The notes beneath the pieces are model-generated. The model had not been told where the DNA came from and ran no database searches. It worked only from the letters and a program-made list of their open reading frames with translations. The position numbers and the translations under genes are program-made. This document shows positions 1-64,000 of a stretch of DNA of 64,000 bases, in pieces; the first letter of the stretch is position 1, and each line of letters opens with the position of its first letter. Source of the DNA: Myxococcota bacterium. Its GTDB lineage: Bacteria > Myxococcota_A > SURF-8. Location of the stretch: assembly GCA_965140415.1 (NCBI GenBank), contig OZ223209.1, forward strand, positions 3,904,001 to 3,968,000, written 5' to 3'.

Positions 1-1
1 T

Positions 2-109
2 CAGTTTAGCGCAAAGGCGGAGCGCTATAGGGTTTTAAATGGTTACTTCTCGCAACTGATCGAAAGCATTCGTCCCGACCGGGCAACCCCTTCTGAATCG
101 GAGCACTGA
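2..109 (+). CDS. 3' end of an upstream CDS (partial, unknown product)
   Basis: Open frame from base 2 (QFSAKAERYRVLNG...SESEH) to TGA at 107-109, 7 nt before the dusB ATG. Confidence 0.5.
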   Translation, partial: QFSAKAERYRVLNGYFSQLIESIRPDRATPSESEH

Positions 110-116
110 CACCCAC

Positions 117-1136
117 ATGCAGCCGCTAAGCAGTCCTATTCGCATCGGTTCCTGTACGATCCGTAACCGTCTTTTTCTGGCACCCGTCGATGGTGTTTTC
201 GACCGGGCGTTCCGGCTGTTGGCCGTACAGCACGGCGTGGGATTAACCTGCTCGGAAATGGTTTCTGCACGTGGGCTGCGTTACAGCAAATCCAAATTCC
301 TGGACAAAATCATCGGCGATCCACAGGAAAGCCCTTATCAGGTGCAACTTTCGGAACACGAACCGCAATTGCTGGCCGACGCTGCACGCTGGCTACAGGA
401 AGACGGCATTGCCGATATCGTCGATTTGAACATGGGTTGCCCCTCCCGCCTGGTGACAGGAAGCGGAAACGGCTCTGCATTGATGAAAAGCCCCGAACTG
501 GTGGCATCAATTGTTAGAGAAGTCCGTAAGGCAATCGATCTACCGCTCACGGTGAAAATCCGGGCAGGCTGGGACGATTCCAACCGCAACGCGGTGGACA
601 TCGCCTGGATCTGTCAGGAAGAAGGCGCTGACGCCGTTACCGTGCATGGCCGCACACGTAGCCAGGCTTTCGGAGGCAAGGCCGATTGGGAAATCATTGG
701 CCGGGTAAAGCGGCGTTTGTCCATTCCGGTAATCGGAAACGGAGATGTCGTCTCCGCCGCAGATGCCCGTCGTATCCGAGAAGTTTCCAATTGCGACGGC
801 ATCATGATCGCTCGTGGCGCATTCGGCAACCCGTGGCTGATCGACCGCATTCTGAAGGATGACGAGTCAATCGCTCCCGACCTGGATGAACTGGAAGAAA
901 CGATCCTGCTGCACATCGATCTGCAATGCCGGATCTGCGAAGAAAAACTGGCCATCCCGAGATTGCGCAAGCATCTTGCCTGGTATGTCAAAGGCTTATA
1001 TGGAGCCGCAGCCTTCCGCCGCACGGCCTTTATTCTCTCTAGCCGAACCGAACTGGAAACCGCGATCCGCGACTATTTCAAGCAACTGAAAACAAAAGCA
1101 ACGGAAATCGATACGGATTCCGGCCAATCGGTCTGA
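117..1136 (+). CDS. dusB: tRNA-dihydrouridine synthase B
   Basis: Motifs SEMVS, DLNMGCP, TVKIR.GWD, VHGRT, IGNGDV, MIARGAFGNPW. Confidence 0.93.
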   Translation: MQPLSSPIRIGSCTIRNRLFLAPVDGVFDRAFRLLAVQHGVGLTCSEMVSARGLRYSKSKFLDKIIGDPQESPYQVQLSEHEPQLLADAARWLQEDGIADIVDLNMGCPSRLVTGSGNGSALMKSPELVASIVREVRKAIDLPLTVKIRAGWDDSNRNAVDIAWICQEEGADAVTVHGRTRSQAFGGKADWEIIGRVKRRLSIPVIGNGDVVSAADARRIREVSNCDGIMIARGAFGNPWLIDRILKDDESIAPDLDELEETILLHIDLQCRICEEKLAIPRLRKHLAWYVKGLYGAAAFRRTAFILSSRTELETAIRDYFKQLKTKATEIDTDSGQSV

Positions 1137-1163
1137 ATTGAGCAGGCAGCAGGAGAAACCCCA

Positions 1164-2492
1164 TTGATCAGCCGACTGGCCACCCGACTGGAGTTGACGG
1201 AAGCGGAAAAGAAAACGTTCCGTCTTCTGATGGTGGCCTCTTTTTTCAGCGGTCTGATGGCCTCGGTCTGGTTGATCCTGCCGGAGATTGCACGAAACAC
1301 GCTGGGCGCCAGTAAAAATTACATTGCAATCATGACCTTGATCTGGCCCACCGGTCAACTGGTGGCCGCCTACTGGTCCTCTTACCTCGACGGCAGAAAA
1401 AGCAAGGCGCGTATCCTTGTGTTCATCGCGTTATTCGGTCGCTTTCCAATCGTGCTGGGGGCTCTGTTCAGCGAGGTGCAGCCCTTGCTGCTGTTGCTGC
1501 TTTTCATCGTGCTGAGCTGGCCGGCGATTATCGCCATTCAACATTCGATCATCCAGACCAACTTCAGAAAAGAAATCCGTGGCAAGCTGTTCAGCTATTA
1601 CATGTCCGGAACGACCTTAACCAGCCTGGTTTCCGTGTTGTTCATGGGATTGCTTTTGGACGCCAACGAACAGAATTACCGCTGGATTATCATGTTCGTA
1701 GGTGTCGCTGGGATGTTGGAACCGCTGATCCTATCCAAAATCGCCGTAACCAATTCCTTCCATTCCGTTTACAATCAAAATCGTGCAAATCGACGCAAAG
1801 CAAGCCAGGTATTTCTCAAACCATGGCGAAACCTGTACACGCTGTTTAAAGAGGATCGCAACTTCTTCCGCTATGAAATCAATTTCATGATTTACGGCAT
1901 GGGTTACATGATCTTGCAACCCTTTGTCACACTCTTTCTGGTCAACGATCTGCAATTGAACTACACACAGATCAGCCTGGCCAAAGGTACAATACTACAG
2001 GTCGGTGTGGTTTCGTTGCTGCCGATCATGGGCCGATTGTTCGATCGCCAGAATCCGATTCTGTTTGGCTCGCTCGTGTTTCTGATGATTAGCGTACTAC
2101 CGATTTCTTTCATCCTGACCGGGGTGCTCCAGCCTGAAAATCCTCAATATTACATCTATGCCGGATACGCCCTGCTCAGTTTCGGCTGGGCAGGCAACCA
2201 GATCGTGTGGAATCTCGGTTCGATGTTCTTTGCCGACAGCCGTGATGTCTCCAGCTATTCCGGCGCACACGTCGTCATGGTCGGTATACGTGGTTTATTG
2301 ACGATGGGCATTACGCTGTTGCTGGTCAACGTAGTCGATCCGTTATTCGCCTTTTCGTGCACGATTATCCTGTGGCTTGGGGCCAGCGCGAGCATGTATC
2401 GTCACTACCACATCAAATATCGAAACCAAACGATTGTTACCGGCGAACACGAACCGGCGCAGGTAAACCACCCGACTTTGACAGGCAAGTAA
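1164..2492 (+). CDS. MFS transporter (about 12 TM)
   Basis: Two hydrophobic 6-helix halves, RGK and GRLFDR loop motifs; TTG start after AGGAG. Confidence 0.8.
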   Translation: MISRLATRLELTEAEKKTFRLLMVASFFSGLMASVWLILPEIARNTLGASKNYIAIMTLIWPTGQLVAAYWSSYLDGRKSKARILVFIALFGRFPIVLGALFSEVQPLLLLLLFIVLSWPAIIAIQHSIIQTNFRKEIRGKLFSYYMSGTTLTSLVSVLFMGLLLDANEQNYRWIIMFVGVAGMLEPLILSKIAVTNSFHSVYNQNRANRRKASQVFLKPWRNLYTLFKEDRNFFRYEINFMIYGMGYMILQPFVTLFLVNDLQLNYTQISLAKGTILQVGVVSLLPIMGRLFDRQNPILFGSLVFLMISVLPISFILTGVLQPENPQYYIYAGYALLSFGWAGNQIVWNLGSMFFADSRDVSSYSGAHVVMVGIRGLLTMGITLLLVNVVDPLFAFSCTIILWLGASASMYRHYHIKYRNQTIVTGEHEPAQVNHPTLTGK

Positions 2493-2592
2493 CCCCGGAT
2501 ACCTGTCATAACCGATTCGATCTCCCCCTTGCCTACTTAACTATCAGTTCAAAGTTGCACCCTGATTCGGATGCGGTATGAGTTGCACCATG

Positions 2593-3012
2593 CTACTCTC
2601 CGAAGCACTGTACCATCACTCGGCGACTTCGGGCTTTGTTGTCCAGATCCACCAGTACGATCTGCTGCCAGGTACCCAAGGGCACCCTGCCATTCTCGAT
2701 GGGAAAGACGCGAGATGGTCCCAACAAGGCCGCCAATACATGACTATAGCCGTTGCCATCGCCCCAGGCGTTGTCGTGTTCGTATTGCCGCTCGGGTGGA
2801 GCGATTTCCTTCAAGGTCCGCTTTAAATCGTTCACCACGCCCGGCTCGAACTCGATTGTCGTAACCGATCCGGTCGAGCCGCCGACAAATACACAGGCTT
2901 GCCCCTGTTTCACACGGCTTGCTCCCACAGAGCCCAAAACCTGTTCCGTGATATCCAACACATCGATTTCATGTGTGGTCTGAATCTGAAACGTTGAAAG
3001 CGACGATGCCAT
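2593..3012 (-). CDS. yjbQ: YjbQ/UPF0047 family protein
   Basis: YEHD...NGYSH and LGTWQQIVLVDLD motifs. Confidence 0.92.
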   Translation of the reverse strand: MASSLSTFQIQTTHEIDVLDITEQVLGSVGASRVKQGQACVFVGGSTGSVTTIEFEPGVVNDLKRTLKEIAPPERQYEHDNAWGDGNGYSHVLAALLGPSRVFPIENGRVPLGTWQQIVLVDLDNKARSRRVMVQCFGE

Positions 3013-3045
3013 GTTCTCTTTCCTCCCACGGATGTTCGCGGACCA

Positions 3046-4800
3046 TCACCAATCGAAATACTGTCCCCAGAACTCACATTGTTGAGAACGGTAATCGCTG
3101 ACACGCTCGCTGCTCGATGCATTCCCAACCCGATACAGCGTCATTCGATCCGACGAATAGGGAAGCCAGTCTCGCATTCCCATGATCTCCTCTACTTCCC
3201 CTTTACTAGCGAAAGAGGTCCAGTCCGTCTGCAACCAATACCGAATAAAAGGCGCATCGTCATCTAGCAACCGGTCATCCAGTGAATCGAACAGGTAGGG
3301 CAATTCTGCACCATGATACGCGCCCAGTCCTTCCGATACCGCATAGGAACCGGAATAATCGAACAAGTAACCGTAAGTCGGCAGTTCTTTTTGCATATGC
3401 TGCTGCAATAGCCATTTCATCGGACAGACAAAGTACAGATCGCCAACAAGCGCGGATGCCGCTGCATGGGCATCACCGCCGTAATCGTCTACTGAATAGG
3501 CGGCCAGAACCGCTCCCGCCAGCGAACCGAAAATCGCCGTAACGAAATCTTCGTACTGCGAAGCCGTGCTGATGTGGTAAGGCGCTATGAACAACGTGCC
3601 CTCGTCGGTAGTCATTCCCGCCAGCAAAGGCACCTCGGCGCTATGACCCGCCCGGATGGCATCGCTCATGCTTTCCGTAAGCGCATAGCCGTCGATGACC
3701 GGTCGATAGGTATTTCCGTTACTCAATACGCTGGGCGTTCCCGGCATGGTGTCCAGAATGCGTTGCACGGATTTCTGTCGTAAACAGGCCGCCACATCCT
3801 GCTCGTTGCTGCATCCGATTTCTTCCGCGAAATCCCGCCCCTGATCGGTTGCAGGAGGCAATAAGCCATTTCTCTCGGTCAGTTTGTTCATGGCCGACAG
3901 GCACCCACCGCTTTGCATGATGGCCTTGTGGAACAAACCTTGCGACAAAGGAGACGCCATCAAGGCGCATACGCCTACCGCCCCCGCCGACTGGCCGAAA
4001 ATCGTGATGTTGTTTACATCGCCACCAAAAGCCTCGATGTTATCCTGCACCCATTGCAGTGCCGCGATCTGATCGAGCAGCCCGTAATTCCCTGCCCCGG
4101 GAACGTCGGAATCCTGATCGATGAAAGACTCGTGTACGAGATAGCCCAGAGCGCCCAGCCGGTAGTTGATCGTCACCACCACAACACCCTGTGCAGCCAG
4201 CTTATCGCCTTGGTACAGAGGCATCGAGCCGCTGCCGGAAACAAAGCCACCGCCGTGAATCCAGAGCATCACAGGAAGCGCTTGATTCTCCGCCTCCTTC
4301 GGAGCCCAGACATTCAACGTCAGGCAGTCTTCATCCCAACTCAACTGTTCACCGGTCACCGGCAGCGGCCCCTGCGGACAGGCGGGACTATAGGAAGCAG
4401 CATGAAGCACTTCGGAGTGATTCGGTGCAGGCTGGGGCGCTCTCCAGCGCAACTCGCCGATGGGAGCCGCCGCATAGGCAATCCCCTTGTAACTCCAAGT
4501 TTTCGTATCACTGCTCCAGACGCCCTGCACCGGTCCCTGTTCAGTATGAACCAAACCCTCAACAACCGCTTCTTCTTCCAGCTCAGATACTTCAGAATCC
4601 AAATCGGTTTCAGCGTCTCCATCCACTAACTCACTGTCGCCATCCGGCAGAATCGGAAGATCGCCGTCAACCGACGCATCCCCGTCCATCGATTCGTTAT
4701 CATTATCTGAAGTAGCATCCACATCACCCGTTTCGGAACAGGCAAAACTCAGAAGCAATACCAGCATCAAAATCACGTATATCAGTATCGATCGCAGCAT
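3046..4800 (-). CDS. Type-B carboxylesterase lipoprotein with N-terminal DGD linker
   Basis: Lipobox SFAC; EDCLTLNVW, WIHGGG, GQSAG nucleophile, HGAEL; four DGD units after the lipobox. Confidence 0.92.
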   Translation of the reverse strand: MLRSILIYVILMLVLLLSFACSETGDVDATSDNDNESMDGDASVDGDLPILPDGDSELVDGDAETDLDSEVSELEEEAVVEGLVHTEQGPVQGVWSSDTKTWSYKGIAYAAAPIGELRWRAPQPAPNHSEVLHAASYSPACPQGPLPVTGEQLSWDEDCLTLNVWAPKEAENQALPVMLWIHGGGFVSGSGSMPLYQGDKLAAQGVVVVTINYRLGALGYLVHESFIDQDSDVPGAGNYGLLDQIAALQWVQDNIEAFGGDVNNITIFGQSAGAVGVCALMASPLSQGLFHKAIMQSGGCLSAMNKLTERNGLLPPATDQGRDFAEEIGCSNEQDVAACLRQKSVQRILDTMPGTPSVLSNGNTYRPVIDGYALTESMSDAIRAGHSAEVPLLAGMTTDEGTLFIAPYHISTASQYEDFVTAIFGSLAGAVLAAYSVDDYGGDAHAAASALVGDLYFVCPMKWLLQQHMQKELPTYGYLFDYSGSYAVSEGLGAYHGAELPYLFDSLDDRLLDDDAPFIRYWLQTDWTSFASKGEVEEIMGMRDWLPYSSDRMTLYRVGNASSSERVSDYRSQQCEFWGQYFDW

Positions 4801-4816
4801 CTGTACTATCCCAGTG

Positions 4817-4840
4817 AAAAGGGGGAGCTAACGCTCCCCC
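4817..4840 (-). terminator. Intrinsic terminator downstream of tkt
   Basis: GGGGGAGC-taac-GCTCCCCC hairpin (4821-4840) followed by a T-run on the minus strand. Confidence 0.75.
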
Positions 4841-4870
4841 GAAAATCGACACAATCCATCAATCGAATGA

Positions 4871-6886
4871 CTATCCTGCCAGAGCTTTCTTGACGGCCCC
4901 GGCGACATTCTCCCCGGTGAATCCGAATTTCTCCTGCAATACGCCGCCCGGTGCACTGGCGCCATAACGATCCATGCCAACCGCCACGCCTTTCAATCCG
5001 ATGTAGCGCTCCCAGCCAAAGGTAGCTCCCGCTTCCACGGATACACGCGCGGTAATCGCAGAAGGCAATACGCTTTCCTTGTATGCCTCATCCTGCTGTT
5101 CGAACAGTTCCCAACTCGGCATGGAAACAACGCGCACGCCGATCCCTTCCGCCGCCAGTTGTTCCTGCGCCTGCAAGGCGATGTGAACTTCCGAACCGGT
5201 CGCAATGATGATCGCCTGGGGCGCTGCGCCGTCGGCATCGCGCAATACATAGGCGCCACGCGCCAGATTGCTGGCGGGAGCGAAGACGCTGCGGTCTAAG
5301 GTTGGTAATCCCTGGCGGCTGAATACCAACATGGCCGGACCGTTCGTTTGCTGAACCGCCACTTTCCAAGCTTCGGCGGTTTCGTTGGCATCGCAGGGAC
5401 GCAACACCGTCAGTTTCGGCATGGCGCGCCAGCTCATCAAATGTTCTACCGGCTGATGCGTGGGACCGTCCTCGCCGACATGGAAAGAGTCATGCGTGAA
5501 CACGTAAAGTACCGGCAGGCCGTTCATGGCGGCCAGACGGATGGAAGGACGCATGTAATCGGAAAACACGAAAAACGTACCGGTAAAGGGTCGCACGCCG
5601 CCATGATAAGCCATGCCATTGGCGATAGCAGCCATGGCGTGCTCGCGAACACCAAAATGAATGTTGCGCCCTGCGCCGCTCTGACCGTCAAACGACCCCA
5701 TGCTCGTCAAGGCTGTTTTGGTCGAGCAGGACAGATCGGCATCGCCGCCAACGAGTGCCGGATAGTTCTGCGCGATGGCATTCAGACATTTCCCGCTGCT
5801 GACGCGCGTCGCCAGTTTTTCACCGACTTCAAACACCGGCAGCGCCTGGTCCCAACCCTGCGGCAGTTCACCGGCTAAAGTCTGTAAGAATTCCGCATGT
5901 AATTCAGGATAGGCTTTTGCATAGGCTTCCAGCTTTTTCTGCCACTGCTCGTTGGCAGCTTTACCCGTCTGAATCGTTTCCTCGACGTGACGTTTCGCAT
6001 CATCGGGCACCATAAAACTCTGTTGCGCATCCCAACCCAGAGTCTGCTTGGTCAACGCGACTTCATCCACTCCTAAAGGGCTGCCATGACAGGAAGCGGT
6101 GCCCTGCTTGTTGGGGGAACCGTAACCGATGGTGGTTTTTACGATGATGATTGAGGGGCGTTTGGTATCGGCTTTCGCCTGCGAAATCGCATCGTTTAGC
6201 GCGTCGAGATCGGTATCGCCCTGCTTGACATGCAACACCTGCCAGCCATAGGCTTCGTAACGCTTGCCGACATCCTCCACAGAGAACGTCAGATCGGCTG
6301 GACCGTCTAACGTGACATCGTTAGCATCGTACAAATAAATCAGTTTCCCCAGGCCCAACTGACCGGCTAAGCTTGCCGCCTCGGTAGAAATGCCTTCCAT
6401 CAGATCGCCATCGGAAACCAATGCGAAGGAAAAATGATCCACAATCTCATGGTCCGGGCGATTGAAACGATTTGCCAATGCGCGCTCGGCAATGGCCATA
6501 CCGACCGCATTTGCCGTCCCCTGCCCCAACGGACCGGTAGTGGCTTCTACGCCGGGAACGTGGCGATATTCCGGATGCCCCGGCGTCAGGCTGCCCCATT
6601 GGCGGAAATCCTTGATATCGTCCATGGAAAGTGAAAAACCGAACAGATGCAACAGGCTGTAAATCAACATGGAGCCATGTCCGGCGGAGAGGATAAAGCG
6701 GTCACGATCCGGCCAGCTCGGTTGGCTGGGATCTTGTTTCAGGTGGTTTTTCCACAAGGCATACGCCATCGGTGCGGCCCCCAAAGGTAGACCGGGATGA
6801 CCGGAGTTCGCTTTCTGAATGGCGTCGATCGACAAGGTTCGAATCGTGTTTACGCACAACATGTCCAGGGATTGCTTCTCGCCCAT
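4871..6886 (-). CDS. tkt: Transketolase
   Basis: [45 protein letters not shown]. Confidence 0.98.
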
Positions 6887-7038
6887 GTTTGCTTCCTCTC
6901 TTGCAAGCGCTATAGGTTACGGTTGGTTCTCATCATGTTTTTCCGAATTGGGAATAGAATGCGATGACATTATACAGATCACCTCCGTTTTGGCAACCTA
7001 TCAAATTCACTGTCGTCAAATTCACGAATGGTTCGGTT

Positions 7039-7785
7039 TTACGGGAGGTATTCGAGCGGATCGATGGGCTGCTTGTGATAGCGGATCTCAAAATGTACGT
7101 GCGGACCGGTGGTGCGTCCGGTCTGACCGACCTTGCCAATGACATCGCCTTTGCGGACGCGATCCCCCTTATGTACGCTATTAAACTGATTGTGTGCGTA
7201 CACCGTGTAAAAACCGTGATCGTGCTGTATCAGCACCATGTTTCCGAAGCCGCGCTGGGTATTATCCGAATAGATGACCGTTCCGGCAGCGGCGGCAACA
7301 ATAGGCGTTCCCTGCGGGGCGCTGATGTCGATGCCGGTGTGCATCTTGCCATGCCGTGGACCGAAACCGGAGGTCAGCACGCCTTCCACCGGCCAGCGGA
7401 AAACCACCTTGTTCTTCGGAGCGATACTCGACCCCGACTTTCCCTTGGATTTTCCGATAGATGTAGAGGAACCGCCGTGATTTCTTTTGTTACCGCGTTT
7501 AGCGGATTTGGTGTGCTGATCCGGTTTGGACTGATCGACACGCTTCACGCGACTGGCTCCCGGAATGAACAACTGTTCGCCGGGATAGATCGTGTTGGCG
7601 TTACGAAGAAAGTTGGCTTCTTTTAACTGCTGTACGGGAATGTCGTAGGTACGCGAAATGGCGTAGAGCGTCTCCCCTTTATGCACCGTGTGGTATATAC
7701 CGAACGCTGTATGGCAGCCGGAGATCACACCGATGGCCACGATGAAAAGAAACAGCGGGTAGAGCTTTAAAAATACACTGCGCAA
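7039..7785 (-). CDS. nlpD: LysM + M23 peptidase lipoprotein (NlpD-like)
   Basis: Lipobox ISGC, LysM (HTVHKGETLYAIS), M23 HTGID and HVHFE; synteny with surE. Confidence 0.85.
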   Translation of the reverse strand: MRSVFLKLYPLFLFIVAIGVISGCHTAFGIYHTVHKGETLYAISRTYDIPVQQLKEANFLRNANTIYPGEQLFIPGASRVKRVDQSKPDQHTKSAKRGNKRNHGGSSTSIGKSKGKSGSSIAPKNKVVFRWPVEGVLTSGFGPRHGKMHTGIDISAPQGTPIVAAAAGTVIYSDNTQRGFGNMVLIQHDHGFYTVYAHNQFNSVHKGDRVRKGDVIGKVGQTGRTTGPHVHFEIRYHKQPIDPLEYLP

Positions 7786-7807
7786 GGCATCCCATTCGGC
7801 TAATTAC

Positions 7808-8419
7808 CTAATGAAATGCGTATTTTACCACAACGAAGCCAAGAATCAAGAGTACGGAGAAGACAATCGCCAGTAAATCGAAGTATTTATCGATCCAGTT
7901 CTTGATCGGATCACCGAATTTGTAGATCAACACGCCTTCCATTCCAAAACGGAAGCCGCGACCGACCAGGGATGCGATCAGGAAGGTTGCAATATCGCTT
8001 TTGCACACACCCGCTGTAATCGTGAAGACTTTATAGGGAATCGGCGTGATGGCAGCGATCACAACTGCCAGAAAACTGTTCTCGTTAAATACCGTCGTAA
8101 GTTGTTCGTAAACCGCCTGGGCATTGTAGAATTCGATAATGGACTTGCCCACCGTTTCGAACAGACCATAACCGATGTAATATCCCAAGATCCCACCAAT
8201 AACGGAAGCGAAGGTGCAATAGGCTGCGAAATGAATCGCCTTGGAGCGGTTTCCAAGCGCCAAAGCCATTAGTAGCGGATCGGGAGGAATCGGAAAGAAA
8301 GAGGACTCTGCAAACGATAGCGTAACCAGAGCCGGAGTCCCATATTTAGTGTCGGCCCAATGCAGTACCCAGTCGTATAACGCACGCACCCAAGACATCA
8401 CTTTGCGGTACAGTCCCAT
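7808..8419 (-). CDS. YqaA/DedA (VTT) family membrane protein
   Basis: SFAESSFFPIPPD and TPIPYKVFTI motifs. Confidence 0.9.
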   Translation of the reverse strand: MGLYRKVMSWVRALYDWVLHWADTKYGTPALVTLSFAESSFFPIPPDPLLMALALGNRSKAIHFAAYCTFASVIGGILGYYIGYGLFETVGKSIIEFYNAQAVYEQLTTVFNENSFLAVVIAAITPIPYKVFTITAGVCKSDIATFLIASLVGRGFRFGMEGVLIYKFGDPIKNWIDKYFDLLAIVFSVLLILGFVVVKYAFH

Positions 8420-8445
8420 CTACGGTTTCTCCAGGAGTAAAAGCG

Positions 8446-9186
8446 CTACCATTCCCAATCGTTCATCGATTCGAGCATGGAATGGGCGGTCAGGTTAAGG
8501 GAAAGCGGCGTGACCGACACCATCCCGTTTTCTATCACTTCCATATCGCTTCCCGGTACCGGTTCGACGCCCATGGCGTCTCCGCCGATCCAGTAATATT
8601 CTTTTCCTCGCGGGTCCAATCGCTTGACCACAAACTGGCGGTAGTCGCGCCGTCCCAGGCGCGTCAAACGAATCTGCGCCTTTTCCGCGTCGATCTGCGG
8701 CGGGATATTGACGTTCAATAGGCGACGCGCAGGCAGTCCCTGCTTGGCCACTTTTACGGCGATACGCCGCGCCACTTTTGCGGCCTCGGTATAATTCAGG
8801 TTAGCGAAACCGACGATCGAAAACGCAATAGAAGGAATGTTGAGCACCGCGCCTTCCATGGCGGCGGCAACAGTGCCGGAATAGGTAACATCGTCTCCCA
8901 GGTTCGGTCCACGGTTGATGCCGGAGAGGATGATGTCCGGCGGTTTGGGCAGAACCTGATGAAGGCCCACATAGACCGAATCGGTCGGGGTGCCATCCAC
9001 CGAAACCCAACGCTCGGATAAATACTTTATTCGCAACGGGCGACTCAATGTCAGTTTGTGCGACGAGGCGCTCTGCTCACGATCGGGAGCCACCACCCAG
9101 ACTTCGTGATCCGGCTCAAAGACTTCCGCCAAAGCCTTGATTCCCTCCGCCTGGATTCCATCGTCGTTCGTCACCAGAATGCGCAT
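8446..9186 (-). CDS. surE: 5'/3'-nucleotidase SurE
   Basis: ILVTNDDG, GTPTD, SGINRGPNLG, YSGTVAAAMEG. Confidence 0.97.
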   Translation of the reverse strand: MRILVTNDDGIQAEGIKALAEVFEPDHEVWVVAPDREQSASSHKLTLSRPLRIKYLSERWVSVDGTPTDSVYVGLHQVLPKPPDIILSGINRGPNLGDDVTYSGTVAAAMEGAVLNIPSIAFSIVGFANLNYTEAAKVARRIAVKVAKQGLPARRLLNVNIPPQIDAEKAQIRLTRLGRRDYRQFVVKRLDPRGKEYYWIGGDAMGVEPVPGSDMEVIENGMVSVTPLSLNLTAHSMLESMNDWEW

Positions 9187-9426
9187 TGCAGCATCGATCC
9201 TTTCTTATTTATGGCGTACTCTTATACTCAATCGAACGAATGGGATCAAGGAAAAACGGGAAAACACGGAATCTGCATGTATGAATTTCACAGATCCACC
9301 ACTCTCACTTCCGTGAATTTCTTTGCGTCGCTGCATCCTTTTTGGTATGGTCTTTCCGTCTAACTGTTGGAATGGAAAACAATAGCGAATACCGAACGCA
9401 AACGCACCGAATAGGGAGAGATTCGC

Positions 9427-9636
9427 GTGGGCAGACGCACGGTCCAGAAGAAAATCGTCATCACCAAAAAAGACGGCCAGGTTCGGGTGCCGATCAGTTT
9501 TCAACGCACCGCCATGGTGCTATTGGCCAGCACCGCCGCAATGTGGACCGTGGTAAATTATGGCGACTCGCTACGGGAGTTACTCTCGCAATTATGGGTC
9601 TGGCTATTGACGTTGGTAGACGGCACACCAAAATAG
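9427..9636 (+). CDS. Small single-TM hypothetical protein (69 aa), weakly Flp-pilin-like
   Basis: GTG start after AGGGAGAG; basic N-terminus followed by a hydrophobic helix; fills the surE/FHA gap. Confidence 0.5.
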   Translation: MGRRTVQKKIVITKKDGQVRVPISFQRTAMVLLASTAAMWTVVNYGDSLRELLSQLWVWLLTLVDGTPK

Positions 9637-9683
9637 GCGGGCATCCAAGCGTTCAGTCAACACAAAAACAAACGGAAAACAGC

Positions 9684-9713
9684 TTGACGACATTCGTGCA
9701 ATGCTGTTATGAA
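9684..9713 (+). promoter_or_regulatory. Putative sigma70-type promoter
   Basis: TTGACG (9684-9689) and TGnTATGAA extended -10 (9705-9713) upstream of the ORF at 9790. Confidence 0.35.
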
Positions 9714-9789
9714 TAACGGACAATTTATTTAAATTCAACAGCTTACCGATCCATAAACTAGGTGGATAATCGCAAATGCGAAGGAGAAA

Positions 9790-11457
9790 ATGATGTTCAG
9801 CATTATCCTGCAATCCGAAAATCAGGAGCCCCGTCGTTTCGATTTTGACAAAGAGGAAGTCACCATCGGGCGGCTGTCCACCTCGGACATCTCCCTCAAG
9901 GCGAGCAACGTATCCAAACAACATACTCGCATCGTTTTTCGCGAGGGACGCTATTTCATTATCGATCGCAAGTCCACCAACGGCACCTTCGTCAACGGTA
10001 AGCGCGTCACCGCGCCAGTTTCCCTTTCCGCCGGCGACAAGGTGTTTATCGGCGATTTCTCGTTGACCTTCCTGGTTCCCGAAAGCGAAGCCAAACCCAA
10101 AGAAGCTCCTGCCAAACCAGCCACCAAGACCGTTACCGCACCGCCGCTGCCACCCAAGCCGCAGGCTGCACCTGCCGCTGCCGCTGCTCCGGAAGCAGAG
10201 GAGAAACCGGAAGAACCGAAACTTCCCGAACTGGTCCCGCAGGAAGAAGAAAAGCCGGAACCAGCTTTGGATATGTATCTGGAACAACGCTATCAACTCT
10301 TCAGTATGGCGATTGAATTCGATGAATTCGAATCGGGCGAAGACATTGCAGAATACCGCCTGGACGATGAAGAAGTCGTCGAGAGTGTTTCCGAAAAGCT
10401 GTCTAAGCTGATCGAGAAAGAAGCCGAATCCGACCTGCCAGCCGACATTCTGGCGACCATGCACGCCGCCTTGTTGGAGGAACTGCTCGGCTACGGCTGT
10501 CTGGAGAAATACCTTTACGACGACACCATCTCGGAAATTTTCATCAACGGCCCCACCCGCATCGTGCTGCATCGCGGAAACCAGAAACTGGTCGCGCCCG
10601 AAACCTTTACCTGTGAAGAAGCCCTTTTATTGGTGCTTAACCGTATGCTCGCCCCGGCGGGTGTCGATTTGGAAGAAGAAACCGCCATCATCGATGTCAA
10701 ACTGCCCGAAGGTTTTGCCTTTGCCGGAGTGCTTTACCCTTATTCGTTGATGGGCACCTCGCTGCGCATCAGTAAAACAAGCGGCGAGAGCATGACGATG
10801 GATACGCTACAGAATGAGGGCGTCTTGAATGACGACATCGCCACCTACCTGCAACAGGCCGTCAACGAACACAAAACGGTGCTAGTGACGGGACGTGACG
10901 ATAACGCCCGCTTCCACCTGCTGGGCGCCATCGCCAATCTGATTCCGGACAACGAGCGACTCGCGTTGGTCAATGCCGGTGCGGGACTGTTACTTCCGCA
11001 CCCGGATCAGGTTTCGTTTGAAGGCATTGTCGGCGATGTGGTCGAGTCCGACCTGGCCATGGGAACCGGAGACCTGTTACGGCACCTCGGACGACTTTCC
11101 GCCGACCGGTTGATTTTGAAAGATCTGCGCGAAGACGCCGCCATCGAATTGCTCTATGCCCTGGATAGTGGGCTGTGTGGCTCGGTCTTCTCGCTCTTCG
11201 GTCATGGTGCAGTCGATGCCGCCAAGCGTCTGGCCCGCATGGCGGTCTACGTCGAGGGTGACCAGGGTCGCTCTCTGGTAAACGAGCTGATCGATGAGAC
11301 CGTGGATGTCATCATTACGATTGACGTATACAAAAGCGGTGACCGCCGTGTAAGCGCCGTTTCCGAATGGAACGAGGGAAAAGCCAAGGATGTCTTCGTC
11401 TTCAATCCGACGGCTGACACAGCAGAAAAACTGGAAGGCGATTTCGCCAAGAAATAG
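9790..11457 (+). CDS. FHA domain + Pro/Glu linker + CpaF/TadA-like secretion ATPase fold with degenerate Walker motifs
   Basis: FHA IGR..SKQH..STNGT; TadA-like LLGYGCLE...ISEIFINGP; P-loop region reads VTGRDDNARF. Confidence 0.85.
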   Translation: MMFSIILQSENQEPRRFDFDKEEVTIGRLSTSDISLKASNVSKQHTRIVFREGRYFIIDRKSTNGTFVNGKRVTAPVSLSAGDKVFIGDFSLTFLVPESEAKPKEAPAKPATKTVTAPPLPPKPQAAPAAAAAPEAEEKPEEPKLPELVPQEEEKPEPALDMYLEQRYQLFSMAIEFDEFESGEDIAEYRLDDEEVVESVSEKLSKLIEKEAESDLPADILATMHAALLEELLGYGCLEKYLYDDTISEIFINGPTRIVLHRGNQKLVAPETFTCEEALLLVLNRMLAPAGVDLEEETAIIDVKLPEGFAFAGVLYPYSLMGTSLRISKTSGESMTMDTLQNEGVLNDDIATYLQQAVNEHKTVLVTGRDDNARFHLLGAIANLIPDNERLALVNAGAGLLLPHPDQVSFEGIVGDVVESDLAMGTGDLLRHLGRLSADRLILKDLREDAAIELLYALDSGLCGSVFSLFGHGAVDAAKRLARMAVYVEGDQGRSLVNELIDETVDVIITIDVYKSGDRRVSAVSEWNEGKAKDVFVFNPTADTAEKLEGDFAKK

Positions 11458-11482
11458 CCAGGAAGACCATCTTCATAACAGA

Positions 11483-11517
11483 CGCCCCTTGAAAAACTTC
11501 AAGGGGCGCTTTTGTTT
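11483..11517 (+). terminator. Intrinsic terminator
   Basis: CGCCCCTTGAA-aaac-TTCAAGGGGCG followed by CTTTTGTTT. Confidence 0.85.
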
Positions 11518-11644
11518 CTGAGTTCACACTAAAAATATAAAAAGAATCCCCCGCGCTTTTCAATGAAATCGAACGCGAAAGGGTTGACGAACGAAGCCTT
11601 ATCCGCTATATAGGTTGTCGGCATTTCTCGGAAGACAGTACACG

Positions 11645-11756
11645 AGTGGTGCATCTGTTTTCCCTGACCGGCAAAAACCGTAACGCCTTCGCAGCTTTAG
11701 ATGCCGGGCCGCTGTTATCGAGTCATGATCGCATCGCTGCAAACAGATGCACAACT
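11645..11756 (+). ncRNA. Candidate structured 5' leader RNA
   Basis: 16-bp closing stem with one mismatch (11645-11660/11741-11756) and an inner CCGGCA/TGCCGG helix. Confidence 0.35.
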
Positions 11757-11800
11757 GATTATTACATGTTGAAATTCGCCCACGTGAAGGCAGGAGGAAA

Positions 11801-13456
11801 ATGATGGCGACCCATTCGTACCCAAAATTCTTTCAGGATCACATTCTAACCAACGAAGAAGCGTTGAAACGGACCGTTATTTCGGGCCGAACCGTCGCCT
11901 CCGGTTTTGCGACCAGCGAACCGCATAAATTCTACGAAACCCTCTGGGAGCATATTCAGAAAGAGGATGTCGTCGATTTGACGATCAAACAAGCACTCTT
12001 TCTTGCCCCCCATAAGCTCTTGCTTGGCGATACGATGGAAAGCAAGGGCAAGTTCGAAAACTTGGCTCAAAGCGCCAGTTCTTCGATTATCTCTCGCATC
12101 GCCCAAAGCGCCAACCTCGTTACGAAGAAACTTGAAGGTCTAAAGCGCCTCGTAGGGCACTATGAAGAACTGAAAGAACGCCGCATCGTGTTCATGTCGC
12201 CTTTCATCGGTGCGACCAACAATATCGTCATTCCCGGCAACGCCATGACGCACGTGCTGTATCCTGATTATGTAGGCCGCAACACGACGCGCATGGGCAT
12301 CACCGACATGCAGTCCATCCACTTCCCCGACGCGGTGGATTCAATGGGTTACAATCCGGACGGCAAGCCGGTTGTCGATTGTTTCATCACGGTGCTGACG
12401 CCTCCCAATGAGGACGGTGAGATGAGCCTGGGACCGGCCAACGGTGCCAACATGGAAATCGTCGAGAAAGTGCTGCGCCAGAAAGATGCCGATCTACTGG
12501 TATACATCAACGGTCGCTATCCCTTCACACGTGGTTACGGAGACGCGCCGAACACGGTTAACGTAAACGATTTCGAAGGTCTGGCCAAAGCAGGACGTCT
12601 GTTCGTAGTCGAAGACGATTCCAAAATCCCCTGCATGCCCAAAGGCAGCTTCGACAATCCGGAACCGCGCGAAGAGAAAATCGCGGAGATCCTGGTCAAC
12701 CATATCGAATTGAATAAGCATTACAGCTACGGACGCGCGATTCAAGTCGGTTTCGGCGGTACCGGTGTATTGGCCATTCGCAACCTGAAAGATTCCGGCT
12801 GGCATGGACGCAGCTACACGGAAATGATGGAACCCTTCACGTTGGATCTGTTTGAAGCGGGCAAAATCGCCGGTTCACATTTCATTGAAAAAGACGGTCG
12901 CCGCACTCAGCTGGACGGCAAAATGGTTTGTACCTTCACGCTGGCAGAAGACGGAAGCGACTTCTACAAAAAACTGGACAACAATCCCAATATCATCATC
13001 TCCGCGGCCTCGCGCGTCGTCATTCCGGAAGGATTCTACGGCGGACTGGGAATCAACAACTGCCTCGGAGTGGATTTCAACGGCCATGTCGTCTCCGGTG
13101 GACGCGGCAAGAATCACCATTCCGGCGTCGGTGGCGGAGCCATGATCTTCCGTGGTCTGGGAAATGGCGGTCTTGGCTACCTCTGCCTCAAATCCACTCA
13201 CAAAGACATGGAAGGTCGCCTGCGCTCCTCGATCTTCCCCTTCCTGCCGCTGGGCACGCCAATCAGCCACATCGGTCCCGACCTGATGGGTGGTCGTTCC
13301 GGAGCCCGCTTGTTTATCGTTACCGAACACGGCGTGGCTCAGGTTTCCGGTCAAAGCCAGGCCAATCTGGTAAGGAATCTGATCGGTGTCGCCGATCCGC
13401 GCTTCCGCGATTACCTCAAGCACGAAGCATGGCAACACTACCGGATTAAGGTCTAA
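11801..13456 (+). CDS. Acetyl-CoA hydrolase/CoA-transferase family protein (4-hydroxybutyrate CoA-transferase-like, divergent)
   Basis: IQVGFG, YTEM (catalytic Glu position), NN.LGVDFNG, SGVGG, IVTEHGVA, ADPRFRD. Confidence 0.8.
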   Translation: MMATHSYPKFFQDHILTNEEALKRTVISGRTVASGFATSEPHKFYETLWEHIQKEDVVDLTIKQALFLAPHKLLLGDTMESKGKFENLAQSASSSIISRIAQSANLVTKKLEGLKRLVGHYEELKERRIVFMSPFIGATNNIVIPGNAMTHVLYPDYVGRNTTRMGITDMQSIHFPDAVDSMGYNPDGKPVVDCFITVLTPPNEDGEMSLGPANGANMEIVEKVLRQKDADLLVYINGRYPFTRGYGDAPNTVNVNDFEGLAKAGRLFVVEDDSKIPCMPKGSFDNPEPREEKIAEILVNHIELNKHYSYGRAIQVGFGGTGVLAIRNLKDSGWHGRSYTEMMEPFTLDLFEAGKIAGSHFIEKDGRRTQLDGKMVCTFTLAEDGSDFYKKLDNNPNIIISAASRVVIPEGFYGGLGINNCLGVDFNGHVVSGGRGKNHHSGVGGGAMIFRGLGNGGLGYLCLKSTHKDMEGRLRSSIFPFLPLGTPISHIGPDLMGGRSGARLFIVTEHGVAQVSGQSQANLVRNLIGVADPRFRDYLKHEAWQHYRIKV

Positions 13457-13500
13457 CAACCTCAGCAAGAATCAATCCGTATAAGATTGAGTTTCGGTTA

Positions 13501-13540
13501 TAGAAAAACGTCCTCGCCTTGATGCGGGGACGTTTTTCTA
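13501..13540. terminator. Bidirectional intrinsic terminator
   Basis: TAGAAAAACGTCCTCGC...GCGGGGACGTTTTTCTA between convergent genes. Confidence 0.85.
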
Positions 13541-13572
13541 TTGGGAAGCGATAGAAGATAAAATCTTCCGTT

Positions 13573-14037
13573 TCAATTCCGATCCAGAACGATCTGATCC
13601 ACCTTGATTTCGTCATGATCGATCAATAAGCGAGCGATAGAGGGAGGATGGGGAGCGCGTCCGGGTCCGGCACTGCCTGGATTTACGATCAGCACTCCAT
13701 TGTCCCGTAGTTCAGAGGGCTTGTGCGTATGCCCGTGAACCACTACGGAAATTTTGGCGGATCGAGGATCTAAATCAAGCGCCAGCAAATCGTGAAGAAC
13801 ATGAAAAGAGATTCCTTCGATTTCGAAGGTTTCCTCTTCCGGCAATCTCCTCGCCCAGGATTCTCTGTCCATATTTCCTCGCACCGCAGTCACCGGCGCT
13901 AGCGACTTCAACTGATCTAATATTTGCTGTGAACCGATATCGCCGGCATGGATGATATGGGCTACATCAGAAAAAATTCGCAGCACTTCCGGTCTTAACT
14001 GACCGTGAGTGTCTGAAATCAAGCCGATTACCGTCAT
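13573..14037 (-). CDS. YfcE-family metallophosphoesterase
   Basis: SDTHG, HAGD, GNMD, GHTH, NPGS. Confidence 0.92.
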   Translation of the reverse strand: MTVIGLISDTHGQLRPEVLRIFSDVAHIIHAGDIGSQQILDQLKSLAPVTAVRGNMDRESWARRLPEEETFEIEGISFHVLHDLLALDLDPRSAKISVVVHGHTHKPSELRDNGVLIVNPGSAGPGRAPHPPSIARLLIDHDEIKVDQIVLDRN

Positions 14038-14176
14038 GCAGTCTTCCTTTCAAGACCGTTTCTTCTCTTTTTTAAGAATATTCCTATTCCCCTTGGAATG
14101 TCAATTATTTACAGCAAGTTACAAGAATTGAGTCAAATCACGATGCGGATAGAAGAAATCAAGCCTCCGAATACTA

Positions 14177-15859
14177 TCAAGTGGCCATTACAACTTGATT
14201 GCGACCCGCCTTTTTCGCCTGATACAATGCATCGTCTGCTGCGGCAATAATAAGCTCCTCATGACCGTCATCAGGACTGTAAGTAGCCACACCGATACTA
14301 ACGGTCTGTATCATACCGAATTGACACAGCTTTGTGGACTCGCAAGCCCTGCGGACACGCTGTGCAATGTCATAGGCTCGATTCGCTTTGCAATCCGGTA
14401 GCAAAACGACCATTTCTTCACCACCATAGCGACAGGCGACATCTTCGCGACGGACGTTTTGTTTAACAAGATCCGCAATCCTTGCTAAAACCAAATCGCC
14501 AGCCTCGTGACCATGGGTGTCATTGACTTTTTTGAACAGGTCCAAATCGATCATCAGAAGCGAAAACGGCTGTTCCGTTTCTTTTGCTTCATCTATCAAC
14601 TGCTTGATTTTCTTGTCGAAAAAGCGCCTATTCATCAGTCCGGTAAGTGCGTCGAGGAAAGCAAGTTCTTCCAGAATCCTGTTTTTCCTCATGATTTCAT
14701 TAAACAGTTCCTTTACACGTAACTGACTCCCCAACCGAGCAAGCAATTCCTGTTTTGTAAAGGGTTTCGTAATAAAATCATTTGCACCGGACTGCAAACA
14801 GTTCAACATCGTAGCAGAATCATCCTGTCCGGTAAGCATGAGGATGGAAACACTATCGAACCTGGAATCCGAGCGGATTTCTCGTATCAGGTCCAAACCG
14901 GAGCCATCCGGTAAACTGAGATCGACGGAGATGATATCCGGCTTGCTGACAGTCAGATGGGCTTTGAACTCCTTGATTGTACTGTAGGATATTGTGGATA
15001 ATCCAACCTCGGAAGCAATCTTTGTAATAATAGAAGCGATGATCGTACTATCCTCAAGCACGACCAAACTGCCCCTGCTGTTTCCGGCAGTCAAGGGAAT
15101 GACATCGTGCAGAGCTTTTGCCAATAAGGCGCTCTCGACCGGCTTTGGCAACATATCCACGGCCCCTGCCCAGAATCCCTTCTTTGTTGTATCTTCACTG
15201 ATTGTAGCGGATTCGATGATCACCGGGATTCGACGGGTTCTTGGATTTGCCGCCAATTCCGTACATACCTCGTAACCGCTCATTCCCGGCATCTGCAAAT
15301 CTACAATCACGACGTGCGGCATTGTCTCCAGCACAAGATCAATTCCCTCGCGACCATCCGTAGCGGTATCGACATGAAAACCAAAGCCTTCGATCTGCTT
15401 TTTCAAGACAGACACGACGGTTTTACTGTCATCAATCAGCACGACTCGCGGCTTTTCGGAATTTCCCCTTTTCTTTTCTGCAACAAAGGGTTCGAAAACC
15501 TCGAAAATATCTTCTCTTGAGAACGGCTTGAATAGAACACCGTTGACGATCTCGATATCCCACTCCGCCTCCATATCCTTTTTTTCCAGGGATGTGGTAA
15601 CGATAACCGTGGGATTCAGATCCGGGCAATCTGCATTTAGATCGGAAATGATATCCGCTGGGGAATACTCCTCTGGGACACCGGGAAAAACCAGAAAGTC
15701 CGGGGCATACTCACTAAGTTCTTCCGGATCGTAAGAATCTCCTTCGAAAAAGAATAGTTGATACTCAGTATCTGATAGGAACTTGGACCATAGCGTCCGC
15801 ATTACATTGGAATGTTCGAAAACTCCAACTTTGAGTTTGGTAGATTGCTTCAAGTCCAT
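14177..15859 (-). CDS. Diguanylate cyclase, REC(degenerate)-REC-REC-GGDEF
   Basis: IDDS..DLQMP and LEDS..DLSLP receiver domains; DLDLFKKVND, RxxD I-site (RRED), GGEEM. Confidence 0.93.
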   Translation of the reverse strand: MDLKQSTKLKVGVFEHSNVMRTLWSKFLSDTEYQLFFFEGDSYDPEELSEYAPDFLVFPGVPEEYSPADIISDLNADCPDLNPTVIVTTSLEKKDMEAEWDIEIVNGVLFKPFSREDIFEVFEPFVAEKKRGNSEKPRVVLIDDSKTVVSVLKKQIEGFGFHVDTATDGREGIDLVLETMPHVVIVDLQMPGMSGYEVCTELAANPRTRRIPVIIESATISEDTTKKGFWAGAVDMLPKPVESALLAKALHDVIPLTAGNSRGSLVVLEDSTIIASIITKIASEVGLSTISYSTIKEFKAHLTVSKPDIISVDLSLPDGSGLDLIREIRSDSRFDSVSILMLTGQDDSATMLNCLQSGANDFITKPFTKQELLARLGSQLRVKELFNEIMRKNRILEELAFLDALTGLMNRRFFDKKIKQLIDEAKETEQPFSLLMIDLDLFKKVNDTHGHEAGDLVLARIADLVKQNVRREDVACRYGGEEMVVLLPDCKANRAYDIAQRVRRACESTKLCQFGMIQTVSIGVATYSPDDGHEELIIAAADDALYQAKKAGRNQVVMAT

Positions 15860-16115
15860 CTTTTTCTGCCCCGCGATTTAGCTGAGAATCAATTGGTACG
15901 TTCTTATATTGATGTCAAAAGGAACCGAACAACCCCGCTAGTAGAATAGCACATTGGAAAGCGATGTTTAAATTTTTATTGTTTCAGCTATTTCGAATCA
16001 TTAACAAAACATGGTTTCATAATTCTGAGATAGCTTCGTGTTGTAATCAGAAAATTGCTATGTTACGATTCTGATTGATCCGAATCTGAAAAGACTAGCT
16101 TCGAAGGTAATTGCC

Positions 16116-16940
16116 ATGCCGCCAATAAAACGAATCCATCTCTTAGCTGCCATGATGCTGTTGCTGTCTATAAACCATGTAACCTGCCAATCAGACGACA
16201 GTGCAACCATGGATGCCGACATAGACCAAATAGAAATTGGCGATGGAGAACAGTCGGAAGAAGAGAACTTTAACGTTGCCTGCCTGAACCCGGACACGGA
16301 AGGAGCTACTTCCCGCTGCTTACAAGCGACTAAAACTTCCGAATATTATGTAGAACAAAGCCTGAAATATTTTGACACGTTGGACATTGAAGCCGACCCG
16401 GAAAGCATTCCAAACTACTCGGAGTTGGTTGCTCGCTGGGAATGGCCTCCCTGGCTGAAACTGACCGGCTTCGACCGGGACACAATGAATTCCACAGCAA
16501 CCATCCTACGACAGTTCGACCCGTCTACCGTGCCGGAAAGAGAATGCCGTGCTTTTCAGGTTCAACCCTTTGGCCGTTGTTATATCGTATTTGAATATGA
16601 GGGGCGCCCCTGCCCGATATATGAAGAGTTCACCTTCAACGATCAAGGCGAAATGACCTTCATCGAAGCCTGGTCCGATCAACTAGGTATGCTACCGATG
16701 GACAAAGACCTGGACCGATGGGCGCAAGGAGAAAACGTGCCACGGCTCTCGACCAGACTTCCCGGATTGGGAAACGCTACGGGACGCCTGGATTTAGAAA
16801 GTCAGTGGATGAAAACCGCAGAATCCAACGACCCGGACATCGCCGACTTCGCCATGCGGGCGCGCAATCAATGGAAATACTGGATGGACGAACTCGAAGC
16901 TTCCGGAGATGATTTATATGAACGCGGCTGCGGCTGGTGA
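16116..16940 (+). CDS. Hypothetical exported protein, probably a lipoprotein
   Basis: Signal peptide ending in Cys, acidic linker, Trp/Cys-rich globular domain. Confidence 0.7.
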   Translation: MPPIKRIHLLAAMMLLLSINHVTCQSDDSATMDADIDQIEIGDGEQSEEENFNVACLNPDTEGATSRCLQATKTSEYYVEQSLKYFDTLDIEADPESIPNYSELVARWEWPPWLKLTGFDRDTMNSTATILRQFDPSTVPERECRAFQVQPFGRCYIVFEYEGRPCPIYEEFTFNDQGEMTFIEAWSDQLGMLPMDKDLDRWAQGENVPRLSTRLPGLGNATGRLDLESQWMKTAESNDPDIADFAMRARNQWKYWMDELEASGDDLYERGCGW

Positions 16941-16983
16941 AAATTGGCCAAGCAGCATAGCGGTAATTAACAATCTCAGGCTA

Positions 16984-17556
16984 TCAGGTCGGCATATCAA
17001 GAACAATATCCTCTCGCTGTGCCGGATCGATTTTCCAGACTTCCCGTCTTTCGAAATGCAATGGACGCGCCACTAAAACATCGGGGAACTGTTCGATATG
17101 CGTATTGAAAACCGTCACGGAATCATTGTAAAACTCGCGCCGGTCTGCGATGTGATCTTCCAACTGACTGATACGCCCCTGCAATCGAAGGAAGTGCTCA
17201 TCTGCTTTAAGTTGCGGATACGCTTCCGAAACGGCAAATAAAGACTTCAAGGTATCTGAAATCGCATTTTGCGCGTCGATCATTTCCTTGTCGCTTCTCG
17301 CATGTCCCATACGGTTACGCGCCTGCACAACGGCTTCCAGCGTTTCCCGCTCGTGCTTCATATACCCCTTGCACACCTCCACAAGCTTGGGAAGTTCATC
17401 GAATCGCTGTTTCAGCAACACATCGATGTTGCTCCACGACTTGTCGATGTTGTTTTTCATGCGGATCAATCCATTGTAAATCACCACAACATAGGTCAGT
17501 AGTCCCAAGATCAGTAAACCTGCTACCGCAAGTACAATCCACCCGATTACCATCAC
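16984..17556 (-). CDS. lemA: LemA family protein
   Basis: N-terminal TM, YN.L, WSNIDVLLKQR, EAYPQLKAD, RREFYND.V. Confidence 0.95.
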   Translation of the reverse strand: MMVIGWIVLAVAGLLILGLLTYVVVIYNGLIRMKNNIDKSWSNIDVLLKQRFDELPKLVEVCKGYMKHERETLEAVVQARNRMGHARSDKEMIDAQNAISDTLKSLFAVSEAYPQLKADEHFLRLQGRISQLEDHIADRREFYNDSVTVFNTHIEQFPDVLVARPLHFERREVWKIDPAQREDIVLDMPT

Positions 17557-17591
17557 GTATTCTCCCTGGCGTATTCACGCCGTGATCTAGA

Positions 17592-19676
17592 TCAACCATA
17601 GAAAAAGCCATCGTGATCTATAAAAAGAGATAAATCCATCACATTCAATAGGAAAAGCATTCCCGTAACCAGCAAACCGATGGCTCCGATGAACATTAGG
17701 CTGCTGTAAATCTTATAGCGTCGCGTAAGCCCGGTTTCCGTCGCACCGGCGACAACAAACGGTAATCGACCCACTTCCGCTTTCTGAATCACTGCACTTG
17801 GTGTTTCAGCATGAAGCTTTTGTTTTTCTTCTAAAACGGACTCGATTGCCTTCGCTTCCATGGCTGAACGCGCACTTTCCCATTCCTGTTCGTCGATAAC
17901 GCCATTACCATCTGCATCGTACTCGCGCAGCAGTTTTTCATGATCCTGTTTCAGTTCTCGAATCTTTTCCGCCGTACGCTGACTAAGGCTTGATAATTCC
18001 TGTTCGACACGCTGGGCCGATCCCAATACGTAAATCGGAGCGAATTCAGGAATGGTCTCTTCGATAACCTTCTCATCGGGACTGAAATGCACGTTCAACG
18101 AACCGGACAATCCGATATCACCACGATAGGTTTCCGAATGAGAAGGGAGAATACGCGCCCCCAGCGGATTCACCAAAACCTTGCCGGTCTCGTCTTTCAC
18201 TAAAAACGGCGCGGAACCGCTGTTCATGTCGGTTTGCAATACCCATTCCGTCTTGTTGCCGCTGTGCTTTTTCTTATAGCGACGCATCCTGTAATACACA
18301 CAGGCAATGTTGGAAATCGGCGCTTGCAGGTTACAGGCCCGCTCGCAGATTCCCTTGACTTCCACCATCCCCATGGCTAGGGAGCGGATTTTGGATGTAG
18401 GCGTGTTGTCCATCCAACGTTTTAAACTGAGAAAACGAAACGCGCTGTAAAACAGACCGGCGGAAATCAGGAAAAACAACACTCCCCGATTGATTCCGAC
18501 ATTCAGCAACCACATTTGAACTTTGGGGTTGAAATGTGCGGCAACGATCAACGCGAAAACCAGTAACGAAATTGCAATCGGGACCAGCGAAACTTTGAAC
18601 TCTAAACTGATTCCCCCCGCATTCTGTATCGGCTCTGGTGGTGACGGTAAAAAAGAGGCCGCCGTCATCGTATCTTCCGGTTTGTAACTCGGTTCGTCGA
18701 TCCCTTCGGAAGCGATTGCTTGAGAGGACATTCCGGTGTTGACTTGCGCCGCTGTCGCAATTCCTACCACGGCAGCAACCGCTCCACCTGCACCGGAATC
18801 TCCCATTACCGCTTTTTCCGTTTCAGGCGCAGTGGAGGCAGTATTTGTTTGAGTCGTACCCGGCTTGATATCCTGACCTTTGCGCGTCAGGTTTTGGCGA
18901 TACAATTCTCCTAAATAATATCCGTAACGTGATAAGCTATTCAGATTCGATTCCAAACTACCGGCAATATCCCCTTGAGTCAGACGACAACCCGGCATCT
19001 GAAACAATCCGAAATCCATTTCCAACGCGAACCACGATGACAAGCCTTTCACCAGCCGCACCACCCGATCCATATTTTGCCTGGCACTGGGAGTTGCGTG
19101 TTTCCCCAAACCGGTTGCGTTGAATTTTCCAGGTATGAACCGGAACGGTCCAATGGGAGCTTCATCGGATTGGGTAAACGATTCAGGCAGGATATACACA
19201 TCCAGAACCGGATTCGCGCTGAAAATGGTCTTATACTTTTCCTTGGCGTCCAATCCGACCAGTTCATTGGTCCGGTTGGACATGCGACGCATCAGTTTAC
19301 TAAGCAATCGTCCGTCGAAATCGGCCAGAACACCAAACGCCCTGCCCTTTTTCGGAAAAGAAACACGTTCCGATTTGGTTTCGAAAACAAGCGTTTCCCC
19401 CTGCATGGAAACCGCTTTTACCATCTGCGCTTTTGGAATACCCGGACGCGCGGGAACAACAGCCCTTTGGAATCCACCCTGCCCTAGTATTCCAGCCGCC
19501 GTGGAAAGCTCATTCGCTGTACCCTTCGCCAAATATCCCAACCCGGCTCCCATCAACGAAAGACGAGTCTGATAGGCATCCATCGAAGCCTGTTTGACAA
19601 GTTCTTCCACCAATGCAGACAGTTTCTGTGGATCGACAATCTGTTTTCGTACGAACAGGATGTGTTCTTCGCTCAT
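17592..19676 (-). CDS. GIDE-domain membrane protein with EF-hand loop and a long N-terminal extension
   Basis: NTPTSKIRSLAMGMVEVKG (GIDE-like), DADGNGVIDEQEW EF-hand, flanking TMs; ATG at 19676 preferred to TTG at 19757. Confidence 0.75.
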   Translation of the reverse strand: MSEEHILFVRKQIVDPQKLSALVEELVKQASMDAYQTRLSLMGAGLGYLAKGTANELSTAAGILGQGGFQRAVVPARPGIPKAQMVKAVSMQGETLVFETKSERVSFPKKGRAFGVLADFDGRLLSKLMRRMSNRTNELVGLDAKEKYKTIFSANPVLDVYILPESFTQSDEAPIGPFRFIPGKFNATGLGKHATPSARQNMDRVVRLVKGLSSWFALEMDFGLFQMPGCRLTQGDIAGSLESNLNSLSRYGYYLGELYRQNLTRKGQDIKPGTTQTNTASTAPETEKAVMGDSGAGGAVAAVVGIATAAQVNTGMSSQAIASEGIDEPSYKPEDTMTAASFLPSPPEPIQNAGGISLEFKVSLVPIAISLLVFALIVAAHFNPKVQMWLLNVGINRGVLFFLISAGLFYSAFRFLSLKRWMDNTPTSKIRSLAMGMVEVKGICERACNLQAPISNIACVYYRMRRYKKKHSGNKTEWVLQTDMNSGSAPFLVKDETGKVLVNPLGARILPSHSETYRGDIGLSGSLNVHFSPDEKVIEETIPEFAPIYVLGSAQRVEQELSSLSQRTAEKIRELKQDHEKLLREYDADGNGVIDEQEWESARSAMEAKAIESVLEEKQKLHAETPSAVIQKAEVGRLPFVVAGATETGLTRRYKIYSSLMFIGAIGLLVTGMLFLLNVMDLSLFIDHDGFFYG

Positions 19677-19952
19677 CTTTACCCCAATATAAAAACCACT
19701 TGATGGAATTTCCACATTCAGTATATGCATTTTATCCGGTTTTGTCACTTTTCTCAAGTCAAGCTCCAGCCTTCAACCCAATCTAGGCGCATGGCCCATC
19801 AACACCGCCTTTTCCGTCGAACTATAGGGTATCTTTAAAAATTCTCTTGTCGGATGTACTGCGTATTGATACTCTAATGGATATCATTGGATTTTCTCTA
19901 CGCGCCGAAGAAGCATCAAAACGGCAAAACAGGGGTTGGCGGTGAAATCATT

Positions 19953-20546
19953 ATGAAAGTCTATGGTCTGACTGGCGGAATCGCCTCCGGAAAAAGTACG
20001 GTGTCGTATATGTTCGAAGAACTGGGAGCCACCGTTTTAGACGCCGATCAACTGGCGCGCCAGATCGTGGAACCAGGCACAAGAGAATACAATCGTATTA
20101 TCGATGCGTTCGGACGCAAAGTGCTCTTGGAAGACGGTCGCCTGGATCGGCGCAAATTACGACGCATTGTCTTTGCCAACGAAAAAAAGCGTGCGATTCT
20201 AAATGAAATCGTGCATCCCGAAGTCATGCGGCAAAGTTCCAAACGGATGAGCCTTGCAGCAGAATCGGGTGTGCGTGTGCTGATTTACGAGGCGGCGCTG
20301 TTGGTTGAAACGGGAATGTACAAGAACTTCGATGGACTGATCGTCGTAACCTGCGATGTCAAGCAGCAACGCGAGAGATTGATGGCCAGAGATCACGTCA
20401 ACACCAAAGATATCGACAACGCCCTGGCGAGCCAATCCTCTCACGAGGAAAAACTGCTGCTCGCAGACCACGTAATCGATACCAAAGGTACGCACGACGA
20501 AACCCGAAGCCAGGTACAATCCATTTGGCGAACCATTTCAGGATGA
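19953..20546 (+). CDS. coaE: Dephospho-CoA kinase
   Basis: GLTGGIASGKS, DAD, LDR, LNEIVHP; ATG at 19953. Confidence 0.96.
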   Translation: MKVYGLTGGIASGKSTVSYMFEELGATVLDADQLARQIVEPGTREYNRIIDAFGRKVLLEDGRLDRRKLRRIVFANEKKRAILNEIVHPEVMRQSSKRMSLAAESGVRVLIYEAALLVETGMYKNFDGLIVVTCDVKQQRERLMARDHVNTKDIDNALASQSSHEEKLLLADHVIDTKGTHDETRSQVQSIWRTISG

Positions 20547-20557
20547 GCGGAGGTCGT

Positions 20558-21697
20558 ATGGCGAAATCCAAACCGGACCCCAAACAGATCCTGGTGACAG
20601 GCTGTCCATACTTCACCGCAATCAAATTCGTCAAACAAATCGCGAGAACCGAGCGAAGCACGACCCTGCATTTGCTGGTTATGGAAAAATACCTTCCGGC
20701 AACCAAAGCCATTCTGCAAACTCTGCCTAAAAGCGCTCAGAAACGGATTCATTATTACAGCGGAGACACAACCTTTCTGGATCTGGGTCTGGCCGGAGAA
20801 GAAGTGCTTGCGCTAAACGAGAAGATCACACACATTTTCCATCTGGCGCATATCTGGCAATTCGACGTCCCCCATCACATCTGTGAAGAAGTCAACATTC
20901 GCGGTACCCGCAACGTGTTGGCTTTTGCGGGAGAATGTCCGAATCTCCGACACTTGGCTTTCTTTTCCACTCTGTTTGTTTCCGGCAAACGCAAAGGTGT
21001 CATTCGGGAAGATGAATTCTGGCTGGGTCAGGAATTCAAGAATGCCTTTGAAGAAACGCGCTTTGCAGGCGAACGGCTTGCCCGCAAAGCCCTTGAAAAC
21101 GGCATGCCGATTTCGTTTTATCGCATCGGACAAGTCATGGGAGACAGCCAAAGCGGAGAAATCTACCGCTTCGACGGTCCCAATCTTTTCTTAAAAATTC
21201 TTCTAACGACAGACAAGAGCCTGCCGTTTTTCCTGCCCGGACCTTGCGAAGGGGCAAGCAATCTCGTTCCCGTAGACTATGTGGTCAACGCCTGTCTGCA
21301 TATGATCGATAACGACAAAAACATCGGGCGCACGTTCCATATCACCGATCCTTATCCGCATTCGGTTCGCACGGTATTCGAGGCGGTCTGCTCGTATCTG
21401 GGGCGCAAGCAGCCGACATTCGGCATACCGAAACGCTTGTATAAAGCCGTGTTTCTCATCCCCGGCATGGAACGCTTGGCCGGTGCTCCCAAAGAATTAT
21501 TCGACTACTTCAACCACCGTGCCATCCACAACTGTTCCAACACGTTGGCAGCGTTGAAAGGATCGGGAATCACCTGTCCACGCTTCGATTCCTACTTCCC
21601 CATCGTCATCGAATTCGCACGAGATCTGCTGAAAAAACGGGAGGAAAAACGGGAAGAAGAACAGGCCGTGGACCCCTTCGATCACCTGCGCCCTTGA
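20558..21697 (+). CDS. Extended SDR (NAD_binding_4/thioester-reductase-like) with degenerate catalytic motifs
   Basis: IFHLA, VNIRGTRN, GDSQSGE, VPVDYV; TGCPYFTA and FEETR in place of TGxxGxxG and YxxxK. Confidence 0.8.
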   Translation: MAKSKPDPKQILVTGCPYFTAIKFVKQIARTERSTTLHLLVMEKYLPATKAILQTLPKSAQKRIHYYSGDTTFLDLGLAGEEVLALNEKITHIFHLAHIWQFDVPHHICEEVNIRGTRNVLAFAGECPNLRHLAFFSTLFVSGKRKGVIREDEFWLGQEFKNAFEETRFAGERLARKALENGMPISFYRIGQVMGDSQSGEIYRFDGPNLFLKILLTTDKSLPFFLPGPCEGASNLVPVDYVVNACLHMIDNDKNIGRTFHITDPYPHSVRTVFEAVCSYLGRKQPTFGIPKRLYKAVFLIPGMERLAGAPKELFDYFNHRAIHNCSNTLAALKGSGITCPRFDSYFPIVIEFARDLLKKREEKREEEQAVDPFDHLRP

Positions 21698-21779
21698 TGG
21701 GCAATTTTTCTCTCCGATCGATTTGCTATCCTATAGCAGCAATAGAAAACGTAATCGAACCTGTTGATATGCGGTTGGT

Positions 21780-22106
21780 TTATTTGAGGATACTACGTAG
21801 AGCAACTTCCAAATCGGGAAGGTCATTTACAATAATGTTCCAGACTTCGATAAGATCCACCCCCATGTAATCGTGAACCAACACATCTCGAAGCCCGGCT
21901 ATCCTACGCCAAGGAACATTTGCATAATGATCCTTCAACTCTAAGGAAATTTTCTTCGTCGCCTCTCCGATAATCTCGAAGTTTCGGATTACGCCATCTT
22001 GGATCAGTAAACTCGATTCAAAGGCGTCCTTTCCGTCTATCGTATATTCTTTGATCTTGGCGATAGAATCAAGAATGTGGTGCAGGTAAAGAAGGTCGGT
22101 TTTCAT
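21780..22106 (-). CDS. hepT: HepT-like HEPN ribonuclease toxin (DUF86)
   Basis: RNFEIIGEA and RX4HXY (RDVLVHDY). Confidence 0.92.
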   Translation of the reverse strand: MKTDLLYLHHILDSIAKIKEYTIDGKDAFESSLLIQDGVIRNFEIIGEATKKISLELKDHYANVPWRRIAGLRDVLVHDYMGVDLIEVWNIIVNDLPDLEVALRSILK

Positions 22107-22393
22107 AACGGAACAGATTCCCGCAGCACTTGCTCTCGAATGCTTTCGTGGAGAGCGCGTTCGTTTACGACATCGATTTTCCGTCCCAATAGATCTTCCA
22201 AAGCTTGCATGAAGGCGATGCGGTCCAGCAGGCTGCGATCTAGGTCCATTTCTACAAGGATGTCAATATCGCTGTCCGGTCGATCCTCCCCACGCACGGC
22301 AGAACCAAACAGCCGCAAGTTTCTTACACCGTGAGCTTTAGCCAAACGGTTGATATCAGTAATGTATGCTTTGATACGATCGTGGGTTGTCAT
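22103..22393 (-). CDS. mntA: MntA-like minimal nucleotidyltransferase antitoxin
   Basis: FGS-X10-DID motif; ATG at 22393 after GAGGA; 4-nt overlap with hepT. Confidence 0.92.
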   Translation of the reverse strand: MTTHDRIKAYITDINRLAKAHGVRNLRLFGSAVRGEDRPDSDIDILVEMDLDRSLLDRIAFMQALEDLLGRKIDVVNERALHESIREQVLRESVPL

Positions 22394-22445
22394 TTCACAA
22401 TCCTCTTCATCATGATATCTATTATGCCGAGAATAAACGTAAAAA

Positions 22446-23225
22446 TCAAGATTTACAGCTCTTTCGCCCCTTCCCGCAATCGGGACAATCATCGTTTTTA
22501 GCCCGAGACAAATCCAAAATCGAATAGCGCCCGGACCAGATATCGAAACTGAACAATTCTGGATGTCGCTTCGATTCATCTTCCAACAGGATTTTCAATA
22601 CTTCTGTGACTTGCACGGCGCTAGCAAGAGCAACCGCCGTGCTTAAAACGCCGACTTCCAGAACGGAGTTCGGACCGGTTTCTTCCGGAGTCTGGGGAAA
22701 GATACAGCGTAAACAGGGAGTATTTCCGGTAAGGATGGAACAGACGGAGCCGGTGGTTCCCAATATTCCGGCATATACCCAGGGAATACCCAACCGTATG
22801 CATACACGATTGATCACATAATAACGCACCCCAAACGAATCACTTCCATCCAGTACGACATGCGACCCGGAAAGAAACTCCTCGGCGTTATTTTCATTAA
22901 GGAAGATCTCGTGAGATTCGATGTGACAGCTAGAATTGATTTTGCCAAGCCGCTCTGCCAAAGTAGCCGCTTTCGCTCGCTTTTCCTTTGCATCTTCTTC
23001 GGTGAACAGCGTTTGACGAGGTAAATTGGAAAGCGACACACAATCGCCATCCACCAATTGCAGTTCTCCAATTCCCCCTCGACAAAGTCTCTCTGCGCCC
23101 AGCGATCCCAATGCTCCGCAACCGACAATCGTAATCCTCGAACGTGCCAGTTTTTCCTGACCGACTTCTCCAAACTGCTCCAATAGAATATGGCGGCTGT
23201 ATCGCTCTCGATTTTGTGAATCCAT
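22446..23225 (-). CDS. ThiF/MoeB/HesA family adenylyltransferase
   Basis: RYSRH, GCGALG, SNLPRQ, CLRC and CPDC zinc sites. Confidence 0.93.
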   Translation of the reverse strand: MDSQNRERYSRHILLEQFGEVGQEKLARSRITIVGCGALGSLGAERLCRGGIGELQLVDGDCVSLSNLPRQTLFTEEDAKEKRAKAATLAERLGKINSSCHIESHEIFLNENNAEEFLSGSHVVLDGSDSFGVRYYVINRVCIRLGIPWVYAGILGTTGSVCSILTGNTPCLRCIFPQTPEETGPNSVLEVGVLSTAVALASAVQVTEVLKILLEDESKRHPELFSFDIWSGRYSILDLSRAKNDDCPDCGKGRKSCKS

Positions 23226-23393
23226 CGATTCTCCCTCTTTGCTCGTTCGGTAATAGTTTCCAACGGCATTCGCATCGCTGTCAATGGATTTCGTCTATCG
23301 ATCCACTTTCAAGAAAACTCTCTCAAACACACCTGCCTCCCAGAAGTCTAAATTCAAGACCAACTATTTTCTGAATGATTATTCATTAGATAG

Positions 23394-23422
23394 TTGACAA
23401 GAAGCCTTTCCTCGAAAATAAT
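23394..23422 (+). promoter_or_regulatory. Putative sigma70 promoter for the 1298-aa fusion gene
   Basis: TTGACA-17 nt-AATAAT. Confidence 0.45.
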
Positions 23423-23739
23423 GTAGTGCCTTTTCCTAAATTGCTGAAAGTACTATTTCAGCCGGGTGGGATCGCTATTTGGCAGAATGTCAGAGGGATG
23501 CGAATTGGATACGAACAAGGCACGCTTGTATATTTATGCACTTTTGTTCGCATTTTCAAGTAAGGCATTCAATTGAGGGTTACCGGAATCGATGGCAAAT
23601 GGCCAGATGATTCCACGTTTCTTTATTCTTGCCAGTTCTCGAAGCGGCAGGTTTACACTTCGCATAAATGGGAATAAAGAAACCGATTCGCAAAAAATAA
23701 CGAAACGCAACAGCACGAAAGACTGGGAACGAAAGCGGC

Positions 23740-26700
23740 ATGCAGGGACCATTCAAACGAACGATCAACAAAGCGTCCGATCTCCGAGCGCAAAAGCAAT
23801 CGGGTAAGAATTCCGCTCAAAGCACCATAACAGAAGCGCTTCACGAAGCGTTTGTGCAGGCTGGGTTCAAGCCGTTGGATAATCGATTGATGGATGATGG
23901 CGGCAAGGAAGTGCAGAACGAGTGCATTCTGCGCGCCCGTTCGACGAGCGACGTACAACGGATCGTCACTATCGCGCATTCCATGTCTTTCGGTGTGATG
24001 CCGATTGGGTCGCTGACCAGCGCCATTGGCGCTTTCGAAACGCGCTCGGCAGCACGCCTGCATGGCTTGAACGGCTTTGTCGGTATTCAAATCCAACCTT
24101 CCGGACAACTGGAACCGCAAAACGCCCCCCCCTCCGAATTCGAACGCCTGATCCCCAGCGATCCGGATCTGCGCGAAAATATGGAAGTCTTCCGCAGCGT
24201 CAATTCGGAAGCCAGTCACCAGGTGCGCGTATGGGCGGGCCTCACACCGGGGCGTATCAACGAGGCGCTCATCGATTTACTGGGGCCGGGGCATTCCGTT
24301 TACCTGGATCTGACGACATTCAATCAGGCCCAGATCGGAGCCGTTGTGGCCAATGGAAGCGAAGGTCCGGTGCGCGCCAACGCACGCTTCAATCTCGTTT
24401 CCGCCACGCTTGTCGATGGCGCAGGGCAGTTACATCAGTTAACTCATGAACAAGCCAAAGCACAAGTCGGCCAGGGAGGAACGGCGGGAATCCTATCGGA
24501 AATCACGTTGGAAGTGATTTTTGAGGGAAGTAACGAATTCGGGTTCTTCATGCCATTGCCGGGAAGAATCGGTAAAGAATACACCGGCATGGTCAACCAT
24601 CTGCCGCATGTCATGGCGACACTCGATCCTTTCAGCCAGGCGCATTTCATCCAAGATTCGAAAGGGAAAAAACTCGTTGCCAAACGTGGCCCGATTTTAT
24701 TGAAAGGCTTTGAAATCATTACCCGCTCGGAACTGCGCAGCACCTATGGAAGTTTACGCGAAGACAGCGAAGAACGCGGGCGCATCGGAAGCCTTTTGGA
24801 AAACATGCGCGACAGCCACTGCCATGTCGGTCTGATGATCAATTGCACCACGGATATCACCGAAGAAGAGATGCTGACGTACCTGGAAGCGCTTTACGAA
24901 GATCGGCAGGATGCAGACAACCTCTTCTGTGTCATTCGAAACCTGCAACGCGAGCAGGAGGTTTACCAAAGCAAGGAAGGCTTGTACGAAACGGAAGAGG
25001 ACATTGTGTACTTCCGCCCCAGCGAAATCAAAGCGCTAAAACGAATGCGCGAAGCGATCCCGGAAATGACGCGTGCCTCCAAACTTCGGGGCTTCACCAG
25101 TTCTACGGATGTGAACTGTCGTCTGACTTCAGAATCGGAGCAAGAACGCGAGCGCGCCTATAAAGCCATTATGGAAACCTATTGGATGTATATCAACGAC
25201 CTGCGGGATCGTGATTTCCGGGTATACATCTATGGTCATCTTCATCCCGGCGACAGGGAACAGGCAACCGGCGGCGGCATCGACCTGCACGTGCGTGGCT
25301 CCTACTTTCTTGAAGGAGAAGACGAGGATCGCCAGAAGCGCGCGCCGGAAGCCTGGGTGTATCTGAAGGATCGCAAAAAGCAATTACTTAACGAACTCCA
25401 CGGCTTGCACGGTCAATTCGGAATCTGTATCGAGGCCGGAGAAAAACGGATATCCTCCGACTACGCCAGGTGGCTGTCCAATATCGAACCGGAAGCCGCT
25501 GAAGCATTTTATCGCACCAATGAACTCTATGGCGCACCAACCTTGGCCGCGCGCAGTCCGATCAAGCTACACGCTCATCCGCCACGAATCAAAGAAGGCA
25601 TCCTGAATCTCTTTGCACCGGACCCGAATATCGACGAACGGGCTTCTCTACTTATTCGCCTGCAACAATCGATCCTGTTGTGGTGCCAGCATTCTCATCG
25701 CAGTCCGGAATCGGCCAGGGTGATTGCGGAAACTCATGGCCTGCTTCGAGATTGGCTGGCGCTCGATTCCGAGGCACGGATATTCTTTACCGAATCGCCG
25801 GAAAAGGCCCTGCATACCTCGTTGATGGGCCTGGTCAATTTCCGCAAGGATGGAACTTTCGTCGATTTGAGAACGCAACGCTGGGAAGAGCTAACGTATG
25901 AAACGAAACAGCATTGCCAGGTTGTAATCTGCGATTCACCAGCCCAACTGGTCAATCCCGATTTTAAAGACTGTCACACGATTCTGATTTCCGAAAATGC
26001 CGAACCGATCTGCAAAGCGGATCTCGACCGGGCTAGCATCGCGATTTTATCCGCTCAGGCAATTGGCGCTGGCGCGGAGTTGGGAATCATTGTTACATCC
26101 CGAAACGTAATTCAACATGCCCGCATGATTGCGCTACGCAACAATCCGGGCTATGCCCATGCCCTTGTCGAGTTGGACGATCGCCCGCATGAAACGATCG
26201 AAACGCCACGTCTGCCCGTGATCGCCGAACTGGGCTGCCTGCTCGCTGAAAAGCTGGGACAATCCTGCAACTTGTCTCATGAACAAGCGACAGAAATGCT
26301 GGAATGGCAGAACAAGCTGATCACGTTTAATCCCGGTCCCAGCCAGATCAACAGGAAAATCGTTGAGAAAGCCGTCGCTCTGCATAAGCAAACTTTATTG
26401 TTGCACAGCGATACAGAGGCGCGCATCAAAGCCATTGCCGGAGTAGAGCGGCAACTGCGCGACTACTTTAGCATACCGAACAATCATCACATTTTCTTTA
26501 CCGGATCGGCGACGCAGGCCATGGAACAGATCGTTGAAAGCCTGCCGCTCGACTACGCCGTGGTCGGTGTCAAAGGCGCTTTCGGAGAACGCATGGCGAC
26601 TGTCGCCCGGCGCTACGGGCAAGGCATCATGAAGTCCGTTCACTTGCGCTGGGGCGAAGGAGAAAACAGCCAGGTCAAGTCCATTGCGTCTGAAATGTTC

Positions 26701-27636
26701 AGTAAGCTTCCAGCCAACCCGCGTAAGCGCAAGCAAAGCCGCGTCGGCTTCTTTATTACCGCCCACGAAACCTCCACCGCCGTTCAGACCCAACAAAAAC
26801 CCTTTCTCGCGGAATTGCAGTTTCTGGCGCAGAAAAACGGGCTGAAGCACCGACCCTTCTGCATCGTGGATGGCACATCGGAACTCGGATTCACGAAGCC
26901 GGACTTTCAGGATATCGATGTCTATTTCGGCTCCGTGCAGAAATTTCTGGGTTGTCCGGCTGGCCTGGGCGTAATGATCGTCTCGGATAGAGCCTTGCGC
27001 TACTCTATAGAACAGCAAAAAGCACAACAGAACATCAAGTGCATGCAGGGTTATCGCTGCTTCCCACAGTTGCAGCAGCAACGGGAACAGGGCTTTATAT
27101 CCAACCTGCGCGGCGTGCTCGAATTGGGTGTCGCACTGGCGGACTACCAGCAGCGCGGCGGCATTCGCACCCTGCAAAAGGAAACCCAGAAAAAACTCTC
27201 GATACTTATGGATGCCGTTTCGAATACGACTCACCTTGCGCCGGTTATTGTATCTCATAAAGATCGCTCGGGTGTGATGGCGCATCTTGTCGGCGTAGAT
27301 ATTGAAGTGAGCAGAATCGTAGAACGCCTTGCCGATCACGCGATCATCGGCAACGGCTATGGCCCTTACAAAGGAGAAACCCTGCGTTTGTACTGCTCTC
27401 CCAATCTTTCGTTGAAACAGGTGCACAGTACAACGCGCCTGCTGGACCGGGCGCTTTCGGAAATGGAGTCGGATGACGAGATTCTGACCGTCAAGCCGCC
27501 ACGCAAAAGCCGCAATCTGGACAAGGAATGGTTACGGGCGCAAGGACAGATCTCCGTGGACAGCCTTCGTTCCCTGCTGCCGGAACGGCTGCTGTGGAGA
27601 ATCAGGCGGGAATTGGGACGATTCAGCAGAAGCTAA
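23740..27636 (+). CDS. Fusion: FAD-linked oxidoreductase (VAO/PCMH, D-2-hydroxyacid dehydrogenase-like) + Lys-less SerC-like domain + class-V aminotransferase (SerC-like)
   Basis: PIGSLTS, QIGAVVAN, GQGGTAGILSEITL, YGH..DLH; then SHRS, IFFTES, ETP; then FNPGPSQ, IFFTGSAT, DGTS, SVQK, GYG..LR. Confidence 0.85.
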   Translation: MQGPFKRTINKASDLRAQKQSGKNSAQSTITEALHEAFVQAGFKPLDNRLMDDGGKEVQNECILRARSTSDVQRIVTIAHSMSFGVMPIGSLTSAIGAFETRSAARLHGLNGFVGIQIQPSGQLEPQNAPPSEFERLIPSDPDLRENMEVFRSVNSEASHQVRVWAGLTPGRINEALIDLLGPGHSVYLDLTTFNQAQIGAVVANGSEGPVRANARFNLVSATLVDGAGQLHQLTHEQAKAQVGQGGTAGILSEITLEVIFEGSNEFGFFMPLPGRIGKEYTGMVNHLPHVMATLDPFSQAHFIQDSKGKKLVAKRGPILLKGFEIITRSELRSTYGSLREDSEERGRIGSLLENMRDSHCHVGLMINCTTDITEEEMLTYLEALYEDRQDADNLFCVIRNLQREQEVYQSKEGLYETEEDIVYFRPSEIKALKRMREAIPEMTRASKLRGFTSSTDVNCRLTSESEQERERAYKAIMETYWMYINDLRDRDFRVYIYGHLHPGDREQATGGGIDLHVRGSYFLEGEDEDRQKRAPEAWVYLKDRKKQLLNELHGLHGQFGICIEAGEKRISSDYARWLSNIEPEAAEAFYRTNELYGAPTLAARSPIKLHAHPPRIKEGILNLFAPDPNIDERASLLIRLQQSILLWCQHSHRSPESARVIAETHGLLRDWLALDSEARIFFTESPEKALHTSLMGLVNFRKDGTFVDLRTQRWEELTYETKQHCQVVICDSPAQLVNPDFKDCHTILISENAEPICKADLDRASIAILSAQAIGAGAELGIIVTSRNVIQHARMIALRNNPGYAHALVELDDRPHETIETPRLPVIAELGCLLAEKLGQSCNLSHEQATEMLEWQNKLITFNPGPSQINRKIVEKAVALHKQTLLLHSDTEARIKAIAGVERQLRDYFSIPNNHHIFFTGSATQAMEQIVESLPLDYAVVGVKGAFGERMATVARRYGQGIMKSVHLRWGEGENSQVKSIASEMFSKLPANPRKRKQSRVGFFITAHETSTAVQTQQKPFLAELQFLAQKNGLKHRPFCIVDGTSELGFTKPDFQDIDVYFGSVQKFLGCPAGLGVMIVSDRALRYSIEQQKAQQNIKCMQGYRCFPQLQQQREQGFISNLRGVLELGVALADYQQRGGIRTLQKETQKKLSILMDAVSNTTHLAPVIVSHKDRSGVMAHLVGVDIEVSRIVERLADHAIIGNGYGPYKGETLRLYCSPNLSLKQVHSTTRLLDRALSEMESDDEILTVKPPRKSRNLDKEWLRAQGQISVDSLRSLLPERLLWRIRRELGRFSRS

Positions 27637-27797
27637 TCTTGACCTGGAAAAAACAATCTTACAGAGGACATTGACAAGCGATCCAATGCCGGTAAACATA
27701 GCGGCTGCGCAAACAAACTACTTTGTTATTATCGATTGAACCGTAACACACCAGCCGTATACACGGCTTTCAGTTCGTTCATGGAAAGGATGTACCG

Positions 27798-30700
27798 TTG
27801 AAACCGAAAACCTTCGAACAAGTTGCAGAAGAAATAAAAGGCAAGCCCATTCTGGTGGCGAACCGAGGCATTCCCGCCCGGCGTGTGCTGCGCTCCATCC
27901 GCGAGGTCTTCAAAGCGATACCCGTTATGACCGCCACGGATGTCGACCGCACTTCTCCAGCCACCAGCGGCGCACAGGAACTGATCCTGCTCGGCGAAAA
28001 TTCCCGCGCCTACCTCGATCTGGACCGGATCATCAAAAAGGCCAAGGACAAGGGGGTCATCGGCATCCATCCCGGCTGGGGATTTGCTGCGGAAGACGAC
28101 ACCTTCCCGGAAAAATGCGAAAAAGCGGGCATCGTCTTTATCGGCTCGGACGCCCGAACCATGCGCTTGTTAGGCAACAAGGTTTTGGTGCGCGGTATCG
28201 CCCGAGACTTGGGCATTCCGGTCGTTCCCGGTTCCGAAGGAGCCGTTACGATTGCAGAAGCCCGCAAAGAAGCCAGGAAAATCGGCTTCCCCATTTTATT
28301 GAAGGCGGAAGCGGGCGGCGGTGGTCGCGGCATTTACGAAGTCTACGACCAATCCCAGTTGGAAGAAGCATTCGCCAAAGCCTCTACCATGGCACAGGCC
28401 TCCTTCGGCAATCCCCGCTTGTTCGTTGAGAAATTGCTTACAAATATCCGGCACATCGAAATCCAGGTGGTGGCGGACCGCTTCGGCCATGTCATCGCTT
28501 TGGACGAACGTGACTGCACGGTGCAGCGCAACCATCAGAAGTTGATCGAAATCACGCCATCGCCTTGGCCCGTCATGACGGAAAGTCTGCGTAAAAAGTT
28601 GAAGCGCTGGGCCGAGAAGCTTATCAAGTCCGTGGGGTATCACTCGCTGGCGACTGTTGAATATCTGGTAGACCAACATGGCGAACCGTATCTGATCGAA
28701 GTGAACACCCGCCTGCAAGTAGAGCATGGCATTACGGAATGCCGCTACGGCATCGATCTGGCGGAAGAACAGATCGCCATCGCCTTCGGGGCGCGGCTTA
28801 GACTGACTCGGGACACCTGCCCGATGAACCACGCGTTGCAAGTGCGTATCAACTGCGAAGATCCGCAAAATGGCTTCAGCCCGAATGCTGGCGTCATCAC
28901 CCGTTATATTTCGCCCGGCGGCCAGGGCGTGCGCATCGATTCCTGCGTTACGGCAGGCTATGAATTCCCCAGCGACTACGACTCAGCAGCATCTCTGCTG
29001 ATCGCTTATGGCGCGAGTTGGAACAAGGTGCTGGGCATTATGGATCGCGCATTGGGCGAATACATCATTCGCGGCGTAAAAACCACGATTCCTTTCCACA
29101 AGATGATCATCGCCAATCCGCAGTTTCGCTCGGGCCAGTACAGCACCTCTTTCCTGTCAGAATCGCCGGAATTGATGAATTACGTCGATCCGATACCAGC
29201 ACCACTGCGCAGTTCTCGTTTAGTCGCGGAGATTTCCGCCAAGGGCTACAATCCCCATCTACAACTGGGAGAGTATCGCGGCGTTCAGGACAAACGCGTG
29301 GGACGCTTTTCGCCAATCCTGCCGGAAATCGATATCAAGCAGGAGCCTTCTCCCTACCCTCGCTGGGATCGCAAAGGCTTGCTCGATGTGCTGCGGGATT
29401 CCGACTACGTTCACTTTACCGACACCACAACTCGCGACATCACCCAGTCCAACAGCGGCAATCGCTTTCGACTGGCCGAGGATCGCCTGATCGGTCCTTA
29501 CCTGGACAATTGCTCGTTCATGTCGTTGGAAAACGGCGGCGGAGCGCATTTCCACGTCGCCATGCTGGCGAACATGACCTATCCTTTTTCCGAAGCCGAG
29601 GAATGGAACCGCTTCGCGCCGCAAACACCCAAGCAAATTCTGATCCGTTCCACCAACGTGCTGGGATATCGACCGCAACCCCCGAATCTCATGGATAAAA
29701 CCGGGGAAATGATCTGTGAACAGTACGACATCGTACGCTGCTTCGACTTTCTGAACCACGTCGAAAATATGGAGTCGTTTGCCCGGGTTGTGATGAATTC
29801 CCCCCGCAATACCTTCGAGCCTGCAATTTCCCTGTCGTATTCGGAGGCGTTTACGGTGCGCCATTACGTCAAGGTCGCCACGGAAATCGTGACGATGTGC
29901 GCTAAAGCCGCCGGGGTCGGTCCGAAAAAGACGTCGCGCATGATTATCCTGGGGTTGAAGGATATGGCGGGCGTCTGCCCTCCGCGCTTCATCGGAGAAC
30001 TGGTTTCCGAACTGCGCAAAAAGTTCCCGGATCTGGTGCTGCACTATCACCGCCATTACACCGACGGCCTGTTCGTTCCCGCCTACGGAGCCGCCGCCAA
30101 ATCCGGAGCCAAGATTCTGGACACCGGAATCGGCGCCGCCGTGCGCTGGTACGGCCAGGGCGAGGTGCTTTCCACCGCCGCCTATTTGGAAGGCGAACTC
30201 GGTCTGAAAACGAAACTGAACACGGAAATGATCCGTACCACCGGTTTCGTGCTGAAGCAGATCATGCCTTATTACGACCGCTACACCGCCCCTTATTTCC
30301 AGGGCATCGATTACGACGTCGTCGAGCACGGCATGCCGGGAGGAGCCACCTCGTCTTCACAGGAAGGCGCGCTCAAGCAGGGATACATTCACCTGCTGCC
30401 GCACATGTTGAAGTTTCTTGCAGGTACACGACGCATCGTGAAGTACCATGATGTGACACCCGGCTCGCAGATCACCTGGAACACCGCATTTCTGGCTGTA
30501 ACCGGCGCCTACAAGCGCGGAGGAGAAAAGGCGGTGAACGATCTCTTAAACGTGCTGCAAACCGTAGTGGAAACTCCCGAGAAGAAACTGTCTTCGGAAA
30601 TCAAGCGAGCGCGGCTGAAACTCTATGCAGACTGTAACGACGCCTTCCGCGATCTTCTGCTGGGTAAATTCGGCAAACTGCCGCTCGGCTTTCCCAAAGA

Positions 30701-31493
30701 CTGGGTATATGAAAGCGCCTTCGGCAAGAAGTATCGCGAGGCGCTGGCCCAACGTACCGAAATCTCTCCCTTGCAGCAACTGACCGATATCGACCTGGAA
30801 AAGGAACGGCAGGCGCTGCAAAGCGCCATCAAGCGTGAACCCAGCGAAGAAGAATTCGTGATGTACCTCAACCATCCCGGTGATGCGCTGAAAACCATTT
30901 CCTTTAAGAGTGACTACGGCGATCCCAACCAATTGCCATTGGATGTCTGGTTCGAAGGAATCGAAATAGGAGAAACGCTGGTCTTCCGGGACAACTTCGA
31001 CAAGCCGCACGAGATGGTCATTCTGGACTTTCAGGAACCAGATGAACGCGGCATGAGTATCGTGCGTTATACCCTGGATTCGGAATTCTTTTCGTACCAG
31101 GTTCGTGTTGCGGAGCCGACCGGCGCAGCGAGTGCAACCGCACTTGAATTGGCCGATCCAGATAATCCCTATCACATCGGCGCACCCAGCAACGGCGATC
31201 TGTGGGTGATGCACGTCCGACCGGGAGATCGAGTCAAGCAGAACGAGGAAATCTGCAACATCTCGATTATGAAACAGGAAAAGGCGATACTCGCCCCGAT
31301 GGACGGCACCGTCAAGCGCGTATTGAAAACCGCCGATTACACCAAAGATCGCAAGATGGTTGGCGTTAAAGCCGGAGAATTGCTTGTGGAATTGGGAGAG
31401 CCGGTGGATGCTTGCCCGACCTGCCGGGCGGAAATCGTCGCCAGCGATTTCCAGTTCTGCCCACATTGCGGCCAAAAACTGGCAAAAGCTTGA
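27798..31493 (+). CDS. pyc: Pyruvate carboxylase (single chain, with C-terminal zinc ribbon)
   Basis: ANRG, HPGWGFAAE, GGGGRG, RLQVEH; carboxyltransferase RD..QS, KDMAG, HxH, MPGG; biotinyl IMKQE; CPTC...CPHC. Confidence 0.92.
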   Translation: MKPKTFEQVAEEIKGKPILVANRGIPARRVLRSIREVFKAIPVMTATDVDRTSPATSGAQELILLGENSRAYLDLDRIIKKAKDKGVIGIHPGWGFAAEDDTFPEKCEKAGIVFIGSDARTMRLLGNKVLVRGIARDLGIPVVPGSEGAVTIAEARKEARKIGFPILLKAEAGGGGRGIYEVYDQSQLEEAFAKASTMAQASFGNPRLFVEKLLTNIRHIEIQVVADRFGHVIALDERDCTVQRNHQKLIEITPSPWPVMTESLRKKLKRWAEKLIKSVGYHSLATVEYLVDQHGEPYLIEVNTRLQVEHGITECRYGIDLAEEQIAIAFGARLRLTRDTCPMNHALQVRINCEDPQNGFSPNAGVITRYISPGGQGVRIDSCVTAGYEFPSDYDSAASLLIAYGASWNKVLGIMDRALGEYIIRGVKTTIPFHKMIIANPQFRSGQYSTSFLSESPELMNYVDPIPAPLRSSRLVAEISAKGYNPHLQLGEYRGVQDKRVGRFSPILPEIDIKQEPSPYPRWDRKGLLDVLRDSDYVHFTDTTTRDITQSNSGNRFRLAEDRLIGPYLDNCSFMSLENGGGAHFHVAMLANMTYPFSEAEEWNRFAPQTPKQILIRSTNVLGYRPQPPNLMDKTGEMICEQYDIVRCFDFLNHVENMESFARVVMNSPRNTFEPAISLSYSEAFTVRHYVKVATEIVTMCAKAAGVGPKKTSRMIILGLKDMAGVCPPRFIGELVSELRKKFPDLVLHYHRHYTDGLFVPAYGAAAKSGAKILDTGIGAAVRWYGQGEVLSTAAYLEGELGLKTKLNTEMIRTTGFVLKQIMPYYDRYTAPYFQGIDYDVVEHGMPGGATSSSQEGALKQGYIHLLPHMLKFLAGTRRIVKYHDVTPGSQITWNTAFLAVTGAYKRGGEKAVNDLLNVLQTVVETPEKKLSSEIKRARLKLYADCNDAFRDLLLGKFGKLPLGFPKDWVYESAFGKKYREALAQRTEISPLQQLTDIDLEKERQALQSAIKREPSEEEFVMYLNHPGDALKTISFKSDYGDPNQLPLDVWFEGIEIGETLVFRDNFDKPHEMVILDFQEPDERGMSIVRYTLDSEFFSYQVRVAEPTGAASATALELADPDNPYHIGAPSNGDLWVMHVRPGDRVKQNEEICNISIMKQEKAILAPMDGTVKRVLKTADYTKDRKMVGVKAGELLVELGEPVDACPTCRAEIVASDFQFCPHCGQKLAKA

Positions 31494-31706
31494 TCAAATC
31501 GAAGATCCATGTTTTCGGAATGTACTCGATTCGTCTATTCGCCCAGGCATCCAGCCAAAGCGAATAGGCGGATCGAAGGTTTCCACTCCGGCAAAACTCT
31601 GCTATAATCAGAACGTTAATTCAGGTTTGGGGAATAGGGACACGAAGTTATAACCTCTATCCTTTGGGCCGCGATGCATCGTGCACAAGACACAGGAGGA
31701 CTTCCC

Positions 31707-32420
31707 ATGAAGAAAGCCGGACTCATTCTACTTATTTCCCTGCTGTTGCTCCCCTTCGGTCAGCTTTCCACTTCTTCTTCCAATTCCGGTGTTGAACTGA
31801 TTCCCAGCGCCCAGGCGGAAGAAGACGGCGGCTGGTCGATGTCCGGGTTTACCCTGGCCCCCAAAGTCGGCTATGGTTTCTTCCCGAAGCATCAAAAAGC
31901 CATGGATGGCGACTTGGGGCAGCGCCATGCAGTAATTGCCGGCTTGAGCCTGGACCTTGGTGGCGATGGTTTCAACTTTGAGATCATGCCCTTATACACA
32001 TATGAAGAAGTGGATGATGTTTTTATTGAAACCATTCACATGGTTGGAGCCAATGTCAACTTCGCCTATCGCTGGACGCCGTCGCAATACGCGGTTCCAA
32101 GCCTGGGATTCGGCCTGCGCGCCGGGTACGACTTCGGTTCGGGCTTTAAAGACGGCTTCGAAATTTACGGTCGCATTCCGATCGGATTCACCACTTATGT
32201 TATCAACCATTTCGGCATTCACTTCGAACTCGGTATCGGTTACGGTATCACCGGCATTATCACAAAGGACATCACGCTTACCGATCTGGTCGCAAACGAA
32301 GTATGCAAAGAGGTCAATACCCAAACTCAGGGTCTTGCCGATTGCCAGGAACAAGATAGCGGTTTGAGAATCTCCCATGGATTCCTGATCGATCTCTCGG
32401 TTGGCTTCCGCTTCCCCTGA
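31707..32420 (+). CDS. Probable outer-membrane beta-barrel protein
   Basis: Signal peptide, alternating Gly/aromatic strands, C-terminal VGFRFP; ATG at 31707 after AGGAGG. Confidence 0.65.
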   Translation: MKKAGLILLISLLLLPFGQLSTSSSNSGVELIPSAQAEEDGGWSMSGFTLAPKVGYGFFPKHQKAMDGDLGQRHAVIAGLSLDLGGDGFNFEIMPLYTYEEVDDVFIETIHMVGANVNFAYRWTPSQYAVPSLGFGLRAGYDFGSGFKDGFEIYGRIPIGFTTYVINHFGIHFELGIGYGITGIITKDITLTDLVANEVCKEVNTQTQGLADCQEQDSGLRISHGFLIDLSVGFRFP

Positions 32421-32543
32421 TAGAAGCTCCGATTCAGGCAATGACAACACAAGGTTCGCACCAGCAGTGCGAACGCAGACTGCTGACGCCTACAACCGCC
32501 CTGTCAAATACATGCAGGCTGATCACACATAAAGGCCAAGAGA

Positions 32544-33140
32544 ATGAAAGAGTTCTGGAACGAACGCTATAGCGGGAATGACTATGCCTACGGAGAAAGT
32601 CCGAACCGTTTTTTCGAACGGGAACTTCCCCGATTTTCTCCCGGTCATGTGCTTTTACCCGGTGAAGGCGAAGGACGTAACGCCGTCTGGGCCGCTCGAC
32701 AGGGCTGGCAGGTATCCGCCCTAGATTACAGCGAAGAAGCCAGAAAGAAAGCGCTGGCTTTAGGCAAAAAGTACAACGTCGCAATTGACTACTCGGTTAC
32801 GGATCTACTAACCACCTCCCTGCCTGAGAATCACTACGATCTAATCGTTCTGATTTTCCTGCATCTTCCCAAAACCTTTCGTTCTGCTTTCCACGAGAAA
32901 GTGATCCGTGCCCTTAAACCGGGTGGACATTTGCTGGCCGAATTGTTTTCCACGGAGCAATTGAAGTACGGCACCGGCGGCCCTCAGAAAGAGGAAATGC
33001 TGGTAACAATGGATGAATTGCAGCGCGATTTCAGCTCGCTTCAGATTTTGCAGTTGGAGCAAACGGAAACGGAATTGAACGAAGGCGCGTACCATAAGGG
33101 ACAGGCAAACGTGATTCGTTTGATCGCTCAGAAGCCCTAG
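32544..33140 (+). CDS. Class I SAM-dependent methyltransferase (TehB-like)
   Basis: FWNERY, GEGEGRNA, LKPGG. Confidence 0.9.
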   Translation: MKEFWNERYSGNDYAYGESPNRFFERELPRFSPGHVLLPGEGEGRNAVWAARQGWQVSALDYSEEARKKALALGKKYNVAIDYSVTDLLTTSLPENHYDLIVLIFLHLPKTFRSAFHEKVIRALKPGGHLLAELFSTEQLKYGTGGPQKEEMLVTMDELQRDFSSLQILQLEQTETELNEGAYHKGQANVIRLIAQKP

Positions 33141-33277
33141 AAACAATAACCACCGCTTGCAACTCAACCCCTTTGATTCACACAAGATACTGGAATTTCT
33201 TGCGTCAAGGCAATGGAATCGCTATGCTTCATTCGATTGTAGTAGCTGATTTCACAACTCTTTCACAGGAAATCGTC

Positions 33278-34636
33278 ATGAATTCTCGAGCCTTCTTCGT
33301 TCTGCTGGTTCTGCTCGCCTTTTCTTTCACGGCCTGCTCGGACGATTCAGAACAATCTCCACCTTCCGACACCGACATGGAGTACGAACTTGATGGAGAC
33401 AGTGAAGCTGAACAAACCACAGATGGTGACAGCATCACCGACGGCGATATGGAAACGGATGTAGAACAAGCACCGGACGGAGACACGATCGTCGATGGCG
33501 ATCTGATCATCGATGGGGATGGCTGCATCGATGGTGACCTGTTCCCCGATGGAGATGCAGAGGGTGATGAAGAAGTACCTGTTGATGGCGACATCGAAGA
33601 AGAAGTGGAAGTAGATGGAGATTCTCCCATTGATGGGGATGTTATTATCGACGGCGACACAATCGTGGATGGCGACAGTGTTATTGATGGTGACCTCCCT
33701 GTAGACGGAGACAGCGTTATTGATGGCGACACGACCCTGGATGGCGACATTCCCGTAGATGGAGATCAGGGCATCGATGGCGATATCGATGGTGACATTG
33801 ATGAAGACATAGAAGAAGAAGTCCTGAGTTGCGATCTGGTTGAGGGATTGAACAGCGACTTTATTGTCGATGGAGAAGCACGTAGTTTTTATTTGGCGCT
33901 ACCCGAAGGCGAAGGACCGCATCCGGTGATCTTCAACTGGCATGGCTACACCGACACCGCCGCCAACATGCACGTGTTTTTAAGCCCGTACATCAACAGC
34001 GAAACCTATTCCTTCATTCTCGTCACTCCCGAAGATACCAGCATGGAGCCTTTGAGCGGTCTGGATTGGGAGATTTTAACGACGACCACCGCCAATAAAG
34101 AAGCGGCGCTGTTCGATGCCATTATGGAATGCCTGGACAGTGAGTATCTGGTGGATTGGGACCGGTTGCATTCCGTGGGAGTTTCGGCTGGCGGCATCAT
34201 GACCGATCTGCTGGGCACTTTGCGGGGCGATGTTCTGGCTTCGGTCATTTCCTTTTCCGGCGGTTATCTTGGAAATCCCGCCAACGCCAATCAAACAATG
34301 AATATGGTCGCCTGGCCCGACTTTACCGGCAGTCATCCCTACGCCCAGCTTTTCACGCATGGCGGAGTGACAGATACCTTCGATTTGTCCGTAGTCACGA
34401 TCCACTTCGACCAGATGGCCGAAAACGACGTCATCTATCTCAACGATCGCGGCCACGATGCCATTATTTGCGACCATGGAATTGGCCACGATGTACCGGA
34501 AGCGCTGCGCGGCACCACCGTTCTGGAATTTTTGCGCGACCATCCCTACAACGTTACCGATAGTCCTTATGTCGAGGGACTCCCGGAGAGCTTCCCGGAC
34601 TACTGTGAATTCAGCGAAAAAACTACCGAACGTTGA
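33278..34636 (+). CDS. Lipoprotein: DGD-repeat stalk + alpha/beta-hydrolase (PHB depolymerase/LpqC-like esterase)
   Basis: Lipobox FTAC, 20 DGD units, FNWHG, GVSAG, HGG.TD, GH; ATG at 33278. Confidence 0.85.
   Translation: MNSRAFFVLLVLLAFSFTACSDDSEQSPPSDTDMEYELDGDSEAEQTTDGDSITDGDMETDVEQAPDGDTIVDGDLIIDGDGCIDGDLFPDGDAEGDEEVPVDGDIEEEVEVDGDSPIDGDVIIDGDTIVDGDSVIDGDLPVDGDSVIDGDTTLDGDIPVDGDQGIDGDIDGDIDEDIEEEVLSCDLVEGLNSDFIVDGEARSFYLALPEGEGPHPVIFNWHGYTDTAANMHVFLSPYINSETYSFILVTPEDTSMEPLSGLDWEILTTTTANKEAALFDAIMECLDSEYLVDWDRLHSVGVSAGGIMTDLLGTLRGDVLASVISFSGGYLGNPANANQTMNMVAWPDFTGSHPYAQLFTHGGVTDTFDLSVVTIHFDQMAENDVIYLNDRGHDAIICDHGIGHDVPEALRGTTVLEFLRDHPYNVTDSPYVEGLPESFPDYCEFSEKTTER
33392..33796 (+). repeat. 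Coding repeat, 20 DGD units, mostly 6-aa period
   Basis: For example SPIDGD VIIDGD TIVDGD SVIDGD LPVDGD. Confidence 0.9.
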
Positions 34637-34834
34637 GTCGTCTACTAACGAAATAATGCTGCACCAGCCGACTCATTCTCAGGGTCGGATAACGACTTGG
34701 CATTGCATGCAATTCGCCGATGTGCTTGTAAATCTTTGTGCATTGCGTTATGAAATCCTTGACGCATCTCCCTGCAAACGCTAGACTATTTCAATTGAAA
34801 GCGTACCGCCACGCCCATTCAACATGGAGATATC

Positions 34835-36136
34835 ATGAAAAAGTCCAATTTGCTGTGTCTGTTGGTTTTCGCCCTGATGTTGTTCTTGATTCCCGCCTGC
34901 GGTGGAGATGACGGAGATAATGGCAATGACCCCGATGGAGATAGCACCTCCGATGGCGATTCCGTACCGGAATGCACCTGCACCAGCGACAACGATTGCC
35001 CGACCGGGTATTACTGCAAATTCTATACGGATTACCCGAATTGTGGTGAAAGCTGTATGCCTCGTTTCGTCGATGGCGACACCACGACAGATGGAGATTC
35101 TCCGCTGCCGGATGGCGACAACACAGTCGATGGCGACAACGCAGTCGACGGTGACAACGCAGTCGATGGCGACAACTCGACCGATGGCGACGTAATCGTC
35201 GATGGTGACGATCCAGTAGTTGATGGCGATGATCCGGTTATCGATGGCGATGATCCGATCATCGATGGTGATGACCCCGTTGTCGACGGTGATGACCCCG
35301 TTGTTGATGGTGACAACCCCGATAGCTGTAACCTCATCAGCGGAACCAATTCGAATTTCATGGTCAACGGTATGAGCCGCACCTTCATTCTTACCGTTCC
35401 CAATGGCGCCGGTCCGCATCCGGTCGTCTTTAACTGGCATGGTTTCGGCGATACCGCAGCAAACATGAACGCATTAATGAGCGGCTACGTCAATAGCCCC
35501 ATTTTCTCTTTTATCCTTGTCACACCCGACGACACCAACATGCAACCACTGAGCGGTATGGACTGGGAGATCCTGACCACCAACGAAAACAACAGGGAAA
35601 TCGCTTTATTCGATGCTGTCATGGATTGCCTGGACGCTCAGTTCGACATCGATTGGAACCACATCCATTCCATCGGTTTTTCCGCAGGTGGCATCATGAC
35701 GGACTTATTGGGCACCATGCGCGGCGATTTGCTGGCCAGCACGGTCTCGTTTTCCGGCGGTTACTTTTCCAATCCGGCAAACTCCAGCCAAACCATGAAC
35801 ATGGTCACCTGGCCTAACTTCGCCGGAACACACAGCTATCCGCAACTCTTCGCACATGGTGGCACAACCGACAGCTATAGCCTGATGATCACGACCATTC
35901 ACTTCGATCAAATGGCCGCCAACGACACGACTTTCCTGAATCAGCGCGGGCACGACGCCATTTTGTGCAATCACAACAGCGGTCATTCCGTGCCGATGGG
36001 AGTGCGCGGTCAGGCCATTCTGGAGTTCTTCCGCGATCATCCGTACACCGTGACCGATTCACCTTACGCAAGCAGCGGATTGCCGGAATCGTTCCCGGAT
36101 TATTGCAGTTTCAGCGGCAAGAGCAGCCGTCGCTGA
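34835..36136 (+). CDS. Paralogous lipoprotein esterase with Cys-rich module and DGD stalk
   Basis: Lipobox IPAC, CTCTSDNDCPTGYYC module, FNWHG, GFSAG, GH; C-terminal domain closely resembles the upstream gene. Confidence 0.88.
   Translation: MKKSNLLCLLVFALMLFLIPACGGDDGDNGNDPDGDSTSDGDSVPECTCTSDNDCPTGYYCKFYTDYPNCGESCMPRFVDGDTTTDGDSPLPDGDNTVDGDNAVDGDNAVDGDNSTDGDVIVDGDDPVVDGDDPVIDGDDPIIDGDDPVVDGDDPVVDGDNPDSCNLISGTNSNFMVNGMSRTFILTVPNGAGPHPVVFNWHGFGDTAANMNALMSGYVNSPIFSFILVTPDDTNMQPLSGMDWEILTTNENNREIALFDAVMDCLDAQFDIDWNHIHSIGFSAGGIMTDLLGTMRGDLLASTVSFSGGYFSNPANSSQTMNMVTWPNFAGTHSYPQLFAHGGTTDSYSLMITTIHFDQMAANDTTFLNQRGHDAILCNHNSGHSVPMGVRGQAILEFFRDHPYTVTDSPYASSGLPESFPDYCSFSGKSSRR
35072..35314 (+). repeat. 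Coding repeat, 13 DGD units with 6-7 aa period
   Basis: NAVDGD and DPVVDGD units. Confidence 0.9.
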
Positions 36137-36167
36137 CGGGATACAATCCACATTGATTTCTTCTGGG

Positions 36168-36192
36168 AGGCGGCCTTTAAGGCCGCTTTCTT
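36168..36192 (+). terminator. Intrinsic terminator
   Basis: GCGGCC-tttaa-GGCCGC followed by TTTCTT. Confidence 0.7.
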
Positions 36193-36283
36193 ATTGCGTT
36201 TTCACCTGAATATCTGATAATCTGCCGACGTAATGGTTTGCATACAGCAATTAAACCGACATTCAGTATCTGGAGGTGTTCCG

Positions 36284-36904
36284 ATGAAACGAACGAAACT
36301 TTTTTCCTTTATGATTATGGCACTGTTGACTCTGGCTCTGTGCGGCCTGTTTACAGCCTGTGGCGGCGATGACGACACCACGATCGACGGCGACACCGCC
36401 GATGGCGACACAGCGGATGGCGACACCACAGACGGCGATACCGTAGACGGCGACACCGTTGACGGCGATACGACCGATGGCGACACGGCAGATGGAGACA
36501 CCGTTGATGGCGACACGACGGACGGCGACGCCGACGTGCATCCGATTTACGGTCAGTGGAGCTTCGGTGTGGAAGATCAGGGAACCACGCTATATATCTT
36601 TACCGAGTTTCTACAGGACGGCACCTATCGCAGTTGCGGCGGCGCTGCCGATTCGACCGTAGCCTGCTTTGAAGGCGCGACAGCCGATCTGCTGGTAGAC
36701 GGAACCATGACCCTGGTTTCCGATACGGAAATTCAACTAAAGGACGAAGGCGGCCAGTATCCCTGCCCCAGCGATCAGCTTGGCAATTACAGCATCGCCT
36801 TTTCCGATGACGACAATACCGTGACCTTGACGCTGATCACCGATGACTGCACCAACCGTTCCAGCAGCACGGATGGCCGCGTCTTCACGCGCGCAGTGGA
36901 ATAA
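36284..36904 (+). CDS. Lipoprotein: (TxDGD)10 stalk + small beta-rich (lipocalin-like) domain
   Basis: Lipobox FTAC, IYGQW motif, four Cys; ATG at 36284 after GGAGG. Confidence 0.8.
   Translation: MKRTKLFSFMIMALLTLALCGLFTACGGDDDTTIDGDTADGDTADGDTTDGDTVDGDTVDGDTTDGDTADGDTVDGDTTDGDADVHPIYGQWSFGVEDQGTTLYIFTEFLQDGTYRSCGGAADSTVACFEGATADLLVDGTMTLVSDTEIQLKDEGGQYPCPSDQLGNYSIAFSDDDNTVTLTLITDDCTNRSSSTDGRVFTRAVE
36380..36529 (+). repeat. 10 x 15-bp coding tandem repeat (TxDGD)
   Basis: Exact 5-aa period with synonymous codon variation. Confidence 0.92.
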
Positions 36905-36942
36905 ATCGGCAACAATCGCGGTACACAGCAAGGGAAGACAAA

Positions 36943-38118
36943 ATGCAGGCGGTAGAACTTGTGAATGGCGTTCACTGGGTGGGAGCGATCGACTGGAATC
37001 GCTCTATTTTCGATGAATTGATGCCGCTGCCCGATGGCACCAGCTACAATGCCTATCTGGTTCAGGGCAGTGAAAAAACGGCGCTGATCGAGACTGTCGA
37101 GGAGGATTTCTCGCACGAACTGTTCGGGCGCTTGGAATCGCTTGGAGTTTCACGCATCGATTACATCATCGCCAATCACGCCGAGCAGGACCACTCCGGT
37201 TCGCTGCCTCTTGTGATGCAACGCTACCCCGAAGCGCAACTAATCACGTCGAAAAAGGGCGTGGCAGCGTTGTCTGACCTGCTGCAACTCGACGCATCGC
37301 GCATGCAGGCGGTTGCCGATGGCGACACCCTGGATCTGGGCGGTCGCACTCTGGAATTCATCGATTTCCCCTGGGTACATTGGCCGGAAACCATGCTGAC
37401 TTTCTTAAAAGAAGACCGGGTGCTGTTCCCCTGCGACCTGTTCGGTTCTCATTTCGCGACAGCGGAAATGAAACAGGAACTGAACGGGCGTTTGTATAAC
37501 GCCTTGAAACTGTACTACGCCCAGATCATGATGCCTTTCCGCAAGGTCATCGAAAAGAATCTGGTTAAAGTAACCGAGCGCAAGCCGGTGATGATCGCCC
37601 CCAGCCACGGTCCGGTCCATACCAACCCGGACTCCATTATTTCGCTATATCAGCAGTGGGTCGGCGATCAGGTTCAGAATCGCGTGGTGCTGCCTTACGT
37701 CAGCATGCATGGCTCGACCAGCCACCTGGTAAATGCCCTGATCGAAGCGCTGATGGCGCGCGAGATTCCGGTGGAACCATTCAACCTGACTCATGCCGAT
37801 ACCGGCAAACTGGCGGCAGCGCTGGTTGATGCCGCCACCATCGTCATCGGCTCACCCACCGTATTGGGCGGACCGCATCCCATGGTTTCCTATGCCTGCA
37901 TTCTGGCCAACCTGCTCAAACCCAAAACACGCTTTGCCGGAATCATTGGCAGCTATGGCTGGGCCGGACATCTGGTTAAAGACATCCAAGCTCTGATTCC
38001 CAAACTGAAGGTCGAATTGTTCGAACCGGTATTGTGCAAGGGCCTGCCAAACGATGACGCCTACACGGCCATCGAACAACTGGCCGACACCATTGCAGAA
38101 AAGCATCGAAGCCTATAA
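36943..38118 (+). CDS. fprA: Flavodiiron protein (FprA, A-type flavoprotein)
   Basis: GTSYNAY, NHAEQDH, HWPE, PSHG, flavodoxin SMHGST/GSYGW. Confidence 0.95.
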   Translation: MQAVELVNGVHWVGAIDWNRSIFDELMPLPDGTSYNAYLVQGSEKTALIETVEEDFSHELFGRLESLGVSRIDYIIANHAEQDHSGSLPLVMQRYPEAQLITSKKGVAALSDLLQLDASRMQAVADGDTLDLGGRTLEFIDFPWVHWPETMLTFLKEDRVLFPCDLFGSHFATAEMKQELNGRLYNALKLYYAQIMMPFRKVIEKNLVKVTERKPVMIAPSHGPVHTNPDSIISLYQQWVGDQVQNRVVLPYVSMHGSTSHLVNALIEALMAREIPVEPFNLTHADTGKLAAALVDAATIVIGSPTVLGGPHPMVSYACILANLLKPKTRFAGIIGSYGWAGHLVKDIQALIPKLKVELFEPVLCKGLPNDDAYTAIEQLADTIAEKHRSL

Positions 38119-38152
38119 ATCGGTGCACGCTTCCAAACCAAGGAGCCACCCG

Positions 38153-38422
38153 ATGAGCACACACACCCGACCTGCAAGATTCGTTTTCGTGATCGTGATG
38201 CTGCTACTGTGTGTGCTTCTGCTTCTTCCAATGGCTTCCTGCAAGAAAAAGCAAGCCGCCTCTTCTGCGGCGAAACCCCAGGTTCAACAGCATAAACCGG
38301 AACCCATCTTGGATTTCAACAGCAAGAAATCGGCGATTCAAAAGTCCAAAGAAGTATCGGATACGATCGAGAAGTCCTTCCAGCAACAGGACCAGGCCCT
38401 GCAACGAGCCATTGGAGACTGA
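38153..38422 (+). CDS. Small lipoprotein
   Basis: ATG after AGGAG, hydrophobic stretch, lipobox MASC. Confidence 0.7.
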   Translation: MSTHTRPARFVFVIVMLLLCVLLLLPMASCKKKQAASSAAKPQVQQHKPEPILDFNSKKSAIQKSKEVSDTIEKSFQQQDQALQRAIGD

Positions 38423-38437
38423 AAGCGCTTAGGCAGG

Positions 38438-39103
38438 CTACGCTTCCGGCGCCGTTAGATTTTCTGAAAGAGCGCCACACACGGCGGCTGTCGTCCAGTC
38501 ATGATTCAATTCGAACAAACTCGTTAGAAAATCGGCATGGCTGCGCCCATTTCGATAGTCCGGTTCACGGGGCGGATGCGGCAGATAGCGCTCGATGGAA
38601 GAAAGGTCAGGCTGCACCAACAGACACGCGGAAAAATAGGCAGCGTCACGCAAGATACGCAAACTACTGCCGGCAAATTTGCGATCTTTGCTTGTCAGAT
38701 CGGAAATCCCTTGAACGGAAATCCCTTCAATTCCGATTTCACATAAACCACCAAGCAGCCAGGCGGAAAACCGGTCGAGCAAGCGACGTACATCCCCCCT
38801 CTTCTCAAGCGGCACAACCGCCGATACAATCACGTTTCCCGGATCGAGCACGACGGCACAGCCACCTCCGTCCCGACGCAAAAATGAAACACCATCGTGT
38901 TGTATGGAGTCTAAAAAGACTTCCTGCTGCACCTGGCTGCCTCGTCCCAATACGACCATGGTTCGCTCAGGACAAGAAACACCTAGCTGCGCCTTACGCG
39001 TTGCACGAAAAAGCTCGATCAGTTCATCATCGTAGTCGTAGCGGGAGATCGAAAGCAGGCGATCTTCACCTTCGACAGTTCCCGGCTTGCTTTCCTCGCT
39101 CAA
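38438..39103 (-). CDS. Lipoate-protein ligase family catalytic-domain protein
   Basis: RRDGGGCAV, SD, RKFAGSS; TTG start at 39103 overlapping the upstream stop. Confidence 0.8.
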   Translation of the reverse strand: MSEESKPGTVEGEDRLLSISRYDYDDELIELFRATRKAQLGVSCPERTMVVLGRGSQVQQEVFLDSIQHDGVSFLRRDGGGCAVVLDPGNVIVSAVVPLEKRGDVRRLLDRFSAWLLGGLCEIGIEGISVQGISDLTSKDRKFAGSSLRILRDAAYFSACLLVQPDLSSIERYLPHPPREPDYRNGRSHADFLTSLFELNHDWTTAAVCGALSENLTAPEA

Positions 39104-39822
39104 TGCCCCACCAGCTTGCGGTAAAGCTTTGGCGGCAACAGGCGTAAAATCACCATACCCAGCCACATTGGAAGGGGGAAATTGATATTCAACTTGCCGC
39201 GCTCTGCACCATCCAGAATGCAACGCGCCGCTTTTTCCGCCGTGTAGAGGAAAGGCATCGGGTGCTTGTTACCCTGGGTCATGGGCGTATCGATGAATCC
39301 CGGATGTACGGTAAGAAACTGCAAGCCCGCTCTGCCATAGGTCAAGCGCATCGCTTCGAAAGCGCTGCTGATGGCTGCTTTACTTGAACCATACGCGGCA
39401 GAATCCGGTAGACCGCGATAGGCCGCCAGACTGGAGGTCGCGACAAAGGTTCCGCTGCCACGTTCTTTCATGCGCTCAAATAGCGCAGCTACGAAATGCA
39501 GCACACCGAAATAGTTGATGGCAAAGGTACGTTCGTGCAGCTCGATATCGAAGGCCTTATGGCTGTCCATCAGTCCGTATCCCGCATTCAGAAAAACGAC
39601 ATCAGGCAGTTCATTCAGACCGTCGCAGATTTCCTTCACGCGCGCCTTGTCGGTGACATCGCAGGCAATCGGCACCAGCATCTCCCCCAAGTCTTCGCGC
39701 AGGATCTCTAGCCGGTCGATGCGCCTTGCCAGCGCAAATACACGATGTCCACGCTTGACGGCCAAACGCGCCATCTGCTCGCCGATTCCAGAACTCGCTC
39801 CAGTAATCAGGTAAACCGCCAC
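39100..39822 (-). CDS. Classical SDR oxidoreductase
   Basis: TGASSGIG, NAG, YGSSK, PGFIDTPMT; GTG start after AGGAGGAG. Confidence 0.92.
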   Translation of the reverse strand: MAVYLITGASSGIGEQMARLAVKRGHRVFALARRIDRLEILREDLGEMLVPIACDVTDKARVKEICDGLNELPDVVFLNAGYGLMDSHKAFDIELHERTFAINYFGVLHFVAALFERMKERGSGTFVATSSLAAYRGLPDSAAYGSSKAAISSAFEAMRLTYGRAGLQFLTVHPGFIDTPMTQGNKHPMPFLYTAEKAARCILDGAERGKLNINFPLPMWLGMVILRLLPPKLYRKLVGH

Positions 39823-39873
39823 GACTCCTCCTTTCACGGCACGTCAACCACCCGCGCCGTTGCTCGATATCTT

Positions 39874-40188
39874 CTAGACCGATTCAGGATCGATTACAAA
39901 AGTTCCCGATTCCCGCTCGGTCACACGCACCCATAAAGATTTCCGCCCATCCAGTTCCGGTCGTTCACCCCGCAAGCGATTGAAATCGGTCGCATCTACG
40001 AATCGTTGCAGCAATTCGTATTCCGCTTCCTCCGACTCCGTTAAGCCATCCTCGCCTTGCAAGGCTTGGGTCGTCAGTTCTCGAATTCTCATGCGCGCAC
40101 TGGTTTCAACGCAATGCTCGTCCAAATGCAGGCGAACGGCAAACACAGTGTCCTTCATCGGGTACCTCTCCTGCATGTAACGTGTCAT
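39874..40188 (-). CDS. Hypothetical protein
   Basis: ATGA overlap with the mutM stop; fills the operon gap. Confidence 0.65.
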   Translation of the reverse strand: MTRYMQERYPMKDTVFAVRLHLDEHCVETSARMRIRELTTQALQGEDGLTESEEAEYELLQRFVDATDFNRLRGERPELDGRKSLWVRVTERESGTFVIDPESV

Positions 40189-40988
40189 TTCTCCAACGGC
40201 TGACAACGAGAGCAGACGTGCGTTCCTCGTTGCATAACGACCAGGCGTTCAATCGGCTGCTTGCAAACCGGGCAGGGTTCTCCTTCCCTGCCATACACAC
40301 GCAGAAAGTCCTGCATCTTGCCGCCGGGATAAATCCAGTCCAAGCTGGTTCCATTGTGGCGGATGCCCTCGCGCAAGACGCTGCGAATCGACCGCACCAG
40401 CCGCGCCGTTTCCTCTGCCGTCAAGGATATCGCCAACCGTTCCGGGTGCAAGCCCGCGCGAAAGAGGGACTCATCGGTGTAGATATTTCCCAAACCGGCA
40501 ATCAGCGATTGATCCAGAAGCAAAGGCTTCAACTTGCGACGTCGTCCGGCAAACAGAGCGAGCAGTCTTTTGGCCGTAAACTGCGGTGACAAGGGCTCCA
40601 AACCCAACGTCGCCTCATAACGCTCCGGTTCCGTCTCGTAACGGATACGCCCGAATTTACGAGCATCGATAAAGTGAAGTATTCTGCCGTTATCCAGTTT
40701 CCACACAGCACGAACGTGACTGCGTTCCTTCTCCGGCGGCTCCCAACTTAACCGTCCGCTCATACGCAAATGAATGAACAGGGCCGCGCCGCCTTCCATG
40801 CTGAACTTCAACTGTTTCCCCCGTCTGCCTAACGCCAGGAAACGAGCGCCTTTTAGCAGCCGTTGCAGGCTGGTATAAGCCGGTTGACATTGTTTAGGCC
40901 AGTACGATTGAAACGATACAACACGCCGCCCTTTGACATCGGGATGAAATTGATTGGCGATGGTCTGCACTTCGGGCAATTCCGGCAT
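40185..40988 (-). CDS. mutM: Formamidopyrimidine-DNA glycosylase
   Basis: MPELPEV, HLRMSG, D.RKFG, GLGNIY, C-terminal zinc finger. Confidence 0.97.
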   Translation of the reverse strand: MPELPEVQTIANQFHPDVKGRRVVSFQSYWPKQCQPAYTSLQRLLKGARFLALGRRGKQLKFSMEGGAALFIHLRMSGRLSWEPPEKERSHVRAVWKLDNGRILHFIDARKFGRIRYETEPERYEATLGLEPLSPQFTAKRLLALFAGRRRKLKPLLLDQSLIAGLGNIYTDESLFRAGLHPERLAISLTAEETARLVRSIRSVLREGIRHNGTSLDWIYPGGKMQDFLRVYGREGEPCPVCKQPIERLVVMQRGTHVCSRCQPLEK

Positions 40989-41041
40989 CGTCGTCCTTCC
41001 GAAATTACGGACGGGGGTAAAAATCGCTTACGGAAATTCCT

Positions 41042-41719
41042 CTAGCGGATCAACTTGTTGCAATAATCCTGGAAAACCGCTTTGCCATCGTCGAAATATT
41101 TCGTAATTTCCACACCAACACCGGCATTCATTCCCAATCGTTCCGCAACTTGCTGATTTGCCACGAACACGACCTTGCCCTCGACCCGAATCGTGCGGTT
41201 GATATCGGCCAACTCGATTTCCACGTCGATAAGCGATTTCATCTCCAACGGCTCTTCGGTCTGGATATACAAACCGCCGATACTGATGTTGAGCGTGTAA
41301 GCATCCATGAATTCTTGCGGCCCATTGAAGCGAACGCGGAAAACCTTTTCGAAACGGGGCTCTTTACGCAACTCTTTAAAGGAGCCTTGAAGTTTCTCAA
41401 GTAGCTGTTGGTATTCGGCGTTGTAGTCGGTAAACATGATGCCCATGTCGAAACTGGCATCGAAACCGGTAGGACATTCAGGGCGATAACTCCAGCGTAC
41501 CTGACCTTCCGTTCGAATATCCGTTGGCTCCGAACGAATCACCAGATTCAAATACGTTCCCGGCTTGTAGACCGTACGACTATTGATGGCAACCCCGCCT
41601 ACCGACAGGTTGCGAATAAAGCCAACATAGGGCGTTCCTTCCGGTCCGAAAAACACCTGTATGCGATTTGGAACCCGTTGTTGTGAACGTTTTTCATGCA
41701 TGCCGACCTCCCCGATCAA
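41042..41719 (-). CDS. Tandem PilZ-domain protein
   Basis: Two RxxxR + NxSxGG pairs (RSQQR/NLSVGG; RKEPR/NISIGG). Confidence 0.9.
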   Translation of the reverse strand: MIGEVGMHEKRSQQRVPNRIQVFFGPEGTPYVGFIRNLSVGGVAINSRTVYKPGTYLNLVIRSEPTDIRTEGQVRWSYRPECPTGFDASFDMGIMFTDYNAEYQQLLEKLQGSFKELRKEPRFEKVFRVRFNGPQEFMDAYTLNISIGGLYIQTEEPLEMKSLIDVEIELADINRTIRVEGKVVFVANQQVAERLGMNAGVGVEITKYFDDGKAVFQDYCNKLIR

Positions 41720-41835
41720 TACGCTCTTGAACTTGCAAACTCTGTATGCAATACCCCATTGAGATCTGAAACTACCGTAGCTTATCCCGGTAGCAGGAAG
41801 CTGTCAACTTCCCGGCGTGTCAATCCGTACTTGCC

Positions 41836-42720
41836 TCATGTACTTACCGCGCCCCGAGCCAGAAGCAACAAGCCCAGCATAATCACCACCGATCCGGCAA
41901 GCCGCCAGCCGGTATTCCGTTCGTGAAACAGCATAGCGCCCCATAGAAGCCCGGAGAGCAGCAATCCACCACGCTTCAATGTAATGACGTAGGCTACATG
42001 CGGCGCGACGTGCACAGCCGCCATTTGGCTGACGTTCATCAGCACCTGAATGATACCAATCAGCACCAGCGGCTTCCACAATTGGACAGCAGCTCTTTTT
42101 ACCGGGGTTTTCGTAATCACCAGCAGCGGAATGAAAAAGAGCGTGATCGTTACATTCGCCAGCGCCGGATAATAAGTCGGACCGATTTCATTCATGCATA
42201 ACTTGTCGATATTGGCGGTAATACTCCAGATCAGGGCGACCATCAGCATCAACCGCGAACCGGGCTCATATACAAACGCCCGCAGCATATCGACGAAACT
42301 TCTTCCCGGTGCACGTTGCAACAGCAAACAACCCACAACCACCACCACAATCGACAACGCCCCTTGAAGGCTCACCTGTTGATCGAGCATCACATACGAG
42401 GTCGCCATCATCATTACGGGAGTCAACGATAGCAGGGGGATATCCCGTGACAATTCTCCAACCCGCAACGCCTTGAAATAGAGGCTTACTGCGGCAACCA
42501 GTAATGCACCGCCAAGGGCAAGGTAAAAAATGACGATTGGAGTGATTGTCGGCAGCGGCTCGCTTCGAACAAGCAGATATGTTCCAAAGAACGGCAGGCT
42601 GAACAGCGAAGCCGCCCAGGTAACGAGCAGGTAGTTCGTACCGTCCATCACTTTTTTTGCAACGGCGCCCTGTGTTGCGGTGAAAAATCCGCAGGCAAAA
42701 GCTAATAGAATCCACAACAT
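41836..42720 (-). CDS. EamA/DMT family transporter
   Basis: About 10 TM segments in two repeats. Confidence 0.85.
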   Translation of the reverse strand: MLWILLAFACGFFTATQGAVAKKVMDGTNYLLVTWAASLFSLPFFGTYLLVRSEPLPTITPIVIFYLALGGALLVAAVSLYFKALRVGELSRDIPLLSLTPVMMMATSYVMLDQQVSLQGALSIVVVVVGCLLLQRAPGRSFVDMLRAFVYEPGSRLMLMVALIWSITANIDKLCMNEIGPTYYPALANVTITLFFIPLLVITKTPVKRAAVQLWKPLVLIGIIQVLMNVSQMAAVHVAPHVAYVITLKRGGLLLSGLLWGAMLFHERNTGWRLAGSVVIMLGLLLLARGAVST

Positions 42721-42755
42721 GGAAGTGCTTGCTATTCGAAGTGGAGGGAACTCAC

Positions 42756-43688
42756 TCAGGCCACCGGCTCATAGGGGTCCAGAATGACGGAAAACGGGTC
42801 CGTGCGATGCAGGTAAACCTCGTCCAACATCCCCACCAAAGCCCGAATGGTGCTCATATCCCGATCCTGGGAACGATGCGCCTTGCTGAATCGCGCCATC
42901 ACGTGACGGCACTCCCAGCCGTTTCTGGCTTCCAGGGTGGCATCCCAGGTTTCGGTAACGGGCAGAGGGTCCGTTCTTCCCAATAGTTTGAAGGGCCAAT
43001 ACTTGTTCAGACCGTAGTAGACGTGCGATACCCGATGCGCCGGAGTTCCATCCAAGGTGGCGCTTGCATCCGCCGCCAGACGCACACCAGCGGTCGTAAA
43101 ACGTGACGCAACCTGGTGTTCGGGATGACCGGTAAAACCGTTATGCGGACAGAAGGTAAAAATCAGATCCGGGCGGAATTTTCGAATCGCCTGCGCGATA
43201 ACGATCGTGGGATCTTTCTTGCGTTGCCAGATGCGAGCCAGTTCCGGGCGCGACGGGAAACTTTCCACTGGCAGCGAAGCATTGAAGTAGCTCTCATGCT
43301 GCAATTCGGCCCGGTACAATTCGGCGGCGATCTTCATTTCTTTCTGGCGAACGGTCCGCAGATCCGGCAAACAGCCTTCCTGGCGGCAGCACTCACCACC
43401 TTCACCTTCCGTTAACACCAGCATATACAATGGGTTACGATACATCAGGCTGGAACGCAGCAGAATCGAACCCACCATGGTTTCATCGTCTGGATGAGCC
43501 GCCACCCACATCACCCGCGCGCCATCGAGCAGCAGTTTTTCAATATCCGCCCCTTTCGGGCGCACCGGAGCGGTCGCACAACTCGTCAGTACGGAAGCAC
43601 TGCCCGTCAAGGCGGAAGCCGCCAATAAACTCTTTGCGGAATGAAGAAGAAAATTACGGCGCGAATAAGACTGCATGGAGCACCTCAA
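42756..43688 (-). CDS. PIG-L family deacetylase with Tat/lipoprotein signal
   Basis: SRRNFL, LTSC, AHPDDE, GHPEH. Confidence 0.9.
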   Translation of the reverse strand: MRCSMQSYSRRNFLLHSAKSLLAASALTGSASVLTSCATAPVRPKGADIEKLLLDGARVMWVAAHPDDETMVGSILLRSSLMYRNPLYMLVLTEGEGGECCRQEGCLPDLRTVRQKEMKIAAELYRAELQHESYFNASLPVESFPSRPELARIWQRKKDPTIVIAQAIRKFRPDLIFTFCPHNGFTGHPEHQVASRFTTAGVRLAADASATLDGTPAHRVSHVYYGLNKYWPFKLLGRTDPLPVTETWDATLEARNGWECRHVMARFSKAHRSQDRDMSTIRALVGMLDEVYLHRTDPFSVILDPYEPVA

Positions 43689-43904
43689 CTCAATTCAAGA
43701 CGTAACGGTTTCCCGTTTTCATCAAAGCAAAAACGCAAACCTATTGCTATGATAAAAAGCGGGATAGTCCTTAACTTGCTAATATTAAAGTTCAAAACGG
43801 CCTTTAATCTACCGTTTTAACTTGACACGAGCGACCCTTTTGGTCAAGACTTTAGGTAGTTTTTCCCAATACCTCGCCCGGGAACCATTTGATAGGAGGA
43901 GTTT

Positions 43905-44537
43905 ATGCAAATGAAGAATCTGAAATCGCGTCATTTAATGTTTCTCAGCCTGTTGATTGTTTCCTTCGCTTTGACTCCGATGTTCGCCTGCGGCAGCAAA
44001 GGTCCAAAACCGACCGGCGAAGAAAAAGTAGTGGAAACCAGCCGACCGGACAAAGCCGAATGGATGGGCAAACCGACCTGTCCCGAAGGTCGCGTATGCG
44101 CCCAAGGTTCCCGTACTCATTCGAAAAAACTGGAGCACGGCAAAACCGATGCGCATCATGCCGCATTAAAGCAATTCGCCAACGACCTACAAACCAAAGT
44201 GAAAAGCCTGTATGAAGCCGGACGCCAGGAAGACGGCGGAGACAGCGGAGTGCTGACCGAAGCGTACAAAGAATTGTATGCCGCCGCCAGCAAGCTGAAC
44301 ATCAGCAACGTCAAACTGGAAGATTTCTGGTGGCGTAAACTGAAGGTGCTGGAAGGCGATCAAGAATACCACTATTATTACGATTACTTCATCCTCGTCT
44401 CGATTTCCGAAGCCTCCTGGAAAAAGCAGGTCCAGGCGCTGATCGACGCAGCCAAGAAAAAAGCGGGCGAAGCCAACCAGCAGGAACTGGTGGACGCCAT
44501 GGACGACTTCGCCAAGGGCATCTTCGAAGAGGAGTAA
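43905..44537 (+). CDS. Lipoprotein (LPP20-like)
   Basis: Lipobox MFAC; conserved-type Trp followed by alpha/beta pattern; strong RBS AGGAGGAG. Confidence 0.65.
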   Translation: MQMKNLKSRHLMFLSLLIVSFALTPMFACGSKGPKPTGEEKVVETSRPDKAEWMGKPTCPEGRVCAQGSRTHSKKLEHGKTDAHHAALKQFANDLQTKVKSLYEAGRQEDGGDSGVLTEAYKELYAAASKLNISNVKLEDFWWRKLKVLEGDQEYHYYYDYFILVSISEASWKKQVQALIDAAKKKAGEANQQELVDAMDDFAKGIFEEE

Positions 44538-44580
44538 TCCTGCTGCTTTCCAAGTCATGTTCTGATTCGCGGGGGGAACA

Positions 44581-45534
44581 ATGAGGCCGGTACGGGTTGT
44601 GTTGGTGTTGTGTGTGCTTCTTTTATGGGCTTGCAGTACCACCAGCGTCAGTACCCGCCTGTTGCTTCCCCCACGCGCTTCCGTTTTCCAGAAACCACAA
44701 ACCATCGTCATCACCCCATTCTCAGGTCCACGCGGAAAGCTGATTACCGATAAAGTGCGCGCAGCCATCGTCAACGGCGGCCATCATACGTTGATTGCAC
44801 AAGGCAAACAGAATGCAACGCGCATCAAGCAGCTCGAACGCGCATTGGCGGCGGGCGAATCCGTTGACATGGGAAAGAGTGTAGCGGGCGCTGCAACGGT
44901 AATCGTCACCGGAAACGTGCATAAAGACGATTATTACATCGAGCGCGAAACGGAACTTGTGCGTAAGTGCCGGAAAACCAACAAGGACGGCAAATGCATC
45001 CTGGAAAAAACGGTGGCCGTTCATTCCATCAGTGAAACCTGCACCAGCGAAATCAACGGTCGGGTGATCCGGGTTGCCGATGGCAAAGTGGTTTTCGAGC
45101 GCAATAGCAGCGGAACGAAAACCTATTACGATTCACGTGAAAACCGCCAACCCCGCTCTCAGCGTAAGCAGATCTGCAAGCGGGCCAGCCTGCAAGCCAT
45201 CGAACAGTTTATCCCTTTTATTACGCCACATTACGCTACCGTGAACCTGCGCTTCCGAAACATCGAGGACCGTGCCAACGATACCGAGCGGGCCATTCAT
45301 TTTGCGGAAGTCAAGCAGTTCGGAAAAGCCCGCAGCCTGTTTGAAAAGGTTATCACCGATGAAAGCCTGTCGCCGGAGGATCGGGCCTGGGCACGTTATA
45401 ACCTGTCGGTGGTGCTATGGGTTCAGAAACAATACCAGGATTGTTTGACCCAGTTGGACCAGGTAATCGGTGAATTGGGCAACGACGGAGATGTACAGTC
45501 GATGTACAGCGAATGCAGCGACTACCTGCACTGA
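44581..45534 (+). CDS. Lipoprotein with CsgG/TolB-N-like domain and C-terminal TPR
   Basis: Lipobox LWAC, ITPFSG, ARYNL TPR helix. Confidence 0.6.
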   Translation: MRPVRVVLVLCVLLLWACSTTSVSTRLLLPPRASVFQKPQTIVITPFSGPRGKLITDKVRAAIVNGGHHTLIAQGKQNATRIKQLERALAAGESVDMGKSVAGAATVIVTGNVHKDDYYIERETELVRKCRKTNKDGKCILEKTVAVHSISETCTSEINGRVIRVADGKVVFERNSSGTKTYYDSRENRQPRSQRKQICKRASLQAIEQFIPFITPHYATVNLRFRNIEDRANDTERAIHFAEVKQFGKARSLFEKVITDESLSPEDRAWARYNLSVVLWVQKQYQDCLTQLDQVIGELGNDGDVQSMYSECSDYLH

Positions 45535-45574
45535 TCACGCATTCGAATCGATTCATCCAGCCAAGGACCGAAAC

Positions 45575-46951
45575 ATGCCCCAAGCACGCAGATTCGACAT
45601 TCATCCGTTCATGCTGGCTCTTTGTATTGCAATTCTATGCGCCTGTTCCACTCCAGGACGTCCGTTGCCGCCGGGAACGATAGAAGCCTCGTCAACACCA
45701 TTGCCGAACTGGACAGGCGGCAATCCGGGCGAATTATGCCCATCCGGTCAACGCTGCGTGGTCGGTCAATTTACCGACGCGACCAGTAAAGCCCAGGCGC
45801 TTGAAAGCGCCCGCACAAACGCATATCTGCAATTGGCGCAGCAAGCCTTTCCCGTACAACTGATTCAGCGTTATCAAAGCGAGCGCACGAGCGACGACGT
45901 ACAAGTAAGCGAAGCGCTGCAAGCCGAGGTGCTGGGCCACCTGACCGGAGCAAATAACCTGGAACAAGCCTGGATTCAACGCATACGGCATGAAGTGAAC
46001 GGTTCCTATCCGGTTTATGATGGCTGGGCTTTGGTCGCGATTGACAGCCACACCTTGCAGGGGCTTTATCAAAAAGAAATCCAGCGGACGAAAACCGAAG
46101 TTTCCACCATGTCGAATTCCCTACAGAAACTCTCCCGACAGGCGGAGATCGATCCACCTCATCTGCTTTCTGCCATGACCGAACTGGAAGCGATGAGACA
46201 GCGACTGCCGAAGTTGCAACCAATCCCCGAAACAGAACGCCTGGCTCGTGACATTCAAACGAAGCAGAATCACTTTATGCAGCAACTTCAAATTCGGCAG
46301 ATCTCGACGGAAAGAAAGGGAGAAACCAACAACCTAAAGCTATCCGTTAACTTTAATAAACAAGCCCTGCCCTCTTTTCCCCTGTCGATTCAAAGCGATT
46401 GCCTGCCCAATGACCTGAAACAAACGACCTCACCTTCAGGAGAAGTGCAGATCGCCGTACAAGCGCCCAGTTACTTCCAAGGATGCACCGTACATTTGCA
46501 ATCGGAACTGCTGCCGCCATGGTCGCAAGAACTGCTCATCAAACCTGCTTTTTCCTGCCTGCAAGTAAATCTGATACCGAAATTGGATGGCTGGAATGGC
46601 AACTCGCTGAATCGGAAGATCAAACAGAAAAAGGACCAATTGACCGAACCGTTGCTCAACCGGGCCGCTGCCTGCCAATCTTCCTCCAAAACGGGACTGC
46701 AAGTCATTTTGACTTTGGCAGGAGAACTCTCCAAGCCACGCCGTGTAGGAGGCAAAGTACAGCAATGTAGCGGACAAGCGACACTTCAAGTCACCATTGC
46801 CGATTCAACGGGAAAGATGTTACAGCAGCAATCCCGTTCGGTTCGCATTCAGGCTTTAGGGTTGAATTCGAAGCAGATCGTAAACAATGCAGCAGAAAAC
46901 TTCATGAAGCAACTTGCTCCGATCCTGCGAGAATGGGCGGATGGTTTGTAG
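45575..46951 (+). CDS. Lipoprotein (LPP20-like N-terminal domain + helical and beta domains)
   Basis: Lipobox LCAC, PNW, ALESARTNAY; ATG at 45575. Confidence 0.6.
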   Translation: MPQARRFDIHPFMLALCIAILCACSTPGRPLPPGTIEASSTPLPNWTGGNPGELCPSGQRCVVGQFTDATSKAQALESARTNAYLQLAQQAFPVQLIQRYQSERTSDDVQVSEALQAEVLGHLTGANNLEQAWIQRIRHEVNGSYPVYDGWALVAIDSHTLQGLYQKEIQRTKTEVSTMSNSLQKLSRQAEIDPPHLLSAMTELEAMRQRLPKLQPIPETERLARDIQTKQNHFMQQLQIRQISTERKGETNNLKLSVNFNKQALPSFPLSIQSDCLPNDLKQTTSPSGEVQIAVQAPSYFQGCTVHLQSELLPPWSQELLIKPAFSCLQVNLIPKLDGWNGNSLNRKIKQKKDQLTEPLLNRAAACQSSSKTGLQVILTLAGELSKPRRVGGKVQQCSGQATLQVTIADSTGKMLQQQSRSVRIQALGLNSKQIVNNAAENFMKQLAPILREWADGL

Positions 46952-46984
46952 AGATTGACCCGATGGGAGTTAGCGATGTCTTAT

Positions 46985-47145
46985 TGTAGCGGCGAGGCGT
47001 GAGCCCGCCGAAAAACACAAGTTGGTTTCAGGGTGGCGCGGGCTAAACCGCTGGTTTGCCCGTGTTCGAGGGCCACATGGGCAAGCTTCGTTTCTCTCCG
47101 CTTGGTCCATGCCACACGTCGGCGGGCTAACGCTCCGCCACTACA
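46985..47145. repeat. REPIN-like element: inverted GTAG-REP pair enclosing a second palindromic pair
   Basis: TGTAGCGGCGAGGCGTGAGCCCGCCGA (46985-47011) versus the reverse complement of 47119-47145, TGTAGTGGCGGAGCGTTAGCCCGCCGA. Confidence 0.8.
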
Positions 47146-47188
47146 GAAAATCAAAAGATCGCATCACTAAGAATGATTATTAAACAGT

Positions 47189-48931
47189 CTAGAACGGATA
47201 GTAACCTGTAATACACAATCCTTCACCGGTGCCGAAACCGATATCGTAACAAACGTAGTCACCGCGACAAGTCGTCGAATCCCCCAGCGTGCAGATTCGA
47301 ATGCAGAGATTTTCCACTTCGTAGTAGTTGTATTCGATTTCCAGGCAATAACTGTTTTCCGGACAACTGAGAATCGGATTATTCGTATCGCAGACCTGAG
47401 TACACATGCCACGCGGCCAGATAATGTTGGGTGAAGGAAATTCAAGCAGACAGGTTCCCGATTCGCACTCGTAGGCATCCTCACAAGAACCGCCGATGTG
47501 GCTGAGATTGCAACTCATCGTATTGGGAATGCAGGTATTCCAGCCTACAACATTTCGGCAGGCCGAACCGTTGGGGCAATCGGCATGACTGTCGCAACCG
47601 GGCGAGCAATACTGATCGAACGTCTCCGAATTGTTGATGCAGGCGGCTCCACCTTCGCAATCCTCCTGACCCTCGCACCAGTCGCAGTATCCGCCACCGC
47701 TGGATTGCAGTTCGCATTCCCCAGTCTGCTGATTGCACACATAGCCTTCCGAGCATCCTGTCTCGGTGCAATCTTCGCTTGAAGGCTCGCATACTCCGCT
47801 GGTTGTATTGCAGCTAAAACCGCTATCGCATCCGGTATGCACGCAGTGAGTCGGATCGACTTCACACTGGCCACTGTTCCAGTCGCAGTCGTACCCCGGA
47901 TTACAACCGGTATTGCGGCAGTTATCCTGTGATAGTTCACAGTCCCCCGTCTGCTCGTTGCAGGTAAATCCCTCGTCGCAGCCTGTGACGACGCAATGAG
48001 TCGGGTCGTAGTCGCAACTTCCCGTTTCCTCATTGCATTGCGCACCAGCCGGGCAACCGGTAACGTGGCAATGATTGCCTTGATACTCACACTCTCCAGT
48101 GGACTCCGAACAGACCATGCGCTCGGGACAAGTTACGCTTGCGCAGCGATCGCAATATCCGCTGGCAGGACGGCATTGTTTACCCAGGCGCGATCCGTTT
48201 TCCGCAAAGATATCGCTGCAACCATATCCCACCGGGCAGAGCGTTTCATCGTCGCAGATGCGCCCGCAGTAGAATTCTCCGCTAAGATCCTGAAGGCACA
48301 AGTTAAACAGCGCCCCTTCCGAATTGCAATCGGCATCCCGTTCACAGGGTTCGCATAAAGCACCGTTTAAATACTCGATATCCCCATCGATGACGTCTCC
48401 GTCCGAAAGATCGCCATCTAAACTATCCCCGTCGGAATCCGTCCAGGGAGTGCATTTCCCATCCTGACAATAGCTGCCATCCGGACAATCTCTGCTTTCC
48501 GAGCATGAAATCGAAGAGGAATCGCCGTCTGTGGGTCTTTCCGTGCATATGCCTAACGTGAGATCGCAGTATTCATCCTCAAGACAATCGTTATCATCTT
48601 CACATCCGGTTGGATCGTCGGTATTTGGAGGCAGGCAATAGCCATCGACGCAGTCGTAGGATTCCGGGCATTCTTCCCAGGTGGTGCAACCTTGTGCAAG
48701 CTGACACTGACCATCCAGGCAGAATTCATCGATCAGGCAATCACTGGCCGTGGTGCAGGTGCGTTGCGTTCGGCAGCGATTGTTGGCGCAGAACTGTCCC
48801 GCCTCGCAATCCTCATCCTGATTGCAAGCGGACACAGCCTGATCGGCTTCCTCTTCATTGCAGCCGACCACCACAATAAGGAGGGAAATTCCCAACAGCA
48901 AGCAAAGCCAGGTAAAACGAAACCCGTTCAT
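47189..48931 (-). CDS. Cysteine-rich repeat lipoprotein
   Basis: Lipobox VVGC; CxxDxDC..G..C modules, DGD linker, six 4-Cys repeats. Confidence 0.85.
   Translation of the reverse strand: MNGFRFTWLCLLLGISLLIVVVGCNEEEADQAVSACNQDEDCEAGQFCANNRCRTQRTCTTASDCLIDEFCLDGQCQLAQGCTTWEECPESYDCVDGYCLPPNTDDPTGCEDDNDCLEDEYCDLTLGICTERPTDGDSSSISCSESRDCPDGSYCQDGKCTPWTDSDGDSLDGDLSDGDVIDGDIEYLNGALCEPCERDADCNSEGALFNLCLQDLSGEFYCGRICDDETLCPVGYGCSDIFAENGSRLGKQCRPASGYCDRCASVTCPERMVCSESTGECEYQGNHCHVTGCPAGAQCNEETGSCDYDPTHCVVTGCDEGFTCNEQTGDCELSQDNCRNTGCNPGYDCDWNSGQCEVDPTHCVHTGCDSGFSCNTTSGVCEPSSEDCTETGCSEGYVCNQQTGECELQSSGGGYCDWCEGQEDCEGGAACINNSETFDQYCSPGCDSHADCPNGSACRNVVGWNTCIPNTMSCNLSHIGGSCEDAYECESGTCLLEFPSPNIIWPRGMCTQVCDTNNPILSCPENSYCLEIEYNYYEVENLCIRICTLGDSTTCRGDYVCYDIGFGTGEGLCITGYYPF
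47711..48145 (-). repeat. Six tandem 25-aa repeats, CxxTGCxxGxxCNxxTGxCE
   Basis: Read directly from the translation. Confidence 0.85.
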
Positions 48932-49103
48932 CGTTTTTCTTTCGAATACCCTTCAAACAAGGCGAACGTGTTATCGAAAACATCTTTACTGTAGTGTAAC
49001 AAAGCACAGATCGAGGGTCAAACGGATGATCGTCTATCGGGTTTCATGAAACTCTATAAGACAACTCGATGCCACACGTCTTCCACGATTTCTTCACTCG
49101 ATC

Positions 49104-49502
49104 TCAATCGATATGAATAACCGCCGTGTTGTCTTGAACTTCTACCGAATAGACGGTGATGTCGTTTTTGGCCGACCCGCCCTGCAACTGACCCGAATAA
49201 TTGAATGTGGATTTGCCGACGCTGCAACATTGCACGTTGCCTTCGCCGGATAAAGGATCGAGCCTGCGCCCACCATGCGTGCAGCGGTTTTTAAAGGCAT
49301 GCAGTTCGTTGTCTTCGCCGCGCAGCAGCAGGACTCTTACCGGTGCATTCTTTCCTTCCAGGCGAATCGCGCCGCCATTGGAAGCCAATTCCGGCACACG
49401 CTGCAAGTCGACGGTAATTGCCCCGTCTTCATAACGCCAGCAACCTTCATTGGTGGGAACCTGAGTGTCGCAAATTCCAAATAGACGTTTGAAAATCCCC
49501 AT
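49104..49502 (-). CDS. Rieske-like [2Fe-2S] protein (atypical second ligand box)
   Basis: AFKNRCTHGG ... VQCCSVGKSTF. Confidence 0.8.
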   Translation of the reverse strand: MGIFKRLFGICDTQVPTNEGCWRYEDGAITVDLQRVPELASNGGAIRLEGKNAPVRVLLLRGEDNELHAFKNRCTHGGRRLDPLSGEGNVQCCSVGKSTFNYSGQLQGGSAKNDITVYSVEVQDNTAVIHID

Positions 49503-49547
49503 GTTTTCCTCCTGTCTTCAAAATAAACGCCGTCTTGCCTTTATATA

Positions 49548-50663
49548 CTATTTCTTCTTCGGCTTTGGTTTTCCAACCGGTTTTCTCTTGGAATCTCCAG
49601 CAGGCTTACCGGAAGGCTTCCTTGTCGACTTCTCTACAGGCTTTCCGCTGGGTTTTCCCGCAGGCTTGCCTGGCTTACCTATAGGTTTTCCCGCAGGTTT
49701 TCCTTTTCCTCGTTCATGGCGAGGTGTTCGGCGCTCCGGTCCGGAAGAGGCACGCTTGCTATCGTCATCCTTCTCCGTCTTTTCGGCACGTGCACCAAAC
49801 GGTTTCCCTTTGCTTTTGGGATTATTGCGTCCCTGCCGTTTCATCGGCGCTTTCTTTTTTCCAGCAGCACTTGATTCCGGTTTGTTGTCGTCTTTAATGG
49901 CAAATGTGGGTTCCGATTTTTTACGCGACGACCGATCCGTTTGATACAGGCCCACCATTTCATAGAGCTGAAGTATTTCACTGGGTGTCAGGGGGCGAAT
50001 GTCTCCTGGGAACATCTCCTCAATCGTCAGCCCGGCAAAGGATACCCGCTTCAATTTCAACACCTGACCGCCAACCGCTTCGACGATACGTCGAATTTCA
50101 CGATTGCGCCCTTCCGTCAGCGTGAACAGGTACCACATGTTCTTGTCCGTTTCGCGCAACGGCTCCACATCTAGCACATGGGCGACGCCATCCTCCAGCA
50201 ACACGCCTTCTTTCACGCGATCCAGCTGGGCTTTGCTCAGGCTTCCCTTGACCTTGACTTCATACTCCTTGACGACACCCGTGGAAGGATGCGTCAAGCG
50301 GTGCGCCAGTTCGCCGTCATTGGTCAGCAGCAAGGCACCTTCGCTATGAAAATCCAAGCGACCCGCTGTGAACAAACGGCGCGTCTCTTTGACCAGGTCG
50401 AAGACCACCGGCCGACCATGTTCGTCTGAAGCGCTGGTAATATATCCCGGCGGCTTATATAACAGCAGGTAAATCTTTTTCTCGAACTGAATACGCTTGT
50501 TTTCCACTTCGATCTTGTCGCGATCCGGATCGGCACGAGTGCCCAGTTCGGTGACCACACGATTATTGAGCTTCACCTTCCCGGCGGAAATCAGTTCTTC
50601 CGCGCGACGACGAGAACAAATCCCCGCCTGGGCGATCAGTTTCTGCAAACGTTCTTTAGCCAC
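49548..50663 (-). CDS. rluB: rRNA pseudouridine synthase (RluB/RsuA family) with Lys-rich tail
   Basis: S4 domain RLQK..SRR.AE, GRLD, LLLTNDG, EGRNREIRR; synteny with scpAB. Confidence 0.92.
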   Translation of the reverse strand: MAKERLQKLIAQAGICSRRRAEELISAGKVKLNNRVVTELGTRADPDRDKIEVENKRIQFEKKIYLLLYKPPGYITSASDEHGRPVVFDLVKETRRLFTAGRLDFHSEGALLLTNDGELAHRLTHPSTGVVKEYEVKVKGSLSKAQLDRVKEGVLLEDGVAHVLDVEPLRETDKNMWYLFTLTEGRNREIRRIVEAVGGQVLKLKRVSFAGLTIEEMFPGDIRPLTPSEILQLYEMVGLYQTDRSSRKKSEPTFAIKDDNKPESSAAGKKKAPMKRQGRNNPKSKGKPFGARAEKTEKDDDSKRASSGPERRTPRHERGKGKPAGKPIGKPGKPAGKPSGKPVEKSTRKPSGKPAGDSKRKPVGKPKPKKK

Positions 50664-50665
50664 CG

Positions 50666-51943
50666 CTATTGCTCCTCTTCGTCCTCTTGTGACGATTTAC
50701 TCGTTTCCTGTTCGGACGACACCGATTCCGGTTCTTCTTTGCCATCATCCTGGGCGCTCAGGCTTCCTTCAGGGTTGGCAATCACTTCCACCTCGGCAAC
50801 GGCCTGACCCGGCTCCTGCTCGTCCTGCTCGTCATACGGTACGCGCCCCAAGACTTCGCGCATACGCTGATCCACGGTTTCCACCGCTTCATCCAACGCG
50901 TCCGCCGCTTTAGCCAGTTCCGCCGCAGCCTCGCTGTCATCGGCCTGTATTCCCGCCAGGCGATAGATCGGATCCTCCTCCTCTTCCATGCCCTGCACAG
51001 GCTCTTCCCCGCTTTCCTCGCGGCCATAGGTGGATTCGACCTTGATCTGATGCTCTTCGGTCAATTCCTGGAACTCCTGTAAGGTCGGTAGATCGCGCAA
51101 CGACCGAAGGTGAAAGGTTTCCAGGAAATCCTTGCTGGTACCGTAAATCAAAGGACGACCCGGCTCTTCGCGCTTACCGAGAATGCGAATGAGTTTTTTA
51201 TCCAACAACAAGCGTAGTACACCGCCGGAATCCACACCACGGATATCCTCGATTTCCGCACGGGTAATGGGCTGGCGATACGCCACGATAGCCAACGATT
51301 CCAAGGCCGGACGCGAAAGCTTCAACGGCTTTGTACGCAGCATTTCCTGAATGTAGGGAGCACATAACGGATCGGAACGGAACTGATACCCATTACTGAT
51401 TTCAACCAGATGAAACCCCAATGAAGGGTCCGCCCATTTATGGAGCAGATCGGACAATACTTCGCGGATTTCCGATGCCTGCGCCTGTGGAATGGCTCTC
51501 ACCAAAGCCCCTTTTCCAAGCACCCGACCATTGACGAAGATCAGTCCTTCAACAATCTGCGTTAATTGCTCTTTCGGAATTTCCCAGCTTTTCTCGGCAG
51601 TTGAGTCACTATCGGCAGAAGCCTCCTCATCCGTCCATTCTTCTGCGGCAAGCTCAATATCCGACATCGCTATCAAGTCATTTTCATCTGCGGATTCCGC
51701 CTCTCGATCGGTTTCGGAACCGTTTTCATCGTCGGTATCAGCAGTCTCTTCCTTATCCAAATCATTTTCATCTGGATTCTCTTCTGAATCCGTTTGCTCT
51801 TGCTCTTCTGCTGCTACAGATTCCAATTCCGGCAAATCTTTGGACTCCGGTACCGACTCATCCGGTATCTCTATCGAGCGATCCGGCTCCGTATCAGCCG
51901 TTTGCTCCTCGATGATATCCGTCTCTTTATTATTATCGCTCAT
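50666..51943 (-). CDS. scpB: SMC-Scp complex subunit ScpB with acidic extensions
   Basis: LSRPALESLAIVAYRQPITRAEIEDIRGV, GRP..YGT..FL. Confidence 0.95.
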   Translation of the reverse strand: MSDNNKETDIIEEQTADTEPDRSIEIPDESVPESKDLPELESVAAEEQEQTDSEENPDENDLDKEETADTDDENGSETDREAESADENDLIAMSDIELAAEEWTDEEASADSDSTAEKSWEIPKEQLTQIVEGLIFVNGRVLGKGALVRAIPQAQASEIREVLSDLLHKWADPSLGFHLVEISNGYQFRSDPLCAPYIQEMLRTKPLKLSRPALESLAIVAYRQPITRAEIEDIRGVDSGGVLRLLLDKKLIRILGKREEPGRPLIYGTSKDFLETFHLRSLRDLPTLQEFQELTEEHQIKVESTYGREESGEEPVQGMEEEEDPIYRLAGIQADDSEAAAELAKAADALDEAVETVDQRMREVLGRVPYDEQDEQEPGQAVAEVEVIANPEGSLSAQDDGKEEPESVSSEQETSKSSQEDEEEQ

Positions 51944-51960
51944 CGCCTCTGCTCATGCTA

Positions 51961-52812
51961 TCAGGAGAATAATTCCCCATTGCTATTGCCATTTTCCTGT
52001 TCTTCCAACGTCACGCGCCGCAGGATTTCCTTATCTTCCGGCGCATCCTTTCGACGTGAAAGATAAATTTCACCCAAGGACGCCGTTTGGAAAATCCGCA
52101 AAACCTTCATGCGAGCCAGTTCCAAAACAGCCAAGAAAGTAGAGATCAGTTCCGGGCGAGAATAAATGTTGCGGAACAAATCCTTAAATACCACTCGACC
52201 GGCTTCCTTTAGCTCCTTCAGTACGTCTTGAATTTTGTCCTCTACCCGTACCGTGTCGATCTGCACCTGATGCGGCGCATGTAACTTGACTTTATCCAAT
52301 ACATCCTGGAAGACTTCGATCAATTGGAAAACCGAAACTTCCCCAATTTCCACCTCTTTATCCGGTAATTGGGCACTACGATCCGGAGGACGCACAAAGA
52401 CGTCGCGTGTCAACATGGGTTGACTGGACAAGCGCTCTGCGGCATCTTTATACTTCTGATATTCCAACAGACGCCGCACCAGTTCTTCTCTTGGATCTCC
52501 TTCTTCCGTATCCTCTTCTTCCTCTTGAACGTCCACCGGCAACAGCATGCGGGATTTGATATGTGCCAGGGTTGCCGCCATCACCAGGAAGTCGCCGACA
52601 CGATCGAGATTGAGTTGCTCCATCACAGCCACATAAGCCAGGTACTTCTCGGTGATCTCCGCTATCGGAATATCGAAGATATCCATCTCATGCTGACGTA
52701 TTAAATGCAGCAACAGATCCAGGGGACCGGAAAATTTTTCAAGCTCTATCAGGAATGAATCTTCGCCTGCTTCAACAGGCGTATCCTCTTTAAGCGTTTT
52801 GCTTTCTTGCAC
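51961..52812 (-). CDS. scpA: Segregation and condensation protein A (kleisin)
   Basis: FSGPLDLLLHLI, IKSRMLLP, FLAVLEL; GTG at 52812 after GGAGGAGG. Confidence 0.95.
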   Translation of the reverse strand: MQESKTLKEDTPVEAGEDSFLIELEKFSGPLDLLLHLIRQHEMDIFDIPIAEITEKYLAYVAVMEQLNLDRVGDFLVMAATLAHIKSRMLLPVDVQEEEEDTEEGDPREELVRRLLEYQKYKDAAERLSSQPMLTRDVFVRPPDRSAQLPDKEVEIGEVSVFQLIEVFQDVLDKVKLHAPHQVQIDTVRVEDKIQDVLKELKEAGRVVFKDLFRNIYSRPELISTFLAVLELARMKVLRIFQTASLGEIYLSRRKDAPEDKEILRRVTLEEQENGNSNGELFS

Positions 52813-53105
52813 TACATTCGCCTCCTCCCAAATTGAGCGTTTGTAACCTACAAGCGCCCCAATTGCAAGCGCATAATACAACTCGCACAACGTATCTTAC
52901 TTGACTTCTAAAGTATTTTGGGCTATCGCAAAGAGGCTGTTCGGTAAATTTAAAGAAATTCGAAACCTTTGCCCATCAAGACGTGAATGGGTCCACATGT
53001 GGAGTTCATCCGATTGGAGAAAACGAACGCCTTGATGATTTCGATCTCTTTAATTGCCGGACGAAGGGAAGTATCGGGAAAACCATAAAAATACTGGAGG
53101 ATCTC

Positions 53106-54074
53106 ATGAAGCTGCGATTGCACATCGGCTTTCGTCTTTTTGTCCTGGCTATCACCCTAATCGTGCTAAGTGCCTGCGGTTCTTCCGTTATTCGCATCAC
53201 GGAAATGGAAATGGGAACTTTGAAAAACCTGCAACGCGCCACGTTCGAAGACAATGGAAGTGAAGCCGGTTTCAGTATTTGCGGAGATCTGGTTGCTTAT
53301 GCCAGCAATAAAGACGGCAACTGGGAAATTTACACGATGGAAAAAGGCAACCGGAGTGCCATCCGTAAAACCTCCAATTATTCCACAGACTTGTTCCCGA
53401 CTCTTTCTCCCGATTGTGAAAAGCTGGCCTTTGCTTCCGACCGGGAAGGCGAATTCAACATTTACGTGATTTCCGCCAAGCAGGCCTCTGCCGCCACCCG
53501 CCTGGGTGCCGGTACCAATCCGGTCTTCTCCTCCGACGGACACTATGTCTACTATCAGAAATGGCTGTCAACGGAACAGGCCGCCACCATCTGGCGTTAC
53601 GATCTGGAAACGAACCAGCATTCCCAGGTCGTGACCGGCATTCATCCGGCACCCTCTCCCGACAATAAATACCTTGCCTATACCAAGTACAATCAGAACA
53701 CCTGGCTGGCGGAAATCTGGATGCTGGAACTGGAAACTCAGCGTGAAATGGAACTGGTCAATTCCCGGGATTACCACCTGGTCAAGCCGGTCTGGTCGCC
53801 GGACGGAAAGAAGCTGGCATTTACCCGTTTCAGCGATTACAGCCCATACGATGATTACTACTATAATTACTACTTCACTTATGGTTGGTACTACGATGGA
53901 GAAATCGCCGTTGTAGACATCAATGGTTTGAACTTCAGCGTGCTGACCGACAACCCGGCCAACGATGTCGCTCTTGCCTGGTCGGAAGACGGAGGCATGT
54001 ATTTCCAAACCTACCGGGAACTGTCCATGGACATCTTCACGTTCACCCCGGCATTTGTTAAATTATCGAAGTAA
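53106..54074 (+). CDS. TolB-like PD40 beta-propeller lipoprotein
   Basis: Lipobox LSAC; repeated P..SPDG..LAF; ATG at 53106. Confidence 0.85.
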   Translation: MKLRLHIGFRLFVLAITLIVLSACGSSVIRITEMEMGTLKNLQRATFEDNGSEAGFSICGDLVAYASNKDGNWEIYTMEKGNRSAIRKTSNYSTDLFPTLSPDCEKLAFASDREGEFNIYVISAKQASAATRLGAGTNPVFSSDGHYVYYQKWLSTEQAATIWRYDLETNQHSQVVTGIHPAPSPDNKYLAYTKYNQNTWLAEIWMLELETQREMELVNSRDYHLVKPVWSPDGKKLAFTRFSDYSPYDDYYYNYYFTYGWYYDGEIAVVDINGLNFSVLTDNPANDVALAWSEDGGMYFQTYRELSMDIFTFTPAFVKLSK

Positions 54075-54232
54075 CAAGTTTCTGAGTTTGAACCTCCTAC
54101 CATAAAAGCCGGCCAGCCGTAACACCTCGCGCTGTGCCGGCTTCATTGACTTGACCGCAAAAGCCTGTTATCACCAGTGACGTATGTTTCAATCCGAATC
54201 GGAAGCCAGCAAGCCTGGCAAATGGATTTAAC

Positions 54233-55633
54233 GTGAAGGTATTACTAGTCAATCCGCCGCGCCTTGCTCCAAAGGAGATGGCCAAAAAGGTCCATGCACC
54301 ACAAAACCTGCTGTACCTTGCAACCAGCCTTGCCCAAAAAGGTGGGGAGGTGTCGATTCTGGATGCCAATGCGGAAAACCTGAATGAATCCGGCATTATC
54401 CAACGCATTGTGGACAGTGATGCAGAACTGGTCGGTTTCCCGGTCTTTTCGGATATTTTACATCCGACGGCGAAATTGATCGCCGCCACCCGGTCACGCT
54501 GCCCGGACATCAAGATTCTGCTTGGCGGCATTCACGTCACCGCAATACCGGAGCAAACCGCCCAACAAATCCCCCAGGCGGACTATCTACTTTCCGGCTA
54601 TGCGGAAGACAGCATCTGTCAATTGGTACAAGTCCTTGAAAACAATAGCAACCTGGACGAGATCGCCGGGTTGACCTATCGAAAAGACGGGCAAATCCAC
54701 ACCAGCCGCGTCGGTTCAACCTGCCCGGATGTCAACGCCTTGCCAATCGCCGACCGTAGTTTTGTACGAAAGCATATCGAGTCCGGGCGCTACTACCAGA
54801 TCTTCAATACACTGCCTTTCGACAGCATCGTAACGGGTCGCGGCTGCCCGCACCACTGCCACTTCTGTTACAATTCGGTGCGGGATCGCGTCCTGCTGCG
54901 TTCGGCGGAAAGCATTTACGAGGAAATCCTGTTGCGTTACCGCGAGGGAGTCCGTTTTCTGGATGTGGACGACGACAACTTCATGGTCAATCGAACCCGT
55001 GCCCGGAAAATCTTTTCCTGGATTCTGCGCGACAATTTAAAGTTACAGCTTTTCGTAAAATCCCGTACAGACACCATCGACAAGGAAATCCTGCAACTCG
55101 GGCGCAAAGCCGGAGTGAACATGATCAGTTTCGGCATCGAGTCCGGTTCCCAGCGAATGCTCGATGCCATGAATAAAGGCACCACGGTGCAGCAAAATGC
55201 ACAAGCCATCGCTCAAGCCCGCCGCCTGGGCATGTACGTACATACCGGCTTCTTCATCGGGTATCCAGGGGAAACACGGGAAACGATCAGTCAAAGCATT
55301 GCGTTCGTGCAGCGAAGCAAGCCGGATGCGTTCTCTGTCGATATTCTGAAACCCTACCCTGAAACCGTTGTGTATCGACAAAGCCAGCAAGAAGGCAATC
55401 TCATCGGAGACTGGAACGCAGAAAATCCCCAATGGCCGTGGGTCAAGCTGCCTTGGACGGCGAGTTACGAAGATCTGCTGAAAGAACGGTATCGTTTCCT
55501 GCGGCAATGCTATCTACGCCCTCATTATGCCTTTTCACTGCCTGCGCAAATTCTGCGAACCGCAAATCTTCGCATGGCGCGCTATGCCACAGAATCCCTG
55601 TTGAACCTCCTTAAAAACCGACTTCCTTTCTGA
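54233..55633 (+). CDS. Cobalamin-binding radical SAM protein
   Basis: KVLLVNPP, GGIH, RGCPHHCHFC, GIESGS, IGYPGET. Confidence 0.93.
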   Translation: MKVLLVNPPRLAPKEMAKKVHAPQNLLYLATSLAQKGGEVSILDANAENLNESGIIQRIVDSDAELVGFPVFSDILHPTAKLIAATRSRCPDIKILLGGIHVTAIPEQTAQQIPQADYLLSGYAEDSICQLVQVLENNSNLDEIAGLTYRKDGQIHTSRVGSTCPDVNALPIADRSFVRKHIESGRYYQIFNTLPFDSIVTGRGCPHHCHFCYNSVRDRVLLRSAESIYEEILLRYREGVRFLDVDDDNFMVNRTRARKIFSWILRDNLKLQLFVKSRTDTIDKEILQLGRKAGVNMISFGIESGSQRMLDAMNKGTTVQQNAQAIAQARRLGMYVHTGFFIGYPGETRETISQSIAFVQRSKPDAFSVDILKPYPETVVYRQSQQEGNLIGDWNAENPQWPWVKLPWTASYEDLLKERYRFLRQCYLRPHYAFSLPAQILRTANLRMARYATESLLNLLKNRLPF

Positions 55634-55731
55634 ATTCCAAGCGCGAGCACATCACCCCAAGATAATCATTGCCTACTCACCGTGATTGTGAGAAAAATGA
55701 CGATGAACGTGATACGAATTGATTCGAGCAC

Positions 55732-56787
55732 TTGCTGAACCGGAAACGAGAAGGAAGCGGTGTTGTCTTGAAATTGAACGTCTTACGAAAACTCGGACGA
55801 GAAGCAAAAGTTGCCGCCCGCATTCTGGAAAGCCACTACTGGGGCAGCAAACGCCCCCTGTTCGTCAGTTGGGCGATTACCAGTCGTTGCAACATGCACT
55901 GCCGCTATTGCGATACGCATGAGTATCATGGCAAAGAACTCCCACTGGGAATCAACCTGTCGCTGGTCGATCAGATCGCACAGGCAGAGACGTACTGGCT
56001 GCATTTCACCGGCGGAGAACCGCTGATCTATCCGGGAATCGAGAAAATTTTCAAACGCGCCTGGCAACAGGGGTTGCGCACAACGTTGGGCAGCAACGGG
56101 CTGCTCGTTCCAGCCAAACTCGATGCGCTGCAATACGTTCACAGTCTGTCGCTTAGCCTCGACGGTCGCCGCGAAATCAACGACGAGCTACGAGGCCAAG
56201 GCGCCTACGACGCCACCTTGCAGGCAGCAAAACTCTGCAAGCAAAACGATATCCCGATCAAGTTCACTGCCGTCTTGACCAAGCACAACTTGCAGGAAAT
56301 CGACTTCGTACTGGATATCGCATCGCAATTCGAGGCAAGAGTCACCTTTCAACCCGCTCACGAAAAGAAATTGTGGAGCGATCAATCCAACCCGACCCTA
56401 CCCGATCTGGGATTGTACCGGGATGTCATCGATACCTTGATCGAGCGGCGCAAGCAGAATCAACCTGTTGGAAACTCCATCGCAGCACTGGAACACCTGC
56501 GACATTGGCCGGAACCGACTCCCCGCACCTGCGTGGGCGGAGTGATATTCTGCCGATTGATGCCCAACGGCGACGTTCTTCCTTGCCTGCGGGCGGAGAA
56601 GGAACACACCTCGAAACTCAATGCAACACAATTGGGTTTCAAACGAGCCTTTTTGGGAGTGGACAGCGTCTGGTGTCATAACTGCTGGGCCAGTGCCCTG
56701 GTGGAAGCCTCACTGGTACTCGATTTGAATTTCGACAGTTGGATCAAAGCGGCAGACGGTCGCCTGGTGGAACACTTTCACAAATGA
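55732..56787 (+). CDS. Radical SAM protein with twitch/SPASM-type C-terminal Cys cluster
   Basis: CNMHCRYC, TGGEP, SLDG, CxxG...GDVLPC...CHNCW; true start may be TTG near 55768. Confidence 0.9.
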   Translation: MLNRKREGSGVVLKLNVLRKLGREAKVAARILESHYWGSKRPLFVSWAITSRCNMHCRYCDTHEYHGKELPLGINLSLVDQIAQAETYWLHFTGGEPLIYPGIEKIFKRAWQQGLRTTLGSNGLLVPAKLDALQYVHSLSLSLDGRREINDELRGQGAYDATLQAAKLCKQNDIPIKFTAVLTKHNLQEIDFVLDIASQFEARVTFQPAHEKKLWSDQSNPTLPDLGLYRDVIDTLIERRKQNQPVGNSIAALEHLRHWPEPTPRTCVGGVIFCRLMPNGDVLPCLRAEKEHTSKLNATQLGFKRAFLGVDSVWCHNCWASALVEASLVLDLNFDSWIKAADGRLVEHFHK

Positions 56788-58259
56788 TGACATTGAGATC
56801 AAAACTCCGCTTCACTCGCTCTGCTAAATCCGATGTTTCCGGGCATCCACTGGCGGTGTTTATCCGCGTGCCTTCCTGGCTAGGGCGCACGGAGCGCCAT
56901 CCGGAAAACTGCGAAGCACCCATCGATTTAGGAATCGCTGCCGCTCTCGTGGAGCAGGATGGCTGGTGGGCGGACATTCTGGATCTGGAAACGGGCAGCT
57001 ATACTCTTGAATCGGTTCGCACCTGGTTTACGCTTCACCAGCCGGAACTGGTCGTGCTTAGCGGCATTACTCCTGCGGCTGAAAACATGCTGCTTTTAGC
57101 GAAAACGGCGAAAGCGATCAAGCAGGATTGCTGCATCATCGCCTGTGGCCAACATGCCGATGCCCTGCCTGAATCGCTGCTGTTCGAGCAGTCGCCAATA
57201 GACCTGTGCGCCAAAGGCGAATTCGAGGAAACAATTCGCGATCTGGCTCGTGCATTGTGCACAGACGCGACGATTACGGTTGCAGGAACCCGCTCGTTTC
57301 GCCAGGGAAAGGTCGTCACGCATGGACGTCGCCCGTTGATACAAGATCTGGATGCCCTACCCTTTCCCCTGCATCGCTTTTTTCTGAATCGCCATTACCG
57401 CTACCTGCACCCCATGACGTTAGTGGGACGCTATCGCTGGGGATTCATTCAGGGCAGCCGGGGCTGTCCTTACCATTGCCTGTATTGCTCCAAAGCGCTG
57501 CGCACCTCCTTCGGGCATTCTATGCGTTCCCGCTCGGCGGCCAGTATCGTGGCGGAGATACGCCACCTGCAAAGCCAGGGTGTCAATGTACTCGTATTTA
57601 CGGACGATTTCTTCAATCACTCGAAAGAGCGTGTATTGGAGCTATGCGAAGAAATCCGCAGGAACGACATTCGCATCCACTGGACCGCCCAGGGGCGAGT
57701 ACGCCCGACTGACCCGGAACTTTTTCAGGCTATGAAAGTCTCCGGTTGTTCGACGTTCAGCATGGGCGTGGAAAGCGGCTCCCCCCGCATCCTGCAAACC
57801 TTGAAGAAAAAAGCCGAAGCAGAAGAAGCAGTAGCAGCTTTTCGATATGCACGCGAAGCAGGCTTGTTGACCGTCGGTTTTTTCATGGTGGGATCGCCAG
57901 GAGAAACCGAAGACGATTTCCTGCAAACCAAACAATTGCTGCACCGTCTGGACCCGGATATTTTGCAGGTCGCCTTTTTCACCTGCTATCCGGGGGCGGA
58001 AGCTTATCGCCTATATCGTGAGCGCTTACCAGAAGACTGGCGCGCTTTTCAACACTATGAAACCCTAAGTAACCTCAGCGCGGTTTCCGATGAACGGGTT
58101 CGGCAATGGCAACGCAGCCTGTATCGGGATTTTCTGCTGCGACCGAGTTATGTACTGCGCTACTTGCGCCTGAAGCACATCAACCTGCTTCTGAATCTCG
58201 ATACGGAAGGCTTTCTGGCGCTTCAAGCCGCACGTTTTCTTTTTTCGCGAAAATCGTAA
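56784..58259 (+). CDS. Cobalamin-binding radical SAM protein
   Basis: CGQH, GEFE, SRGCPYHCLYC, GVESGS, GSPGET; ATGA overlap with the upstream stop. Confidence 0.92.
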   Translation: MMTLRSKLRFTRSAKSDVSGHPLAVFIRVPSWLGRTERHPENCEAPIDLGIAAALVEQDGWWADILDLETGSYTLESVRTWFTLHQPELVVLSGITPAAENMLLLAKTAKAIKQDCCIIACGQHADALPESLLFEQSPIDLCAKGEFEETIRDLARALCTDATITVAGTRSFRQGKVVTHGRRPLIQDLDALPFPLHRFFLNRHYRYLHPMTLVGRYRWGFIQGSRGCPYHCLYCSKALRTSFGHSMRSRSAASIVAEIRHLQSQGVNVLVFTDDFFNHSKERVLELCEEIRRNDIRIHWTAQGRVRPTDPELFQAMKVSGCSTFSMGVESGSPRILQTLKKKAEAEEAVAAFRYAREAGLLTVGFFMVGSPGETEDDFLQTKQLLHRLDPDILQVAFFTCYPGAEAYRLYRERLPEDWRAFQHYETLSNLSAVSDERVRQWQRSLYRDFLLRPSYVLRYLRLKHINLLLNLDTEGFLALQAARFLFSRKS

Positions 58260-58269
58260 AGGTCACTCG

Positions 58270-59487
58270 ATGCTGCTTCCTCCACAACCCAGACGACGCA
58301 TCGCGATGTCACGGCGTAAATACGCCGCCCTGCTGCAAGCCATGACCGAGCCCGCCGACCCACACGATATCGAACGCTTCGAGTCCCAATTTACTCGCTG
58401 GACTCCCGGCTGCTCCGTATGCGCCACTTCTTCGGGAAGCCAGGCCCTTTCGCTATTGTTGACACATCTTGGTGTACAAGCCGGGCAACAGGTGCTGCTT
58501 CCTGCCTATACCGATGAAAGCGTGATCGGAGTCTTGGGACGCTTACAGCTACAACCGGTATTCGTCGATATCGATCCAGAAACTCACACTATAGACCTCG
58601 ATCTGGCCGCAAAACGAATCGGAAGCGATACGCGAGTGTTGATGGTCACGCATCTGTTCGGCAATCCAGCCGATATGGACGGTGCAATCAAGTTGGCCAA
58701 ACAACATAATCTGCTGCTTATCGAAGACTGCGCCCACGCCATCGGCACAATGGCGGAGGGAAATCCTGTTGGGACGATGGGAGACGGTGCTCTGTTCAGT
58801 TTCAGTTCCACCAAACCTTTCGGTACCTTCGGAGGAGGACTGGCAGTAACGCGCCACCATGACATTGGCCTGAAGATTCGACAGGAGATGCTGGGCAAGT
58901 CGGTGCAACCTACCAAAAAGCTCGTCTCGGAGGTGCTGTTTACAGAATTGATCGATCTGGTTACGCATCCACTGCTTTTCAGTGGTGCGCCTTACGGCTT
59001 GTTGAGGCTATTGGATCGCTTGCAGGTGGAACCGATCGATTTATATAAACACCTACATAACAACATGCCAAAACACACCGATACACAGTGGTCGGCCTTT
59101 CAAGCCCGGCTGGCTATGCGTCTACTCGATTTTCTACCCGCCGACATCGAATTGCGCATTCGGCGCGGCGAAGAAGCAATAATAGTACTGGGAGCGGATC
59201 GGGTTATCCACTCCAACCGTCCCGGCGACAAACCCGTTTTCTACTTTCTTTTGGTTCGCAGTAACAACCGGCGGGCGCTGGCACGCTACCTGCTCAAGCA
59301 TGGCATCGATACCGGACACAGCGTCATGAGGCACTGTGCAACCTTATGGGGCGACGACAAAGCTTATCCGGAAACGGAACGCGCCATCTGCGAAACAATT
59401 CAAATTCCACACCACGAACGCCTTAGTAACGAGGCTTTCGCCCGGATACTGGAAATTACACGTCAGGGAATAGAAGCAACCGATTAG
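58270..59487 (+). CDS. DegT/DnrJ/EryC1/StrS family aminotransferase
   Basis: SGS.AL, PVFVDI, HLFG, IEDCAH, FSFSSTK (PLP Lys), GGG. Confidence 0.92.
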   Translation: MLLPPQPRRRIAMSRRKYAALLQAMTEPADPHDIERFESQFTRWTPGCSVCATSSGSQALSLLLTHLGVQAGQQVLLPAYTDESVIGVLGRLQLQPVFVDIDPETHTIDLDLAAKRIGSDTRVLMVTHLFGNPADMDGAIKLAKQHNLLLIEDCAHAIGTMAEGNPVGTMGDGALFSFSSTKPFGTFGGGLAVTRHHDIGLKIRQEMLGKSVQPTKKLVSEVLFTELIDLVTHPLLFSGAPYGLLRLLDRLQVEPIDLYKHLHNNMPKHTDTQWSAFQARLAMRLLDFLPADIELRIRRGEEAIIVLGADRVIHSNRPGDKPVFYFLLVRSNNRRALARYLLKHGIDTGHSVMRHCATLWGDDKAYPETERAICETIQIPHHERLSNEAFARILEITRQGIEATD

Positions 59488-59508
59488 GAAACAATTACAA
59501 CGTTTTCA

Positions 59509-60681
59509 TCAAACCATTTTATGGGTATCAAGACCTTCCGTTCGTTTTTCGAACAACCAGCGTAAACCACGTTTACATGACAGCGGCATCGCAGCGGTGG
59601 GACAGACATGATGGCAGGCATAGCAACGAATGCAGGCATCTCCGATGATCAGCCCGGACGGCTTCAGGCGGATACAATCGACCGGGCAGACATCGATGCA
59701 TTTACGGCAGCGATTGCATAAGCTCGGATCGTGTTTCACATTAACGACATGACCTCTCGTCCAATAATGCAACCAGGTAATCAATCGAGTGCGTTCTTCC
59801 CAGTCACGCTTCGGCTTGACGAAGCGTACCCGCGCATTTTCCAGGGATTCGCCGAGAATTTCTATATCTTCCTGAGAGCTTGGACCCTCACCGCGTTTCG
59901 CGGCGAGGCTGCACAAGGGAACCTCATGCGGATCGAAACCGACCATCAAGGCACTTGCAAAATCGACCGCAGTCAGATCCTCTCCGGCAAGCACCAAACC
60001 TGAAGACTGCGGCTTTGGGCCCACACCCGGACCGCGTCCCGAAAGTCCCCAGATACCGTCTACAATTGCTCCGTGCAGAGGTAATCCGATACGCAGTAGC
60101 GCAACATACAACTCCATGATGCTCTGGCAGAACTCATCCACTCCCGTTGCTCGGTTGTGCAACTCGCACTTGGTCGCTCCCGGAAGCAAGCCAATCAATC
60201 CTTTCACCGCACCGGTCAAGGTGGTGAACGTGTGTGTTTTCAATTTAGGGAGTTGAATAATGGAATCCACTTCAAACAAAAGACGTGGAACGAATACGGA
60301 AAAAGGCCGCTCACTATCCACCTCGATTTTCCGAAACGGACCTTCATCGAAATTGACGGTGCACCCGCCTGCGCCCCGAACGGCATTCGCCATGCCACTG
60401 GCTTGCATGACCTCATCGGTAAATCCTACGATTCCCGAACTGTCACCCACCAGCACTTCGCAATCTCGCTTGATAAGAAGACGTACAAGCGCCGCGACGA
60501 AATCCGGGTGCGTGGTATTGCATTCGGAAGGTGAAGTCCCCTTCATCATATTCACCTTCAGCAGTACCCGTTTACCTTGTAAACGCGCTCCCATGCCGGT
60601 TAAGTTCAGCACTTCTGCTAAAGCACCTTCACAATTCGTGTAGCTGCGTTGAATTTGGCAGGCAACAGTATAGCGGCTCAT
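59509..60681 (-). CDS. DUF362 protein with C-terminal 2x[4Fe-4S] ferredoxin
   Basis: VLLKVN, TTHP, PKLKTH, TGAVK; CxxCxxCxxxCP twice; ATGA overlap with the upstream stop. Confidence 0.9.
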   Translation of the reverse strand: MSRYTVACQIQRSYTNCEGALAEVLNLTGMGARLQGKRVLLKVNMMKGTSPSECNTTHPDFVAALVRLLIKRDCEVLVGDSSGIVGFTDEVMQASGMANAVRGAGGCTVNFDEGPFRKIEVDSERPFSVFVPRLLFEVDSIIQLPKLKTHTFTTLTGAVKGLIGLLPGATKCELHNRATGVDEFCQSIMELYVALLRIGLPLHGAIVDGIWGLSGRGPGVGPKPQSSGLVLAGEDLTAVDFASALMVGFDPHEVPLCSLAAKRGEGPSSQEDIEILGESLENARVRFVKPKRDWEERTRLITWLHYWTRGHVVNVKHDPSLCNRCRKCIDVCPVDCIRLKPSGLIIGDACIRCYACHHVCPTAAMPLSCKRGLRWLFEKRTEGLDTHKMV

Positions 60682-62882
60682 GGCGCAGTTCCCTGCATCC
60701 GCCAGGCCAACCAATAGGAACGAATCCCCAACACGGACAGAAACAGGCACACGAGCAAGCCAATGAGTGCCAGTGTGCCACCAATCAGGAACGAAAGAGG
60801 ACTATAGCTGTAAACAATCTTATGCCTGCCTTCCCCAACCGGCGTAAGCCTGAAAGAACCGTTCGCCAAAATCGTCTCGGCAGGTTCACCATCAATAGTA
60901 GCTTCCCAACCAGGATATTTGTTGTCAACCAACAACAGGTACGCGGGTTGCAAGGCATTGACTTCCACTTCCACCCGACTGGCGCGATACTTGGATATCG
61001 TCGCTGTTCCAAGTTCGACCGGTTCTTTGGGGCAATCGAGAAGTTCATGCCCGGCGGCATCATCCTGTGTTACAATCGCACAACTTTGTGGTTTGAAGTC
61101 CATTGCCGCCACCCTTTGATACGCACTGGCAATATCCTTGACAACATGCGCTCCAGCAACAAGAAACGCTCGTGGCAGCACGTTTGTATTTTCATAAATG
61201 TAATATCCAAACTTGGGAGCATAACAATACTCTTCGGGTTCTGACACAAGCAAACTCAAGCCGGGAACATCCACGGGTTCGCCGCATAACACATAGCGAA
61301 CATTCAGCATGTTCAATGCAGGCAATCGCAGACTGTGTTCTTTATCCAAAAATCGTATACGATAATCAAACAGGTTATCGGCGTAAACGCCCGGTTCGAT
61401 GGCATTCATCAATCTGGCGTATCGTCCAAACAGCAGCGAATCGTACCCCTGAGCATCAGCCAGGTTGAACACCATGTTGAAATTACACTGTATTGCAGTC
61501 GTGCGATATCGCACGAACCGATCCAACATTTTTCCCTTCTGCAACGTTTCAACACAAGGAAGGATTGGAGCCACGGTTTTAGGAATGGCAGATTCATTGA
61601 CCAGCGCACTAGAATACGAAGGCATGTACAAATAGAGAGGACCTATTAACAACAACAATAACAACTGAGGTATCCAGCGAGAAAAGCGTTCGATTCCGAA
61701 TGCCATAAGAATGGGCACGAAAACCGAATATGGAATGTAAATGAAGTTCTCTTCGATTTTGAAACGATCGTAGTACGGCAAAAGATAATATATAACTTTG
61801 TAAAATAACCCGCCATTGCTGATCAGCAGCGCCAGTAATGCCAAGACAAGCATGCTCAGTGGTACCCACTTGCGCTGCAAACCTCCTATCAGAGCCAGAA
61901 CAAGAACGATACTGCACAAATCTTTGCCGTGATAAACACGACCGAGCATCACATCGAGAATTTCCCTGAGCATCAATCGCGTGGACATAATGCCATCGTA
62001 AACATATTGACGAGTGGACATTTCTACAAGTTCGGTAGCCGTAAAAATCTGCAATGCGCCGATTAACGCTCCTAGAATGAAAATTGCCATCACCCGCCGA
62101 AACAGCACCAAGGCCTCGCTTTTACCCTGCTCATCCCACTTATGCCAAACAGCGATCAGAGCATAGATACCCCAGAACAACCATGCATTATACGTTACTT
62201 GAATATCACCACCATAGAATCCAGCACCGAAAAAGAAAGCAGCCAATGCAACCCATATCGGACTTTTTCTTTTCAGCGCCAGAACGAGAAAGAATAGAGA
62301 CACCACTCCCAAGCTACGCGTTTCCAGATTGGCAGGAGAACCGATAATGTCATTCTGAATCGTTTCCCAGGCAAAATAGCTTGCAGCCGCCACAGATCCG
62401 GCCAATCCGATCTTTTCTGATACGCACATTCCATATATTGCCAAAGTGGAGACAATCACAAGAAAAATGATCGCCCAGGTCATCGCAGTTAAAGTATCGG
62501 GGATCCATAAGAAAAGCAGCGTAGTCAAAGCCAGGGCTTTGCTCTGGCAATTGGCTAATAGCGGATATCCTCCAGCAGACCAGGGATTCCAGAGGGGAAA
62601 CTCTCCTTGACGCAATTGCTGCCGCGCTTCATTGGTCCATGCGTAGTATTGCTCCGTCTGATCCTCGAAGGCGCTGAGTTTATAGACCATCGAACCGGAA
62701 AGCATGATCACACGCTCCCCGCTGGCCACCGGCCACAACATATTCAAACAGAACCCCACAAGGAAAGTGATACCGACCACATGTCGCCATCCCGATTTCC
62801 CAAGAAATTCCGAAAACTTTGATATTACTCGAAAGAAAGTCATCTCTTTTTGCGCTATCCCATTCGACTTCAGTACATGCAA
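60678..62882 (-). CDS. YfhO-family polytopic membrane protein (GT-C glycosyltransferase-like)
   Basis: PLWNPW..G.PLLAN, many TMs, GYD, LNVRY, YEN..LPRA, YPGW.A.IDG. Confidence 0.85.
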   Translation of the reverse strand: MHVLKSNGIAQKEMTFFRVISKFSEFLGKSGWRHVVGITFLVGFCLNMLWPVASGERVIMLSGSMVYKLSAFEDQTEQYYAWTNEARQQLRQGEFPLWNPWSAGGYPLLANCQSKALALTTLLFLWIPDTLTAMTWAIIFLVIVSTLAIYGMCVSEKIGLAGSVAAASYFAWETIQNDIIGSPANLETRSLGVVSLFFLVLALKRKSPIWVALAAFFFGAGFYGGDIQVTYNAWLFWGIYALIAVWHKWDEQGKSEALVLFRRVMAIFILGALIGALQIFTATELVEMSTRQYVYDGIMSTRLMLREILDVMLGRVYHGKDLCSIVLVLALIGGLQRKWVPLSMLVLALLALLISNGGLFYKVIYYLLPYYDRFKIEENFIYIPYSVFVPILMAFGIERFSRWIPQLLLLLLIGPLYLYMPSYSSALVNESAIPKTVAPILPCVETLQKGKMLDRFVRYRTTAIQCNFNMVFNLADAQGYDSLLFGRYARLMNAIEPGVYADNLFDYRIRFLDKEHSLRLPALNMLNVRYVLCGEPVDVPGLSLLVSEPEEYCYAPKFGYYIYENTNVLPRAFLVAGAHVVKDIASAYQRVAAMDFKPQSCAIVTQDDAAGHELLDCPKEPVELGTATISKYRASRVEVEVNALQPAYLLLVDNKYPGWEATIDGEPAETILANGSFRLTPVGEGRHKIVYSYSPLSFLIGGTLALIGLLVCLFLSVLGIRSYWLAWRMQGTAP

Positions 62883-63142
62883 AGCCTGGAAAATCCGGTT
62901 TCAACTATCGGAAGTTCATATTCCAAGCGAATCTTATCACAGACAAAGCAAAAGCAGCAACGAGCTTTGCCACCTTTGAATAAGGAACATTCACCTTCAA
63001 TCTCTTGGATAGAAGAGAAACAAGCTACACTTTCACGCATAAGCACGTCCTTCTCCTTTCCCGAGCTTGACTTTTTCCCATAAGTTTGACAAGGTTCCTT
63101 CACGAAAACGGCTGAAACCTGAATCAGACAGGAGCGTGCGGA

Positions 63143-64000
63143 ATGCAACCCGTTCTCTTTACTATTCCTTTCGTGAATCTTCCCGTATACGGCTATGGCG
63201 TTATGCTGGGCCTGGCCTTCGTCGCCGGCTGGTATTTAACGGCCTATCTGGCAGAGTGGTATGGCCACAAACCGGAAAACTTTTATATGGCGATGACGCT
63301 GGCCGCCATTTTCTCAATCGTCGGTGCGCGTGTCTTTCACATCCTTTCCAATCCAGATGAAGGCTGGACGCTATGGCGAATGATTAACCTGCGTCAGGGC
63401 GGCCTTGTGGCCTACGGCGGCTACATTTTCGGCATCGGCTCAGGTGTGATTTACTGGATGTACCGCAAACTCAACATCTGGTCGCATCTGGATATTGCCA
63501 CCCCTTGTTTAGCTCTAGGTCTTGGACTCACCCGCATGGGATGCTTTCTCAGAGGCTGCTGCTACGGTGTCCGTACCGAATCCGCCGCCGGAATCAGTTT
63601 TCCGCCGGGAAGCCTTGTTGTGGAGCAGCACAGTCACCGTGGCTGGCACCTGTTGGAAAACGGCTGGTCCACTCCTGTCTTTCCCACCCAGTTATTCGAA
63701 TCGAGTTGGGGATTCTTCCTGTTCGCCCTGACTTTGGGATTGTTGATACTGAAAAGACGGAACAACCGTTTGGCTACACAAGCTGCGGAAAACGCAGAAC
63801 ATCGTGAAGATGTGGACGTAAAGCAAAAGACACCACGTCCAGCAGACGGCATTATCTTCATGTCTTTTGTCGGCCTGTATTCCTTTTTCCGTTTCCTGAT
63901 CGAATTCATTCGCGATGATGGAGGCAGAGGAACCGTGGGTCCGCTATCGACAAGCCAGTTTATCGGCCTGATCCTGGTCGGCATCACGGTATTTTTCGTA
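63143..64000 (+). CDS. lgt: Prolipoprotein diacylglyceryl transferase (partial, runs off the window; absent from the ORF track)
   Basis: Manual translation MQPVLFTIP..YG.M..GAR..GGLVAYGG..RMGCFLRGCCYG..PTQLFES..RFLIEFIR; RBS AGGAG. Confidence 0.93.
   Translation, partial: MQPVLFTIPFVNLPVYGYGVMLGLAFVAGWYLTAYLAEWYGHKPENFYMAMTLAAIFSIVGARVFHILSNPDEGWTLWRMINLRQGGLVAYGGYIFGIGSGVIYWMYRKLNIWSHLDIATPCLALGLGLTRMGCFLRGCCYGVRTESAAGISFPPGSLVVEQHSHRGWHLLENGWSTPVFPTQLFESSWGFFLFALTLGLLILKRRNNRLATQAAENAEHREDVDVKQKTPRPADGIIFMSFVGLYSFFRFLIEFIRDDGGRGTVGPLSTSQFIGLILVGITVFFV

What the first reader, a model, noticed from the sequence alone, without database searches (positions are those of the whole stretch)
23740..27636. 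FAD-dependent hydroxyacid dehydrogenase fused to phosphoserine aminotransferase: a possible NAD-independent serine or vitamin B6 route in one polypeptide
Seen in sequence: residues ~40-600 carry FAD_binding_4/FAD-oxidase_C hallmarks (DVQRIV..PIGSLTS, VWAG, QIGAVVAN, LVDGAG, GQGGTAGILSEITL, YGH...DLH, and a divergent IEAGE in place of SAEHG). They are in frame with the SerC-like domains, with no stop between. Established knowledge: this flavoprotein family includes D-lactate, glycolate and D-2-hydroxyglutarate dehydrogenases and the FAD-dependent 4-phosphoerythronate dehydrogenase PdxR; SerC aminates 3-phosphohydroxypyruvate and 2-oxo-3-hydroxy-4-phosphobutanoate. Inference, three options: (a) a flavin-dependent SerA replacement channelling 3-phosphoglycerate to phosphoserine; (b) a PdxR-SerC fusion for PLP synthesis; (c) a D-2-hydroxyglutarate recycler coupled to serine synthesis. 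I do not recall this architecture being described.
Basis: partly seen in the sequence, partly recalled or inferred. Interest (0 to 1): 0.82.

Follow-up and report, generated by a model that had tools for sequence, protein, structure and literature searches.

The report
Flavin dehydrogenase fused to one-sided aminotransferase
A conserved 1,298-residue protein joins a divergent flavin-type hydroxy-acid dehydrogenase to two phosphoserine-aminotransferase-like domains, one dead and one live, and may make phosphoserine from 3-phosphoglycerate without the usual NAD enzyme.

Summary
The ORF (23740-27636, +, 1298 aa) is real. It is intact in a second sample's contigs. The 1,226-1,350-aa architecture recurs in 13 of 14 homologs (Myxococcota MAGs; Peregrinibacteria/Peribacteria, CPR). 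All named members are 'hypothetical protein'.

It has three modules, modelled with pLDDT 93.4 and pTM 0.93:
- Residues ~40-600: a very divergent VAO-type FAD module. Its fold is closest to FAD D-lactate dehydrogenases (TM ~0.70).
- Residues ~620-857: a truncated aminotransferase-like domain without the Schiff-base lysine. It keeps the SHR and ETP loops; SHR acts across the dimer in PSAT.
- Residues 858-1240: a live 3ffr-like class-V aminotransferase (K1068) that has lost those two loops.

The last two dock as a pseudo-dimer with a single active site.

In a 301-genome CPR sample, stand-alone relatives of the live domain co-occur with SerA in 24 of 28 genomes. Five checked carry a serB/serA/serC cluster. 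Fusion carriers had SerA in 0 of 8, and SerB-like, PdxJ and ETF each in 0 of 10.

Best reading (~0.45): an FAD-dependent 3-phosphoglycerate dehydrogenase plus PSAT that replaces SerA and SerC in CPR. The host keeps serA and two serC, so the fusion is accessory there. The missing SerB, the unknown electron acceptor and N-modules found without any PSAT leave the substrate open.

The parts
23740..27636 (+). Whole ORF, 1298 aa plus stop (P0001)
   Evidence: conserved full-length in homologs
23857..25584 (+). N-module (residues ~40-615): divergent VAO/PCMH-type FAD-dependent D-2-hydroxyacid-dehydrogenase-like module
   Evidence: Pfam FAD_binding_4 26.8 bits. Foldseek to 7qh2_C, 8jde and 3pm9 at TM ~0.70. 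hhalign to the host's canonical enzyme covers the FAD subdomain only, Prob 68%. Atlas look-alikes score 0.92-0.94 and are FAD_binding_4 clusters.
25231..25296 (+). Y498-G499-H500 ... H517-V-R519 hairpin: putative metal and substrate site
   Evidence: Invariant in 49 and in 23 sequences. The Y-x-H and H-x-(N/R) spacing matches D-2-HGDH Y432/H434 and H441/N443 (PMC7801405). The correspondence is inferred.
25438..25446 (+). G567-E568-K569: 'GEK' where the family has 'GEH' (Glu metal ligand; the catalytic His is replaced by Lys)
   Evidence: Invariant; role of E475/H476 from PMC7801405
25597..26310 (+). Middle domain (residues ~620-857): truncated, lysine-less PSAT-like pseudo-domain
   Evidence: hhalign vs C-domain: Prob 85.3%, E 5.9e-6, with SAQA opposite SVQK. 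About 360-aa Aminotran_5 proteins hit profile positions 720-850. Alignment A7.
25693..25701 (+). S652-H653-R654: SHR motif retained in the pseudo-domain
   Evidence: Invariant. S652 and H653 are in the predicted interface. SHR acts in trans in AtPSAT1 (PMC6043687).
26200..26208 (+). E821-T822-P823: loop aligned with the 'QTP(N)' loop of stand-alone PSAT-like enzymes
   Evidence: Invariant; alignment A7; it contacts P1073-G1075 of the C-domain in the complex model
26311..27459 (+). C-domain (residues 858-1240): live 3ffr-like class-V aminotransferase
   Evidence: Pfam and NCBIfam; PDB 3ffr at 3.5e-18 as a single sequence, 3.9e-36 with the profile; TM 0.89
26932..26943 (+). S1065-V-Q1067-K1068: Schiff-base lysine motif
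   Evidence: Invariant S, Q and K; aligned with SVQK of 3ffr
27355..27387 (+). G1206-Y1207-G1208 (where canonical PSAT has GHR) and R1216 (carboxylate-binding Arg position)
   Evidence: Invariant; alignment to 3ffr; the host's SerC_1 has GHR; AtPSAT1 H396, R397 and R403
27460..27633 (+). Basic C-terminal tail (residues 1241-1298). Present only in the window's clade (the window's protein, the two Myxococcota MAG proteins and P0004). Function unknown.
   Evidence: K+R is 11-18 of the last 45 residues in P0001-P0004, against 4-7 in the six more distant homologs checked (P0006, P0008, P0009, P0011, P0012, P0014). This part was not modelled.

Best explanation
This is a single-chain, three-module enzyme.

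Module 1 (residues ~40-615) is a very divergent member of the FAD-dependent, metal-assisted D-2-hydroxyacid dehydrogenase fold (the LDHD / D-2-HGDH / GlcD group). It oxidises the C2 hydroxyl of an anionic D-2-hydroxy acid to the 2-oxo acid.

Modules 2 and 3 are two copies of a 3ffr-like phosphoserine-aminotransferase fold packed as an intramolecular pseudo-dimer. Module 3 carries PLP on K1068 and all the cis elements. Module 2 has lost the lysine, the PLP core and the small domain. It keeps only the loops that reach across the dimer: SHR, which binds the substrate phosphate in trans in PSAT, and ETP, which I equate from memory with the cofactor-phosphate loop. The result is one complete active site and one dead site.

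The most likely chemistry is D-3-phosphoglycerate -> 3-phosphohydroxypyruvate (flavin) -> O-phospho-L-serine (PLP, with an amino donor such as glutamate). That is an NAD-independent substitute for SerA plus SerC.

Shown here: the ORF, its conservation, the folds, the complementary motif split, and the genomic association of stand-alone relatives with serA and serB. Inferred: the substrate, the direction, flavin and PLP binding, and channelling. Unknown: the electron acceptor and the fate of phosphoserine.
For: Architecture. AF2 gives pLDDT 93.4 and pTM 0.93. Foldseek matches LDHD-type enzymes at TM ~0.70 and 3ffr at 0.89.

N-module residues. Y498, G499, H500, H517, R519, E568, K569, R437 and D457 are invariant across 49 sequences, including stand-alone N-modules. 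They parallel the R386, Y432, H434, H441, N443, E475 constellation of D-2-HGDH (PMC7801405 passages). R519 sits where N443 contacts the distal acid group.

Pseudo-dimer.
- hhalign of middle vs C-domain: Prob 85.3%, E 5.9e-6, Lys column = Ala.
- Alignment A7 shows stand-alone enzymes carrying SHRS, SVQK, QTPN and GYG..R in one chain. The fusion splits them: SHRS and ETP in the middle domain, the rest in the C-domain.
- In AtPSAT1 the SHR His and Arg bind the phosphate from the other subunit (PMC6043687 section 13).
- Complex model of the middle and C-domains with PLP: score 0.92, best of 3 controls 0.01. The tool's mark was reached by 58 of 80 solved complexes and 2 of 110 mismatched pairs. Runs agree in >=89% of contacts and the partner's pLDDT is >=86. 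My own alignments and a riding ligand differ from the calibration, and the pass may reflect likeness to solved PSAT dimers, which is the point being tested.
- The interface holds C649-H653 and I820-V827 against S1065, Q1067, P1073-G1075 and T921-Q926.

Substrate class.
- In 3 of 4 stand-alone loci whose neighbours were scanned, the aminotransferase lies directly downstream of a 2-Hacid_dh+ACT SerA.
- In the 301-genome CPR sample, 23 of 28 stand-alone carriers have a full-length SerA(+ACT), and one more has fragments. By my reading of the match coordinates, 15 pairs are adjacent.
- Among fusion carriers the count is 0 of 8. Fisher p = 1.6e-5, with kin not independent.
- A SerB-like HAD lies in the same cluster in 5 of 5 controls.

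Local context. In L003 and L007 the gene lies between pta-ackA-pflB-pflA and AMP phosphorylase / ribose-1,5-bisphosphate isomerase. By established knowledge that salvage route ends in 3-PG.

Background. The Peribacter genomes are reported as able to make serine and to make FMN and possibly FAD (PMC4736985 passages).
Against: - No SerB-like phosphatase was found in 0 of 10 CPR fusion carriers, with two queries whose controls rang 5 of 5. The phosphorylated pathway has no recognised last step there.
- ETF was found in 0 of 10 carriers, and these are fermenters, so re-oxidation of the flavin is unexplained.
- Four CPR genomes carry the N-module alone, with the same invariant residues, but show no PSAT-like enzyme and no SerA. 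The N-module therefore need not act on 3-PG.
- The host genome already has serA and two serC. The gene was found in 0 of 5 confamilial genomes.
- No neighbour is conserved across clades.
- The aminotransferase scores far below all PSAT equivalog cutoffs. It has GYG where canonical PSAT has the phosphate-binding GHR.
- The catalytic His of the dehydrogenase family is Lys. The two His residues are 17 apart rather than 7. The cap subdomain matches no sequence model.
- R654 is not among the listed interface residues.
- Model coordinates could not be read, so no active-site distances were measured.
- Mutual exclusivity of fusion and stand-alone forms is not significant on its own: the expected overlap is 0.74 genomes.
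Confidence: 0.45

Rival explanations
1. Non-phosphorylated serine route in one chain. The flavin module oxidises D-glycerate to hydroxypyruvate, and the aminotransferase makes L-serine directly, so no phosphatase is needed.
For: It explains why fusion carriers lack a SerB-like HAD (0 of 10) while serB/serA/serC carriers have one (5 of 5). Class-V relatives include serine:pyruvate and serine:glyoxylate aminotransferases.
Against: S652, H653 and R654 are invariant, as is a basic R519 at the distal-group position of the dehydrogenase. That points to a strongly anionic distal group. The closest stand-alone relatives are PSATs by operon context. No source of D-glycerate was examined.
Confidence: 0.17
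2. The architecture is the same but the substrate pair differs. The flavin module oxidises another anionic D-2-hydroxy acid (D-malate, D-lactate, D-2-hydroxyglutarate, or a phosphono- or sulfo-hydroxy acid), and the aminotransferase aminates the product to aspartate, alanine, glutamate or an amino-phosphonate.
For: Stand-alone N-modules with identical invariant residues occur in genomes without any PSAT-like enzyme. NCBIfam also gives PhnW/AepZ at 45.7 bits for the whole protein, and BhcA at 27.0 bits for the C-domain scanned alone (57.7-77.5 bits for the stand-alone relatives). Neighbours relate to pyruvate and oxaloacetate: pyruvate carboxylase in the window, pfl/pta/ackA in L003 and L007. 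Mouse LDHD accepts many 2-hydroxy acids, judging by the titles of the PDB entries.
Against: This reading does not predict the absence of SerA specifically in fusion carriers (0 of 8 vs 24 of 28). PSAT models score highest among the NCBIfam hits.
Confidence: 0.2
3. PdxR-SerC fusion. An FAD-dependent 4-phosphoerythronate dehydrogenase plus the SerC step of DXP-dependent PLP synthesis.
For: The host genome has PdxJ (174 bits). By established knowledge, E. coli SerC serves both pathways and a flavin PdxR exists in Sinorhizobium (recalled, not checked here).
Against: PdxJ was found in 0 of 10 CPR fusion carriers. The host also has PdxS. The gene is missing from 5 of 5 confamilial genomes. pdxA and pdxB were not searched in the host.
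Confidence: 0.05
4. D-2-hydroxyglutarate recycler coupled to serine synthesis. The flavin module returns D-2-HG, made by SerA, to 2-oxoglutarate beside a PSAT.
For: The fold group includes D-2-HGDH. SerA/D-2-HGDH coupling is described in bacteria (PMC9504171, abstract seen in the listing). The host has a serA-type gene.
Against: CPR carriers lack SerA(+ACT) (0 of 8), so there is no source of D-2-HG. The host already has a canonical YdiJ-like FAD enzyme with GEHG. K401 and N443 of D-2-HGDH are not matched (R519 replaces N443).
Confidence: 0.05
5. The flavin-like module is not a dehydrogenase. It is a regulatory, sensor or scaffolding domain on an aminotransferase.
For: The catalytic His is replaced by Lys. 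Pfam support is marginal (26.8 vs 26.4 bits). No electron acceptor was identified.
Against: The putative catalytic and metal positions and the FAD-loop glycines are invariant across 49 sequences at 19-55% identity to the window's protein, including stand-alone forms. The LDHD-like fold is modelled confidently.
Confidence: 0.06

Closest known systems
FAD-dependent D-lactate / D-2-hydroxyacid dehydrogenases of the VAO/PCMH superfamily (mouse LDHD 8jde; Acetobacterium woodii Ldh 7qh2_C; human D-2-HGDH)
   Same: Overall two-subdomain fold, TM ~0.70 over ~570 columns. FAD-loop motifs. An Arg, Tyr-x-His, His and Glu constellation at positions that parallel R386, Y432/H434, H441 and E475.
   Different: No sequence-level match to FAD-oxidase_C or to any solved structure. 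The His-His spacing is 17, not 7. Lys replaces the catalytic His476. Arg replaces Asn443. It is fused to aminotransferase domains. ETF is absent from the CPR carriers.
3ffr-type 'SerC' (Cytophaga hutchinsonii CHU_0995) and the stand-alone CPR aminotransferases found in serB/serA/serC clusters
   Same: Best sequence and fold match to the C-domain: 3.9e-36 with the profile, TM 0.89. Shared motifs NPGPSQ, GSAT, GAF, ETST, SVQK and GYG...R.
   Different: The stand-alone forms are presumably homodimers and carry SHRS and QTPN in the same chain. In the fusion those two loops sit in a separate dead domain, and the C-domain has LHSDTEA and NLRG instead. Identity is only 22-27%.
Canonical phosphoserine aminotransferase SerC/PSAT (E. 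coli, AtPSAT1)
   Same: Class-V fold, Schiff-base Lys, carboxylate Arg, and an SHR loop acting across the dimer interface.
   Different: 58.8 bits against a 443.6-bit cutoff. GYG replaces the phosphate-binding GHR loop. It is a pseudo-dimer within one chain rather than a homodimer.
Serine palmitoyltransferase SPT1/SPT2 and the single-chain Coccolithovirus SPT
   Same: A fold-type-I PLP enzyme in which one partner lacks the PLP lysine. In the virus the two partners are one polypeptide (PMC6148460 passages). This is the same design principle as the middle and C-domains here.
   Different: A different PLP family (alpha-oxoamine synthases) and a different reaction. The dead partner there is full-length, whereas here it is internally deleted and lacks the small domain. 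There is no flavin module.
PdxR, FAD-dependent 4-phosphoerythronate dehydrogenase (recalled; not examined here)
   Same: A flavin enzyme of the same broad superfamily that replaces an NAD-dependent 2-hydroxyacid dehydrogenase (PdxB) upstream of SerC.
   Different: It is a separate protein. Its pathway (PdxJ) was not found in 10 of 10 CPR carriers. No sequence comparison was made.

Membership tests
VAO/PCMH FAD-dependent D-2-hydroxyacid dehydrogenases (LDHD / D-2-HGDH / GlcD) | FAD_binding_4 (PCMH-type) domain | tested here: met
   26.8 bits vs cutoff 26.4 in the window protein; 33-35 bits in relatives P0024 and P0027; hhalign to the host's canonical enzyme Prob 68%, E 4.8e-5. The support is marginal but consistent.
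VAO/PCMH FAD-dependent D-2-hydroxyacid dehydrogenases (LDHD / D-2-HGDH / GlcD) | FAD-oxidase_C substrate/cap domain | tested here: inconclusive
   No Pfam, NCBIfam or PDB sequence match. The AF2 model aligns to whole LDHD chains at TM ~0.70 over ~570 columns.
VAO/PCMH FAD-dependent D-2-hydroxyacid dehydrogenases (LDHD / D-2-HGDH / GlcD) | His-His-Glu metal site plus carboxylate-binding Arg | tested here: inconclusive
   H500, H517, E568 and R437 are invariant. Their correspondence to H434, H441, E475 and R386 is inferred from motif order and secondary structure. No superposition was possible.
VAO/PCMH FAD-dependent D-2-hydroxyacid dehydrogenases (LDHD / D-2-HGDH / GlcD) | Catalytic His following the Glu (GEHG) | tested here: not met
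   GEK, with K569 invariant in 49 sequences. The host's canonical enzyme has SGEHG.
VAO/PCMH FAD-dependent D-2-hydroxyacid dehydrogenases (LDHD / D-2-HGDH / GlcD) | Bound FAD and hydroxy-acid oxidation | not testable with these tools
   Needs purified protein.
Phosphoserine aminotransferase (SerC, EC 2.6.1.52) | Score above a curated equivalog cutoff | tested here: not met
   serC_1 58.8 vs 443.6; PRK05355 49 vs 253. The stand-alone CPR relatives also fall below (117-145 vs 401.65).
Phosphoserine aminotransferase (SerC, EC 2.6.1.52) | Class-V fold with the Schiff-base Lys (S-x-Q-K) | tested here: met
   K1068 is invariant; Aminotran_5 39.2 bits; 3ffr TM 0.89.
Phosphoserine aminotransferase (SerC, EC 2.6.1.52) | SHR loop supplied by the partner subunit to bind the substrate phosphate | tested here: met
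   It is present and invariant in the middle domain, not in the C-domain. S652 and H653 are in the predicted interface with the K1068 site. The trans role comes from PMC6043687.
Phosphoserine aminotransferase (SerC, EC 2.6.1.52) | GHR gate loop (H396/R397 in AtPSAT1) binding the phosphate in cis | tested here: not met
   G1206-Y1207-G1208, as in 3ffr and the stand-alone CPR enzymes. The host's SerC_1 has GHR.
Phosphoserine aminotransferase (SerC, EC 2.6.1.52) | Carboxylate-binding Arg (R403 in AtPSAT1) | tested here: met
   R1216 is invariant and is aligned with the Arg of 3ffr.
Phosphoserine aminotransferase (SerC, EC 2.6.1.52) | Pathway context (serA and serB in the genome or operon) | tested here: not met
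   No conserved neighbours. CPR carriers: SerA(+ACT) 0 of 8, SerB-like 0 of 10. Stand-alone relatives do meet this feature.
PdxR-SerC route to PLP | PdxJ (and PdxA) present in carriers | tested here: not met
   PdxJ in 0 of 10 CPR carriers. It is present in the host, which also has PdxS. PdxA and PdxB were not searched.

The most novel reading that the evidence does not exclude
A flavin-driven, NAD-independent entry into serine biosynthesis. A previously undescribed FAD-dependent D-3-phosphoglycerate dehydrogenase is fused to a single-chain, one-active-site phosphoserine aminotransferase pseudo-dimer. The fusion has displaced the serA-serC pair in Peregrinibacteria and Peribacteria and has spread to a few Myxococcota. 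The flavin step would remove the strongly unfavourable NAD-linked equilibrium of SerA. The fusion could pass the labile 3-phosphohydroxypyruvate directly to the PLP site.
Probability: 0.4. Interest if true: 0.85.

Novelty: new variant of a known kind. Interest (0 to 1): 0.74.

Why it matters
As far as I know, the first step of the phosphorylated serine pathway is always an NAD-dependent SerA/PHGDH. That reaction is thermodynamically uphill and has to be pulled by later steps or by transhydrogenase side reactions. A flavin-linked substitute would be a new enzyme activity in central metabolism. It would change how serine prototrophy is scored in CPR genomes, which are usually called auxotrophic when serA and serC are missing.

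The aminotransferase part is interesting whatever the substrate. It is a natural single-chain pseudo-dimer in which the dead copy has been whittled down to the loops that act across the interface. That makes it a clean natural experiment on which parts of a fold-type-I PLP dimer are needed in trans. It is comparable to SPT1/SPT2, but it occurs in an aminotransferase and involves an internally deleted partner.

Every member of the family that carries a name is annotated as hypothetical.

Tried and rejected
- Sequence-profile search of solved structures with the full-family profile found nothing for residues 1-850, apart from faint PSAT hits from ~647 onward.
- hhalign of the N-module against the host's canonical YdiJ-like enzyme aligned only the FAD subdomain. 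Active-site mapping of the cap therefore rests on motif logic.
I measured no distances (H653/R654 to K1068, or flavin site to PLP site) and analysed no tunnel.
- Conserved-neighbour analysis across 8 loci found none between clades.
- The neighbours of stand-alone N-modules are a TrmB regulator, FTR1 and suf genes. They said nothing about substrate.
- Rfam and tRNA scans of the window, intended to place the organism, found nothing.
- Earlier-findings look-ups returned nothing. One look-up was rejected for word format and was not repeated.
- One Pfam call exceeded the residue limit and was re-sent smaller.
- Expression: no RNA holder was listed for the stretch.
- X2 has one bin without cover (25264-25410); this is a hole, not a finding.
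- The promoter and terminator scan gave counts no higher than shuffles.
- Mutual exclusivity of the fusion and stand-alone aminotransferases in the CPR sample is not significant by itself, with an expected overlap of 0.74 genomes.
- Literature searches for the fusion or for an FAD-dependent 3-PG dehydrogenase found nothing relevant. Supplements were not available, and subscription journals are not covered.
- I did not build a phylogeny, so I claim no direction of transfer between CPR and Myxococcota.

Full report
OBSERVATION. The window holds one uninterrupted ORF at 23740..27636 (+) of 1298 codons. The 'IEAGE' motif reads IEAGEK, so the family's GEH is GEK here.

Sequence models see the C-terminal class-V aminotransferase clearly (Aminotran_5, 39.2 bits). 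They see the FAD_binding_4 domain only marginally (26.8 bits against a 26.4 cutoff) and find no FAD-oxidase_C. All PSAT equivalog models are missed by a wide margin (serC_1, 58.8 vs 443.6 bits). The best solved relative is 3ffr, a structural-genomics 'SerC' (3.5e-18, residues 858-1236).

NOT AN ARTEFACT. A search of 5.8 billion proteins returned 14 relatives at 32-55% identity. Thirteen are 1226-1350 aa long. The fourteenth is an 829-aa piece. Seven genome loci carry the same single frame: two Myxococcota MAGs and five Peribacteria or Peregrinibacteria MAGs.

A 73-kb contig assembled independently from a public run (X1, possibly the source sample) spans 23500-27900 with no difference. A second sample of the same study (X2) covers 29 of 30 bins with no indel at the domain junctions. 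Its one indel is a 4-nt insertion behind 23761, at codon 8, in the unconserved N-terminus. The real start may therefore lie downstream of 23740.

THREE MODULES, NOT TWO. The family alignment is conserved along its whole length. That includes the supposed linker, which has invariant WCQxSHRSPE and HETIETP..IAELG motifs.

A profile of residues 1-857 searched against 1.84 billion representatives gave 118 hits:
- the full-length forms;
- 1346-1571-aa 'long forms';
- stand-alone N-modules of 580-690 aa;
- ~355-373-aa proteins whose residues ~140-270 match profile positions ~720-850.

Both of the ~360-aa proteins I scanned are Aminotran_5 proteins. Profile-profile comparison of the middle region (600-857) with the C-domain gives 85.3% probability and E 5.9e-6 over 144 columns. 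It puts the middle region's SAQA opposite the C-domain's SVQK. It also shows a ~75-residue deletion of the PLP core.

AlphaFold2, run on a 49-sequence alignment, models residues 40-1239 with mean pLDDT 93.4 and pTM 0.93 (five models, 91.2-93.4). Foldseek against the PDB returns two sets of matches:
- class-V aminotransferases, led by 3ffr at TM 0.89;
- FAD-dependent D-lactate dehydrogenases at TM ~0.70 over ~570 columns: A. woodii Ldh 7qh2_C, mouse LDHD 8jde and others, and 3pm9.

ESM-Atlas look-alikes of the N-module are FAD_binding_4 clusters (0.92-0.94).

THE N-MODULE. Across 49 sequences (19-55% identical to the window's protein), including stand-alone forms, thirteen positions are invariant: D52, T192, G209, G247, R437, D457, Y498, G499, H500, H517, R519, E568 and K569.

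In human D-2-HGDH, R386 binds the substrate's C1 carboxylate. H434, H441 and E475 bind Zn. H476 is the proposed base. Y432 and N443 contact the distal carboxylate. R386, H434, H441, E475 and H476 are also conserved in D-LDH and GlcD (PMC7801405, passages read).

The Y-x-H and H-x-N spacings are reproduced here as Y498-G-H500 and H517-V-R519, and E-H becomes E568-K569. I infer that the catalytic constellation is kept, with three departures:
- a 17-residue rather than 7-residue His-His hairpin;
- Lys in place of the base His;
- Arg at the position that touches the distal acid group, which would suit a phosphate.

This mapping rests on motif order and predicted secondary structure, not on a superposition. 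hhalign to the host's own canonical enzyme aligns only the FAD subdomain, and the model coordinates were not readable.

THE PSEUDO-DIMER. Stand-alone CPR relatives of the C-domain (358-376 aa) carry NPGPSQ, EISHRS, GSAT-type, GAF, ETSTGV, SVQK, QTPxTPN and GYG...FR in a single chain. Alignment A7 shows that the fusion divides these motifs.
- The C-domain keeps NPGPSQ, GSAT, GAFG, ETST, DGTS, SVQK (K1068), GYG and R1216. It has LHSDTEA and NLRG at the SHRS and TPN positions.
- The middle domain keeps only SHRS and ETP. It lacks GAF, ETSTGV and the entire small domain. It also lacks the lysine, except for a Lys in one of the 14 homologs of alignment A1 (P0009, encoded at locus L007).

In AtPSAT1 the phosphate of phosphoserine is held by H396 and R397 of the PLP-bearing subunit, and by H110* and R111* of the SHR loop from the other subunit. 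R403 binds the carboxylate (PMC6043687, section 13 read). The dead domain has therefore kept what a partner subunit contributes, and the live domain has kept what the catalytic subunit contributes.

Folded as two separate chains with PLP, the two domains dock with a score of 0.92, against 0.01 for the best of three controls. The tool's mark was reached by 58 of 80 solved complexes and 2 of 110 mismatched pairs. The runs agree in at least 89% of contacts, and the partner's pLDDT is at least 86. My own alignments and the riding ligand differ from the calibration. The pass may stem from likeness to solved PSAT dimers, which is the likeness at issue.

The confident interface comprises C649-H653, G778-E780, N802-H807 and I820-V827 of the middle domain. 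Opposite them lie G866-I870, T921-Q926, S1065, Q1067, P1073-G1075 and S1121-G1125 of the C-domain. R654 itself is not listed.

The motif order YGH...SHR...ETP...S.QK...GYG recurs in several long forms, such as P0026, P0029 and P0034.

The nearest known design is serine palmitoyltransferase, in which SPT1 lacks the lysine, and its single-chain Coccolithovirus form (PMC6148460, passages read).

WHAT IT ACTS ON. The host genome (5.98 Mb, one contig, 93.7% complete) already has two serC (454.5 and 408 bits), a serA-type dehydrogenase (402.6 bits), pdxJ, pdxS and six other FAD_binding_4 proteins. Nothing is 'missing' there.

Within the host's class, 3 of 10 genomes carry the gene. None of the 5 other genomes of its family does. 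Three of those are listed at 94% completeness, one of them with 6% contamination. No neighbour is conserved between clades. The gene is therefore accessory in Myxococcota.

The informative comparison is in the CPR. In 301 sampled genomes of the carriers' class, 40 match the family profile:
- 8 with fusions (G003, G004, G005, G217 and the long forms G050, G074, G085, G226);
- 4 with the N-module only;
- 28 with only a stand-alone C-domain-like aminotransferase.

In 3 of the 4 stand-alone loci whose neighbours I scanned, the aminotransferase lies directly downstream of a 405-421-aa 2-Hacid_dh + ACT protein (SerA type). In one of them it is followed by a HAD phosphatase.

Searching the same 301 genomes with that SerA gave the following:
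- 24 genomes have a full-length match (>=379 bits), and G200 has fragments.
- Of the 28 stand-alone carriers, 23 have a full-length match and one has fragments. By my reading of the match coordinates, 15 pairs are adjacent.
- Of the fusion carriers, 0 of 8 have one. Their best hits are 110.8-152.6 bits in 324-362-aa frames without ACT, a type common in the class.
- Of the N-only carriers, 0 of 4 have one.

Fisher's test on 24 of 28 vs 0 of 8 gives p = 1.6e-5, but related genomes are not independent.

A SerB-like HAD lies in the same cluster in 5 of 5 stand-alone carriers tested: just upstream of serA in four, and downstream of the aminotransferase in G190. The stand-alone relatives are thus PSATs by context. 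A PSAT-like site that lacks SerA only when fused to a flavin D-2-hydroxyacid dehydrogenase is most simply explained if the flavin module makes the 3-phosphohydroxypyruvate.

In L003 and L007 the gene sits between pta-ackA-pflB-pflA and AMP phosphorylase / ribose-1,5-bisphosphate isomerase. By established knowledge that salvage route ends in 3-phosphoglycerate.

The Peribacter genome paper states that serine synthesis is possible and that FMN, and possibly FAD, can be made (PMC4736985, passages).

WHAT DOES NOT FIT.
- Fusion carriers show no SerB-like phosphatase (0 of 10 with the protein query). With TIGR00338 they give only 17.6-42.5-bit hits inside 731-949-aa frames. I read these, without testing, as unrelated large HAD-domain proteins.
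- ETF was found in 0 of 10 carriers, so the oxidant of the flavin is unknown in these fermenters.
- PdxJ was found in 0 of 10 carriers. This removes the PLP reading there.
- The four N-only genomes have neither a PSAT-like enzyme nor SerA, yet their N-modules share the invariant residues.

These points keep alive two alternatives: a non-phosphorylated route (D-glycerate -> hydroxypyruvate -> serine), and another anionic hydroxy-acid / amino-acid pair. I put the architecture at ~0.9 and the 3-PG -> phosphoserine assignment at ~0.45.

NOVELTY. All named members are 'hypothetical protein'. Three full-text searches found no description of the fusion or of an FAD-dependent 3-phosphoglycerate dehydrogenase. 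Subscription journals and supplements were not covered.

Each module belongs to a known superfamily, so I rate it a new variant of known kinds. Two features are unusual: a flavin enzyme in SerA's place, and a single-chain, one-sided aminotransferase pseudo-dimer.

Noticed in passing
window 23761: In a second sample (X2), one contig carries a 4-nt insertion (CGAT) behind 23761, at codon 8 of the ORF. Homology to relatives starts only around residue 30, so the annotated ATG at 23740 may not be the true start.
   Followed up: partly
window 27460-27633: The window's clade (the window's protein, the two Myxococcota MAG proteins and P0004) ends in a strongly basic ~45-60-residue tail: K+R is 11-18 of the last 45 residues. 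The six more distant homologs checked, CPR ones among them, have 4-7. It could be a membrane or partner tether for electron transfer. This was not tested.
   Followed up: partly
window 27798-31493 (+): Immediately downstream lies a single-chain pyruvate-carboxylase-like protein of 1231 aa. It has biotin carboxylase, a carboxyltransferase-type domain and biotinyl domains, and ends in a zinc-ribbon.
   Followed up: partly
window 21780-22579 (-): Two small overlapping ORFs of 108 and 158 aa look by eye like a HEPN (DUF86) / nucleotidyltransferase toxin-antitoxin pair. No family search was run on them.
   Followed up: no
window 17592-19757 (-): A 721-aa protein with a GIDE (E3-ligase-associated) match and an EF-hand. 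This is an unusual combination for a bacterium.
   Followed up: no
L031, L032, L033; G087, G107, G240, G296 (coordinates): Many genomes of this CPR class carry a compact serB/serA/serC cluster. Its aminotransferase is a 3ffr-like enzyme that fails all NCBIfam PSAT cutoffs (117-145 vs 401.65 bits). Automatic annotation may therefore under-call serine prototrophy there.
   Followed up: yes
L027-L030 (G294, G188, G064, G075): Stand-alone N-modules (603-633 aa) sit beside a divergently transcribed TrmB-family regulator. In L030 they also sit beside FTR1 and a suf Fe-S assembly cluster. Their substrate is unknown.
   Followed up: partly
L003 and L007, positions ~2900-16900: In the L003/L007 clade of CPR carriers (Peribacteria and Peregrinibacteria MAGs by record title) the gene is embedded co-directionally between pta, ackA, pflB, pflA and AMP phosphorylase, ribose-1,5-bisphosphate isomerase and a deaminase.
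   Followed up: partly
G000:C1:2090030-2090725 and 4808966-4809583: The host genome encodes both PdxJ (DXP-dependent) and PdxS (DXP-independent) PLP synthesis genes.
   Followed up: no
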